Origin: a bacterium
GTDB taxonomy: Archaea; Thermoplasmatota; E2; JACPAO01; JAHFTW01
Direction of reading: 5' to 3'
Length of the DNA stretch: 64,000 bases
Assembly: GCA_040390065.1 (NCBI GenBank)
Contig: JAZJZE010000005.1
Location: 309,170-373,169 of the forward strand
The position numbers and the translations under genes were made by a program. Shown here piece after piece: positions 1 through 64,000 of this stretch. How positions within the stretch are numbered: position 1 is the stretch's first letter; each line of letters begins with the position of its first letter. The notes beneath the pieces were generated by a model. It searched no databases, was not told the DNA's origin, and saw nothing but the letters and a program-made list of their open reading frames with translations.

Positions 1-311
1 TGGCCCAGCACGGCGCGGTCGACGGGCTTCAGGGCCTCGACCATGCGGCGGCGGTGCTCCTCCGACGTGATGGGCTTGTGCTTCTCCTTCGTCGCGGATT
101 CGTCGCGTGCGATGACGACGACGAGTTCGTCGCCGAGTTTCTTGGCTTCCTCGAGCATGTGGAGGTGGCCGGGGTGCAGGAGGTCGAAGACGCCCGTCGT
201 CATGACGCGAACGTGAGGGCGCAGGCCGCGTGGCGACGCGGGAGCCGATGTCGCGGCTACGCGGGGACTGCCGGACTCGGCGGGCTTGCGCGGGCTGCGT
301 TGTGGTGCCAT
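1..311 (-). CDS. ribL: FAD synthase (archaeal cytidylyltransferase family), 3' end runs off the window
   Basis: Manual translation gives ...[37 protein letters not shown]...[17 protein letters not shown] (HxGH motif). It lies directly downstream of ribB. In-frame ATGs at 311 and 203, so the start is uncertain. Not in the ORF track. Confidence 0.85.
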
Positions 312-994
312 GCCGTGATGACGTCCTGGCCGGTGAGGAACACCAAGCCGTGTCGCTCCGCGTAGGCGCGCGCGTCCTTTTGAGACAGCGCCTTGCCCGT
401 TGCGTCCAGCATCTCGCAGATTGTGGTCGACGGCACGAGGCTCGCCTGTCGAGCGAGCTCGATGGAGAGTTCCGTGTGGCCTTGGCGGGCTGCGAGTCCG
501 CCGTCGGCGCCGTTCAGAAGGATGACGTGTCCCGGGGTGCGGAATTGTGCACCGAAGCGTTCGCGGGCCGTCGCGGGCCCGACGCGTTCGAGGTCGCCAA
601 GGAACGCGGCCAATTCCTGGATGGTGAGGCTGCGGTCGCCGTCGGGGATGCCGGTGAACGTGCGCCGTGAATTGAGGGTGATGCCGAAGCTGGACTTCGA
701 CGGGTCGTAGCGCAGGTCGTGCGCTTTCATCTCGGCGAGGACCGGGTGGCGAGCTGCTGCGTCGGCCAGAAGGTCGGCGAGAAAAGGCAGGCCCAGCTTG
801 CGGTGGTGCTCCGGCGCGACCGTCGTGCACAGGAGGCCGCCGGCGTCTTGCCGGAGGCGTCGGATGGCGGCGGGAGTCGCGTGCTGTGAGGCGATGACCA
901 GGTCGGTCTCGCCTTCCCGGGAGTCGGAGTCGAACAGGAGGACCGGGTCACCGCGGCGCAGGGCTGCCGTTGCGCGCTCGACGGGGGATTGCAC
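257..994 (-). CDS. ribB: 3,4-dihydroxy-2-butanone 4-phosphate synthase, archaeal type
   Basis: Motifs [41 protein letters not shown]. Start set to GTG at 994 because a TATA-like box lies about 27 nt upstream (track start 1024). Confidence 0.92.
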
Positions 995-1016
995 GGGGGC
1001 CGCGAGCACGACCACG

Positions 1017-1050
1017 GATATCAAGAATGAGTTGCAAGCAGAAAATGAGT
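1017..1050 (-). promoter_or_regulatory. Putative ribB promoter (TATA-like CTTGATAT) with two ACTCATT direct repeats
   Basis: AT-rich patch. AATGAGT at 1026-1032 and 1044-1050 on the + strand, abutting the box. Confidence 0.4.
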
Positions 1051-1122
1051 AGGTTAGCTTTCCAGGAGAGAAAAGCCAGCGAACTCAGAAAAGGGTTGGA
1101 AGAAGGGGTGGACGAAGACGGG

Positions 1123-1380
1123 TTACGCTGCGGCCGGGACGTCGTCGACGACGGGCTTCGTGCCCGATTCCTCGGCGGCCTCGACGGTGGCGGCTTCCCA
1201 GTTCTTGCGGTACGTGGTTACGTAGCCCGCGATGCGGTTGCGGAACACGGTGGTCTTGACGTCCGTCAGTTGGCCTACAACCTTCTTGTTGTGCTCGAAG
1301 TCATCGCTGAACTGGTCGTTGTACTTCTTGACCAGGTCGATCGCGACGCGCTTGATGTAGGTCTGACGGATGTTTCCCAC
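1123..1380 (-). CDS. rps17e: 30S ribosomal protein S17e
   Basis: GNIRQTYIKRVA...FSDDFEHNKKVV...FRNRIAGYVT signature of this archaeal/eukaryotic ribosomal protein. TATA-like CTTATAT at about 1419-1425. Confidence 0.96.
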   Translation of the reverse strand: MGNIRQTYIKRVAIDLVKKYNDQFSDDFEHNKKVVGQLTDVKTTVFRNRIAGYVTTYRKNWEAATVEAAEESGTKPVVDDVPAAA

Positions 1381-1385
1381 GAATG

Positions 1386-2273
1386 TCACCGGGTTAGGGC
1401 GCCCTCAGCCAACCTTGGATATAAGCGTTGGCCGGCCGTCGGAGGCGTTGGCGCCAGAGTCTCCAGGATTGCCAAGCGGTAGGTGGCGTCGCGAAACAGC
1501 CCGAGATGCTCGCCCCGCAGACGCATGACCCGCGTGCGTTCGGCTGGCAGGCCCGCCGCGACGGACTCGGACAGGCCGATGGGCGTGACGGCGTCGTCCG
1601 CGCTGGCGACGACGAGGATGCGCTGTGCCCGCACGGCCGCCGCATTCGCCCCGGCGTCGATGCGACGGTAGGTCGTGCGCGCGACGGCACCGAAAGCGGA
1701 GTTCAGGACGCCCAGCGCTCGTTGGCCACGGGCCTCTGCGTACCATGAGGCAAACGTCGGGTAGGGCGACTCCAGCACGAGGCCATCAATGGGTGGCAGT
1801 CGGGGCGACGCGTTGATGCAGGCGAAGGCGCCCAGGCTCAAGCCTACCAGGTGCAACGGCAAGTCGGGGCGAGCCTCATGCGCGTACTCGCAGGCGGCGG
1901 CGACGTCGTCATGGAAGTACGTCGAGCCGCCGGAGGATTCCCCGTACGCCGCGAAATCGAAGAGCACGGCCTCCAACCCGTTCGACAGGAGCCAGTCGAC
2001 CCAACCCTCGCGCAGGAACCAGTGCTTGCCGTAGCGACGGTCGGGATGCGCGAGGACGACGATGCCGCGCGGTGCATCATGCCGGACGTGCAACGCAGCG
2101 ATGCGCGCACCGGAATTGCCAGTCAGGGTGACCCGTTCGGCGGACAGGTGATCGGGGACAGGCCAAGGTCCACCGCGCCGGCCGCGCAGGAAGAAGCCGC
2201 GCACGACGGCGCCCACGATGCGCTTGGACGCGGCCGACGGCTCCTTTGGCGGACCGCCCTCCATTGCTTTCAT
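1386..2273 (-). CDS. Alpha/beta-fold hydrolase
   Basis: FDFAAYGES, nucleophile elbow GLSLG, LVLESPY, DDAVTP, EH near the C-terminus. Confidence 0.8.
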   Translation of the reverse strand: MKAMEGGPPKEPSAASKRIVGAVVRGFFLRGRRGGPWPVPDHLSAERVTLTGNSGARIAALHVRHDAPRGIVVLAHPDRRYGKHWFLREGWVDWLLSNGLEAVLFDFAAYGESSGGSTYFHDDVAAACEYAHEARPDLPLHLVGLSLGAFACINASPRLPPIDGLVLESPYPTFASWYAEARGQRALGVLNSAFGAVARTTYRRIDAGANAAAVRAQRILVVASADDAVTPIGLSESVAAGLPAERTRVMRLRGEHLGLFRDATYRLAILETLAPTPPTAGQRLYPRLAEGALTR

Positions 2274-2284
2274 AAGGAAAGTCT

Positions 2285-2791
2285 ATGTCTGATGGACAGC
2301 ATAAAGGATGCGTGGCCACGCGGACAGTCGCTGTCGTGCGGGAAAGTGCCCTCCCCGCCCATTGCCCCCTGCGGGACCCGGCAGCCATGGCGTCCTTCCG
2401 TGCCGCGCTCAAGGCCGGCTCCGACCTCAGCCTCGCCACGCGGGATTTCCTCGCGACGAAGCCGCCCGCGCAGACCGGAGCGTGGATGCGCGAGTCGCTG
2501 CGCCAGAGCCACCTGTTGTTCACGCCTTGGACCATGGAGATCCTGATGCTGGTTGGCGCCTTCGGCTCGACTCGCTTCTCCACGCTGCAGCAACTTCTCG
2601 GTGCGAGCTCGCGGACGCTCAGCAACAAGTTGCGCGCCCTCACGGAAGGCGGCTTCCTCGAGCGCGTCGTGGACGCCGGGCCGCCGCTACGCACGTCGTA
2701 CCGTTTGAGCAAGCATGGCCGCGCCACGGCGGCTGCGGCAAGCCCGCTCCTGGCGCACCTCAACCTCGCCGCCATTGGCGCCCTCCGCTAG
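2285..2791 (+). CDS. HxlR-family winged-helix transcriptional regulator
   Basis: PWTMEIL...TRFSTLQQLLGASSRTLSNKLRALTEGGFLERVV...YRLSKHG. Divergent from the hydrolase; start uncertain. Confidence 0.82.
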   Translation: MSDGQHKGCVATRTVAVVRESALPAHCPLRDPAAMASFRAALKAGSDLSLATRDFLATKPPAQTGAWMRESLRQSHLLFTPWTMEILMLVGAFGSTRFSTLQQLLGASSRTLSNKLRALTEGGFLERVVDAGPPLRTSYRLSKHGRATAAAASPLLAHLNLAAIGALR

Positions 2792-3477
2792 AACGCAGCC
2801 AGGCCGGGCGGCCGCCACGGCAGCGGCGCCTTTGCAGCAGGGAAAGCGTCGCGCAACACGTCGTCGTGCACGCGGTACGCCCCCAGCAAGTCCGTCGTCG
2901 CGGGACGCAGGAGCTTGCGGCACGCGGCGTCGTCCCCCGCCAACCAGGTTTGGCATTCCTTCCAATCGCGGAGCGCCACAATCTCGCGGGGCGTGTCATG
3001 GATCGGGTCGAAGACCGGGCCGGCCTCCACGGTGACCATCGTGACGTGCCACTCGGTGCGGAACTTCCCGTTCTGGATGCGACCGAGACCCGGCACCCAC
3101 CACGGCTCGTCGGGATTGTCTTCCCGCACGACGCACGACCAGCGCCGGTCGCCGTGGCGCTTCGTCATCTCGTAGCCATGCGAGACGGGGATGACGACGT
3201 GGCTCGCCGCCTTGCCCCACATAGCGCTCCAAAGGGGGCTCTCGGCCAAGCGGTCGTCGCGCGCATTCCAATCGAACCGTCCCGTGTTCATGCCCCAATT
3301 CCCGACGGAGGCGGCGGGGCCACCGGCGTCGCGGTTGTGCACGACGTCGATGGGCTGGTTGGGGCGGATCTTGCGGGGATAGGCTCCGTCACCCCGCTTG
3401 TCGAGCCCGACCTCCTCGACGCTGTACCTCTTGTACGCGAAGCGCACGTTTCCGAACTGATCCACGAAGATGCACAT
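2788..3477 (-). CDS. Divergent SRAP/HMCES/YedK-like abasic-site protection protein
   Basis: Begins MC (ATG at 3477, inside track ORF 2788..4008). Has IRPNQ, NWG, NAR, GYE, PIHD-x2-R and WL elements in the SRAP order. Confidence 0.65.
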   Translation of the reverse strand: MCIFVDQFGNVRFAYKRYSVEEVGLDKRGDGAYPRKIRPNQPIDVVHNRDAGGPAASVGNWGMNTGRFDWNARDDRLAESPLWSAMWGKAASHVVIPVSHGYEMTKRHGDRRWSCVVREDNPDEPWWVPGLGRIQNGKFRTEWHVTMVTVEAGPVFDPIHDTPREIVALRDWKECQTWLAGDDAACRKLLRPATTDLLGAYRVHDDVLRDAFPAAKAPLPWRPPGLAAF

Positions 3478-3479
3478 GT

Positions 3480-3968
3480 CTAGGTGCGGTGCCACCGCAG
3501 CGGGGTGCCATCGACGCGGCGCAGCACACCCTTGGCCTCGAGGTCCAGTTGCACGCACTTGGCCCACCAGCGCTCGGTGGAGCCGGGGAACTTGGCGCGG
3601 CTCGCCTTCGCACGCACGGCCTCGAACATCTCGCCCTGGGTGATGCCTGGCGCCTTCGCGGGCACGACGGCCAACAGCACGTCCTTCATGGCGGCATACT
3701 TCTCGGCGTCGACGAAATTGCTGTAGCCCGGAACATTGGGGGTGCCGACGGCGACTTGGCCCGGACCCGGGCGCCGCGCGGGTGGCGTCTTCTTGGCATG
3801 CACGGTTGCCTGGTACGCGGCCGTGCGGTCGTTGGCATGGATTCCGGTCGCGCGCTTGGCAGGCCGGCTGGAGGCGGCCGCCTTGGCTTCCTTTCGGCCG
3901 CTGCCGATGGCGGCCTGCTTGCGGGTCTTGCTGGCGACGGCCTCGCGTGTCGCTTTGGGTTTCGGCAT
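3480..3968 (-). CDS. Small basic protein, DUF6958-like C-terminal domain
   Basis: VDAEKYAAMKD...WWAKCVQLDLEAKGVLRR with a Lys/Ala-rich N-terminus. ATG at 3968 with a TTTATG box upstream. Confidence 0.65.
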   Translation of the reverse strand: MPKPKATREAVASKTRKQAAIGSGRKEAKAAASSRPAKRATGIHANDRTAAYQATVHAKKTPPARRPGPGQVAVGTPNVPGYSNFVDAEKYAAMKDVLLAVVPAKAPGITQGEMFEAVRAKASRAKFPGSTERWWAKCVQLDLEAKGVLRRVDGTPLRWHRT

Positions 3969-4039
3969 GCCCGGGCCTAACCTGGTTCGGCATAAATGCA
4001 AGTCGCAAGAGTCAAGCCGGTCGGGTTGGTCGTGCCGGC

Positions 4040-4429
4040 GTGGCGCTCGACTGGAAGGCCATCGTCCTCGTCGCCGCCGGCGCCATCGTCGGCGCCTTGC
4101 TGCGCTTCGGCGTCTCCGCTCTCGTGCCAAGCAAGACGTTCCCGTTTGCGACGTTTCCGTGGGCCACGCTGGCCGTCAATCTGGCCGGCGCCTTCGCGAT
4201 TGGTCTGCTCGTGCTTCCCTCCGGCGTCGACCACGACGTGAAGATGCTCGTTGTCGTCGGCTTCCTGGGAGCGTTCACCACGCTCAGCACGTATTCCGTC
4301 GAAACCGTCGACCTGTGGCGCACGTCTCACCGCGACCTCGCCGTGGCAAACATGCTGGCAAACGGCCTTGGCGGACCGCTCATGGCCGTCGCCGGATGGA
4401 AGGTCGCCGTCGCGTTCGGGGCTGCCTAG
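4040..4429 (+). CDS. crcB: Fluoride efflux channel Fluc/CrcB
   Basis: GAIVGALLRF, PWATLAVNLAG and GFLGAFTTLSTY signatures. GTG start at 4040. Confidence 0.92.
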   Translation: MALDWKAIVLVAAGAIVGALLRFGVSALVPSKTFPFATFPWATLAVNLAGAFAIGLLVLPSGVDHDVKMLVVVGFLGAFTTLSTYSVETVDLWRTSHRDLAVANMLANGLGGPLMAVAGWKVAVAFGAA

Positions 4430-4560
4430 AAACCGAACAGCCCCTTCTACCCCGCGACCTTCAAACGAAGGTCGATCACGTTGCGTCGTGGGGCCTCATT
4501 CCATGTCGGCCCCACATAGCCGTCCCCTGGGGGCCGCCTAGAAACCGAACAGCCCCTTCT
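4418..4560. repeat. 31-bp direct repeat (1 mismatch; 25-bp perfect core GCCTAGAAACCGAACAGCCCCTTCT) flanking an 81-bp hairpin-containing insert
   Basis: Copies at 4418-4448 and 4530-4560. Internal stems CGACCTTC/GAAGGTCG and GTGGGGCC/GGCCCCAC. Confidence 0.9.
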
Positions 4561-6007
4561 GGCCCGCTTTCGGCGTCGGCTTCTTCGGCTTGTCGTCCAC
4601 GGCGGCCGGTTCGTCATCGTCGTCAACCTCTGCGACGGCTTTCGGGGCCGGCTTGCCGGTGGGCTCGGCGGCCTCCACGGCGGCGCGAATGTCCTTCACG
4701 GCCTTGCCCGTGGCATCGGGTCCGAGCAGCAGCACGACCTCCTCGTCGGCGAGTTCCAGGACGCGCGTCTGTTCGACGGCGAATTCGCGGTCCGTGCGAA
4801 ACAGCAGAGCGAAGGGTTCGACTTGTTCGGCGCGCGCCTTGCGCTTGCCTTGGTGGGTCGCGCGGCCCAAGTGCAGGGCCAGTTCATCTTTCGTGCCGCG
4901 CAGTCCCTTCGTGCGGCCCATGCGCGAAAGCCACTGGGGAAACCCGTACGGCGAATACTCGTGGTACTCCTTCGTGCGCGCCGTCATGACGCCAAGGGTC
5001 GCAAGCTCCCCGGCATACGACCACAAGCCGTAGTCCTGCGTCGAACGCGTGCGGCCGAGGAACATGTCGGCGCGCGACAGGCGCTCGTAGCCCGCGACGA
5101 GGTCGGCCGGATCCTTGTACTCGCGCGGCAGGTTCTCGTCGATCCACAACACCAGGTCCTCGGGCGTCGCGTCGACGTCGTAGATCTCCTTCTTGACGTC
5201 CTCGAGCTTGCGGCCTTTCAGCACGTGGCGCACGAGGTCGAAGAGCGTCGACGTCGTGTCGCGGCTGCCGAGGCTCTGCGCTTCCTTGAGGGTCACGTGC
5301 TTGCGGCCGACGCACAGCGATTCGAGGTCGCGCACGGCGGCGCGCAGGTCGCCTTCGGCGCGCACTGCGATGGCTTCGAGGACTTCCTTGTCCACGAGGA
5401 CGCCCTCTTCGTGGGCGATGCGGGCAAGCGCGTTCGGGATGGAGCGCACGTTGACGCGGGTGAACTTCAGCACCTCCGTCAGAGACTTCAGGGCCGCGCC
5501 GGACCCTTTCTCGAGGGCGTACAAGTCGTTCACGATGAGGATGATGGGCTGGCGCGTCTGGCGGATGGTGTCGATGATGGCGCCCTTGCCACCCTTGTCA
5601 GAGAGGTCGTTGCCCGCAGCATCGGATCCCTCGGCGCCGGCGCGCTCGTACAGGCTGTCGGCTTCGTCGAGGATGATGAGTTTGCGCCCGCCCTCCGACG
5701 AGGTGTGGAACGAGCCGTCAGAGGCAAACGTCTGGTGCACGGCTCCCGCGGTCGCGACCTTCTGGATCGTAGAGGCGTTGCGGGCGTCGGAGGCGTTCAA
5801 CTCGATGACGCTCCATCCCATGTCGTTGGCGAGCGCGAGCGCCGTCGACGTCTTCCCGGTCCCCGGCGGACCCGCAAGCACGACGGCGCGGCGGTCGGGC
5901 ATGCCGTCCTTCCACGCATCCGCCCACTGCCGGAGCCGCGACAGCGATGGACTGTTCCCGACCACCTGCGCGAGGGTGCGCGGGCGATGCGACTCGGTCC
6001 AGTCCAC
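4538..6007 (-). CDS. rfcL: Replication factor C large subunit
   Basis: DWTESHRP, Walker A GPPGTGKT, IELNASD, ILDEAD, GDLRAA and a C-terminal PIP-box QKGLFGF. Confidence 0.96.
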   Translation of the reverse strand: MDWTESHRPRTLAQVVGNSPSLSRLRQWADAWKDGMPDRRAVVLAGPPGTGKTSTALALANDMGWSVIELNASDARNASTIQKVATAGAVHQTFASDGSFHTSSEGGRKLIILDEADSLYERAGAEGSDAAGNDLSDKGGKGAIIDTIRQTRQPIILIVNDLYALEKGSGAALKSLTEVLKFTRVNVRSIPNALARIAHEEGVLVDKEVLEAIAVRAEGDLRAAVRDLESLCVGRKHVTLKEAQSLGSRDTTSTLFDLVRHVLKGRKLEDVKKEIYDVDATPEDLVLWIDENLPREYKDPADLVAGYERLSRADMFLGRTRSTQDYGLWSYAGELATLGVMTARTKEYHEYSPYGFPQWLSRMGRTKGLRGTKDELALHLGRATHQGKRKARAEQVEPFALLFRTDREFAVEQTRVLELADEEVVLLLGPDATGKAVKDIRAAVEAAEPTGKPAPKAVAEVDDDDEPAAVDDKPKKPTPKAGQKGLFGF

Positions 6008-6097
6008 GAAGGGCGGGACCGGTTGGCGGGATAAGAGGAAGGCGGGGGGGCGGGCGGACGCCGGTGTCGATTCGCTTCCTGGGGCCGACGACCGCCT

Positions 6098-7537
6098 CTA
6101 CGTGGCGTACATCATTTCGATCGGCACGTTCCACATGGCCCCGCTGCCTGGCCAGTCCGCGTTCCAGGACATCCACGGCCCACCGAGCGCCGCTTCCCTG
6201 AGGATGACCTCGACGCCACGGGACCTCTCGGGGTCCGGATCTCCTGCGGGCGCGGGCATCACCAAGGGCGCGACGGCGGGTGCGGGGCACGTCTCCTCGG
6301 TGAAACGATTGTGTTGGCCTGATGCGTACGCACTGTACAGCGTCACCTCGACGTGCTGGGCCGTGTGGCCGGCGACTCGCTCGAAGGCGGCTTCGTACGG
6401 TTTCCAATCCGCGACGCGCACGGCAGGACGCGCCCACTCCGGGGCCGCATGCTCGTCGTAGAAGTATCCCTCGCAGGCGCAAAGGAACGAGCCGGCCCCT
6501 TCGCCCGAGTCAAGACGGTCGCAGGTCTCTTCGATTCCATCCGTTGCCCCCGGCGCGACGAAGTCGAGCACCCACCTCGTCCCGTACGGGCCATCGACCC
6601 AATCGGTGCGGGCAGACTGCAGGTAGTAGTCGGGGTGTTTCAGTTCGAACGCCTGCAGGCCCAACAGCAACGGGTCGGTGCGCACCTGCTTGACCAGCGC
6701 CGCAAGCGAGAAACCCAGTGGCGGGTCCGACTCAGGCCCCCACCGCGTCCACGCGGTCGTCGACAAAGGGTGGGTCAGGCCGGCGGCGGGGCATTCCGGA
6801 GCAACCCCGTCGTTGGTCCACGATTGCAGGTCAAGGGTCTCCCCAGGCAGCGCCCCTGTCACGCCGGCGTGCGACGGAAACGGCATGCCGGATTGCCAGA
6901 CGAGCGTGTAGGAACCGCGCCACGTCTCCGCGGACTCGTCTTTTTCACGGGAGGCGTTCCACCGCGCCAAGTAGTGGTCGGCAACGGCCGCCACGTGAAG
7001 GAAGCCGATGCCGCGCTCCAGAACGGTCTGCGCGGATGCGGGGACGAGGCCGCCGCCGGGTGCGGGATGCGTCGGAAGCTCCGACGTCTGCATGGCAAGG
7101 ATGGTCTCGGACATACCGGGCCCCAGCCAATCGGGCCGTGACGTGCCATCGAGGTGCTTCACGACCCCGACCAGCCAAACGTCGTGTTGGACGGCATGCA
7201 GGAGGGAACCGTCGTTGTCGTAATGGCTCCAGAGAGGCGTTCCGCAGTCGTCCACGGCCACGGCGACATGGACCGTCGTGCGGACGACCTCCGCTGCAAC
7301 GACTTGGCCGAATTGGTTCCAGACCCGGTGCGGCTCGAATGTCCAGTTCTCTTCCACCGGCTGAAGGGACGTTGCGCCCTGCGCATGTTGGTAGCTGGCG
7401 GTCGCCCGGTCATTGCGGTCAAGCAGCCTCGGCTCGCCGCTCGCCTGCAACGGGGCCTCGGATGGATGCACCGGCCCGCCGCACCCCGATACCAACACCA
7501 CGACGACAACGCCGAATGCCCACCAGCCCACACGCAT
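6098..7537 (-). CDS. Hypothetical secreted lipoprotein
   Basis: Hydrophobic N-terminus ending VSGC (lipobox-like). Long open frame with no recognised domain. Confidence 0.6.
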   Translation of the reverse strand: MRVGWWAFGVVVVVLVSGCGGPVHPSEAPLQASGEPRLLDRNDRATASYQHAQGATSLQPVEENWTFEPHRVWNQFGQVVAAEVVRTTVHVAVAVDDCGTPLWSHYDNDGSLLHAVQHDVWLVGVVKHLDGTSRPDWLGPGMSETILAMQTSELPTHPAPGGGLVPASAQTVLERGIGFLHVAAVADHYLARWNASREKDESAETWRGSYTLVWQSGMPFPSHAGVTGALPGETLDLQSWTNDGVAPECPAAGLTHPLSTTAWTRWGPESDPPLGFSLAALVKQVRTDPLLLGLQAFELKHPDYYLQSARTDWVDGPYGTRWVLDFVAPGATDGIEETCDRLDSGEGAGSFLCACEGYFYDEHAAPEWARPAVRVADWKPYEAAFERVAGHTAQHVEVTLYSAYASGQHNRFTEETCPAPAVAPLVMPAPAGDPDPERSRGVEVILREAALGGPWMSWNADWPGSGAMWNVPIEMMYAT

Positions 7538-7596
7538 GGCCGCGTACGGGGCCGGACCCGGGATAATGCCTGCGGTGAGCTCGCTCAAGCGTTCGG

Positions 7597-8958
7597 CTAT
7601 TTCTTCACCAGTTTGGCGCACTCGCTGGCCGCGACAATCAACGGGTCATAGACAGGCGAGAAGTGGGGCGCGTACGCCGTCTCGATCTCTGCGAGCTTGT
7701 GCACCTTCATTCCGGCTTGCACGGCAACGGCGGCCGCGTTGATGCGCAGCGCCGCTTCGGAGGGGCACGCGATCTGGACGCCGAGGAGTTTTCCCGAGCC
7801 GCGTTCCGCGAGGACCTTGACGGCCATGTCGGCGGCGCCGGGCATGTAGTTGGCCTTGTCCTTGCTCTCGATGAGGGCGGCGACGGCGTCGATGCCTTCC
7901 TCCTTGGCCTGCGTCTGCGTGATGCCGGTCTGCGCGAAGGCCAGGCCAAAGAGGTGCGTGATCGCCGTGCCGAGCACGCCGGGGAAGTACATGCAAGGGC
8001 CTGGGATCTTCTCTGTGCTGGCGCCGATGGCGTCGCCGGCGACGCGTCCCATGTGGTTCGACGGCAAGGCAAACGGCATGGCCGTCGGGCGACCCGTGAT
8101 GAGGTGCCGCGCAGCCACACAATCGCCGGCGGCCCAGACGTCGTGGTAGTTCGTGTGCATGTTGTCGTCGACGAGGATGTGGCCCTCCTTCGTCGTGGTG
8201 ACGCCGGACTTGACTGCGAATTCGGTGGCGGGCTGGACGCCCACCGCGACGATGGCGGCGTCCGCGGCGACGTCTTTCTTCGCCTCGACGGAGCCGAGGT
8301 GGCCCTCCTTCTTCCCAGCGGAAAAGCCCTTCACGCCGGCTTCCAGGTGAACGGTGATGCCCGCGTTCTCCAGCCACTCGGTGAGGCCGTCGGTGATGTC
8401 GGCGTCCATTGCGGTCAACAGGCGCTTGCCCCTTGTCAGGAGATGGACGTTGGCGCCTCGCGCCTTGAACGCGGCAGCCATCTCGAGGCCGAGGTAGCCG
8501 CCGCCCACGACAGCGACGTTCTTGGCGCCCTTCGTGCCGTCCACGAGGCGAGCCGCATCGTCGAGTCGGCGAACCGCGTAGACGCCGCCGAGGTCGCCGC
8601 CCTTGAACGGGTTCTTCGGCGTTGTCCCGGTCGCGATGAGGAGTTTGTCGTAGTGCGACGAGTCCCGGCCCTTGGCGCCCTGGAAGACGACTTCCTTCGT
8701 GTAGGCGTTGAAGCTGATGACGCGGCACTGGGTCCGGACGGTGATGCCGCGTTTCTTGGCGTCCTCGGTGGAAAGCACGCGCAACTGCTCAATGTCGGGC
8801 ACGACGCCTTCGACGAGGTAGGGCGCGCCGCAGACGGAGTACGAGATGTCCGGGCCGGCCTCGAGGACTTCGACTTCCAGTTCGGGCGCGCGGCGCTTGG
8901 CCTTCGACGCGGCGCTCATGCCGGCGGCGTTGCCCCCGATGACGACGAGGCGGGTCAT
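7597..8958 (-). CDS. CoA-disulfide reductase / NADH oxidase family flavoprotein
   Basis: IGGNAAGMSAA, single redox Cys in SYSVCG, GGGYLGLE, WAAGDC, YAPHFSP. ATG at 8958 with a CTTAAG box upstream. Confidence 0.9.
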   Translation of the reverse strand: MTRLVVIGGNAAGMSAASKAKRRAPELEVEVLEAGPDISYSVCGAPYLVEGVVPDIEQLRVLSTEDAKKRGITVRTQCRVISFNAYTKEVVFQGAKGRDSSHYDKLLIATGTTPKNPFKGGDLGGVYAVRRLDDAARLVDGTKGAKNVAVVGGGYLGLEMAAAFKARGANVHLLTRGKRLLTAMDADITDGLTEWLENAGITVHLEAGVKGFSAGKKEGHLGSVEAKKDVAADAAIVAVGVQPATEFAVKSGVTTTKEGHILVDDNMHTNYHDVWAAGDCVAARHLITGRPTAMPFALPSNHMGRVAGDAIGASTEKIPGPCMYFPGVLGTAITHLFGLAFAQTGITQTQAKEEGIDAVAALIESKDKANYMPGAADMAVKVLAERGSGKLLGVQIACPSEAALRINAAAVAVQAGMKVHKLAEIETAYAPHFSPVYDPLIVAASECAKLVKK

Positions 8959-8986
8959 GGCCTGGTCCGGACGGCGGGTCCTGGGC

Positions 8987-9490
8987 TTAAGGTCGGCGCT
9001 TGCCGGCCGGCGGGGCGCATTCGACGAGCCCGTCGAGGCAGCTCTCGGGTCGGGCCTCGCCGAGGATGAACTGCTCGCGGATGACGCGCAGGCTCTCGCG
9101 CTGCCCCGGCCACGGGTACCGTTTCTGCGCCTCGTCGGGCGAAACCCACAGGAATTCCGTATGCTCGTCGGACAGCGCGACCGCGGCGTCCCCGGCGACT
9201 TCGGCGGCAAAGACCGGCGTCAAGATGATCTGGTCCGTCGCGGCGAGGTAGAAGCGGTTCACGAACGACGCCTGGTAGAAGTGCAGCGGACGAAGGCCCG
9301 TCTCCTCGAACAACTCGCGCGCGGCCGCCGCGTATGCCTTCTCGCCTTCCTCGATCGTGCCGGAGACCATCTGCCACGTCCCGGCAAGCCGGATGTGCGG
9401 GGCGCGCTTGAGGACGAGCCACTCCTCCTCCCCGGCGCCGCGGCGGAAGATATGCACGTCGACGAAGCACGCAGCGATTTCCGGCAACAT
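8987..9490 (-). CDS. NUDIX hydrolase (NudB/dATP pyrophosphohydrolase-like)
   Basis: Nudix box GTIEEGEKAYAAAARELFEETGL, plus WQMVSG and LSDEH. Confidence 0.88.
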   Translation of the reverse strand: MLPEIAACFVDVHIFRRGAGEEEWLVLKRAPHIRLAGTWQMVSGTIEEGEKAYAAAARELFEETGLRPLHFYQASFVNRFYLAATDQIILTPVFAAEVAGDAAVALSDEHTEFLWVSPDEAQKRYPWPGQRESLRVIREQFILGEARPESCLDGLVECAPPAGKRRP

Positions 9491-9511
9491 CCGGGCCAAG
9501 ATGATAGCGGC

Positions 9512-10654
9512 TCATGGCGTTTGCGGGCAGCCCCGCAGTCGGCGGCTCCGGACGAACGCAAGCGCCGCGAGAAGGGCGGGCACGGCAGCGGCCGCGTCGG
9601 GCGTTGACCTGGCTGGAGATGCGAGGCCGCCGCTTGACGCGCCGTTGGCCTTGTTGCCCGACGGCTGGCCCTTCCCCGGCGTCCCGTTCGACGTCGCTGG
9701 AGGCGGGTTTGATGACATCGCCGAGGGTTGGGGGCCGGCAGGGCTCGGGCCGGTGGCGCATGGATAGAGGAAGTCGCGGCCACCCACATCGTCGTTGGTC
9801 AGGTTGGCATGGACACGTTCCGGGGCTTCCGAATTCATCAGGGTCGCGGCGGCTGGCGCGGACAGGTGCAAGCCGGCGGCGGGATCCTGGCAGTCGATGG
9901 CCAGGACGTCGGTCGGGTCACCGTCATTGTCGAAGTTGCGGTCAGGAAACCGGTTCGGGTGGTCGAGGCCCAGGCCGTGACCCGCCTCGTGCGTCACCAG
10001 CGACGCGTAATGGTTGCAGTTGCCCGCCGCCAGCGCCGCGGCCAAGACGAAGCACATTGGGCTGCGTGTACTAAACACAATGTCGACGGCTGCCAGGCGT
10101 TCCCCCTTGCCCGTCGCCCCATTGGTAAGGACCGGCGACGCGGCCTCCGGGAAGTAAGCCGTAAACGCGCCGAAGGATGCCAGGGCCGGATACTGCGCCG
10201 GGTCCATCGCGAAAAGGTCGAACTCGGCTCCACCGAGGGACGTCGTGTCGTTCGGAAGGGCCGGAGGCAGGGATGTGCTGACGTCCGTGAAGTGGAGAGC
10301 GGATTGGCCCTGCGACCAGACATTGAGGGCTTGCTCGGTTGCGCTGCGCAGCTGGTCACACGTGAGCTCCGGCTCCAACGTGAAGCGGGGCAGCAAATTG
10401 GCGCAGAAATCCGGGGCGATGGAATACTCCAGGCCGCCGCCAAGTCCACGCTGGCCGGATGCCGTGAGAGCGCCTGTGGCGGCACTCCAGCGCAGGGGCG
10501 ACTGGATATCATCAGAGGGGTCGTTGGGGGTGCCATTCGTCGCGGTCGAGCTGAGGACAAAACCCGACGCCAATGGCAGGGCGCTCAAGCTCAACGAGAC
10601 CACGACGACCCATCCGGCCGCCACATGGGCCGGCCTTGCCGGGCGGACTGCCAT
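9512..10654 (-). CDS. Secreted matrixin-like (M10 metzincin) metalloprotease with C-terminal anchor
   Basis: Signal peptide, HEAGHGLGLDH zinc motif, Met-turn TLMN, Ser/Pro/Gly linker, and a TP + hydrophobic helix + RSRR tail. Confidence 0.8.
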   Translation of the reverse strand: MAVRPARPAHVAAGWVVVVSLSLSALPLASGFVLSSTATNGTPNDPSDDIQSPLRWSAATGALTASGQRGLGGGLEYSIAPDFCANLLPRFTLEPELTCDQLRSATEQALNVWSQGQSALHFTDVSTSLPPALPNDTTSLGGAEFDLFAMDPAQYPALASFGAFTAYFPEAASPVLTNGATGKGERLAAVDIVFSTRSPMCFVLAAALAAGNCNHYASLVTHEAGHGLGLDHPNRFPDRNFDNDGDPTDVLAIDCQDPAAGLHLSAPAAATLMNSEAPERVHANLTNDDVGGRDFLYPCATGPSPAGPQPSAMSSNPPPATSNGTPGKGQPSGNKANGASSGGLASPARSTPDAAAAVPALLAALAFVRSRRLRGCPQTP

Positions 10655-10762
10655 TTCCCCTGCCGTGGCCGGGAGGGTTGGCCGCCGGGCCGCGCGCTGC
10701 AACGCTTTGCAGATCGGTCGCACCTTGGCCGCAGATTGCATGCCGGCCGATGCGCTGCCGGA

Positions 10763-11815
10763 CTACTTCAGCATCCCGGCCAGGCGCTCCAGCGCTTCCT
10801 TGCAATCCGCCCGACTCACGTTGCGGTGCGTCACGAAGCGCACGGTCGGCCCCGCATCGCGAAAATTCCCCAAGACGCCCACCTTGCGCGAGGCCTCCAA
10901 AAACGCCGCGGCCGTCATCTTCGTCCCGGAAATGTCGGCCATCACCATGTTCGTCTCAACGGTCTTGAGGTCGACCTTGACGCCGGGCAGGTTCGCCAAC
11001 CCCTTCGCCAGGAACTTGGCGTTGGCGTGGTCGTCGGCGAGGCGCTCGATGCCCGTGTCGAGGGCAACGATGCCGGCTGCTGCGAGGTGGCCGGCTTGCC
11101 GCATGCCACCGCCGAGGACCTTCCGAGCCGTATGCGCCTTGTGGATGAACTCCGTGCTGCCGCACACGAGGGAACCCACGGGCGCCGAGAGGCCCTTGGA
11201 CAAACAGAACATGACGGAGTCTGAGCCCTTCGTGAGTTTGGCCGCGGTCGTCTTGCGTGCAATCGCGGCGTCGAAGATGCGCGCGCCGTCGACGTGCAGC
11301 ATGGCACCCTTGTCGTGGGCCAAGTCGGCGATGGCCTTCGTCTGCGCCGCCGACCACGTGCGGCCGCCGGCGTAGTTGTGCGTGTTCTCGATGGCCACGA
11401 GTTTCACTGGCGAAAAGTGCGCGTCGTCGGGCGGGAACAGGTGGGCCACATCCTTCGGCCCAAACGTGCCATCGGCGGACCTGAACGTGCGCAATGTGAC
11501 GTTGGAAAGAAGGCTTGACGCGCCGCCCTCGTACAGCGCCAAGTGGCAGTTCTCCTCGCAGACCATCGATCCCGTACGGCCTGAGTGGACCCAGACGGAG
11601 ACCTGGTTGCCCATCGTTCCAGTCGGGACGAACAGGGCGGCCTCCGTGCCAAGCAGACGGGCGGCCTTGTCCTGCAACCGGTTGACGGTCGGATCCTCGC
11701 CGTACACATCGTCACCGACGTCGGCATCCGCCATTGCCTTGCGCATCGCCGCCGTCGGCTGCGTGATGGTGTCACTGCGGAAGTCGATGATGCGCGGGGC
11801 TGCCAGCCTTGCCAC
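10763..11815 (-). CDS. ltaE: Low-specificity L-threonine aldolase
   Basis: [38 protein letters not shown] lysine in CLSKGL, GGGMRQ. Confidence 0.94.
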
Positions 11816-11863
11816 GCTGGTGGACGGCACGATCACGGCGATAAGGCTGGCGGGCCGCGCGGG

Positions 11864-12208
11864 CTACTGCGGAGGCTTGCCATCTCCCAGATCGCGGGGT
11901 CTCTTCGGATCCGGCCCGTCGAGGTCGGGATCGTAGGCCCATGGGTCGGCGACCCGGTGCAGCCGCCAGCCGAAATAGGCCCAAGCGACCAGAGACGCGC
12001 CGAGCGCTGCGACCGCGACGACAATGATGCCCGCCTGGATGTTGGCGAGGTCGATGGACAAGTTCCCAATCTGCACGCCGCGCATGGGCACGCGGGCGAC
12101 CGTGAAGCCGACGCCGAAGATGAGAAGGGCCACGAAGGCGACGAGGAGGACTGTCCGAGAACGGTCGCGGGCGCGCCGCAGCCGATGGATCAACGCCTCG
12201 TCGCGCAC
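11864..12208 (-). CDS. Small two-TM membrane protein
   Basis: Two hydrophobic segments and a TATA-like box about 26 nt upstream of the GTG. Confidence 0.6.
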
Positions 12209-12245
12209 GATGGGCAACCTGTAGCGGCGTTCCTAAGCCTGCCCA

Positions 12246-12374
12246 TCACATGTCGAGGAGAATGATCTCCTCTTCGGGGCGGTGCATGGCCCGCAGCTTC
12301 TGGAGCCATTCCTGCAAGGCGGGGTCGCGCAGGTCTGCCCGTGCGTTCTTGGCCTCTTCGTGTTGAATGCTCAT
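12246..12374 (-). CDS. 42-aa microprotein (paralog of 12421..12564)
   Basis: Manual translation MSIQHEEAKNARADLRDPALQEWLQKLRAMHRPEEEIILLDM. TTCAAG box about 25 nt upstream. Aligns with its neighbour. Confidence 0.65.
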   Translation of the reverse strand: MSIQHEEAKNARADLRDPALQEWLQKLRAMHRPEEEIILLDM

Positions 12375-12420
12375 GGGGTTGCCTCGTTTCTCCCTGCTTG
12401 AATCCATTGTGGTGCAAACA

Positions 12421-12564
12421 CTACAGTTCGAACAGGACCGGCTCGGGGTCCGCCGCGTCGGCGTCCTTCAGGTGGCCAAGCCATGCCTCTAGGTCCTGGT
12501 CGAGTCGGTAGGAGGCGAATTTCTCCTTCGACCCTTCATGGTGGGCGTGTGGTGCGCGGGCCAT
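12421..12564 (-). CDS. 47-aa microprotein (paralog of 12246..12374)
   Basis: Manual translation MARAPHAHHEGSKEKFASYRLDQDLEAWLGHLKDADAADPEPVLFEL. CTTTAGA box about 25 nt upstream. Confidence 0.65.
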   Translation of the reverse strand: MARAPHAHHEGSKEKFASYRLDQDLEAWLGHLKDADAADPEPVLFEL

Positions 12565-12609
12565 ACCCTTTCGTCCGGTCCCGGTTCTAAAGCCTGTTTC
12601 GGCGCAGGG

Positions 12610-14631
12610 TCAAATAGTCCGGCGTCGCCGCATCCCGGCCAGCCCCGCCAACAGGAGCACAGTCAGGGCAGCGACAGGGGCGGGTGACTTCGCGGGCTCG
12701 GCGCTTGCCGTCGCGGGCACCGAGCGGCCCTGGTAGGCGGGTCCGGGCGTCAACGTCAGGTTCGTGGCGGCGCCCAGGCGAGCGGCGTCGGTTGCGTTGA
12801 GGTACAGCGTGCCTCCGGTCTTCCCCGAGAGCACGGCGATGGACGTGGGGACATCGACGCTCGCGCCGGCCGAGGCGGCCACCGCGGGGACCTGGGAAAT
12901 TGTCGCGAGGATGTCCTGAACCCCGTCCTTGTCGACGTCGCCGGCGGCTTGCACGGCGATGTCCACGGGTGTCGTCGCCTGCGACAGGACGCCCGTCACG
13001 GCCCATTGGACTTGTCCGCTTGCCGCGTCGAGCAGCGTCATGACTGGCGTCGTGCCGCTGCCGATGACAAGGAGCGCGGTGGGGGCGGCATTCGTCGCCA
13101 TGCGGACGGCTGGGCCTGCCGTCGCAAGCACGATCGGGACGACCGATGAGGCGGCTTGCACCGTGGCGTTCCAGCTCACCTTGCCCGTCACGCCGTCCAG
13201 CACCTGGATGGCAAGGTCGGCGCCCGTCTGGACTGCGACGCCCACGTCGGGGATGCCGTCGCCGGTCAAGTCGGTGAATCCTGTGACGTCTTGGGTGTAG
13301 GCGTCGAGCGCCGCGTTGATGGGCATAGCGGCCGCGTCGATTGTGGCCGTCCATCCGACGGCGCCCGTCGCGCCGCCGGCGACTGCCTGCAGCATGGAGA
13401 TCTCCATCGTTGCGGCGCCGGCGACGCGCTTCACTTGCACGAGGGCGTCACCCGTCGGCAGGGCGCCCAGCGGCACGACCGCGAGAAGGCCGCCTACGGC
13501 CGCCCCCGAAGCGAGAACGACGTGGCCGTCGACGCCGGAGAGGACCTGGAATGCGGCGGCGGGCGCGGTCTGCACGCCAGATTCCACGGTCTCGACGATG
13601 AGGTCGGGAACCCCGTCCAAGTCGAGGTCGCCGGCTCGGGGCAGGATCATGGGAATGCCGGTCGTGGCGGCGAGGCTCTGCGTCCACGCCACCGTGCCGT
13701 CCACGTTGTATAGCACGATCTTGGGCACGGACGCCGCCACTTGTTCAACCGGCGACACGACGGTCTTGGTGAGGACCGCGACGTCGGGTAGGCCCCCGCC
13801 CAACGGAATCGGCGCCATGGCAAGGACTTGCGTCGCCGGGTCAGAGATGTCGATCGTGGCGGCGACTTCCCCTTGCGCATCCAGCAGGAGCATGTGGACC
13901 GAGGCCTGCGCCGTGGTGGTGAGCGCGCCGACCGGCAGGCTTGGCAGGGGGACGGGAACGACCGCGAACTGCTTGACGGTGCTCTCGACGTACGCGGCTG
14001 CCCCAGCGGCTGCGGGAAGGAGGGCGGACGTGGCGTCGTCGGCTGCCCCGATGGCGGCCCCTCCGGTGGCGGAGCCGGCGCCGCTGTGGCTGTCCATGTG
14101 CAGGCGGCCCAGCACGGGCAGGCCGGTGGCGCCGCTGAGGACCTGCAGGACCTGCTGCGACGACTGCTGGGCCGTGCCGACGCCCATCTCGGCGGCCGAC
14201 GTCACGGGACCGATCAGGCGGACGACGGGGTCCGCAAGGCCGTCGAGGTCGATGTCCGGCGCGCAGGAAAGGATGCGCTGCAAGGACGTGACCTGTGTCC
14301 ACACGACACGCGTGAAGTCAGGGCCGGCCAGGGCACGCAACCGCAACAGTTGGCCGGTCTGGTCCTTGATCTGCACGACGAGGTCGGCAACACCGTCGCC
14401 AGTGAGGTCGCCGACAGCGCACGCCACGGCGTTGGTGACGGTCCCAGAAAGGTCCGGCACGCCGCCCCCCATGGGTGGCGAGAACCGCGTGGTCCACGCG
14501 GCGTCCATCGGCGCGACGCGTGGCTGGTCGGCGGCCGTAGGCAGGATCCAGGCGTTGCCCGTCGGTGCAAGCACGACGGTCACGGTCAGGAGGGCCATCG
14601 AGAGAGTTGTGGCCCGGTTTAGGAGGGACAT
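12610..14631 (-). CDS. Cell-surface protein with FG-GAP/VCBS-like Ca-binding repeats and a PGF-CTERM-like anchor
   Basis: Signal peptide. Five DxxxDG loops (GDLTGDG, DIDLDG, GDLDLDG, TDLTGDG, GDVDKDG). C-terminus KSP + TM helix + RRRR. Confidence 0.8.
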   Translation of the reverse strand: MSLLNRATTLSMALLTVTVVLAPTGNAWILPTAADQPRVAPMDAAWTTRFSPPMGGGVPDLSGTVTNAVACAVGDLTGDGVADLVVQIKDQTGQLLRLRALAGPDFTRVVWTQVTSLQRILSCAPDIDLDGLADPVVRLIGPVTSAAEMGVGTAQQSSQQVLQVLSGATGLPVLGRLHMDSHSGAGSATGGAAIGAADDATSALLPAAAGAAAYVESTVKQFAVVPVPLPSLPVGALTTTAQASVHMLLLDAQGEVAATIDISDPATQVLAMAPIPLGGGLPDVAVLTKTVVSPVEQVAASVPKIVLYNVDGTVAWTQSLAATTGIPMILPRAGDLDLDGVPDLIVETVESGVQTAPAAAFQVLSGVDGHVVLASGAAVGGLLAVVPLGALPTGDALVQVKRVAGAATMEISMLQAVAGGATGAVGWTATIDAAAMPINAALDAYTQDVTGFTDLTGDGIPDVGVAVQTGADLAIQVLDGVTGKVSWNATVQAASSVVPIVLATAGPAVRMATNAAPTALLVIGSGTTPVMTLLDAASGQVQWAVTGVLSQATTPVDIAVQAAGDVDKDGVQDILATISQVPAVAASAGASVDVPTSIAVLSGKTGGTLYLNATDAARLGAATNLTLTPGPAYQGRSVPATASAEPAKSPAPVAALTVLLLAGLAGMRRRRTI

Positions 14632-14754
14632 AAGCACGCAAACGACCGCCAGTACGAGTGCTTTGTGGCAAGGCACCCATTGCCGTCAAGGAAAATGCCT
14701 TGGATGGTGGAGAGGGCGCCACGGGGTTTTGCAAGAACCCTGCGATGGAGGCCT

Positions 14755-15402
14755 TCACAGGGGAAGGGGCGGTCCTGCGCCCGCTTGGCCGCGTCCATAA
14801 CCCAAGAGGACGAGTCCCCCGACGGCCGCGAGGGGAATTCCCCACATGGCCGCCGCGAGAACCAGGGATTCTGCGCGGACGACGGTTGAAATCAGGAAGG
14901 CCAAGAAGAATAGGCCGAGAGCCGCAGCGATGAGGCGCAGGCCCCAGCGTCTGGGGATTGGCGGGAATTGTCGACCGAGCCATGACCCAAGGAACGAGGC
15001 GAGGCCAATCCAGGGAGCGGTGGCAAGAAATACCAACACCGGGACGGTCAAGAGCGCCTTGAGACCAAACCAATCGGTGTTCCAGGTGACTGCCCCCGTT
15101 GCCACGACCGGCCAGAGCACCCCCGGCACGAAGACGGTGGCCCATAAGCCAATCCAGGCCATCACAGCGTGGGCCCACCAGACCCCGCCGCGGCGCTGTT
15201 CGGTCATGATGAGGCAGAGCACGACGAAGAGGCAGATCATCAGGGAATTGAACGCCAGCTCGACGGTGCGGGTGGGCAGGGTTCCACGGACCTGATGCGC
15301 CGACGGAATGGCGGCAACGGCGTACATCGCCGCGCCGAACAAGATGCCGAGGACGAGGGAGGGCGTCGCCGCGCCCAACGAGGCGGGCATCGTGCGCCCC
15401 AT
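14755..15402 (-). CDS. Hypothetical multi-pass membrane protein
   Basis: About 6 hydrophobic segments. Its ATG overlaps the mutase stop (TGATG). Confidence 0.6.
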   Translation of the reverse strand: MGRTMPASLGAATPSLVLGILFGAAMYAVAAIPSAHQVRGTLPTRTVELAFNSLMICLFVVLCLIMTEQRRGGVWWAHAVMAWIGLWATVFVPGVLWPVVATGAVTWNTDWFGLKALLTVPVLVFLATAPWIGLASFLGSWLGRQFPPIPRRWGLRLIAAALGLFFLAFLISTVVRAESLVLAAAMWGIPLAAVGGLVLLGYGRGQAGAGPPLPL

Positions 15403-17114
15403 CAGAACACGGCCGGTTCGCGGTATTCGCCATGGACGGAAACCATGGCCTCGCGGATCTCGCCGAGCGTGCAATAGGCGCGGCTGCAGTCCAACAGGAG
15501 CGGCATCATGTTCGGGCGCCGGCCGGAACGCTCCTGTTGGCAGCCCTCGGTGAGGTGGCGGAGGGCCGCGGCGGCTTTCTGCTGGTCGCGGGACTTGCGT
15601 AGCGCCTTCAGTTCGGCGACTTGGCGGGCTTCGCCGGCTTCGTCGATCTTGAGGATGTCCGTGTACGGCGGCTCCTCGATGCGATAGTCGTTGACGCCCA
15701 CGATGATGCGCTCACCCTTCTCGATGGCACGCTGCTGCTGGAACGCCGCGTCCGCAATCTCGCGCTGGAAGAAGCCGTTCTCGATGCCGCGCACCACACC
15801 GCCCATCTTGTCGATGCGGCGGAAGTACTCGTTGGCCTCGCGCTCCATCTCCGTCGTGAGCGTCTCGAGGTAGTAGCTGCCGCCGAGGGGGTCGATGGTG
15901 TTGGCCACTCCGGATTCGTGCGCGATGATCTGTTGTGTCCGCAGCGCGATGCGGACCGCCTTCTCCGTCGGCAGGGCGAGGGCTTCGTCGAAGGAATTCG
16001 TGTGCAGGCTCTGCGTTCCACCCATGACGGCTGCGAGTGCTTGGATGGCCGTGCGCACGATGTTGTTCTCCGGCTGCTCGCGCGTGCACGACACGCCGGC
16101 CGTCTGCGTGTGGAAGCGCAGGAGCAGGCTGCGCGGGTCCTTGGCCCCCTGTGCCTGCATGAAGCGCGCCCAGATGCGGCGGGCCGCACGGTACTTCGCG
16201 ATCTCCTCGAAGAAGTCGTTGTGCGCGTTGAAGAAGAACGACAGGCGCGGCGCAAACGAGTCGATGGGCAGGCCCCGGGCCACGCCACGGCGCACGTACT
16301 CCATGCCGTTGGCGAGCGTGAAGGCGAGTTCCTGGACCGCCGTGCTGCCGGCTTCGCGGATGTGGTAGCCCGAGATGCTCACGGTGTTGAAGCGCGGCGC
16401 GTGCTTCGAGCCCCATTCGAAGGTGTCGAGCACGAGTTCGATGGAGGGCTCGGGCGGGAAAATGAACATCTTCTGCGCCTGGTACTCCTTCAGGATGTCG
16501 TTCTGGATGGTGCCGGAGACCTGCGTGAGTGGCACCCCTTGGCGCTCGGCCGCGCCGAGGAAGAAGGCCCATACGATAGGCGCGGGGCCGTTGATGGTCA
16601 TCGAGACCGACACGTCCTGGAGGGGAATGCCAGAAAACAGCGTCTCCATGTCGCGCTGCGAGTCGATGGCAACGCCCACCTTGCCGACCTCGCCGTGGGC
16701 GTACTCGTGGTCCGAGTCGAAGCCCTGCAACGTCGGGAAGTCAAACGCCGTGGACAGGCCGGTCGTGCCTTGCGACAGGAGGAACTTGAAGCGCTCGTTG
16801 GTCTCCCGCGCCGTGCCGAAGCCGGCAAACTGCCGCATCGTCCACAAGCGGCCACGATACATCGTCGGCTGCACTCCCCGAGTATACGGGAACTCTCCGG
16901 GGAAGCCCAAGTCGCGCTCGGGGTCGAAGCCGACGCGCGTGAGGTCGTGGCGATCGTACAAGCGCTCGACGTGGTGGTTGGAGAGCGTCGTGAATTCCTT
17001 GCGGCGCTCCCCGCCCTTCTCCACGGCTTTCTTGAGCGTCGTCTGCTCCCAGCGCTCTCGGGCCGAGGCATGGGTGGCCGTCGCGGACGGCGCGGCGGAG
17101 GCGGTCTTGCTCAT
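15402..17114 (-). CDS. icmA: B12-dependent acyl-CoA mutase large (substrate-binding) subunit, isobutyryl-CoA mutase-type residues
   Basis: [49 protein letters not shown]. No B12-binding domain. Phe and Gln at the specificity positions. The family call is firm; the symbol is inferred. Confidence 0.8.
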
Positions 17115-17235
17115 GCTGGAGGCCAAAGAGACGGACAGGAAGAATGTAGCGGCCGATGGCCGCACCGGGGGCGAAAGCCTCCTATGGCTGCCGAGGGGTG
17201 CCAGTGTCGTGGCCACGCGCCGTCGGGCGGATTGA

Positions 17236-18378
17236 GTGGGACTCTACTGGAATCCCTACGGCGCCGCGGGAACCACCGTGATGCTCGTCGGCCTCGGGCT
17301 GGCTTCCTGGGTCTTCTTCACGAATCCGGGGCGCTCGCAGAACCGCCTTCTCGCCCTCGTCATCACCTTCCAAGCCATCATTGTCGGGTTCGCCCAGGGC
17401 GTCATGTTCTTCTTCGACGATCCGGCGTCCGTCTACGCCCTGCAAGGCGTGGCCTTCACTTTCTTCTGGCCCTACGTGCTCGCCTACCTCGCCTTCCTCG
17501 GGACCCTCGACACGCGGGCGACGAGGTGGCTGCGCTTGGGGTGGGTCCGCTGGTCCTTGCTCGGCCTGGCGGCCGTTGGCTTCGTGGCGTACGTGTCGCG
17601 CTTCGACCTCTTTGTCACGGGCACCGCGCCGGCCCCCTACGCGCGACTCGACGCCGAGTTCACGCAGCTCGCTATCCTGCACCAGGTCTTCGTGCCCTTG
17701 CCGCTTTTCCTCTTCGGCATCTACGCGGCCCTGTCCAATCTCCGGAGCACGAAGCCCGGCACGCCGGCGCGCTCCCGGGCCAAGGCCTACTTTGGCGCCT
17801 TCCTCTTCAATGACTTGCAGAACCTCATCCTGACGTTGGCCTTCGTGGTGGCGTTGTACGCGCCGGAGCACATCTACGAATCCATCAACGCCTACATCGT
17901 GGTCAGCTACTTCGTCGTCCTGCTCTTCTTCGTCCTACTCGCCTACGGCCTCCTGAAGACGCAACTCTTCGACATTGACCTGAAGGTGAAGTGGACCATC
18001 CGGCGTGGCTCGTTGGCGGCGTTCTTCCTGGCCGCGTTCTTCGTCGCCTCACAGTTGGCGCAGGCGGTGTTGCCCGGCGTCCTCGGCGGCCCAATTGTGG
18101 GCGCGGTGGTCGTCGGCCTTCTCATGTTTGCCGTACGACCCCTGGAACGTGCCGCGGGCAAGTTCGCGGACACCGCCATGCCGACGGTCAAGGACAACGA
18201 AGACTATCGGACCGTGCGCAAGAAGGACGTCTACCGCGCCGCCGTTGAGTCCGCCCTTCGGGACGGGAGTGTCAGCGAGAAGGAGCGCGGCATGCTCGCC
18301 GCCTTGGCAGACCAGTTGGGTCTGGCGGCGGGCGAGGCGCACGGCATCGAAATCGACGCGCGCAGGACGATGGCGTAG
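17236..18378 (+). CDS. Polytopic membrane protein with TerB-like C-terminal helical segment
   Basis: About 9 TM segments, then [31 protein letters not shown]. Confidence 0.7.
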
Positions 18379-18415
18379 AGCGCGCAACGCGGGCGGCGGC
18401 CTGCGCCGCAGCGGC

Positions 18416-19177
18416 CTACCAGGCGCCCTTGCCCGGCACGGCTGCGCCGACTTCGCGCATGTCCGTGATGATGCAACGCACGCCCATCGCCACGAGGGCC
18501 TTGGCCCGCGCGGCGTCGTTCACGGTCCAGGCCGCGACGCGCAATCCGGCCTTCTGCCAAGCGGCGACTTCGCCTGGGGCGTCGATGAAGTCGTGGTCGA
18601 CGTTGATCCAGGTGCAGCCCGTGTCCTGCGCCGTCGCAACGTCGCCGTCGTCGGGCGGCCCGAGGCAGATGAGGCCGCGGGCGATCTCCGGGGCCAAGTG
18701 GTGCACTTCGGCCAGTGCCTTCGGGTCCATGCTGGAGATCTGCACACGCGCACCAAGCCGCTGCTGCCGCACCACATCGACCGTCGGCTTGGCGGCCGAC
18801 GTCGACTTGAGCTCCAGGTTGTACAATCCGTCCCAGCTGCGCAGCATCGTGACCAAGTCCTCGAGGCGCGGCACGGGGCCACCGCCCGCATCGAAGTCCT
18901 GCACCTCCCGCAGCACGAGGGTCTCGACGCGGCCGCGCCCATCCGTCGTGCGCTCCAGGCTCGCATCGTGCAGGATCACGAGTTGCCCGTCCTTCGTCGT
19001 GCGCAGGTCGAGTTCGACGGCGGGGAAGCCGGCGGCGACGGCGGCGCCAAAGGCGGCCAGCGTGTTCTCGGGCTTCTCGCCGGACAGGCCGCGATGGGCG
19101 CAGGCGAACGCTGGAGTGGGACCCGCCACGGCGCTGCTCACTCGGGGATGCGTTTTGACCATGCCGGAAAGCGCCAA
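18416..19177 (-). CDS. Glycerophosphodiester phosphodiesterase
   Basis: AHRG, PENTLAAF, VELD, ILHD, NLELK, AWTVN, IITD. The true start is probably somewhat downstream. Confidence 0.92.
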   Translation of the reverse strand: MALSGMVKTHPRVSSAVAGPTPAFACAHRGLSGEKPENTLAAFGAAVAAGFPAVELDLRTTKDGQLVILHDASLERTTDGRGRVETLVLREVQDFDAGGGPVPRLEDLVTMLRSWDGLYNLELKSTSAAKPTVDVVRQQRLGARVQISSMDPKALAEVHHLAPEIARGLICLGPPDDGDVATAQDTGCTWINVDHDFIDAPGEVAAWQKAGLRVAAWTVNDAARAKALVAMGVRCIITDMREVGAAVPGKGAW

Positions 19178-19256
19178 CCCCGAACGACTCCTTGCGCCCA
19201 GGATAAAGGATTAAGGGCGCCCCGGGTTGGGCCGCCCAGGAAACGGTTGGAACCCC

Positions 19257-20429
19257 ATGGCGGCCTCCTCAACTTCCAGCACTGTCTCGCGGGGCCTGGA
19301 AGGCATCATCGCCGCGCAGTCGGGCATCTGCTTCATCGACGGCGAAAAGGGCATCCTGTCCTACCGCGGCTACGACATCAACGAACTCGCCCCCAACTCG
19401 ACGTTCGAGGAGACGACGTTCCTGCTCTGGGAGGGCCGCCTGCCCACGAAGGAAGAGTTGGCCGCGTTCTCCGAGCAGATGGCAGCCCACCGCGCGTTGC
19501 CGGCGACCGCGATGCGCGCCCTCGTGCTGTGCGCGCCAGTGATGGGACCGATGGACGCCCTGCGCACCACGGTCTCGGCCCTTGCCGCCGACCGCAAGGA
19601 CGCCGATGCCTCCTCCGTCGTCATCGACCGCCAGAAGGCGGTCGAGTGCGTCGCCCAGACGGCCACCATCGTCGCCGCGTACCACCGCATCCGGAGCGGC
19701 AAGCCGCCTGTGGCGCCCGACTCGAAGTTGAGCCACGCCGCGAACTTCCTCTACATGCTCAATGGCGCCAAGCCGACCCCGGCGGCGGAGAAGGCCTTCG
19801 ACGTCGCCCTCATCCTGCACGCGGACCATGACCTCAATGCCAGCACGTTTGCGGCGCGCGTCACGGCGGGCACCCTCGCCGACTACCATGGCGCCATCAC
19901 GTCGGCCATCGGAACCCTGAAGGGCCCGCTGCACGGCGGCGCCAACATCGAGGTCATGAAGGCCTTGATCGAGATCGAGAAGACCGGCATGCTGGTCGAG
20001 AGCTGGGTCAAGGACCGCCTGTCGCAGAAGCGCAAGATCCCGGGCTTCGGCCACCGCGTCTACAAGACCCTCGACCCGCGCGCCATCCACCTCGAGCGCC
20101 TCAGCAAGTCGCTCAGCGAACAGGCGCACAACATGAAGTGGTACGACATGAGCCTGCAGTTGCAGAAGATCATGAAGGCCGAGAAGGGCATCGACGCGAA
20201 CGTGGACTTCTTCTCAGCCTCGATGTACTACGTCATGGGCATCCCTCTCGACCTGTACACGCCCATCTTCGCCGTCGCGCGCGTGGCCGGCTGGTCGGCG
20301 CACGTCATGGAGCAACACGGCGACAACCGCTTGATTCGTCCGTTGTCCGAGTTCACCGGAACGCTCGGCAAGAAGTGGACGCCCATCGAGAAGCGCACGG
20401 CTCCGGTACCGACGCCGCGGGCCGGCTAG
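19257..20429 (+). CDS. gltA: Citrate synthase (or 2-methylcitrate synthase)
   Basis: RGLEG, YRGYDI, HADHDLNAST, GPLHGGAN, GFGHRVYK, NVDF, LIRP. Confidence 0.92.
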   Translation: MAASSTSSTVSRGLEGIIAAQSGICFIDGEKGILSYRGYDINELAPNSTFEETTFLLWEGRLPTKEELAAFSEQMAAHRALPATAMRALVLCAPVMGPMDALRTTVSALAADRKDADASSVVIDRQKAVECVAQTATIVAAYHRIRSGKPPVAPDSKLSHAANFLYMLNGAKPTPAAEKAFDVALILHADHDLNASTFAARVTAGTLADYHGAITSAIGTLKGPLHGGANIEVMKALIEIEKTGMLVESWVKDRLSQKRKIPGFGHRVYKTLDPRAIHLERLSKSLSEQAHNMKWYDMSLQLQKIMKAEKGIDANVDFFSASMYYVMGIPLDLYTPIFAVARVAGWSAHVMEQHGDNRLIRPLSEFTGTLGKKWTPIEKRTAPVPTPRAG

Positions 20430-20452
20430 CCACGCCGTCGAGTCGAACGCCG

Positions 20453-20564
20453 ATTGGGTTCATTGGGCACGATGTGGTTCATCGTCCTCCCCATGGCCGG
20501 CAAACGGAACGCACCGAAGGCGTAGGGCAGAAACGATGAACCCAATGGGCTCGATGAAACCCAT
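20453..20564. repeat. About 33-bp imperfect inverted repeats, each arm made of two GATGAA(A)CC-type units
   Basis: Left arm 20453-20485 and right arm 20533-20564, with a 47-bp core. Confidence 0.75.
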
Positions 20565-20635
20565 GCGCGGCGGCACAGGCATAGCGCAACTATTTCCGCG
20601 CCGCCGGGATTTCCCGGGCTAGCCGGGATGATTCC

Positions 20636-21022
20636 ATGGTGCACGACCACAGCCACGCCGACCTGCTTGAGGAACTCACCAACCACTTCCAGCCAGTCCT
20701 GGACGAGTGCCCAGAGGGTGTGTACCTATGGCTTGGCGACCGGGAGACGGTCTGCAACGACCGCTTCGCCGACCTTCTAGGCATCACGCCGAAGGAGTGG
20801 GCCGACGAGCCCGACATCCTGGGACGCTTCATGGCGCCAGAAGACCAGGAGCGGTTCGCTGGCAACTTTGCCAAGGCCGTCGGGCACCTGCAAGGGCCGG
20901 TGCGCTTCAAGTTCACGGGCATCCGCAAGGACGGCAAGAAGGTCGCGTTGGAGACGGACATGATTCCCATCACGTTTGGCGGCCATGCGGTCGCCTACCA
21001 TTTCGTGCGGCCAGCGAAGTAG
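20636..21022 (+). CDS. Stand-alone PAS domain protein
   Basis: PEGVYL, CNDRFADLLG, PEDQE and RKDG, typical PAS/PAC elements. Confidence 0.8.
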   Translation: MVHDHSHADLLEELTNHFQPVLDECPEGVYLWLGDRETVCNDRFADLLGITPKEWADEPDILGRFMAPEDQERFAGNFAKAVGHLQGPVRFKFTGIRKDGKKVALETDMIPITFGGHAVAYHFVRPAK

Positions 21023-21075
21023 CTTCACTCGACCCACCCGACGGCTTAGGGGGCCACGGAGGTTCCAGCGGTCGC

Positions 21076-21828
21076 ATGCACCTGGTCGCCCTCGACACCG
21101 AGACTTGCGCACTCGGCCCGGGCCGCGACCGCGTCGTGCAGTTCTGCGCCGAGGAACTGGACGGCGACCTTCGCACCTTGTCGCGGTGGATCCAGCTCGT
21201 CCATCCGGGCCGCCCCATCCCCGCTTCGGCGACGGCTATCCACGGCATCACCAACGACATGGTGCGCGACGAGCCGCGCTTCGACGAGGTCGGGCCTGCG
21301 CTTCGCCGCCTGTTCCGGCCCGACAGCGTGCTCATCGCCTACAACGCCGGCTTCGACCACGGCGTGCTCAACATGGAATTCACGCGGTGCGGCATCGACC
21401 CCCTGCCGGACGACATGGCCGTCCTCGACCCTTTGCAGATCGAACGCCGCGTCACCAGCCGCAGCCTCGGGCCGACCTACAAGCGGTACACCGGCCACGA
21501 CCTCGCCAACGCCCACACCGCGGACGCCGACGTCGGCGCCATGCTGACTGTCCTGCGTTCGCAACGGCTGATGCATGCCGACCAGCTGCCGCAACGTCTC
21601 GAGGACTTGGTCGGGTGGCCTGGGCCCGACCCTCGGCCGCGGCGCGGTCGCCACTTGTTCAAGGATGCCGACGGCATCGTGCGTCTCGGGTTTGGCAAGC
21701 ACGCCGGCCGCGCGGCGCACGAAGTCCCAGACTACCTGGCCTGGATGCTGGAGGAGGACTTTCCTGAGAGGACGAAGCGCACAGCGCGGCGCGTCCTGGA
21801 AGAACGGACGTTGCCCGTCAGGCCGTGA
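21076..21828 (+). CDS. DEDDh 3'-5' exonuclease (DnaQ-like)
   Basis: ExoI DTET, IHGIT, ExoII YNAGFD, ExoIII AHTADAD, and a C-terminal FGKH...YLAW segment. Confidence 0.9.
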   Translation: MHLVALDTETCALGPGRDRVVQFCAEELDGDLRTLSRWIQLVHPGRPIPASATAIHGITNDMVRDEPRFDEVGPALRRLFRPDSVLIAYNAGFDHGVLNMEFTRCGIDPLPDDMAVLDPLQIERRVTSRSLGPTYKRYTGHDLANAHTADADVGAMLTVLRSQRLMHADQLPQRLEDLVGWPGPDPRPRRGRHLFKDADGIVRLGFGKHAGRAAHEVPDYLAWMLEEDFPERTKRTARRVLEERTLPVRP

Positions 21829-22096
21829 CGAGGATCTCTGCCTCGTCGCCGAGGATGAACTGCTCCTCGAGCCGGGCCACCGTGGCTTGGATGAGTTGAC
21901 AGGCCTCTTGGGCGCCAGTCAAGCGCTCGATTGCTGAGGCCGGCGCCTCCTGACCAACCGCTTCGTAGCCCCCCACGGCCGCCGCGGCCACCCGCAGGTC
22001 CTTGCGGGCCGCAAGAAGTTCACGCCGCGCCGCGGCCAGGGCTGCTTCGATTGCCGGGCTTTCGGGCACGCCGCGCGCCCGCACGTCCACGTTCAT
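21818..22096 (-). CDS. Small helical hypothetical protein
   Basis: Fills the gap between the exonuclease and bioD. Ala/Glu/Leu-rich; start uncertain. Confidence 0.45.
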   Translation of the reverse strand: MNVDVRARGVPESPAIEAALAAARRELLAARKDLRVAAAAVGGYEAVGQEAPASAIERLTGAQEACQLIQATVARLEEQFILGDEAEILVTA

Positions 22097-22164
22097 CTGT
22101 TGCACGACTCCACCTGCTGCGCCATTGGCGATTCGCCTCTTGACCCTTGCGCACCGAGCGCGCC

Positions 22165-22899
22165 CTAGCGGAACTGGGCTGGCGCCGCCAGGTTCTGGAT
22201 GCGCCACAAGTCGATGTTGCGCGCCACAGCCGGGACCATGCCCTGCCACCGACCGGCCCCGATGTCGACGTCGGGCCGATGCGGCAGGACGCCAAGGACC
22301 GGGAGGCCCGTCATGCTGGCGATCACTTCGGGATTCATGCGCTCGGCAATGGTCGGGTCATCCGGGTAGTCGTTGACGACGAGGCCGAGGATGGACAGAC
22401 CTTTCCGCCGCGCGTACTCGACTGTGAGGACAGTGTGGTTGATGGTTCCAAGGCTCGCACGGCAGACGATGACCAATGGCAGGCCCCACGTGAAGGCCAA
22501 ATCCGCCATCGTGAACCATGGGTCGCGAAGCAGCGGCACGGCGAGCCCGCCCGTGCCCTCCACGACGACGAGCTGTCCGCGCTTGGTCAACGACTCATAG
22601 GCCCGCTCCAGGACCGTGAGGTCGATGTGGATGCCGTCGCGTTGGGCCCCGACGGCCGGGGCAATGGCCTCGGACAACACGTAGGGAACGACCTCTTCGC
22701 GGCGCAGGCGCATGCCCGAAGCGGCCAGAAGGGCAGCCGCGTCCGGGGGCAACGAGGCCGACGGACCCTGCCAACCGGATTCGACGGGCCGGAAGGGCGC
22801 CGCTTGGATGCCACGCTCCCGCAGGGCACCAAGGATGCCGCACGCCACAGCCGTCTTGCCGACGCCCGTGTCCGTCCCCGTCACGAAGATGCCAGGCAC
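22165..22899 (-). CDS. bioD: Dethiobiotin synthase
   Basis: FVTGTDTGVGKT, VEGTGG, LGTINHT. SD-like GAGGTGG before the GTG. Confidence 0.94.
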   Translation of the reverse strand: MPGIFVTGTDTGVGKTAVACGILGALRERGIQAAPFRPVESGWQGPSASLPPDAAALLAASGMRLRREEVVPYVLSEAIAPAVGAQRDGIHIDLTVLERAYESLTKRGQLVVVEGTGGLAVPLLRDPWFTMADLAFTWGLPLVIVCRASLGTINHTVLTVEYARRKGLSILGLVVNDYPDDPTIAERMNPEVIASMTGLPVLGVLPHRPDVDIGAGRWQGMVPAVARNIDLWRIQNLAAPAQFR

Positions 22900-23084
22900 G
22901 GGACCACCTCGTTCTCCACGTCGGCACCCGGACGTTGGTCGCCCCTCATGGCCTTTGGGGCGGACCGCGCTCGGCTGGCCGTCGCCGTTAAGCCTTGTGC
23001 AGAGGGGATTAAGGCCGCGGGGACGGCAAGCAAGGGTAGGTCGATGCTATGCCGCCACACCATCCTGTTGTCCGTCGCTTTGCC

Positions 23085-23648
23085 ATGCCGCCCCTCGCCG
23101 CCGTCTCCCACCCCAGGGCGGAGTTGTACGATCACCAGGAAGGCCGTTGGCGCCACGTCGGCATCCGCTTCCTTGGAGCCGCGCGCCTCGCGCTCGGCGC
23201 AATTTTCCTGTGGGCGTTCCTCGACAAACTCTTCGGCTTCAGTTTCGCGACGCCACCGGCGCGAAGCGTGTTGCAAGGCGGCAGCCCAACCAAGGGCTAC
23301 CTTTCCGGCGCCGTCGGCCCCTTTGCCAACCAGTTCCATGCCATCGCGGGCAACCCCGTGACGGATGTCTTGTTCATGGCCGGTCTGTGCGGTGTCGGCC
23401 TCGCGTTGCTGTTGGGCGCCGGGGTGCGCATCGCCGGTGTGGCCGGTGCGTCGATGATGCTGTTCATGTGGCTGTCGCATCCGCCTTGGGCCGTCACACC
23501 GGCCGCCAGCCACCCATTCCTGGACGACCACATCGTGTACGCCTGTGTCCTGCTGGCCTTCGCCTTCCTGCACGCGGGGCGCGCCCTCGGCTTGGGCCGA
23601 GTGTGGCAAGGGCTTGCAATCGTGCAGCGCCACCCGTGGCTCGAGTGA
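23085..23648 (+). CDS. DoxX/DoxD-family membrane protein
   Basis: RLALGAIFLWAFLDKLFG, GGSPTKGYL, PFLDDHIVY. Confidence 0.82.
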   Translation: MPPLAAVSHPRAELYDHQEGRWRHVGIRFLGAARLALGAIFLWAFLDKLFGFSFATPPARSVLQGGSPTKGYLSGAVGPFANQFHAIAGNPVTDVLFMAGLCGVGLALLLGAGVRIAGVAGASMMLFMWLSHPPWAVTPAASHPFLDDHIVYACVLLAFAFLHAGRALGLGRVWQGLAIVQRHPWLE

Positions 23649-24056
23649 CTACCCGCCCTTTGTGGCGGCAAGCATCGCCATGGCCTTCTCGACGACTTGG
23701 ACGTGGCGCCCCTCTTCGGCCGCCAGCTTGACGAACAGGTCGCGCAAGGCAGGGTCGGCCAGGTCATCCTTGCGCCCGAGGTAGAAGCCCTGCGCCATGC
23801 GTTCGCAGTCGAGCATCGCTTGCAGAAGGTCGAGGGGAGTGAGGAGAACTTCCCGGGCCTTCACGTCGGCGTTGAGACGACCCAGCGCGGCCGTCAACGC
23901 AGCATGACCCGGTCCGCCCTGGAACACGGGCTGCAAGGATTCGCGGATGGGCCCGGGTGGGATGCGGCGCTCGAAGGCGCGTTCCAAGCCCTCGAAGGAA
24001 TCCTCCAACTGGTGGGCAAGGTACAGGAGGCGCAGGTCCTTCAGTTGCTCGTGCAC
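23649..24056 (-). CDS. Ferritin-like/rubrerythrin-family protein
   Basis: C-terminal 135 aa of track ORF 23649..25424. E-x6-Y and LAAEEGRH motifs. Confidence 0.65.
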   Translation of the reverse strand: MHEQLKDLRLLYLAHQLEDSFEGLERAFERRIPPGPIRESLQPVFQGGPGHAALTAALGRLNADVKAREVLLTPLDLLQAMLDCERMAQGFYLGRKDDLADPALRDLFVKLAAEEGRHVQVVEKAMAMLAATKGG

Positions 24057-24138
24057 GCCGGGGCAAGGCCCCTGCCTGATTTGGCCTTGCCTGGCAAGCC
24101 GCGACCTACTTGACGGGCCTCGTGCCATGCGATGCGCG

Positions 24139-26283
24139 ATGAACGGCGACCAGCCAGACGCCCGCCTGGCTGCAGGTTTCAGTCCCCGCGTCGTGGCCGT
24201 GGTCGGCGCGTCCCCGAACGGAGGCATCGGGGCGCAGGTGCTTGCCAACATCGTGGCGGGCGGTTTCACGGGGACCGTCTTTGCCGTGCACCCGACAGCC
24301 ACGGCCGTCGCGGGCGCCCGCGCCTTTGCCACCATGGGCGCCGTCCCCGGGCCGGTGGACCTGGCCGTCGTCTGCGTGCCGGCTGGACGGGTGGTCGATG
24401 TGGTGCGCGATTGCGGCCGCTGCGGCGTCAAGGCCGTGGTCGTCATCTCGGCCGGCTTTCGCGAGGCCGGAGAGGCAGGCGCCCGGCTGGAACGTGAATT
24501 GCGCGCAGCCGTGCGCGACGGGGGCATGCGCATGATCGGCCCCAACTGCCTCGGCATCATGAACATGGACCCGTCCATCCGGCTCAATGCGACGTTCGCC
24601 GCGACCCAAGGCCACGACGGCGGCGCGGCCCTCATGACGCAGTCCGGCGCAATCGGCATCGCGCTCTTGGAGCACACGGCGGCGACGCGCTTGGGGCTGG
24701 CCCGCTTTGCAAGCATGGGCAACAAGACCGACGTGTCGGGCAACGACCTGCTGCTGCTCTGGGAGGATGACCCGATGGTGAAGACCGTTCTCCTGTACCT
24801 CGAAAGTCTCGGCAACCCGCGAAACTTCCTGCGCATCGCCTCCCGCGTCGGCCGCAAGAAACCCATCCTCGTGCTGAAAAGCGGACGAAGCGAGGCCGGC
24901 GCGCGCGCTGCTGCGAGCCATACTGGCGCACTTGCGGCCTCCGACGCGATGGTCACGGCGCTGTTCTCCCAAGCGGGCGTGCTGCGCGCGGCAACGGTGG
25001 AGGAATTCCTCGACATCGCCCAGGCGCTGGAAGGGTCGGTCATGCCCCATGGTCCGCGCGTCGCCATCGTGACGAATTCCGGCGGGCCGGGCATCCTGGC
25101 AATGGACGCGTTGGCCGCGTCTGGATTGGCGCCAGCCGCCTTGTCGGAGAAGACCCAGAATGCCCTGCGACCGCTCCTGCCCGCTGCTGCAAGCCTCGCC
25201 AATCCAATCGATTTGCTGGCAAGCGGCGGCCCACGCGAGTACGCCACGACGATTGCTACCCTGGCAGAGGATTCGGAGGTCGACGCGATCATCGCCATCC
25301 ACACCCCGACAGCGTCATGGCCCGAGGCCGATGTTGCCCAGGCGCTCGTCGGATCCGCCCGCAACGCCGGCAAGAGCGTGCTCGTCGTGTTCATGAGCGG
25401 CACACGGCGGTCGCCGGGATACACGACGCTCCTCGAAGCGCACGTCGCGACCTACTCGTTCCCGGAGAACGCGGTGGCGGCACTCGGCGCCCTCGGCCGC
25501 CTCGACGGCTTCCGTCGCCGCGATGCGGGCGCGCATCCGGCCATCGGCGAGGACCGCCCCGCGGTGCGCTCCATCATTGCCCGCGTCGTCGCAGACGGCC
25601 GCGAGTGGTTGAAGCAGCACGAGGCCTTGGCGCTGGTCGCGGCGTACGGCATCCCAGTCGCACGCCATGCGGCCGTCACCTCCGTCGATGGGGCCGTCCA
25701 GGCGGCCGAATGGATTGGCTACCCCGTCGTCCTCAAGGCCGAATCGCCGAGGCTGCTGCACAAGAGCGACACCGGCGGCGTGCGCCTCGGTTTGAAGGAT
25801 GCGGCCGACGTGCGCGCAGCCTTCGCCGCAATGAAGCGGGACTTGGCAGGCCGCGGCATCGCATTGGACGAGGCGGTCGTGATGCAGCACGCCCCGACAG
25901 GGACAGAGCTCATCCTCGGAGCCACGCACCATGCCTCGTTCGGGCCCGCCGTGGCCTTCGGGCTTGGCGGCGTGCACGCCGAAGTCCTTGCCGACGTGGC
26001 CGTCGGCCTCGCGCCCCTATCCGACGCCGAATGCGGCCGGCTCGTGCGTTCCATCCGCGGTTGGGCCCTGTTGGCCGGCCATCGTGCGCCGCCGGCCGAC
26101 GTGATGGCACTCGAGGCCGCCGTGTTGCGCATCTCACGCTTGGCAGCCGACTTCCCGGACATCGCCGAATTGGACCTCAACCCGGTCGTGGCCTACGCGG
26201 TCGGTGGCGGCGCGCTGGCCCTCGATGCGCGCATCCGCATTGCGGCGGTTTCATCACCGTCTGCGGCCTCGCCGTCGCCGTGA
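24139..26283 (+). CDS. ADP-forming acyl-CoA synthetase, fused alpha-beta subunits
   Basis: VAVVGAS, IGPNCLG, QSGA, SMGN, phospho-His in SHTGAL, TNSGG, NPIDL, ATP-grasp HKSDTGGV, ELDLNP. Confidence 0.9.
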   Translation: MNGDQPDARLAAGFSPRVVAVVGASPNGGIGAQVLANIVAGGFTGTVFAVHPTATAVAGARAFATMGAVPGPVDLAVVCVPAGRVVDVVRDCGRCGVKAVVVISAGFREAGEAGARLERELRAAVRDGGMRMIGPNCLGIMNMDPSIRLNATFAATQGHDGGAALMTQSGAIGIALLEHTAATRLGLARFASMGNKTDVSGNDLLLLWEDDPMVKTVLLYLESLGNPRNFLRIASRVGRKKPILVLKSGRSEAGARAAASHTGALAASDAMVTALFSQAGVLRAATVEEFLDIAQALEGSVMPHGPRVAIVTNSGGPGILAMDALAASGLAPAALSEKTQNALRPLLPAAASLANPIDLLASGGPREYATTIATLAEDSEVDAIIAIHTPTASWPEADVAQALVGSARNAGKSVLVVFMSGTRRSPGYTTLLEAHVATYSFPENAVAALGALGRLDGFRRRDAGAHPAIGEDRPAVRSIIARVVADGREWLKQHEALALVAAYGIPVARHAAVTSVDGAVQAAEWIGYPVVLKAESPRLLHKSDTGGVRLGLKDAADVRAAFAAMKRDLAGRGIALDEAVVMQHAPTGTELILGATHHASFGPAVAFGLGGVHAEVLADVAVGLAPLSDAECGRLVRSIRGWALLAGHRAPPADVMALEAAVLRISRLAADFPDIAELDLNPVVAYAVGGGALALDARIRIAAVSSPSAASPSP

Positions 26284-27302
26284 AGGCGGCCTTCTTCGAA
26301 CGCCATGGCGGACTGGACGTCCTTCAAGTCGGCGAGCTTCCCAGCCGCGGCCTTGGGGCGGGCGACGTACGCGTCAAGGTCAAGGCCTGCGCCCTCAACC
26401 ACCTCGACCTGTTCGTGCGCGAAGGTTGGCCTGGCCTGTCGGTGCCGCTGCCGCACGTCGGCGGGACCGACTTGGCCGGGGTCGTCTCCGAGGTGGCGCC
26501 GGGCGCGGCGCGCGTGCGCGTCGGCGACGAGGTCATCGTGAACCCGGGCCTCAACTTCGCCGCAGGTCCTGACGGCGAGCAGGTCATCCCGCCCAACGTC
26601 AGCATCATCGGCGAGACGCGCTGGGGTGGCCTGGCCGCCGACTGCGTCGTTCCGGCCACGCACGTCCTGCCGAAGCCCAAGGCCATGTCGTGGGACGAGG
26701 CCGCGGCGATTCCCCTCGCGAGCATCACGGCGATGCAGATGGTGCGGCGCAAGGCCCGGGTCCGTCGCGGTGAACGCGTCCTCGTGGTCGGGGCTGGTGG
26801 TGGCGTCGCGGTCATGGCGGTGCAGTTGGCCAAGCAGGCTGGCGCCTGGGTGTGCGCCACGACCGGCGGCGCGGACAAGGTGGCGAAGGTCAAGGCCCTC
26901 GGCGCCGACCACGTCATCGACTACAAGGCCGAGGCCGACTGGTCGAAGGCGGCGTACCTCGCGACCAAAAAGCGCGGCTTCGACGTCGTCATCGATTCCG
27001 TCGGCCAGGCCACCTTCCAACACAGCGTGCGCAGCCTGGGACTCGGCGGCCGCCTGGTCACGTGCGGGGCGACGACGGGGCCGGCTGGGCAGATGGACCT
27101 GCGCCCCATCTTCTGGAAGCAGCTGTCCATCCTCGGTTCGACCATGGGGATCCCATCGGACCTTTCCGACGCCGTCGGCATGTGGCAGCAGGGGGCCCTG
27201 AAGGTCCCCATCGACTCCGTGTGGCGCCTGGAGCAGGTCCGCGATGCGCAGGCCAAGATGGCCGCAGCCGGCCAATTCGGCAAGATCGTGCTCCACCCGT
27301 AA
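26280..27302 (+). CDS. MDR-superfamily NAD(P)H oxidoreductase (quinone/enoyl-thioester reductase-like)
   Basis: ALNHLD, GTDLAG, GAGGGVA, FGKIVL. No 4-Cys structural Zn lobe. GTGA overlap with the upstream gene. Confidence 0.88.
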   Translation: MKAAFFERHGGLDVLQVGELPSRGLGAGDVRVKVKACALNHLDLFVREGWPGLSVPLPHVGGTDLAGVVSEVAPGAARVRVGDEVIVNPGLNFAAGPDGEQVIPPNVSIIGETRWGGLAADCVVPATHVLPKPKAMSWDEAAAIPLASITAMQMVRRKARVRRGERVLVVGAGGGVAVMAVQLAKQAGAWVCATTGGADKVAKVKALGADHVIDYKAEADWSKAAYLATKKRGFDVVIDSVGQATFQHSVRSLGLGGRLVTCGATTGPAGQMDLRPIFWKQLSILGSTMGIPSDLSDAVGMWQQGALKVPIDSVWRLEQVRDAQAKMAAAGQFGKIVLHP

Positions 27303-27456
27303 CGGCCAGGGCCCAAGCTACGCTATTAAAACCGCCCCGGCCCATCAACGCTTATAACCGCGCCCCATGGGCGAAAGCAGGCAGACGCAAGCCGCCGGCG
27401 CCGCCGGCCCATTGCAGAAGCCCAATCTGGTGGCATCACCAGGGATAGAAACGGCA

Positions 27457-28907
27457 ATGGCAACCACCGAAGCGATCGCTGCCGACCTTGCGCAGCAATC
27501 CTACAAGTACGGCTTCTCCAGCCCCATCGAGTCGGACACGGTTCCGCCCGGCCTGTCGGAGGACGTGGTGCGCCTCATCTCGTCGAAGAAAGGCGAACCC
27601 GAGTGGCTGCTGGAATGGCGCCTCAAGGCGTACCGGCATTGGCTTACCATGAGCGAGCCGACGTGGGCCAACATCCACCACGATCCGATCGACTACCAGA
27701 AGATCACGTACTACTCGGCGCCCAAGAAGCGCGCCGGAGGCGACAGCCCGAAGAGCCTTGCCGAGGTCGACCCGGAACTCGTCAAGATGTACGAGAAGCT
27801 CGGCATCAGCCTGAACGAACAGGAGCGCCTGACGGGTGTCGCCGTCGACGCCGTCGTGGACTCCGCGAGTGTGGCCACGACGTTCAAGAAGCAGCTTGGC
27901 GAGATGGGCATCATCTTCTGCAGCTTCAGCGACGCCGTGCGCGAACACCCTGACCTGGTGCGCAAGTGGGTCGGCTCCGTGGTGCCGACGACGGACAACT
28001 ACTTCGCCGCCCTCAACTCGGCGGTCTTCTCCGACGGCTCCTTCTGCTATATCCCCAAGGGTGTGCGCTGCCCACTGGAACTGTCGACTTATTTCCGCAT
28101 CAACGCCGCTGGGACCGGCCAGTTCGAACGAACGCTGATCATCGCCGACGAGGGCTCGTACGTCAGCTACCTCGAAGGCTGCACGGCGCCCATGCGGGAC
28201 GAGCACCAACTGCACGCCGCCGTCGTGGAACTGGTCGCCTTGGACGACGCCGAGATCAAGTACAGCACCGTGCAGAACTGGTACCCCGGCGACGCCAACG
28301 GCAAGGGCGGCGTCTACAACTTCGTGACCAAGCGCGGCAAGTGCATCGGCCGCCGCAGCAAAATCAGCTGGACGCAAGTCGAGACCGGCTCGGCCATTAC
28401 GTGGAAGTATCCCAGTTGCATCTTGCAAGGCGACGATTCCGTCGGCGAATTCTTCTCCGTCGCCGTGTGCAACCAATACCAACAAGCCGACACCGGTACG
28501 AAGATGATCCACATCGGCAAGAACACCACGTCGACCATCATCTCCAAGGGAATCTCCGCGGGGCATGGTCAGAACACCTACCGCGGCCAAGTCAAGATCA
28601 TGAAGGGAGCCGATGGTGCTCGCAATTACTCGCAGTGCGACAGCCTGCTCATCGGCGACAAGTGCGGCGCGCACACCTTCCCCATGATCGACGTGCAGAA
28701 CCCGACGGCCGTCATGGAACACGAGGCGACGACGTCCAAGGTCTCCGACGACCAGATCTTCTACCTGCGCCAGCGCGGCATCGGCGAACAGGACGCCATC
28801 AGCCTCATCGTCAACGGATTCTGCAAGTCCGTCTTCCGCAAGCTCCCCATGGAATTCACCGTTGAAGCCCAGAAACTGCTGGACGTCAAGCTCGAAGGCG
28901 CGGTGGG

Positions 28908-28911
<4 letters not shown>
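27457..28911 (+). CDS. sufB: Fe-S cluster assembly scaffold SufB
   Basis: [42 protein letters not shown]. Confidence 0.97.
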
Positions 28912-29651
<740 letters not shown>

Positions 29652-29653
29652 CG

Positions 29654-30991
29654 ATGGCCCAAGCCGCGCAGTCCCAGACCGCCGCCCCTCACCAGGCCTA
29701 CGTTGACGCGAGCAGCGACCTCGCGCAGCGCGGGCCGGGCTTCGTCCGTGAGGCGCGCGCCCAGGCATTGCGCACCTTTGCCGCACGCGGCTTCCCTACG
29801 ACGAGGGAGGAAGCATGGAAGCACACCTCCATGCGCGCCCTGGCCGCGACCACGTTCCGCCCCCTTGCCCATCCGGCGCGCAACCTCGCCGCCGCGGAGA
29901 TTGCCGCCTACCGTCTGCAAGGTGCGCATGAACTCGTGTTCGTCGACGGCCACTACGTCTCCGGCCTGTCCACGTTGCTCGAGCTGCCGCGTGGCGCGAC
30001 CGTGCAGAGTCTCGCCGCGGCCCTCCTGCGCCCAACGGAAACTTTGGAGCATCACCTCGCAAGGCACGCCGACAACGACCTGCCGTTCGTGGCCCTGAAC
30101 ACCGCATCGTTTGCGGACGGCGGCTTCGTCCACCTCGCGGCCGGCGTCGAGGTCGAGCCGCCCATCCACCTCCTGCACGTCTCGACGGACCCGCGAACAC
30201 CCGGGGCGTCGCACGTGCGGCACCTGCTCGTCGCCGGACCGCACGCACGGGCCACTGTCGTGCAGTCCTTCGTCGGTTTGCCGATGGGCGACGCGTCCCT
30301 GACGACGGCCGTCACGGAGATCGTCGCCGGCAGTGGGGCACGCATCGAACACCTTCGCCTGCAACGCGAGAACCTGCACGCCTTCCACGTCGGCCACGTG
30401 GCCATCCGCCAAGACAATGATTCGTCCGTGTCCGACCTGCTCTTCTCGGTCGGCGCCGCGTTGGCCCGAAACGAGGCCCACGTGGTGCTTGGCTCCCCTG
30501 GCGCCGAGGTCCGCCTGGACGGGTTGTTCCTCGCCTCGGGCAACCAGCACGTCGACAATGCCACGACGGTCGAGCACGCTGTGCCGCACACGACGAGCCG
30601 CGAACTCTACAAGGGCGTCCTGGACGGCGCGTCGCGGGGCGTCTTCCTTGGCAACGTCAAGGTGCAGCCGGACGCCCAGAAGACGGTGGCCGAGCAGACG
30701 AACAAAAACCTCCTGCTGTCGACGCGAGCCCTCGTCGACACGACGCCGCAGCTGGAGATCCACGCCGACGACGTCAAGTGCAGCCACGGCAGCACAATCG
30801 GGCAGATCAGCAAGGACGCCCTCTTCTTCCTGCGCAGCCGCGGCATCGGCGAGGAGGAGGCCCGCATCATCCTGACCCAAGCCTTCGCGCATGACGTGCT
30901 GGAGCACGCCCCCGCGCGGCTGCGCGGCCTGCTCGACGAATTGCTGGCCCAATGGTTCGCGTGCCGCAAGGTCCAGGGGGCGATGGGATGA
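29654..30991 (+). CDS. sufD: Fe-S assembly protein SufD
   Basis: [29 protein letters not shown]. Confidence 0.95.
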
Positions 30992-32235
30992 GCCCGAAGC
31001 CGGCGGCGCGCAAGCCACCGTACGATGTGGCGGCGATTCGCAAAGACTTCCCGATTCTGGCCACGAAGGTCCACGGCAAGCCTCTCGTCTACTTGGACAA
31101 CGCCGCGACCACCCAGAAGCCCAAGGCCGTCCTCGTAGCACTCACCCGCTACTACGAGGCGGACAACGCCAACGTGCACCGCGGCGTGCACCTCCTGTCG
31201 GAGCGAGCCACGAAGGACTACGAGGACGCGCGCGGCAAGGTTGCCCGATTCATCGGCGCAAGCCAAGCCCAGGAGATCGTCTTCACGCGGGGCACGACGG
31301 AGGCCATCAACCTGGTCGCCAACGCGTTCGTCCGTCCGCGCCTCAAGGCTGGCGACGACGTGGTGGTCTCGGCAATGGAGCACCACTCCAACATCGTGCC
31401 ATGGCAGATGGCCTGCCAGGCCACGGGCGCCAGGCTCAAGGTCATCCCGGTCAACGACGCCGGCGAACTCGACATGGTGACCTTCGGCAAACTGCTTGGC
31501 AAGCGGACGAAGTTCCTGTCCATCACCCATACCAGCAACGCCCTCGGCACGGTGAACCCGATCGAGGACATCGTCGAATTGGCGCACGCCAAAGATGTCC
31601 CCGTCCTCGTCGACGGGGCCCAGGCGGTGCCGCACAGCGCGGTCAACGTCGCGAAACTCGATTGCGACTTCTTCGCGGCGTCGGGCCACAAGATGTACGG
31701 CCCGACCGGCATCGGCTTCCTGTACGGTCAACGCGAACACTTGGAGGCCATGCCGCCGTGGCAGGGCGGCGGTGACATGATCCGCTCCGTGTCGTTTGCC
31801 GAGACGACCTACAATGACGTGCCGTACAAGTTCGAGGCGGGGACCCCTGCCATCGCGCAAGCCATCGGCCTCGGCGCCGCCGTGGATTACCTGCAGGGCA
31901 TCGGCATGCAGCGCATCGAGGCTCACGAGTCGCAACTCTTGGCGTACGCCACACCGCTCCTGGAGGCCGTTCCCGGCCTGCGCATGATTGGCACCGCGAA
32001 GCACAAGGCGGCGGTCCTGTCGTTCCACATCGAGGGCATCCACCCGCACGACGTGGGCAGCCTGCTCGACCGCGACGGCATCGCCATCCGCACCGGCCAC
32101 CACTGCGCACAGCCCGTCATGGACCGCTTCGGCGTGCCGGCGACGTCGCGGGCGAGCCTGGGACTCTACAACACGCGCTCCGAGATCGACGCGCTTGTCT
32201 CGTCGCTGCGCAAGGTGGTGAAGCTCTTCGCATGA
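30988..32235 (+). CDS. sufS: Cysteine desulfurase SufS
   Basis: [38 protein letters not shown]. Confidence 0.97.
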
Positions 32236-32693
32236 GCCCCGAGGATTCGCTTCGCGACCTGTACCAGGACGTCATCCTCGAACACAACAAGCGGCCGCGC
32301 AACTTCCACGCCATCGAGGACGCGGACGCCAAACTGGAGGGCTTCAACCCGCTGTGCGGCGACCGCCTGACGTTGTACATCAAGTTCAAGGGCGACCGCA
32401 TCGCAGACGTCGCCTTCCACGGCGCGGGCTGCGCCATCAGCACTAGTTCCGCGAGCCTCATGACGGAGGCCGTGAAGGGCAAGACGAAGGAGCAGGCGCA
32501 GAAACTGTTCGACGACTTCCGGCGGCTTGTCACGCGCGAGCCGCCGGTCCCAACGAAGGCGGACGTGGGCAAACTTCTGGTCTTCTCGGGCGTCGGCGAG
32601 TTCCCCGCGCGCGTCAAGTGCGCAACGTTGTGCTGGCACACGTTGCACAGCGTCTTGGAGGGCAAGACCGCACAGAAGGTGACGACGGAGTGA
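32232..32693 (+). CDS. sufU: SufU (NifU-like) sulfur-transfer protein
   Basis: [27 protein letters not shown]. Confidence 0.95.
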
Positions 32694-33241
32694 TTGCCGG
32701 ATATGTTCCTCTGGCCCGCGACGTCGAGGCCATTTCGATTCCCGACGGCAAGGCCGCGCCGCTTGCGCAGGGGACACCGGTCAAGCTGACGCAGGCGCTC
32801 GGCTTCGCGTATACGGTGCAGACGGAACGCGGAGCGAAGTACCGCATCAATGGGCGCGACGGCGACGCAATCGGCAAGCCCGTGGTCGGTGTCCTGCCTT
32901 CCGGCGCCGAGGTGCCGCACGACGCGGCTTCACTGGAGACCTTGGCCCGTGAACAGCTGAAGGGTGTCTACGACCCCGAGATCCCGGTGGACATCATCAA
33001 CCTCGGACTTGTGCACACTCTCAAGGTGACGCCCGAGGGTTCGGGTTTCCATGCGGAAGTCCGGATGGGGCTGACGGCGCCTGGCTGCGGCATGGGAGAC
33101 GTCCTCGTGCAGGACGTCGTGAAGGCGCTCGAGGCCATCCCCACGATCTCCTCCGTGGATGCGCAGATCGTGCTCTTTCCCGTATGGAATCCGAATACAA
33201 TGATGAGCGAAGCAGCCAAACTGAAGCTGGGCATGATGTAG
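32690..33241 (+). CDS. sufT: SufT (DUF59) Fe-S maturation protein
   Basis: TQALG, YDPEIPVDIINLGL, LTAPGCGMG, MSEAAKLKLG. Confidence 0.92.
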   Translation: MIAGYVPLARDVEAISIPDGKAAPLAQGTPVKLTQALGFAYTVQTERGAKYRINGRDGDAIGKPVVGVLPSGAEVPHDAASLETLAREQLKGVYDPEIPVDIINLGLVHTLKVTPEGSGFHAEVRMGLTAPGCGMGDVLVQDVVKALEAIPTISSVDAQIVLFPVWNPNTMMSEAAKLKLGMM

Positions 33242-33303
33242 GTTCGCCGGAAATCCACATCATGACCCCAAACGCTTTACGCTCGAAGCCTAGCCTTCCC
33301 ATC

Positions 33304-33768
33304 ATGCGCGTCCTCGCAGTCGCCGCCTTCGTCGCGGCCATGACCCTCGCCGGTTGCTCCGGCAACTCCGACCAGTCCTCCACGACCACGACCAGCCCGA
33401 CGTCGTCGTCGGGCGGTATGGACCACATGATGGCCATGACTTACCAGGTCAGCATGCAGGGGAACGCTTTCGGCAATACCTCGCTCACGGTGATGTCCGG
33501 CGACGTGGTCGTCTGGACGCACAACGACCCGGCGACGACGGCGCACACCGTCACCAGCGACACCGGCGCGCCCGAGGGCTTCGACTCCAACCCCAACTGC
33601 GCCGGCCCGATCCCGGTCAACCAGGGCCCGCCAGCGGACATCTGCATGACGTCGGGCAAGACGTACTCGCACACCTTCATGAAGGAAGGCAGCTACGGCA
33701 TCCACTGCAAAATCCACGGCCAGATGAAGATGACCGTCATCGTCGCGGCCATGAACATGACGATGTAG
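33304..33768 (+). CDS. Cupredoxin (halocyanin/plastocyanin-like) lipoprotein
   Basis: Lipobox LAGC and type-1 Cu ligands HTVT...HCKIHGQM. Confidence 0.85.
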   Translation: MRVLAVAAFVAAMTLAGCSGNSDQSSTTTTSPTSSSGGMDHMMAMTYQVSMQGNAFGNTSLTVMSGDVVVWTHNDPATTAHTVTSDTGAPEGFDSNPNCAGPIPVNQGPPADICMTSGKTYSHTFMKEGSYGIHCKIHGQMKMTVIVAAMNMTM

Positions 33769-33802
33769 TCAGGCTCATCACCTGAGGGATGCTTCGTCTG
33801 GC

Positions 33803-34258
33803 GTGAAGCTGGTCGCCGCCTTGGCCGTCGTGGCCCTTCTGCTCGCGGGTTGCGGGGGCACCGGTCCCGTGTCGTCCCACTCAACGCCTCCCAAGGGCGG
33901 CGGTTCGACCGCACCGTTTACGCCCTCGTCGACCACGTCCTCGACGACGTCAAGTTCCACCACGACCAGTCCCTCGTCGTCATCAAGCCCGCCGGCTCCA
34001 GTCGTCCACCAGGTCAGCATCCACGATTCGTCCTTCGATCCGGCGCAGATCACGATTGGACGGGGCGAGGCGGTGCGGTGGACCAATAACGACGGCACCC
34101 ACCATACCGTGACGTCGACGAGCGGCGCACCCGCATCCTTCGACTCGCCGGACCTAGGCCAGGGCGCGACGTTTTCCTTCACGTTCGCTGCGGCCGGGAC
34201 ATACCCATACCACTGCCGCTACCATTCGGGGATGGTCGCGTCCGTCCTCGTCCAGTAA
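33803..34258 (+). CDS. Cupredoxin lipoprotein (second copy)
   Basis: Lipobox LAGC, Ser/Thr linker, HTVT...HCRYHSGM. Confidence 0.87.
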   Translation: MKLVAALAVVALLLAGCGGTGPVSSHSTPPKGGGSTAPFTPSSTTSSTTSSSTTTSPSSSSSPPAPVVHQVSIHDSSFDPAQITIGRGEAVRWTNNDGTHHTVTSTSGAPASFDSPDLGQGATFSFTFAAAGTYPYHCRYHSGMVASVLVQ

Positions 34259-34285
34259 TGGGCCCTTCCAGTTCAACGTCATATC

Positions 34286-34395
34286 GAACATGTTCACGTT
34301 TTTCCGACATGTTGGGTACTTCGAGGATTGCCAATAGAGGCATTTTCCAGGAGTAAACAAGGGGAGATGGCCCACCCGGACAAGGCTTTACATAT
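34286..34395 (+). promoter_or_regulatory. Putative promoter region of the carboxylase-PKS operon
   Basis: TATA-like TTTACATA at 34387-34394, about 28 nt before ATG 34418. Palindromes GAACATGTTC (34286-34295) and CCGACATGTTGG (34304-34315). Confidence 0.45.
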
Positions 34396-34417
34396 CGGGA
34401 CCTTGGCCGTGGCGCTG

Positions 34418-36097
34418 ATGAATCCACCTGCCCACCCCTCCAAGGCCGAAGCCGTCAAGACGACAGGCCACGGGGAGGCGAAAGCGACGACCACGAAGCC
34501 GGCCGCCAAGGCCCCCGGCGGGCAGACCAACGGCGCCGGCCTCGACCCCGTGTCGCGTCTGCGGGAACGCAAGGCCCAGGCCATGATGGGAGGCGGGTTG
34601 GCGCGCATCGCGGCGCAGCACGAGAAGGGCAAATACACGGCCCGCGAACGCATCGATTTGCTCGTCGACCCGGGCACGTTTGTCGAGATCGACCCGTTCG
34701 TGCGCAGCCAAGCCACGGGTTTCGGCATGGACAAGCAGCGCTTCGACGGCGACGGCGTCGTGACCGGGTTCGGCTACGTCGACGGCCGGATCGTCTACAT
34801 CTACAGCCAGGACTTCACGGTCCTCGGCGGCTCGCTCGGCAACGCCACGGCGTCCAAGATCTGCAAGGTCCAGGACATGGCCGTGAAAAACGGCGCGCCC
34901 ATCATCGGCTTCAACGACTCCGGAGGCGCCCGAATCCAGGAAGGCGTTGCGGCGCTCGCCGGCTACGGGGATATCTTCTTCCGCAACGTCAACGCAAGCG
35001 GAGTCGTACCGCAGATCTCCGTCATCGTTGGCCCGTCCGCGGGTGGCGCAGTCTATTCCCCCGCCATCACGGACTTCGTCCTCATGGTCGAGGACACGTC
35101 CCACATGTTCGTGACCGGCCCCGACGTCGTGAAGACCGTGACGGGCGAGGATGCAAGCCAGGAAGAGCTCGGCGGCGCATCCGTGCACGCCGTCAAGTCC
35201 GGCGTCGCCCACTTCTCGGGCATCGACGAGGACGAGACCATCCAGATCCTGAAGCGCCTCATCGGCTACCTGCCGTCCAACAACCTGTCGGAACTGCCCG
35301 TGACGAAGCCGACGGACGACCGTTTCCGCATGGACGAGGCGCTGGACACGATCGTCCCGGACAACCCGAACAAGCCCTACGACATGCGCAACGTCCTCGA
35401 CATGGTCATGGACAAGGGCTCCTTCTTCGAGATCCAGCCGCGGTGGGCACAGAACGTCGTCATCGGCTTTGCCCGCCTCGATGGCTACCCCATCGGCGTC
35501 GTGGCCAACCAGCCCGCCGTCATGGCCGGCGCCCTCGACATCGAATCCAGCATCAAGGCCGCGAAGTTCATCCGTTTCTGCGACGCCTTCAACTTCCCCA
35601 TCGTGAGCTTCGTCGACGTCCCCGGCTTCCTGCCCGGACTGGGCCAGGAGCACGGCGGCATCATCCGCAACGGCGCCAAACTCCTCTACGCGTACTGCGA
35701 GGCAACGGTGCCAAAGTTGTGCGTCATCACGCGCAAATCCTACGGCGGCGCATACATCGTCATGTCGTCCAAGCACGTGGGCTCCGACATGAACTTCGCC
35801 TGGCCCGGCGCCGAGATTGCCGTCATGGGCGCGGAGGGCGCCGTGCAAATCCTCTACAAACGGGAACTCTCGAAGCTCGCGGAAGGCGACCCCGTCAAGG
35901 CCAAGGAGTTGCAGGCCACGTTCCAGAAAGAGTACCAGGAGAAGTTCGCGAACCCGTACGCGGCCGCCGAGCGCGGCTGGATCGACGACGTCATCGAACC
36001 CAGCGAGACCCGGCCCCGCCTCATCGCGGCGTTGTGGCCGCTCATCAACAAGCGCGAGCTGCGGCCCGCCAAGAAACACGGGATCATCCCGCTGTGA
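34418..36097 (+). CDS. pccB: Acyl-CoA carboxylase carboxyltransferase subunit
   Basis: GDGVVTG, DFTVLGGS, DSGGARIQEG, VDVPGFLPG, YGGAY, AVMGAEGA, KKHG. Acetyl- versus propionyl-CoA specificity cannot be read from the sequence. Confidence 0.93.
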   Translation: MNPPAHPSKAEAVKTTGHGEAKATTTKPAAKAPGGQTNGAGLDPVSRLRERKAQAMMGGGLARIAAQHEKGKYTARERIDLLVDPGTFVEIDPFVRSQATGFGMDKQRFDGDGVVTGFGYVDGRIVYIYSQDFTVLGGSLGNATASKICKVQDMAVKNGAPIIGFNDSGGARIQEGVAALAGYGDIFFRNVNASGVVPQISVIVGPSAGGAVYSPAITDFVLMVEDTSHMFVTGPDVVKTVTGEDASQEELGGASVHAVKSGVAHFSGIDEDETIQILKRLIGYLPSNNLSELPVTKPTDDRFRMDEALDTIVPDNPNKPYDMRNVLDMVMDKGSFFEIQPRWAQNVVIGFARLDGYPIGVVANQPAVMAGALDIESSIKAAKFIRFCDAFNFPIVSFVDVPGFLPGLGQEHGGIIRNGAKLLYAYCEATVPKLCVITRKSYGGAYIVMSSKHVGSDMNFAWPGAEIAVMGAEGAVQILYKRELSKLAEGDPVKAKELQATFQKEYQEKFANPYAAAERGWIDDVIEPSETRPRLIAALWPLINKRELRPAKKHGIIPL

Positions 36098-36101
36098 GAC
36101 C

Positions 36102-36794
36102 ATGGTCCAGACCTCCCGCACGTTGCAGATCGAGTTGCCCCCGCCGTTCCCGGCAAACTTCCTCGATTACGTCACGGACGCAGCCCTCAGCCTGCCACAG
36201 ACCTCCGCCACCGTGGAGTTGACGCACGCACTCGCCGCCGTCGGCTACCGCTACCGCGCCATGCACGACGCTCAACGGATGCTGCAGGGCTCGCTCGCAG
36301 TCACAGTGCGCGGCCGCACTCCGGAGGAGAAATTCGTGCAGGACAGCCACCTTATGCACTTCCTGACCGACGGCCTGTCCTCCATCGAAGCCCTGGCTTT
36401 CTCCGCCTACCTCTGCGGCCACCTCACGAACGCGCCGCGCTTTCCCATCCACGCCGGAGCCTTGGCCAAGGTCACGCCGATGTCAGTCGAGAAGCTGTTC
36501 CGCCGCACCTTGCCCCAGGCCGGCCTCACGGCAAGCCTTCGCCGCTTGTGCCGCGCCCGCGAATTCGAGGAATGGAAATCCATGCGCACGACGCTCACCC
36601 ACCGCAGCCAACCCGCCCTTCAGCCCCACCACTTGCTGGTCAGTAAAGTGGCAGAGCTCGACGAAACCTGGCTCCGGCGCAAGCGCGGCTGGCTCGACGA
36701 CCAGATCCTCGTCCTTCTGCGTGAGCTGTTGTCCTTCATGGGCAAGGAAGTCCAGGTGCAGCACGCGCAACCGGTCCACGTGCTGGTGAACTAG
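36102..36794 (+). CDS. Hypothetical alpha-helical protein with HEPN-like R-x4-H motif
   Basis: ATG 4 nt after the carboxyltransferase stop, and its own stop abuts the PKS ATG. Contains EWKSMRTTLTHR. Confidence 0.6.
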   Translation: MVQTSRTLQIELPPPFPANFLDYVTDAALSLPQTSATVELTHALAAVGYRYRAMHDAQRMLQGSLAVTVRGRTPEEKFVQDSHLMHFLTDGLSSIEALAFSAYLCGHLTNAPRFPIHAGALAKVTPMSVEKLFRRTLPQAGLTASLRRLCRAREFEEWKSMRTTLTHRSQPALQPHHLLVSKVAELDETWLRRKRGWLDDQILVLLRELLSFMGKEVQVQHAQPVHVLVN

Positions 36795-45938
<9,144 letters not shown>

Positions 45939-45984
45939 CGGCCGATACCGTCAAACGGCTCGCGCCGCTGGCCGGGGTGTCCCC

Positions 45985-47580
45985 ATGAGCACCTTCTCGA
46001 AGATCCTGGTCGCCAACCGCGGCGAGATCGCCTTGCGCATCATGCGCACCGCGCGCGAGATGGGCATCAAGACCGTCGCCATCCACTCCCCGCAGGATGC
46101 GCGGGCGCCGCACGTTCGCTTTGCCGAGGAAGCCTACCTCATGGGCAACGAGGCGACGGCGACGAACTACCTCAACATCCAGGGCATCGTCGACTTGGCC
46201 AAGGAGGTCGGCGCCGACGCCGTCCATCCCGGCTACGGCTTCCTCTCCGAGCGCGCCGAATTCGCGGAAGCGTTGGGCAAGGCCGGCATCAAGTTCATCG
46301 GGCCGCCCCCCGGACCAATCCGCATCCTCGGTGACAAGGTCGCATCCAAGGTCGCAGCGCGCAAGGCCAACGTGCCCGTCGTCCCCGGCAAGGACGAATT
46401 CGTCAGCACCCTCGACGAGGCCAAGGGCGTCGTCAAGCTCACCGGCTACCCCGTCATCATCAAGGCAGCCTTCGGCGGCGGCGGCATGGGCATGCAGGTG
46501 GTGCAGAACGAGGGCGAACTCGCCGCGGCGCTCGCGGCAACACAGCGCCAAGCCAAGGCAGCCTTCGGTCGCGGCGAGGTGTTCATCGAGAAGTTCATCC
46601 AGCGCCCGCGCCACATCGAGTTCCAGTTCCTCGCCGACGAGCACGGCAACGTCGTGCACTATGGCGAACGCGAATGCAGCGTGCAGCGGCGGCACCAGAA
46701 ACTCATCGAGGAGGCGCCAAGCCCAATCTTGCCCGCTTCCGAACGCGACCGCGTCGGCGCTGCCGTGTGCAAACTCGCAAAGGACGTCGGGTACTGGAAC
46801 GCCGGCACGGCCGAGTTCCTCTTCGACACGGACGCTCCCGGCGGCGGCCAGTTGTACTTCAACGAGGTCAACACGCGCCTGCAGGTCGAGCACCCTGTCA
46901 CGGAGCAAGTGTACGGCGTCGACTTGGTGCGTGAACAGATCCGCATCGCGCAAGGCGAGCCCCTCGGCTACGACCAGAAATGGGTCGACAGCCGCAGGCG
47001 GGGCTGGGCCATCGAGTGTCGCATCAACGCCGAGGACCCGCGCAACAAGTTCATGCCGACGCCGGGGACCATCCACCGGCACTTCCCGCCCAACGGCAAC
47101 GGCGTCCGGCTGGACACGTACCTGTACTCCGGGTTCACCGTGCCAAGCTCGTACGACTCGATGGTGGCGAAACTCATCACGTATGGTCAGGACCGAAACG
47201 AGGCCATCCGCAAGATGCGACGCGCCTTGGCCGAGTACGACCTCGGGAACCTCGTCACGAACCGCGAACTGCACCAAGTCATCTTCCACGACGAAGCGTT
47301 CTGCAAAGGGGAGATGACGACGCGGTTCCTGGACGACCGCAAGATCCTCGACAAACTCATGGGCGTGCAGGCCGCCGTCGACCACGCGACGAAGCAGAAA
47401 CTCGCGGCACTTGCAGCCGCACTTGCCCAGGAACCAGGCGGCATCGACTCCCTCGTCCAGAAATCCTACCAGTTCCAGCAAAGCCAGGCCAAGAATGTCG
47501 GCGTCGACGAATTCGGCCGGCGCAAACTCTCCGCGTGGGGCCGCCGTGGCCGCTACGAGGGCCAGGGCCGGGTGCACTGA
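45985..47580 (+). CDS. accC: Biotin carboxylase subunit
   Basis: KILVANRGEIA, HPGYGFLSE, GGGGMG, RECSVQRRHQK, EVNTRLQVEH, ECRINAED. Confidence 0.95.
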   Translation: MSTFSKILVANRGEIALRIMRTAREMGIKTVAIHSPQDARAPHVRFAEEAYLMGNEATATNYLNIQGIVDLAKEVGADAVHPGYGFLSERAEFAEALGKAGIKFIGPPPGPIRILGDKVASKVAARKANVPVVPGKDEFVSTLDEAKGVVKLTGYPVIIKAAFGGGGMGMQVVQNEGELAAALAATQRQAKAAFGRGEVFIEKFIQRPRHIEFQFLADEHGNVVHYGERECSVQRRHQKLIEEAPSPILPASERDRVGAAVCKLAKDVGYWNAGTAEFLFDTDAPGGGQLYFNEVNTRLQVEHPVTEQVYGVDLVREQIRIAQGEPLGYDQKWVDSRRRGWAIECRINAEDPRNKFMPTPGTIHRHFPPNGNGVRLDTYLYSGFTVPSSYDSMVAKLITYGQDRNEAIRKMRRALAEYDLGNLVTNRELHQVIFHDEAFCKGEMTTRFLDDRKILDKLMGVQAAVDHATKQKLAALAAALAQEPGGIDSLVQKSYQFQQSQAKNVGVDEFGRRKLSAWGRRGRYEGQGRVH

Positions 47581-48071
47581 TGCGATACTCGTTCCAACTC
47601 AACGGGCGCCGCTTCATGGTCAACCTCGAGGAACATGCTGATGGCCCGCGCTACGTCGTCGAGGACGAGACGTTCGCCCCCAAGGTGGAAGCGCTCGGCA
47701 AGGGCCGCTACAAGGTGACAATCGGCCACCAGCGGTACGAGTTCAGCATCCACAACGGCATCGTCATGGAGGGCCCGCGCAACCTCGACCTAGAGGTCCG
47801 CCGCGAGCGCCCTGAACTGGCACGCAGCAAGTCCGGCGGCCGCAAGAACGACGGCAAGATCAGGCCCCCGATGCCCGGCAAGATCGTCGAAGTCAAGGTC
47901 AAGGAAGGCCAAGAGGTCGCGGAAGGCGACGTCCTCGTGGTGCTCGAGGCGATGAAGATGCAAAACGACCTCAAGTCGCCGATTGCAGGGACCGTCAAGC
48001 GCGTGCACGTGCAGGACGGGGCCAACGTCGAAGCGACGGCTGTGCTGTTGGAGATCACGCCCAAGGCCTGA
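47580..48071 (+). CDS. accB: Biotin carboxyl carrier protein
   Basis: PMPGKI and the EAMKM biotinylation motif. TGATG overlap with accC. Confidence 0.93.
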   Translation: MRYSFQLNGRRFMVNLEEHADGPRYVVEDETFAPKVEALGKGRYKVTIGHQRYEFSIHNGIVMEGPRNLDLEVRRERPELARSKSGGRKNDGKIRPPMPGKIVEVKVKEGQEVAEGDVLVVLEAMKMQNDLKSPIAGTVKRVHVQDGANVEATAVLLEITPKA

Positions 48072-48174
48072 TTCCGGCGGCAGGCACCCGCGGGGGGCCG
48101 GCGCCGCGACGCATCGGGCCCATTCTATCCAATCGCTTACAAGAATTGAAATCCCGGACGTTTCTCCTGCCGGC

Positions 48175-49788
48175 GTGTCGCGAACGCACCGTGGGCATGA
48201 GGCCATCAAGGTCGGGGAAGCGGCATCGCTTGGCGTCGCGGCACCTGCCCTGCTTGACGAAGAACCAGACACCGACGGCACGCAGGCCGTGCTGGTCGTC
48301 CATGGCATGGGTCAAGGCATCCGCCTGTCGACGCTCGAACTTCTGACGACGGCCCTGCAGTGCGCCGACGTGCGGCACCAGGAGGAACTCGGGGAGAAGC
48401 ACGCCGTGCCACCCGTCCCCGTGGCGAGGACCGTTCGCATCGGCGACACCGAACTGCAGCGCGCGGAATTTGCCATCCGTTCCATGGACCGGCATGGCAA
48501 CCCGGCATTGACCAACGTCCACGTGTACGAGGCATACTGGGCACCCGTCACCGAAGGCGCAACCAACCTGCGGGGCGTCATGGCATTCCTGTGGCGGGCC
48601 GGATGGACGGGCTTCTGGCGCTCGGCGCGTTTCCACCGCTGGATGTTCCAGCACCCCGTCCAATACCCCAAGTCCGTCGGATGGCTCATCCGGGCCGCGG
48701 TCCTCTTCACCCTGGCCATCCTGGGCTCGCTCGTCGCCCTGAACACCGTGATTGGCGTCCAGGCGGCCGCCATGTTCGTCCCCGGAGGCAACGGATGGCC
48801 GTCGCCGGCCCAGCTTCGCGACCTGAACTGGACCGCATTGGCAGCGACCTTCTCGATCTTGGCTTTCCTGGCCTTCGCCCTGCCAGCCCATTGGCTGCGA
48901 AAGGGTCGATGGCGACCCGCTGCGGCTGCCATCGGCTGGATTGGCCTCGTGATGTTCTACGTGACGGGCCTGGCCGTCATCGCGGCCGCCGCCGCCAGCA
49001 TCGCCTCGCTGGCTCGGGGTCCGGCTGGCCTGGGACTGTTCCCGCAAACGACGCCGTTGGCCCATCCCGGCCTCTGGCTGTGGCTGCTGTGGATCCCATT
49101 GGTCGTGGCCTCGTATTTCATCCGGCGCTGGATTGTCGATTACATCGGCGACGTCGCCGTGTACGTATCGCCGCAGTACCTGGACGCGTTCGACGAGAAG
49201 CGCGGGGAAATCAAGAAGCGCACCATGGCGGCCGCGGTCGCCCTGTACGCCGCTCGGACGAAAAACGGCGCCCGGCAGTACGAAAGCGTCGCCATCGTCG
49301 GACATTCACTCGGCTCCGTCATCGCCTACGATGCACTCAACGCAATGCTCGCCCGCGACGAGATCGACGGCCATCCGCACGCCGTCCTTGCCCGGACATC
49401 GATGTTCCTGACCTTTGGGTCCCCCCTCGACAAGACGGCGTTCTTCTTCGGTAGCCTGGGGCGTGGAAAGCACCACTTGCGAGAGGGCTTTGCGGCTGCC
49501 ACGCAACCCCTCATCCAGGATTACGCCACGTACCGCAAGGTTCCGTGGGTCAATGTCCATTCTCGCGCCGACATCATCAGCAACCAACTTTCCTTCTACG
49601 ATGTCATGCCCCCGAGGAATGACTTGCAATCGCGCAATCGTGTTCGAAACATTCGCGATCCCCAGGCGTTGGGCCCAATCATGGCGCACAACGAATACTG
49701 GGGAAATGCACGAGTCTGGGACGGACTCCACGTGGCGCTGCGTGGCGACGATGTTCGGGCCTGGGCGGATCCCCTGGCCTCGAAGTGA
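48175..49788 (+). CDS. Membrane-embedded alpha/beta serine hydrolase
   Basis: VVHGMG, about 4 internal TM helices, GHSLG, TFGSPL, ADIIS, AHNEYW. Start uncertain (GTG 48175 chosen). Confidence 0.7.
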   Translation: MSRTHRGHEAIKVGEAASLGVAAPALLDEEPDTDGTQAVLVVHGMGQGIRLSTLELLTTALQCADVRHQEELGEKHAVPPVPVARTVRIGDTELQRAEFAIRSMDRHGNPALTNVHVYEAYWAPVTEGATNLRGVMAFLWRAGWTGFWRSARFHRWMFQHPVQYPKSVGWLIRAAVLFTLAILGSLVALNTVIGVQAAAMFVPGGNGWPSPAQLRDLNWTALAATFSILAFLAFALPAHWLRKGRWRPAAAAIGWIGLVMFYVTGLAVIAAAAASIASLARGPAGLGLFPQTTPLAHPGLWLWLLWIPLVVASYFIRRWIVDYIGDVAVYVSPQYLDAFDEKRGEIKKRTMAAAVALYAARTKNGARQYESVAIVGHSLGSVIAYDALNAMLARDEIDGHPHAVLARTSMFLTFGSPLDKTAFFFGSLGRGKHHLREGFAAATQPLIQDYATYRKVPWVNVHSRADIISNQLSFYDVMPPRNDLQSRNRVRNIRDPQALGPIMAHNEYWGNARVWDGLHVALRGDDVRAWADPLASK

Positions 49789-49852
49789 TTCCGAGCTCTA
49801 CGCCGGCGTTGTCGCGGCCAAAGGCTTCAATCCCGCCTAGCATGCCCAGCCC

Positions 49853-50623
49853 GTGTCCGTCGTCCTGTGCGACATCGATGACAAGGGCATCGCGACCCTG
49901 ACCATCAACCGCCCCGAAGCCTTGAATGCCCTCAACGCCGACGTGCTCGACGTCCTTGGCTCGACGGTCAAGGGCCTACATGGCAAAGCAAAGGCCATCC
50001 TCGTCACGGGCTCGGGCAAGGCATTCGTTGCCGGCGCAGACATTGCGGCGATGGCGAACCTGAACGGCGAACAGGCTGCAGCGTTCTCACGAAAGGGCCA
50101 GGCTGCATTCCAGGAGCTGTGCGATTTCCCCGGCCCCGTCGTCGCGGCCGTGAATGGCTACGCCCTCGGTGGCGGCCTCGAACTCGCCCTGGCCTGCGAC
50201 ATCATCATCGCGTCCGACAAGGCCAGCGTGGGACAACCGGAGGTCTCGCTAGGCGTGGTACCCGGCTTCGGTGGTTCGCAGCGTTTGCCCCGACGCGTCG
50301 GCCCCGGTATCGCGAAGTTCCTCCTCATGACCGGCGACCGGGTCAAGGCCGACGTGGCGCTGCAGATGGGCATCGTCGACCGCGTCGTGCCGCACGACAC
50401 CCTCATCCCGGAATGCCGCAAACTCCTCGAAACGATTCTGGCACACGGCCCGCTGGCGGTTGCATCGGTCAAGAAGCTCGTCGACGAGGGCCTCGAGACG
50501 GACTTGTGGGAAGGCCTTGAGTTCGAAGCGGAGGGCTTTGGCGCGTCGTTCAGGACCGCGGACCAGAAGGAAGGCATGAAGGCGTTCCTGGAGAAGCGGA
50601 CGCCGACATTCACGGGCCACTAG
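49853..50623 (+). CDS. Enoyl-CoA hydratase (crotonase)
   Basis: INRPEALNAL, FVAGADI, ALGGGLELALACD, QPEVSLG. Confidence 0.94.
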   Translation: MSVVLCDIDDKGIATLTINRPEALNALNADVLDVLGSTVKGLHGKAKAILVTGSGKAFVAGADIAAMANLNGEQAAAFSRKGQAAFQELCDFPGPVVAAVNGYALGGGLELALACDIIIASDKASVGQPEVSLGVVPGFGGSQRLPRRVGPGIAKFLLMTGDRVKADVALQMGIVDRVVPHDTLIPECRKLLETILAHGPLAVASVKKLVDEGLETDLWEGLEFEAEGFGASFRTADQKEGMKAFLEKRTPTFTGH

Positions 50624-51567
50624 ACACGACGAAAGCGCCTTGCGCCGTCCTGCTCGGACCACGCGGCGCGCCCTTCAAGCTCGAGCAAATGCAAGTGCCC
50701 GACGACCTCACACATGCCGAGGAAGCGTTGGTCGTGCGCCAAATGCGGCAAGACCTCCGGCAAGAGTTGCCAAGCCGTCTTCGGCCGGTCGAGGTGCTCG
50801 AGGATCTTGCGGCCGCGCTTCTCGTGTTTGGCGAGGTGGACGTCGAGAAGAGAGTCGGTCAAGGTGAACGGTTCATGGTGGCCCGGCAAGACGTCGCAGC
50901 CGACGAATGCCCGAAGACTGCGCAGCGTCCGGAGATACTGCCCATAGCGGCCGCGGTCGGCATCGAGGAGTTCGATGGCGTTCGACGTGATGTGTTCCAG
51001 CAGCGTGTCTCCCGAGAGCAATTGGTTGTCGTCGGTGAGGATGACGAGGGATCCGGGTGTGTGGCCGGGGGCGTGGAAGGCGGTGGCCTTCGTTTCGCCG
51101 AGCTGGATGCGCTCGCGCGACCGGACGTCGTGGCCGATCGGGCAGTCCTCCAGAAAGCCGTCCATGGCGGCGCCTTCCAGACGCATGACGGCGACGACAT
51201 CAGGCGGCGCGCCGTGGGCCGTCAGCGCCGTGGCAAAGGCGTCAAGGCGGCGAGGCGCATCCTTGCAGAACGTTTCGACGAAACGCGATTCCTCCTTCGG
51301 AGCCCAAAGCGTGGCTCCGAATTCCCGGCGCAGGCGAGCGGCGTTGCCGGCGTGGTCGACGTGGCCGTGCGTCACGACAAGGTGCAGGCCGTTGGCGTCG
51401 GCGCCCGAATCTCCCAGACCTTCGCGCAGCGCTGCGTACCCGTCGCGGGTTCCGATGCCGCAGTCGACAAGGCCAGTTGCATCTGCGCCGCGACCGGGGA
51501 AGACCCAGGCGTTGGCCGTGCGCAGCGGGAAGGGCAAGGGAATCGTGATGCGCGTCGGCGCCGCCAC
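50620..51567 (-). CDS. MBL-fold metallo-hydrolase
   Basis: THGHVDHAG, PGHTPG, SGD, PGH. N-terminus IPLPFPLRTAN. Confidence 0.88.
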   Translation of the reverse strand: MAAPTRITIPLPFPLRTANAWVFPGRGADATGLVDCGIGTRDGYAALREGLGDSGADANGLHLVVTHGHVDHAGNAARLRREFGATLWAPKEESRFVETFCKDAPRRLDAFATALTAHGAPPDVVAVMRLEGAAMDGFLEDCPIGHDVRSRERIQLGETKATAFHAPGHTPGSLVILTDDNQLLSGDTLLEHITSNAIELLDADRGRYGQYLRTLRSLRAFVGCDVLPGHHEPFTLTDSLLDVHLAKHEKRGRKILEHLDRPKTAWQLLPEVLPHLAHDQRFLGMCEVVGHLHLLELEGRAAWSEQDGARRFRRV

Positions 51568-51649
51568 ATCGGCACCGAACCGGCCGGGGCGGAAAAGCGC
51601 GCCCCTTGGCCGAAAAGGCAAAGGACTGCGCCGGAATGCTAGCCCGTCC

Positions 51650-52405
51650 ATGGACGGGCCACTTCGCCACGTCACGTTCCGCGTCAACCACGATTGCCCC
51701 ATGGCCGCCCTCAGCCGCGAGGTCCCCGCTGCAGACTTCCATTGCTGGAGCGGCCACCGCCTGGAGGTCGTGGAGGTGCGTTGTGCTTCAGCCGTCTGGC
51801 CCCTCGTGGCCCAAGCCGCGAAACGGCACTTGGCGCCCGAACGCATCCTGAGCGTGCCGGAAGGCGGCATCGTCGTGTGGGAGCCCGAGCGTCCGCGAGC
51901 GCATCCCGAGTCGAGCATCAGCCAGACGCTGGAGGCGCACCACGTCCTGTGGATGCAGCCCATGCGCGTGCAAGGTGGCTGGGAGCACTACGACGCCATC
52001 TCGTTTGCCTCTGGCGGCGACCAAGCGGCCCTCACTGCGCTGTCCAAGTCGTGGCCCACACAGGTCGTCCGCCGCCGCGACGTCGGTGCCGAAGACGTGC
52101 TGGCCTCGCTGTTCCTGTCGTTGCGGCCCGCCCTCGACGCACCCACGGACAAGCAGGCAGAAGCCCTCCTGGCGGCCAGCGCAGGCGGGTACTACCGCTC
52201 GCCGCGCAATGCCACGACGGCGCAACTCGCCCGGCGACTCGGCATCGGTCGAAGCGCGTTCGAGGAGCGCCTACGCGGCGGGGAGAACCGCGTCCTGGGA
52301 GCCGTCCTGCCGGCCTTGGAGCAGCAGCGCGCCTTGCATCCGGGGCCGAAGCGGAGAAAAGGCCGGCACACGTCGGCACACCGTGGACTTCAGCCTCAGC
52401 GATGA
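51650..52405 (+). CDS. Archaeal HTH_10 (bacterio-opsin activator-type) transcriptional regulator
   Basis: N-terminal HDCP and C-terminal TDKQAEAL...[20 protein letters not shown]...ERLR. Confidence 0.85.
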
Positions 52406-53522
52406 CGAGGCGCTGATTCGCAAGACCGTGCGAGAGCTTGCCCGCGGCCCTATTGCCTCGCGGGCTGCCGCCCTGGACCGTACAGGCACGTTCCCATCGG
52501 AGGCCATGCACGAACTGGCTGGGCTCGGCACGCTCGGTGCACAGATTCCGTCCGAATACGGCGGCTCGCCGGTCTCCAAGGTCGCGTACAACCTCATCCT
52601 CGAGGAGCTCGCCTGGGCCTGTGCGTCGACCAGTGTCACGTGGGGCGTGCACACGAGCGTTGCCGCCACGCCCATCGTGCAATGGGGTTCGCCCGCAATC
52701 AAGGAACGCTTCCTGCCGCGCCTGGCCTCTGGCGAGTGGATCGGATGCTTCGCCCTGACCGAGCCCGGCGCCGGATCAGACGTGGCGGCCATCACGACGA
52801 CGGCGATTCGCGAGCGCGACGATTACCGTATCAACGGCTCGAAGGTCTTCATCACCAACGGCAACCAGGCCGGCAGCGCCATCGTCGCCGCGAAGACGGA
52901 CCCCGCCGCCGGCCACCGGGGGATCAGCCTGTTTGCCGTGGAGACTTCCTGGAACGGGTTCGGACGGGATGGCCACGAAGACAAGCTCGGCCTCCGCGGC
53001 AGCGACACGGCCCGCCTCAGTTTCACGGACCTGATGGTGCCGAAAGAGAACCTTCTCGGTTCCCCCGGCGACGGCTTCAAGCAGCTCATGCACACTCTCA
53101 ACGGGTCGCGCATCGGCATCGCCGCGCAGGCTGTGGGCATCGCCCAGCGGGCCTTCGACGAAGCGACCTCCTACGCGAAGGAGCGGCGCCAATTCGGCAA
53201 GCCCATCGCTACGAACCAGGCAATCCAATGGAAACTTGCCGACATGGACGTGCGCATCGAAGCGGCGCGGCTCCTCGTCCTGCAAGCCGCGTCAGCGCTC
53301 GATATGGGCGACGTTCCGCCTGCCATGGCGTCGCGGGCCAAGCTGTTTGCCAGCGAGACGGCGACTTGGGTGACGCGTGAAGCCGTGCAGGTCCATGGCG
53401 GCAACGGGTACACCACCGACTACGTCGTGGAGCGCCTGATGCGTGACGCCAAGGTCACGGAAATCTACGAAGGCACGAGCGAAATCCAGAGGATGCTCAT
53501 CGCGCGCAGCCTGCTTGCGTAG
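52383..53522 (+). CDS. Acyl-CoA dehydrogenase (short/branched-chain type)
   Basis: [46 protein letters not shown]. Confidence 0.95.
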
Positions 53523-53579
53523 CGGCGCCATGCTTGTCCCGCAAGGCTTACGGCTGCCCGGGGACGAATCGTTGGCACC

Positions 53580-54500
53580 ATGGTTGCCGAGGATTTGTAC
53601 GAAAGCGAGGAGAGCATCGCAAGCGAGCCGGCGGAGTTCCAGGACGAACCCCTTGCCGGCGATTGGCGGGCGCGCACCGAGTCGGCCCACGGGACTGCCA
53701 CGAGCGCGCGCCGCATCAATCCTCATCGACCACGCAACCGCTCGTATGCATGGATGGGCGCGGTCGTGCTCGTATGCTTGGCCGCTGCCGTCCTCATGGG
53801 ATTCGCCGGAATACCGGGGCCGGGCATCTTCCACCAAGACGTCGCGTGGGTCATCGGCGTCTGCCTCCTGGCCCTCGCCGTGGGGCTTCTCTACGTCTTG
53901 TTCACCATCCGCGTCGCCATGCGGCACTTGCGCGAGCAGGCCCTCATCCTCGCCCGCGTGGAGCGCGAACGCACGGACGCCTGGGAGTGGACGTACCCCT
54001 CCCCCACGCCGGCGCCGGCACCGGCCGGCCAATCGGCACCGCCCATTCCCAACGTGACGCGTTACAGCCGCCCCGTCGTGGTCGTCGAAGGCATTGGCCC
54101 GACGTACAGCAGGCGCCTCCGAAGGATTGGGGTCACGACGCTCGACGACCTGCGCCGCGCCGACCCAACCGCCGTCGAGGACGCAGTCCAGGCCCGCACC
54201 CCGGTGGCCCGAGATTGGAAGGCCATGGCCGACCTCATGATCCTGGATGGCGTGCATGCCCAGGCAGCCGAGCTTCTCGTGCGCGCAGGCTGCACTTCCC
54301 TCGACGACCTTGCGACGCGCGACCCGGCGGAGTTGCACCGCACGTTGCGGCGCATCAACGAGGCGAACGCCGTACGCATCCATCCTGCGACGCTGCACGT
54401 GAAGGATGTCGAGCGGTGGGTCAACGCGGCGCGCCGCAACGAGAGACGCGACCTCGCATTCCAGAACCCGGACTGGAGCTCGTCCCCCGTCCCGATGTGA
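53580..54500 (+). CDS. Membrane-anchored DUF4332/helix-hairpin-helix protein
   Basis: Two TM helices, then VEGIGPTYSRRL...ADLMILDGV...AELLVRAG. Confidence 0.75.
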   Translation: MVAEDLYESEESIASEPAEFQDEPLAGDWRARTESAHGTATSARRINPHRPRNRSYAWMGAVVLVCLAAAVLMGFAGIPGPGIFHQDVAWVIGVCLLALAVGLLYVLFTIRVAMRHLREQALILARVERERTDAWEWTYPSPTPAPAPAGQSAPPIPNVTRYSRPVVVVEGIGPTYSRRLRRIGVTTLDDLRRADPTAVEDAVQARTPVARDWKAMADLMILDGVHAQAAELLVRAGCTSLDDLATRDPAELHRTLRRINEANAVRIHPATLHVKDVERWVNAARRNERRDLAFQNPDWSSSPVPM

Positions 54501-54507
54501 TGTCCGC

Positions 54508-55893
54508 TTAGCGGGGAGGAGTTGGCGGTCGGCGCGTCGCCGGAGGTTTGCTGGCGGGCCGAACACCCGGGGGCCCAGCCGGCGGTGGCGGAATCCGGCC
54601 GAGCGGCCGGGCTGGAGGCGGTGCGCGCGGCGGTCCCGAAGGTCGGGGCGGTGGTCGGGGGGGCGGCGCCCAGGCGGCCGGCCATGGCGGACCCGGGGGA
54701 GGCGCACGCACGGGAGGGGCATACGCGCGCGGCGGGAGCGATGTCTGGTACGATGGAGGATATCCGGGCGGCAGCGGCATCCAGTAGTATCCTCCGGGGG
54801 ATTGCGGCGGCAACGCCGGCGGATAGAACGGGTGCACCGGGGCCTTGGCGCCGCCGCGGAAGATGAATATGGCCGCCACGCCGAGGCAGGCGAGGAGGCC
54901 CGCGATGCCGAGGACGATGCTGAGCAACCACGGGAAGGAGCTGCGCGTTCCCTGGACTTTGTAGGCTTGCGTCTCGACGGGGTTGCTCACGCCGCTGCGG
55001 GTCGCGGCGGACGCGCCGGTGTTTGGCGGGCGTACCACGGCGGCCGTCGACCCGCGAGTGGCGACGACGCATGGCGGGTAGAGCGTGTTGATGGCGGCGC
55101 GGTCGTCGGCGGATGGCGCGGGGCTGAAGTGTCCAAGGAACTCGTAGTTCATGACCGAATCCGCGTTGGCGGACGTATATCTCACGCCCGCCGCGGGAGA
55201 CAAGCAGTCGGGCTCGGCGCCGGCGGTCATGCGCTGCTCCTCGAACGGGTGGGCCAGGCCGAGGGCGTGGCCGAGTTCATGCGTCAACACCGACTTCAAT
55301 TCGGACAGCGACCAGCAGCCCGCCACCGTGGTCGTCGTGCAGCTGGTGCGGGCATAGACGAGCATGTCGCCGCGCCAGAACCGCCCTGAGGTGGCCTGCG
55401 TCCCGTTGGTGAAGGCGACCGTGGTGCCGTCGCGGTAGAGCATCTGCGTGACGGCCCCGACGCCCTGCCCCGTCGTCGAGGTCGATCCGGGGACGGCGAA
55501 GATGTCGAGTTCGGAGCCAGAGCCGACGCCGAATGGCCCGGACGAGTCGCGCGTCGCGTCGACGTCCGTCGAGACGTCCGTGAAGCGGATGCGGGGGTTC
55601 ACTTCCTCCCACGCGGCCATCGCGCCGTACAGGGCGGCAATCAGGTCCGAGCAACCGACGGAGGCGACGAAACCCTTGGCGAGGATCGTGCAGAAGTCTG
55701 GGTCGACGCTGAACTCGATGCCGCCGCCAAGTCCAGGGTCGCCGCCGCTGCGCATGGACGACTCGGTCGCCGCCCAGCGCTGCGCCTGCCAGGCCGCGTG
55801 TGGCGCACTCTGATCGGTGTCGGCAAAGAGCGCGAAGCCCTGCGCCGGCGGGGCCACGAGCAAGGCGCACAACGCCACGAGCCACCACCGCAT
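54508..55893 (-). CDS. Matrixin-like metalloprotease with TM helix and Pro-rich tail
   Basis: Signal peptide, [15 protein letters not shown] Met-turn. Paralog of 9512..10654. Confidence 0.8.
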
Positions 55894-56019
55894 CGCAGGT
55901 TCACCTCCGGTCGCCACAATAAGGGTTTGGCCCGGGGAGGCGGGGGAATGGCCGCGCCTGGCCGCCCCTGTCGCCACGGCTTTCAAATAGGCCCGTCCAT
56001 GGGCCGCATAGGGATTGCA

Positions 56020-58293
56020 TTGGCGACCGCCATCGAGTCCACGCCCGCCTTCGTCAAGTCCACGTATGACGCCATGTCGAAGCGCCTTGCCATTGTGCGC
56101 AAGCGCCTCGGCCGTCCGTTGACCCTCGCGGAAAAACTCGTGTACTCGCACCTGGACGACCCGGCGAAGGCGGAGCTCGTGCGTGGCAAGTCATACCTCG
56201 ACTTGCGGCCCGACCGCGTCACCATGCAGGACGCGACGGCGCAGATGGCCATCCTGCAGTTCCTGACGACGGGCAAGACGCAGACGGCGGTGCCGACGAC
56301 GGTGCACTGCGACCACCTGATTGCGGCCCAGGTCGGGGCCAAGGCCGACCTGCACGAGGCGACGACGGCGAACAAGGAGGTCTACGATTTCCTGCGTACG
56401 GCGTGCCAGCGCTGCGGCATGGGATTCTGGAAACCTGGCGCCGGCATCATCCACCAAGTCGTGCTCGAGCAGTACGCCTTCCCGGGCCAGATGGTCATCG
56501 GCACGGACTCGCACACTCCAAACGGCGGCGGACTCGGGATGTTCGCCTCCGGCGTGGGCGGCGCGGACGCGGTCGACGTCATGGCGGGTTTCCCGTGGGA
56601 AGTGTTGCATCCGACGGTCATCGGCGTTCACCTCAAAGGCAAGATGTCCGGCTGGACGGCGCCCAAGGACGTCATCCTCAAGCTCTGCGGCATCCTCACG
56701 GTGAAGGGCGGAACGAACGCCGTCATCGAGTACTTCGGCGACGGCTGCGCGAGCATCTCCGCGACTGGCAAGGCCACGATCACGAACATGGGGGCGGAAC
56801 TCGGTGCCACGACGTCGGTCTTCCCGCATGACGAACGCATGAACATCTATCTGCGCGCAACCGGGCGAAGCGAACTCGCGATGCTGGCGGACGCGGCGCA
56901 CAAGGAACTGCTGACGGCCGACGCCGAAGTCGCCGCAGACCCGAAGAACTTCTACGACCAAGTCGTCGAGATCGACCTCACGACCCTGGAGCCGCATCTC
57001 GTCGGCCCGCACACGCCGGACCTGGCGCGGCCCGTCTCGGAGGTCGCGAAGGCCGTGGCGACGGAGCATTACCCTGACCACATTTCCGTGACCCTGGTCG
57101 GTTCATGCACGAATTCGTCGTACGAGGACATGGAGCGCACGGCGGACATCGCGGCCCAGGCGTCGGCGCACGGGCTGAAGGTCGTGACCCCGCTCCTCGT
57201 CACACCCGGCTCTGAACAGGTGCATCTCACGATCCAGCGCGACGGCCAGATGGCAACACTCCAGAAAGTCGGCGCCACGGTCCTCGCCAACGCGTGCGGT
57301 CCATGCATCGGGCAATGGAACCGCCCCGAGTCCGAGACGAAGAAGGAGAACACCATCGTCACGTCGTACAACCGCAACTTCCCCAAGCGCAACGACGGTT
57401 CCGCCAAGACGCTCGCATTCATGGGCAGCCCCGAGATTGTCATCGCCTACGGTCTTGCGGGACGGCTCTCGTTCAACCCGATGAAGGACGAACTCACCGG
57501 CAGCGACGGCAAGAAGTTCCGACTCGTCGCACCGAAGCAGGCGCCCGAGGTCCCCGCGAAGGGCTTCGTCGCCGACCCGTCCGGCTACGTTGCGCCGCCG
57601 TCGGGCAAACCCGTCGAGGTCACCGTCGACCCCAAGTCGGACCGCCTGCAGCTGCTTGCGCCCTTTGGCGCATGGGATGGAAAGGACTTCACCGACCTGC
57701 CGCTTCTCCTCAAGGCCAAGGGCAAGTGCACGACGGACCACATCAGCCAAGCCGGCGTGTGGCTCAAGTTCCGCGGCCACCTCGACAACATCTCGAACAA
57801 CTGCTTCCTCGGAGCCATCAACGCCTTCACCGGCTCCGCCGGCGGCGGCAAGGACCAACTCGACGGCAAGACGAAACTGTTCCCCGAACTCGCCCGCAAC
57901 TACCAGAAGGCCGGCCTGCGCTGGATCGTCGTCGGCGACGAGAACTACGGCGAAGGCAGCAGCCGTGAGCACGCCGCCATGGAGCCGAGGCACCTCGGCG
58001 CGGCCGCCGTGATTGCCCGCAGCTTCGCCCGCATCCACGAGACCAACTTGAAGAAACAGGGCCTCCTTCCTCTGACGTTCGCGGACCCGAAGGACTACGA
58101 CAAGGTCCAGCAGGACGACCGCATCAGCATCACGGGATTGGCCGCGATGGCGCCGGCCAAGCCGCTCACGGTCATCCTCAAGCACGCCAACGGCAAGAGC
58201 GAGGCGATCCAAGTGCGGCACACGTTTTCCAAGGACCAGATTGAATGGTTCCGCGCGGGGTCGGCACTCAATCTGTTGCGGAGCAAGAAATGA
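56020..58293 (+). CDS. acnA: Aconitate hydratase (mitochondrial-like type)
   Basis: [46 protein letters not shown]. Start TTG 56020 or ATG 55999. Confidence 0.95.
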
Positions 58294-59312
58294 GTACGGG
58301 TTTTCGCCACGCCCTTTGGGTGGCCGGCCTTGTGATTGCGGGCTGCCTTGGACCCGGCCACCCGATTCCATCACCAATTGCCCCGGCCGATTCCGCGCAC
58401 TTCGACGGCCACGGATTGGTCTCCGTGGGACCCGACGGTGCCACCATCCGTTTCAATGGCACTGGCGTCGCCTACGTCCAGCTCGAGGCCGCCGCGGGCG
58501 ACCAGGACGTGCGGCTGATCCACGAACTCTATGCGCCCACCGGCCTGCTTGATGAGACCACCGTCAACTCCGGCCAGGCCAATGGAACCTGGCCTTACTT
58601 TGGTTCGAACGCCACCATTCTCTTCGTCAGCGACCAGCAGGGAAAACCTGGTGTCGTGCCAATCTATGGCTTCTACCGTCACATCAAGGCAAATGCCATT
58701 TTCCTTCCAGAGGACCGCGACTTTCCAATCGACCGCCGAAATGTCGGCTATTACTACGGTGATGGCGTCTGGCACACAGACTTGCTTGGCAAGTCCATCA
58801 TCTTCGCCACGACCGTCCCAGGTTGGTCGGTGAGGATTGGAAACGGTGCCGCGCACGTCGACATCACCCCGTCGCCCTTGCCCCTCACCATCGCCCGACA
58901 GCGCTGGAGCACGACGCCGCAAGCGGACGAGCCGGTCACGGCCGTCGCCAACTACGAGTGGAGGGTACCCGTTCCCTCAGCGGACCCGGCCTATGCCGTG
59001 TGGACGGCCAGGGCGACGACGGACAATTGCCACTTGCAGGACTATCAGTGGCGTAGCTCCATCGGCGCTCCCGGCGAGCAGCCGTCCGATCCGTATTTCG
59101 AATACAGCGGCTATAGCTGTGAGCACGCCGGAATGGGTCCCCGGGGGTACGCCGATCATCTCGACTACCCGGGGACCAATGGCATGCCCGGAGCCAGTTC
59201 GCAGGGTGCCAAGGAACTGTATGTGAATGTCAAGGTTCCGTACTCTGTTGGGGACTTCGAGTGGCGAGCGAGCGCCGCCATCTTCCCGTGGCCTGCGGAC
59301 TTTCCCGAGTAG
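58290..59312 (+). CDS. Hypothetical lipoprotein
   Basis: Lipobox IAGC, ATGA overlap with the aconitase stop, beta-rich aromatic sequence. Confidence 0.6.
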
Positions 59313-59403
59313 GCCCGGGTGGCGCGACGGTGGCGAAGGTCGACCTTGAGACTTCCACAACCTGACTAGGTTCCTTAAACCCGTCCGGGACTGCCTATCC
59401 ACC

Positions 59404-60249
59404 ATGAATCGGATAGTCTTGGCGTCGCTCGTCATCCTGGTCGCCGCAACCCTGGCAGGATGCAGCGGCAAGTCGGCGCCGACGCACGACGACGTCATCC
59501 GCTCCATTCCCAGTGGCGACGAAGTCGTCGTGCCCGACCCCGTGATTTCCGGGTCCGGCCGCGGCAGCCTCCTCGGCCTCGTCACGAACCCCGCCAACGT
59601 CGCCGTGCAGGGGGCCTCCGTCGAACTGGGCGGCACGGACATCTTCGACATCACGGCCAAGAATGGCACGTTCTTCCTCCAGGACGTCCCCGAAGGCACG
59701 TATGGAATCATCGCCCGCGCCGACGGCTACGCACCCGCAACGGGGACCGTCATCATCCGTGCCGACACGACGCAGCACACGTGGGTGCAACTGGCCCTGG
59801 CGCCGCCGCCTCCGCCCTTTCACAAGACGCTGTTCTACAACGGCACCATCACCGTGACGACGGATCCGATGACCGGGTTTAGCGACTTCAGTTGCGCCGG
59901 CTGCTACGCGAGCCTCCCCGTCGGCAAGGGCGTGAAGACCATCGTCCTCGAATTCACCATGAACAAGGACGGCATCATCCCCGTGCAGCCGTTCCCGGAC
60001 CCGCTGGACCTTGCTAACCGCAGCGTCTACTGGCGCGTCTACAACGGCCAGACGACGGCATGGAGCGGCTCCGGCCCGAACCCCCTGCTGGAGCGAACGA
60101 GCGCCGTCAAGACCGGAAACTACACGCTCAACATCGACCCGACCACGTACCCGTTCCCGGAGACCAGCAAGACGTTCACCATCTACGTCACCATCTTCTA
60201 TTGGACGCCGGCACCGACCATCTGGTCTTACCTGCAGGGCGACCGTTAG
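59404..60249 (+). CDS. Lipoprotein with carboxypeptidase-regulatory-like (Cna-B) domain
   Basis: LAGC lipobox and GSLLGLV...VQGASV...NGTF...VPEGTY...ADGY pattern. CTTAAA box about 27 nt upstream. Confidence 0.75.
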   Translation: MNRIVLASLVILVAATLAGCSGKSAPTHDDVIRSIPSGDEVVVPDPVISGSGRGSLLGLVTNPANVAVQGASVELGGTDIFDITAKNGTFFLQDVPEGTYGIIARADGYAPATGTVIIRADTTQHTWVQLALAPPPPPFHKTLFYNGTITVTTDPMTGFSDFSCAGCYASLPVGKGVKTIVLEFTMNKDGIIPVQPFPDPLDLANRSVYWRVYNGQTTAWSGSGPNPLLERTSAVKTGNYTLNIDPTTYPFPETSKTFTIYVTIFYWTPAPTIWSYLQGDR

Positions 60250-60296
60250 CGGCGGCGACCGTCCCGCTTTTCTGCCGGACCCGTGTCGAGGTCGCC

Positions 60297-61166
60297 ATGG
60301 ACCCTTCACCGCCCTCCCCCGCCGCCCCCATGGCTCGTCCCGGTTTGCCGGGCGCCGTGCCCACGGGCCTGCGCATCGTCGCCTTCGACTTGGAGACCAC
60401 GGGCCTCGACGGCGAGAAGGCGCGCATCGTGGAATTCTGCTTCATCGAGCTCGATGCGGGGCTGGCCGAGATGGGGCGCTGGAGCGAACTCGTCAACCCA
60501 GGCATGCCGATTCCGGAGGAAACCGTGAAGGTGCACGGCATCACGGATGCCATGGTCGCAAGCCGGCCGGCATTTGCCGCCTTTGCCTCGCGCGTGCAGG
60601 CACTCGTGCAGGACGCCGTCCTCGTCGCGCACAACCACAAGTTCGACCTCGAGATCCTGAGTCGTGAGTTGGCCCGCGCCGGCCAGCGCGCCCTCGCCCC
60701 CAACCACCCGTGCATCGACACGCATCAGATCGAGTCCTACGTCAACTCGCACAGTCTCGCGGCGACCTACGAACGCTACGTCGGAACCCCCTTCGACGGC
60801 GCGCACCGCAGCGAGGCGGACACCGCGGCGTGCGTCGAGGTGCTGCGCCGCCAACGCAAGGCCCACGCCGACAAACTACCAGAGGACCTCGACGGCCTCC
60901 TGGTTGCCCACCTCGACCGCCGCCGGAACCCGGAGCGCGCGGAGCGCAACTGGCTGGACCACGGCCGGCGCTTCTACGCGGACGGCCAGGGCATCGTGCA
61001 CTTCAACTTCGGGCCGCACAAGAACCACGCCATCTTCGAGTCGCAAGAAACCCGGTCGTTCATGGACTGGATGCTGCGCCGCGACTTCCCCGAGGACGTC
61101 AAGGCCCTCGTGCGGACGTGGCTCGCCAACCCACCCAAGACGCCGGCGACGGTGAAGCCGCAATGA
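60297..61166 (+). CDS. DEDDh 3'-5' exonuclease (second paralog)
   Basis: FDLETTG, VHGIT, HNHKFD, AHRSEAD, FGPH. Start 60297 or 60330. Confidence 0.9.
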   Translation: MDPSPPSPAAPMARPGLPGAVPTGLRIVAFDLETTGLDGEKARIVEFCFIELDAGLAEMGRWSELVNPGMPIPEETVKVHGITDAMVASRPAFAAFASRVQALVQDAVLVAHNHKFDLEILSRELARAGQRALAPNHPCIDTHQIESYVNSHSLAATYERYVGTPFDGAHRSEADTAACVEVLRRQRKAHADKLPEDLDGLLVAHLDRRRNPERAERNWLDHGRRFYADGQGIVHFNFGPHKNHAIFESQETRSFMDWMLRRDFPEDVKALVRTWLANPPKTPATVKPQ

Positions 61167-61239
61167 AGGTCCTCCCAGCCGGGCCCTTGCGGGCCCTCCC
61201 GTCCGCTGAGGCTAAGGCCCTTCACGCTACTGTGGTCGC

Positions 61240-61854
61240 GTGAAGGTCCTCTGCGTAGGCCGCAACTACGCCAAACACGTGCGCGAAATGGGCCAGGCTC
61301 CGCCCGCCTCGCCCATCTGGTTCTGGAAGCCGGAATCGGCCGTGATTGGCGACGGCGATGCCATCCTCCTGCCCGCCGGAATCGGAGCCGTCCACCACGA
61401 GGTCGAACTCGCCTTGCGGATCGGGCGGACGCTGCGCAAGGCGTCTGCGGCAGAAGCAGAGCGCGCCATCGACGCCTTCACCGTGGCCAACGACGTGACC
61501 GCCCGGGACCTGCAGGAAGCGGCAAAGAAGGCAGGCACGCCATGGGCGCAGGCGAAGGGCTACGATACCTTCCTGCCGCTCGGGGAATGGGTGGCCCCGA
61601 CGGGGCATGACCTGTCGCGGCTCGAGTTGCGCCTCACGGTCGACGGAGCAATGCGACAACAGGGAACCACCAAGGACATGACGTGGCCCGCCGCCGACCT
61701 GCTTGCGCACGCCTCGACCTGGACCACCCTCCAGCCTGGCGATGTCCTCCTCACGGGCACACCGGAAGGAGTCGGACCGATGGCGCCCGGCCAGACCGTG
61801 GAAGCCCAAATCGTGGGTGTCGCCCGCGTGCGCAACCCGGTACGCGCCGGGTAG
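61240..61854 (+). CDS. Fumarylacetoacetate hydrolase family protein
   Basis: CVGRNY, HHEVEL, NDVTARD, AKGYDT, GDVLLTGTPEGVG. Confidence 0.93.
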   Translation: MKVLCVGRNYAKHVREMGQAPPASPIWFWKPESAVIGDGDAILLPAGIGAVHHEVELALRIGRTLRKASAAEAERAIDAFTVANDVTARDLQEAAKKAGTPWAQAKGYDTFLPLGEWVAPTGHDLSRLELRLTVDGAMRQQGTTKDMTWPAADLLAHASTWTTLQPGDVLLTGTPEGVGPMAPGQTVEAQIVGVARVRNPVRAG

Positions 61855-61883
61855 CCTTTTTCACGGCAGCCCCTCCCCGACGC

Positions 61884-62819
61884 ATGCGCCTGTGGCCATT
61901 GGCCTTCCTCGTCGTGCTCGCCGTCCCCGCCGCCGCGGCCCAGCCAGCCCACCCCGTCGTCGTCGAAGTCGACCTGCTGGTCATCAGCTTCGGCAACTAC
62001 GACGCAAACAAGGGCACCTACACGATGGACCTGTACCTCCACCTGTCGTACGATGCCATGCACAGCGGCGGCATCGACCCGACGCATTTCGAGTTCGTCA
62101 ATGGGCGGGCCGCCAGCAAGGAACTGCAGTCCGACGACACCAACGCCACGACCGGCATCCGCGACTTGTGGTACAGGTTGCAGGTGAACCTGTACGCCGA
62201 GCCGCACTTCGAGAACTACCCGTACGACGCCCAAATCCTCAGCCTCCAACTCGAGGACGCCGTGCACACCGACAGTGAACTCGTCTACCGCGACGCCCTG
62301 ACGGGGACGGGCATCGACCCGGACATCCACGTCGCCGGCTGGCGCATCGACAATGCAGGAGCGACGGTGGCCCCGAAAGTCTACGCGTTCGGCGAGACCT
62401 ACAGCCGCTTCGCGTACCAGGTCCAGGTCAGCCGCGAACCATTGTCGGCGACCTTGCGCGCCTTCCTGCCGCCGCTGGCGTTCATGATCGTGAGCGCCTT
62501 GTCGTTCTTCCTGCACGCCTCGAAGGTCGCCCAGCGACTGACGCTCGGCACGTCGATGCTCATCGCGGCCGTGGGTTTCCACATCAGCCAGACCGTCTCG
62601 CTGCCGACCCTCGGCCGCTTGACCCTGTTCGACCAACTCATGCTGGCAGCCTACGCCTTCCTTGCTGCCAGTCTCGCCGTGACGGCGCTCGTGGCGTACA
62701 ACGAGGATTTCCGCAAGGACGACAAGACGGCAGCCCGGTCGACGCGGATCAACGTCCGCGGCGCCGTGCTTGCCGCCGCGCTTCCCGTGTTGGTCTTCCT
62801 GGCGCTTCGGTTCCTCTAG
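61884..62819 (+). CDS. Pentameric ligand-gated ion channel (Pro-loop, GLIC/ELIC-like)
   Basis: Signal peptide, beta-rich ECD with YPYD Pro-loop, GW, pre-M1 Arg, M1 proline (FLP), M2-M3 loop LPTLGRLT, four TM helices. Confidence 0.8.
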   Translation: MRLWPLAFLVVLAVPAAAAQPAHPVVVEVDLLVISFGNYDANKGTYTMDLYLHLSYDAMHSGGIDPTHFEFVNGRAASKELQSDDTNATTGIRDLWYRLQVNLYAEPHFENYPYDAQILSLQLEDAVHTDSELVYRDALTGTGIDPDIHVAGWRIDNAGATVAPKVYAFGETYSRFAYQVQVSREPLSATLRAFLPPLAFMIVSALSFFLHASKVAQRLTLGTSMLIAAVGFHISQTVSLPTLGRLTLFDQLMLAAYAFLAASLAVTALVAYNEDFRKDDKTAARSTRINVRGAVLAAALPVLVFLALRFL

Positions 62820-64000
62820 GACGCCGCCACACCGGCTTGGTGCGGCGCCATCGTGCTTGCCAGCGCACTCGGGTGCAGGCGGAGGAACCGCCCATCGCGC
62901 ACGGTGACGACGAGGCCGCCATCGATGAGGCGCTTGACGTGATACGTCACCGTCGATGCCTGCAGGCCGCTGCGCTGCGCGACCTCCTGCGATGTCAAGC
63001 CCGGTTGTGCCGCGACGACGGCGAGGATGGAGCGTGCGCCGTCGGACTTCATGGCGGGGGCGGCCGCAATCTGCATGCGTCCCGCGCCGCGCGGGAAGTA
63101 GCAAGTGTAGCCACCCGATGGCCGCGCCACGACCAGACCGGCCTCCGTGAGCTTCGACAAGTGATGGACGAGCGTGCCGTTTGGCAATCCGCTGCGCCGG
63201 CCAAGTTCCTGGAAGTGGATGCCAGCATCGGCTTCGATGAGCGCGGCCAGCCTGGCCCTATGCGGGTTGTCGAGGAGCTCCGGGTTGCGCAGGCGCGAGA
63301 ACAGGCCGATGGATCCACCCTTCAGGATGGGCCACACCCAGTAGAGCGCGCCGACGAACAAGCCAACGAGGCTGATGCCGGCGGCCTGCGCAGGGTTCGG
63401 CAACCATCCCGGGATGGAGTTCGCGGAGCCTGATGCGGGCGGAATGCCCGAGGGCTTGGTCGCCGCTGCCCCCTGCAGGCCGTTGCGCACACTGCTGTTC
63501 TCCTGCGAGGTTTCGAGGACGGACGGTTCGCCGTTCACCATCGCCAGAGCGCTCATGCGTGTTTCGGCGTCCTCGACGATGGTGGGCGGCGTCGTGGTGG
63601 TGTCGACGCGCCGGCCGGAGGAGGTCGACTCGACCCATCCGGCGCGCGTGAAGCTCACCGCAACCGAGCACGACACGGTCCCGTTCGTGAAGCGGAACCC
63701 GCAGAGTTCGGCGTATGCCAGGTCATTCGATGGATGGGCGCCGTCCGCCGCCGTCGCGTAGTCGCGCCAGCGGTCAGCCAACGAGACCCAAGTGGGCAGC
63801 TCCTTCGGCTCCGGGGGCACGGGCCAATCGAACGACGACGAACCGAAGTCGATGTAGGAGAACACGTGTTGCGGCATCGGCGGCGGCAAGCCGGTTGCAT
63901 GCAGGATGTAGACGATGACCGAGTAGCTGTCGTGGCCGTCGCCTTCATGGAACCACCAGGCGGGGCCACGCAGATCGACGCTGAACGCCACGGTCGTGTA
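62816..64000 (-). CDS. Membrane-anchored double winged-helix regulator, 5' end outside the window
   Basis: Extracellular-like region, one TM, then two wHTH units (GIHFQELGRR...HHLSKL and PGLTSQEVAQR...YHVKRL). Confidence 0.75.
   Translation of the reverse strand, partial: YTTVAFSVDLRGPAWWFHEGDGHDSYSVIVYILHATGLPPPMPQHVFSYIDFGSSSFDWPVPPEPKELPTWVSLADRWRDYATAADGAHPSNDLAYAELCGFRFTNGTVSCSVAVSFTRAGWVESTSSGRRVDTTTTPPTIVEDAETRMSALAMVNGEPSVLETSQENSSVRNGLQGAAATKPSGIPPASGSANSIPGWLPNPAQAAGISLVGLFVGALYWVWPILKGGSIGLFSRLRNPELLDNPHRARLAALIEADAGIHFQELGRRSGLPNGTLVHHLSKLTEAGLVVARPSGGYTCYFPRGAGRMQIAAAPAMKSDGARSILAVVAAQPGLTSQEVAQRSGLQASTVTYHVKRLIDGGLVVTVRDGRFLRLHPSALASTMAPHQAGVAAS

What the first reader, a model, noticed from the sequence alone, without database searches (positions are those of the whole stretch)
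34418..48071. Archaeal type I PKS/FAS megasynthase embedded in an acyl-CoA carboxylase operon
Seen: carboxyltransferase, HEPN-like ORF, 3047-aa synthase, biotin carboxylase and BCCP, all co-oriented with gaps of 4, 0, 46 and -1 nt, on a contig with S17e and RFC-L. bioD is about 12 kb upstream. Established: archaeal membranes are isoprenoid, and ACP-dependent type I synthases are not a standard archaeal feature. PfaA-type PUFA synthases have tandem ACPs, and enediyne PKSE has KS-AT-ACP-KR-DH-PPTase. The AT motifs GHSLG and AFHS resemble malonyl-selecting ATs. Inference: a self-contained unit making its own extender, activating its own carriers and building a fatty-acyl or polyketide lipid in an archaeon. 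The product is unknown, and I cannot confirm novelty without a search.
Basis: partly seen in the sequence, partly recalled or inferred. Interest (0 to 1): 0.92.

Follow-up and report, generated by a model that had tools for sequence, protein, structure and literature searches.

The report
Archaeal self-contained type I lipid synthase
An archaeon carries one giant enzyme gene for building fatty-acid-like chains, flanked by the genes that make its building block, which matters because archaea are generally thought to lack this bacterial-style machinery.

Summary
Window 34367/34418-48071 (+) encodes a carboxyltransferase, a 230-aa ORF, a 3047-aa synthase, a biotin carboxylase and BCCP, with the stated gaps.

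- **Domains:** KS1-AT-KS2-ACPx3-KR-DH-PPTase.
- **Host:** the 449-kb contig is archaeal and not chimeric. The same locus with the same flanks recurs in 13 related genomes, and another assembler's contigs bridge the junctions I checked.
- **Not unique:** a KS2 match occurs in 27 of 30 other genomes of the order and 58 of 151 sampled genomes of the phylum. It also occurs in Asgard-labelled MAG proteins and hundreds of bacterial genomes.
- **Closest known kind:** the uncharacterised bacterial "Type R" PfaA-like secondary lipid synthase (Shulse & Allen 2011).
- **Archaeal differences:** the PPTase is fused and a PccB-type carboxyltransferase lies directly upstream.
- **Carboxylase link:** it recurs across phyla, which supports the self-contained-unit reading.
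- **Incidental parts:** the "HEPN-like" ORF is a lineage-specific insertion.
- **Unknowns:** the product is unknown, and no enoyl reductase is evident here.

Two oddities stand out. KS2, called "CLF" in 2011, keeps a full Cys-His-His triad. All carrier domains carry Thr where the phosphopantetheine Ser should be (327 of 328 domains family-wide). PlsC-type acyltransferases co-occur with the synthase across the phylum.

The parts
34367..36097 (+).
   Evidence: PF01039 at 2.3e-195. The best NCBIfam match is TIGR01117 at 781 bits, below its cut-off of 998.8. ATG 34367 follows GGGGAG. The gene lies directly upstream of the synthase in 12 of 13 related loci and in 17 Asgard-type metagenome loci.
36102..36794 (+). 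230-aa ORF of unknown family ('HEPN-like'); a lineage-specific insertion
   Evidence: No Pfam or NCBIfam match. Found only in L013, 1 of 13 related loci. AlphaFold2 without an alignment gave pLDDT 34. The nearest ESM Atlas clusters are bacterial hypotheticals, and a lower-ranked set carries PF18730 in 26% of members.
36795..45938 (+). 3047-aa iterative type I synthase: KS1-AT-KS2-ACPx3-KR-DH-PPTase
36816..38348 (+). KS1 domain (residues 8-518); C223, H357, H401
   Evidence: PF00109, PF02801 and PF16197. The triad is invariant in the 18-sequence alignment A1. The best solved-structure matches are modular PKS KS-AT didomains.
38655..39611 (+). Acyltransferase domain (residues 621-939); GHSLG S720, R745, AAFHS H825
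   Evidence: PF00698 at 5.6e-46. TIGR00128 FabD scores 232 bits, below its cut-off.
40032..41714 (+). KS2 domain (residues 1080-1640), FabF-like; C1311, H1459, K1494, H1499
   Evidence: The best solved-structure matches are FabF at 1e-24. The alignment places the Cys, His and His on the FabF catalytic residues. These residues are invariant in A1.
41791..42709 (+). Three tandem carrier (ACP) domains. Thr stands at the canonical Ser position: T1692, T1816 and T1930
   Evidence: PF00550 in 3 stretches. A 205-nt DNA repeat occurs 3 times. Thr aligns on the Ser of solved ACPs and PCPs.
43365..44033 (+). Ketoreductase domain (residues 2191-2413)
   Evidence: PF08659 at 1.9e-30. S2368, Y2381 and N2385 are invariant.
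44313..45122 (+). PKS-type dehydratase domain (residues 2507-2776)
   Evidence: PF21089 and PF14765. H2526, P2535 and G2539 are invariant; E2698 and Q2702 are nearly invariant.
45369..45785 (+). Fused Sfp-type phosphopantetheinyl transferase domain (residues 2859-2997)
   Evidence: PF01648 at 7.3e-12. PF17837 scores 24.5 bits, below its cut-off. The motifs GVDLE and WTAKEAALK are present.
45985..47580 (+). Biotin carboxylase subunit
   Evidence: PF02786, PF00289 and PF02785. NF006367 scores 603.6 bits, above its cut-off of 597.
47580..48071 (+). Biotin carboxyl carrier protein (EAMKM biotinylation motif)
   Evidence: PF00364 at 3.9e-20.
48175..49788 (+). 537-aa membrane protein with a GHSLG serine-hydrolase elbow; an insertion specific to this genome
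   Evidence: Only weak DUF676 and Lipase_3 matches, E 0.025-0.04 and below their cut-offs. No tblastn hit in the 93 loci searched.
49853..50623 (+). Enoyl-CoA hydratase/crotonase; follows BCCP in relatives
   Evidence: PF00378 at 1e-69. It lies downstream of BCCP in 8 of the 13 related loci.
51975..53522 (+). Acyl-CoA dehydrogenase; a neighbour, not shown to belong to the unit
   Evidence: Pfam acyl-CoA dehydrogenase domains. It is not a specific ortholog of the acyl-CoA-dehydrogenase-like gene that precedes the synthase in bacteria.

Best explanation
The locus encodes a self-contained, ACP-dependent, iterative type I synthase for a long acyl chain. It is an archaeal variant of the PfaA-like 'Type R secondary lipid synthase'.

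**Proposed mechanism**
1. The BC/BCCP/CT complex carboxylates acetyl-CoA to malonyl-CoA (inferred).
2. The AT loads malonyl units onto three tandem carrier domains.
3. The C-terminal PPTase domain activates those carriers, unusually at a Thr (inferred).
4. Two catalytically complete ketosynthases share the elongation cycles, as the two KSs of PUFA synthases do (inferred by analogy).
5. KR and DH process each beta-keto group.
6. No enoyl reductase is encoded in cis or found nearby. The chain is therefore either unsaturated or polyenoic, or is reduced by an unlinked enzyme.
7. The product is probably passed to PlsC-type acyltransferases encoded elsewhere in the genome, giving acyl-ester lipids alongside the normal isoprenoid ether lipids (inferred from co-occurrence).
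For: **Domains and catalytic residues**
- The catalytic residues of KS1, AT, KS2, KR and DH are invariant in 18 diverse relatives.
- KS2 aligns on the FabF catalytic triad.
- The nearest curated family is PfaA, TIGR02813, at 948 bits.
- All 120 listed homologs share KS1-AT-KS2-ACPn.

**Published architecture**
- Shulse & Allen describe KS-MAT-CLF-ACP(3-6)-KR plus a PPTase gene.
- They note an ACC gene between them in Koribacter.

**Self-containment in the 89%-complete genome**
- ACP and KS domains were found only inside this gene.

**Vertical inheritance**
- 27 of 30 other genomes of the order have a match, against 0 of 10 from other families of the class.
- The order CT-synthase-(BioY)-BC-BCCP recurs in 13 related loci.

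**Carboxylase linkage beyond the lineage**
- BC or a PccB-type CT lies downstream in 34 of 52 loci that have at least 5 kb downstream.
- A PccB-type CT lies directly upstream in 17 Asgard-type loci.

**Downstream route**
- The genome holds 2 PlsC-type acyltransferase genes and GpsA.
- Cross-tabulating synthase and PlsC in 151 genomes of the phylum gives both 48, synthase only 10, PlsC only 5, neither 88.
Against: **Missing parts**
- No product, transcript or protein has been observed.
- No ER was found. PF03060 gave nothing over its cut-off.
- The acyl-CoA-dehydrogenase-like partner gene of the bacterial loci has no specific ortholog here.
- No thioesterase or release domain was identified.

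**Carboxylase identity**
- The CT is of the propionyl-CoA carboxylase/MmdA type.
- It has a 62%-identical paralog on C6 that has no BC of its own.
- The operon could therefore also, or instead, serve propionate metabolism. A methylmalonyl-CoA mutase lies 17 kb upstream.

**Carrier domains**
- They have Thr, not Ser, at the attachment site. Their activation is therefore unproven.

**Weak points in the comparative evidence**
- The PlsC co-occurrence is not phylogenetically independent.
- PlsY was not found.
- Coleman et al. judged archaeal PlsC genes unlikely to work in membrane synthesis.
Confidence: 0.68

Rival explanations
1. It is a specialised-metabolite polyketide synthase. With KR and DH but no ER it would make a conjugated polyene, either a pigment or antioxidant or an enediyne-PKSE-like precursor, and not a membrane or storage acyl lipid.
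For: - No ER domain or PfaD homolog was found.
- KS1-AT is closest to modular PKS structures.
Against: - Tandem ACPs and the best curated match point to PfaA-type lipid synthases.
- The extra FabF-like KS2 is not a PKSE feature.
- The gene is near-universal and vertically inherited in whole orders and families, which is unusual for a secondary-metabolite cluster.
- Most bacterial relatives carry an adjacent acyl-CoA-dehydrogenase-like or NMO reductase-type partner.
- The Asgard-type proteins have a fused NMO ER.
- No tailoring genes lie nearby.
Confidence: 0.2
2. The carboxylase genes form a housekeeping propionyl- or acetyl-CoA carboxylase operon of central metabolism. The synthase gene merely inserted into it, so the two are not functionally coupled.
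For: - The CT is of the PccB/MmdA type.
- BioY, a crotonase and an acyl-CoA dehydrogenase lie in or beside the operon.
- Methylmalonyl-CoA mutase is on the same contig.
- Only 2 BC genes serve 3 CT genes in the genome.
Against: - Carboxylase genes adjoin the synthase in unrelated gene orders. Bacteria show synthase-BC-BCCP-CT-PPTase or synthase-CT-BC. Asgard-type loci show CT-synthase with BC/BCCP divergent or downstream.
- The 5 sampled relatives without the synthase had only a 35-36% identical CT.
Confidence: 0.09
3. The locus is an assembly or binning artefact: bacterial DNA joined to an archaeal contig.
For: The genome is a 50-contig draft, and the family is common in bacteria.
Against: - GC is even across the window and across all contigs.
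- The locus lies inside a 449,520-bp contig that also carries S17e and an RFC-like gene.
- The same flanks (SufS and a copper protein upstream, a crotonase downstream) recur in related genomes.
- Contigs from another assembler of run X1 bridge the junctions I checked with 0 differences at even depth of about 14-16. X1 may be the source sample.
- The archaeal sequences form their own clade in the KS2 tree.
Confidence: 0.01

Closest known systems
'Type R' secondary lipid synthase cluster (Shulse & Allen 2011, PMC3098273; passages read)
   Same: - One PfaA-like gene with KS-MAT-second KS ('CLF')-tandem ACPs-KR, tied to a PPTase.
- An acetyl-CoA carboxylase gene lies in the Koribacter cluster.
- The product is uncharacterised.
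- Relatives labelled Acidobacteriota, Elusimicrobiota and Roseiflexaceae share the architecture here.
   Different: - The host is archaeal.
- The PPTase is fused to the C-terminus.
- A PccB-type CT lies directly upstream, and BioY-BC-BCCP lie downstream.
- A DH domain is present that the 2011 description does not list.
- The 'CLF' has a complete Cys-His-His triad.
- I did not compare the named 2011 reference genomes directly.
PfaA of PUFA synthases (TIGR02813)
   Same: - KS-AT-tandem ACP-KR-DH order.
- It is the best curated NCBIfam match.
   Different: - The score of 948 bits is below the curated cut-off of 1010.
- A second KS sits inside the same protein.
- No PfaD-type ER over its cut-off and no further KS gene were found in the genome.
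- The carrier sites are Thr, not Ser.
Enediyne PKSE
   Same: - An iterative type I synthase with a C-terminal fused PPTase and no ER.
   Different: - An extra FabF-like KS2 and three ACPs.
- No PKSE-named family among the 25 NCBIfam matches shown, out of 71.
- The enediyne accessory genes were not searched for.
Archaeal three-subunit acyl-CoA carboxylase (BC, BCCP and PccB-type CT)
   Same: - The same three subunits with the same domains.
   Different: - The operon is split by a 9-kb synthase gene.
- Substrate preference is unknown.
ACP-independent archaeal fatty-acid synthase complex of Sulfolobus (bioRxiv 10.1101/2024.07.05.601840; passages read)
   Same: - A proposed route to fatty acids in archaea.
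   Different: - That route uses thiolase/DUF35, acyl-CoA substrates, no ACP and no malonyl-CoA.
- The locus here is ACP-, PPTase- and carboxylase-based.

Membership tests
Type R secondary lipid synthase (Shulse & Allen 2011) | A single PfaA homolog with KS-MAT-CLF/second KS-ACP(3-6)-KR | tested here: met
   Pfam domain order. The domain parse of 120 homologs shows KS1-AT-KS2-ACPn in all of them.
Type R secondary lipid synthase (Shulse & Allen 2011) | A PPTase encoded with the synthase | tested here: met
   Here it is a fused C-terminal domain, PF01648 at 7e-12. A PPTase was found in 48 of the 52 loci with at least 5 kb downstream.
Type R secondary lipid synthase (Shulse & Allen 2011) | The KS groups with the Koribacter, Solibacter, Elusimicrobium and Roseiflexus genes | tested here: inconclusive
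   Homologs labelled Acidobacteriota, Elusimicrobiota and Roseiflexaceae were found with the same architecture. The named reference genomes themselves were not in my trees.
PfaA / PUFA synthase (pfaABCD) | Reaches the curated TIGR02813 score | tested here: not met
   948.3 bits against a cut-off of 1010.1.
PfaA / PUFA synthase (pfaABCD) | Partner genes PfaC (KS-CLF-DH) and PfaD (NMO-type ER) | tested here: not met
   PF03060 gave nothing over its cut-off. PF02801 matched only inside this gene. The genome is 89% complete.
Enediyne PKSE | KS-AT-single ACP-KR-DH-PPTase with no further KS | tested here: not met
   A second KS and three ACPs are present.
Enediyne PKSE | Enediyne cassette genes beside it | not tested
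   The neighbours scanned are Suf, carboxylase, crotonase, metallo-beta-lactamase-fold and acyl-CoA dehydrogenase genes. No cassette-specific models were searched.
Type I fatty acid synthase (complete reducing cycle) | An ER domain or partner | tested here: not met
   No ER domain was found. No PfaD-type ER was found. There is no specific ortholog of the bacterial acyl-CoA-dehydrogenase-like partner. Other reductase families were not searched.
Carrier protein (PP-binding) domains | A Ser in the DS(L/I/V) motif as the 4'-phosphopantetheine site | tested here: not met
   Thr stands at that position in all three domains. Across the family it is 327 of 328 domains.
Biotin-dependent acyl-CoA carboxylase | BC, BCCP with a biotinyl-Lys motif, and a CT | tested here: met
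Biotin-dependent acyl-CoA carboxylase | Acetyl-CoA as substrate (malonyl-CoA as product) | not testable with these tools
   The CT is of the PccB/MmdA type. Specificity needs an assay.
HEPN domain (ORF 36102-36794) | An R-x4-6-H motif in an all-alpha fold, or a profile match | tested here: inconclusive
   The motif RTTLTH is present. There is no Pfam match even at E 10. The AlphaFold2 model is unusable. The Atlas gives only a lead to PF18730.

The most novel reading that the evidence does not exclude
This synthase family gives some archaea a complete ACP-dependent route to acyl chains. The archaea concerned are large parts of the window's phylum, named Thermoplasmatota on its close MAG relatives, and Asgard-labelled lineages. 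Together with their PlsC-type acyltransferases and G3P dehydrogenase, these archaea would make bacterial-type acyl-ester lipids de novo. In addition, the family's carriers would be phosphopantetheinylated on threonine by a dedicated PPTase, a linkage not known from characterised carrier proteins (to my recollection).
Probability: 0.3. Interest if true: 0.92.

Novelty: new variant of a known kind. Interest (0 to 1): 0.8.

Why it matters
**Contradiction with current statements.** A 2024 preprint states that archaea lack FAS I, FAS II, ACP and ACP synthase (passages). Coleman et al. dismiss archaeal PlsC genes as probably non-functional in membrane synthesis.

**What this locus adds.** It is a vertically inherited, catalytically intact synthase that carries its own carrier domains. 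It also has its own carboxylase and PPTase. It is widespread in one archaeal phylum and present in Asgard-labelled MAGs. It co-occurs with PlsC. This supplies the missing source of acyl chains for the 'mixed membrane' idea. The question becomes directly testable by expressing a single operon.

**Biochemical puzzles.** These apply to hundreds of bacterial species as well.
- The family-wide Thr at the carrier site.
- The two active ketosynthases in one chain.

Tried and rejected
**Searches and jobs that gave nothing usable**
- The whole-length homolog search timed out. I searched the KS2 part instead.
- Rfam found nothing in the window.
- No RNA holder was listed for 39000-45000, so I have no view on expression.
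- AlphaFold2 of the 230-aa ORF without an alignment gave pLDDT 34. I ran no fold search on it.
- A metagenome scan with one Asgard protein found nothing. The permitted second scan used alignment A2.

**Ideas tested and rejected or left open**
- *The window's acyl-CoA dehydrogenase is the ortholog of the bacterial partner gene upstream of the synthase.* Rejected. The bacterial proteins hit five or more paralogs equally, at 32-37% identity.
- *The window's CT was co-transferred with bacterial synthase-linked CTs.* Not resolved. The C5 and C6 paralogs are equally similar to them, at about 55%.
- *P0034's N-terminal extension is an ER.* Only a weak TIM-barrel hint, TMP-TENI at 8e-4.

**Limits of the tree.** The KS2 tree is FastTree only. 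It is rooted on a long paralog branch and built from the 120 hits closest to this protein. It cannot give the direction of transfer.

**Literature**
- Ten full-text searches found no paper that describes this synthase in archaea, a product for Type R, or a Thr-linked carrier.
- The library lacks most subscription journals. Figures and supplements were not available.
- That affects Shulse & Allen's Figures 1 and 2. [quoted passage not shown] All of these may bear on these claims.
- Herlemann 2009 is not held.
- Villanueva 2017 was seen only as cited.

**My errors**
- In some searches the 'ABH601' query was cut out of frame, so those rows are void. I redid the search in frame and found no hits.

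Full report
**What is there**

- The carboxyltransferase (CT) ends at 36097.
- A 230-aa ORF runs 36102-36794.
- The synthase runs 36795-45938 and is 3047 aa.
- Biotin carboxylase (BC) runs 45985-47580.
- BCCP runs 47580-48071.
- The CT more likely starts at ATG 34367, which follows GGGGAG, than at 34418.

Pfam gives these domains for the synthase:
- KS at residues 8-518 and AT at 621-939.
- A weak thiolase-type signal around residue 1307.
- Three PP-binding domains.
- KR at 2191-2413 and a PKS-type DH at 2507-2776.
- A 4'-phosphopantetheinyl transferase at 2859-2997.

The region 1080-1640 is a second ketosynthase. Its best solved relatives are FabF, at 1e-24. The alignment puts its C1311, H1459 and H1499 on the FabF catalytic residues.

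The flanking proteins are a PccB/MmdA-type CT, a BC and a BCCP.

**The host is archaeal and the locus is not a chimera**

- The window is C5:309170-373169 of a 449,520-bp contig. The draft genome is 2.68 Mb in 50 contigs and is 89% complete with 0.3% contamination.
- GC is even across the window and across all contigs.
- The genome has GGGPS and a G1P-dehydrogenase-family gene.
- Thirteen loci from related genomes show the same order, with SufS and a copper protein upstream and a crotonase downstream.
- Contigs made by another assembler from run X1 bridge the junctions I checked. X1 may be the source sample. The bridged junctions are CT/ORF/synthase, synthase/BC and BC/BCCP/downstream. There were 0 differences, and depth was even at about 14-16.

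**How widespread it is**

- With KS2 as query, 27 of 30 other genomes of the same order have a match. None of 10 genomes from other families of the class do.
- In an even sample of the phylum (151 genomes at least 80% complete, own genome included), 58 have a match at E <= 1e-100. Several coded families are saturated: 8/8, 15/15, 17/17 and 3/3. Others are empty: 0/16, 0/10 and 0/9.
- The protein search returned more than 3800 hits. The best 120 all share KS1-AT-KS2-ACPn.
- Source names for those 120 are Thermoplasmatota first. Then come Asgard lineages (Heimdall-, Thor- and Kari-labelled) and one Bathyarchaeia. Then come Chloroflexota, Myxococcota and Acidobacteriota.
- A scan of species-representative genomes used two family-specific peptides, SHET[YF]TPAR and [LM]E[AES]DLG[IV]DT. 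It hit at least 599 stretches, of which 586 were confirmed.
- The 80 best loci were mostly Acidobacteriota, Chloroflexota, Actinomycetota and Elusimicrobiota.
- A FastTree of KS2, rooted on KS1, gives three groups:
  - an Asgard-type clade of 26 rows;
  - a Thermoplasmatota clade of 32 rows, with a core of 27 at full support;
  - a bacterial clade of 53 rows.
- The sampling and the long root branch do not allow a direction of transfer to be named.

**The closest known thing**

Shulse & Allen (2011) defined a 'Type R' secondary lipid synthase. It occurs in Koribacter, Solibacter, Elusimicrobium and Roseiflexus.
- It is one pfaA homolog with KS-MAT-CLF-ACP(3-6)-KR, followed by a PPTase gene.
- In Koribacter an acetyl-CoA carboxylase gene lies between them.
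- The product is uncharacterised.

The protein here is of that kind, but it is not a PfaA by the curated test. It scores 948 bits against a cut-off of 1010.
- No PfaD-type ER was found in the genome.
- No further KS gene was found.

It is not a PKSE either, because it has a second KS and three ACPs.

Ten literature searches found no product for Type R and no description of the archaeal genes.
- A 2024 preprint states that archaea lack FAS I/II and nearly always lack ACP.
- The two large Marine Group II surveys I checked contain neither 'polyketide' nor 'acyl carrier'.

**What belongs to the unit**

- *Conserved across the order:* CT-synthase-(BioY)-BC-BCCP-crotonase.
- *BioY:* a BioY-like membrane ORF fills the synthase-BC gap in 9 of the 11 gaps I examined. 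One of these was confirmed as PF02632. This window lacks it.
- *The 230-aa 'HEPN-like' ORF:* it occurs only here and in the closest relative.
- *The 537-aa hydrolase-like membrane protein after BCCP:* it occurs only here.
- Both of these are insertions and not parts of the system.

**The carboxylase link is not an accident of this lineage**

- Among the 80 wider loci, BC or a PccB-type CT lies downstream of the synthase in 34 of the 52 loci with at least 5 kb downstream. A PPTase was found in 48 of those 52.
- In 17 metagenome loci of the Asgard type, a CT 52-65% identical to the window's lies directly upstream on the same strand. These genes are ER-KS-AT-KS-ACP-KR-DH-PPTase.
- BC and BCCP lie nearby in eight of those 17 loci.
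- Five sampled relatives without the synthase had only a 35-36% identical CT.
- The genome has three CTs and two BCs. The window's CT has a 62% identical paralog. A shared housekeeping role therefore cannot be excluded.

**The reductase question**

- An acyl-CoA-dehydrogenase-like gene of about 560 aa sits directly upstream of the synthase in 50 of the 70 loci with enough upstream DNA.
- In 3 of 3 Thermodesulfobacteriota loci that place is taken by an NMO-type ER.
- The Asgard-type proteins carry the NMO-type ER as an N-terminal fusion of about 720 aa.
- This swap suggests that the flavoprotein supplies, or controls, enoyl reduction.
- The window's lineage has neither partner. Neither do the Elusimicrobiota loci (0 of 8).
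- Its chain may therefore be more unsaturated, or an unlinked reductase may act on it.

**Two unexpected features**

1. KS2, called 'CLF' in 2011, has an invariant Cys-His-His-Lys set in 18 diverse members. The enzyme therefore has two working ketosynthases.
2. Every carrier domain reads EADLG(I/V)DTVKQAE.
   - The Thr aligns exactly on the phosphopantetheinylated Ser of solved ACPs and PCPs.
   - In this protein the residues are T1692, T1816 and T1930.
   - Across the 120 homologs, 327 of 328 carrier domains have Thr.
   - The Asgard alignment shows the same.
   - A PPTase always travels with the synthase, fused or adjacent. This would make sense if a dedicated enzyme is needed to modify Thr.
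   - I recall no characterised carrier that uses Thr, and one targeted search found none.

**A possible downstream route**

- The genome has two PlsC-type acyltransferase genes and a GpsA-type G3P dehydrogenase. No PlsY was found.
- PF01553 and PF07479 matched only the bacterial control genomes and none of the archaeal ones.
- PlsC occurs in 30 of 30 other genomes of the order, against 1 of 10 genomes from other families of the class.
- In the phylum sample the cross-tabulation is: both 48, synthase only 10, PlsC only 5, neither 88.
- Related genomes are not independent, so this is a lead and not a test.

**Verdict**

The 'self-contained unit' reading is well supported by comparative genomics. 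The system is a new archaeal variant of a known but uncharacterised bacterial synthase type. It is not something unique to this contig. Its product, its reductase, its release step and the chemistry at the Thr carrier site remain open.

Noticed in passing
window 41868-41870, 42240-42242, 42582-42584 (T1692, T1816, T1930): All three carrier domains have Thr where the phosphopantetheine-bearing Ser should be. The same holds for 327 of 328 carrier domains in 120 homologs from archaea and bacteria.
   Followed up: partly
L044-L119 (bacterial loci), about 1.7 kb directly upstream of the synthase: An acyl-CoA-dehydrogenase-like gene of about 560 aa, with a C-terminal extension of about 170 aa that has no Pfam match, precedes the synthase. 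This holds in 50 of the 70 loci with enough upstream DNA. An NMO-type ER takes that place in 3 of 3 Thermodesulfobacteriota loci.
   Followed up: partly
G000:C8:21390-21767, C9:327718-328101, C1:254132-254557, C13:23383-23823 and C13:31086-31724: The genome combines bacterial-type PlsC acyltransferases and GpsA with the archaeal G1P-dehydrogenase-family gene and GGGPS. No PlsY was found.
   Followed up: partly
window 48175-49788: A 537-aa protein with predicted membrane stretches and a GHSLG serine-hydrolase motif is inserted between BCCP and the crotonase. It has only weak lipase/esterase matches and was found in none of the 93 other loci searched.
   Followed up: partly
window 61611-62819: An ORF matches the transmembrane region of neurotransmitter-gated (pentameric ligand-gated) ion channels, PF02932 at 1e-07, in an archaeal genome.
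   Followed up: no
window 416-511: The tRNA-Asp(GTC) call is 96 nt long, longer than a standard tRNA. This may indicate an intron.
   Followed up: no
window 15402-17243 and 23908-26283: Methylmalonyl-CoA mutase and an ADP-forming acyl-CoA synthetase-type protein lie on the same contig. They are relevant to whether the carboxylase also serves propionate metabolism.
   Followed up: no
P0034 (3795 aa, same order) residues 1-340: A relative has an N-terminal extension of about 330 aa with only a weak TIM-barrel (TMP-TENI) hint. Its locus also lacks BC and BCCP within reach.
   Followed up: partly
L121 (contig of 162,241 bp) / P0055: One Asgard-type synthase is labelled 'Zixibacteria' by a source. 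It sits inside the Asgard-type clade of the KS2 tree. This is either a binning label problem or a transfer.
   Followed up: no
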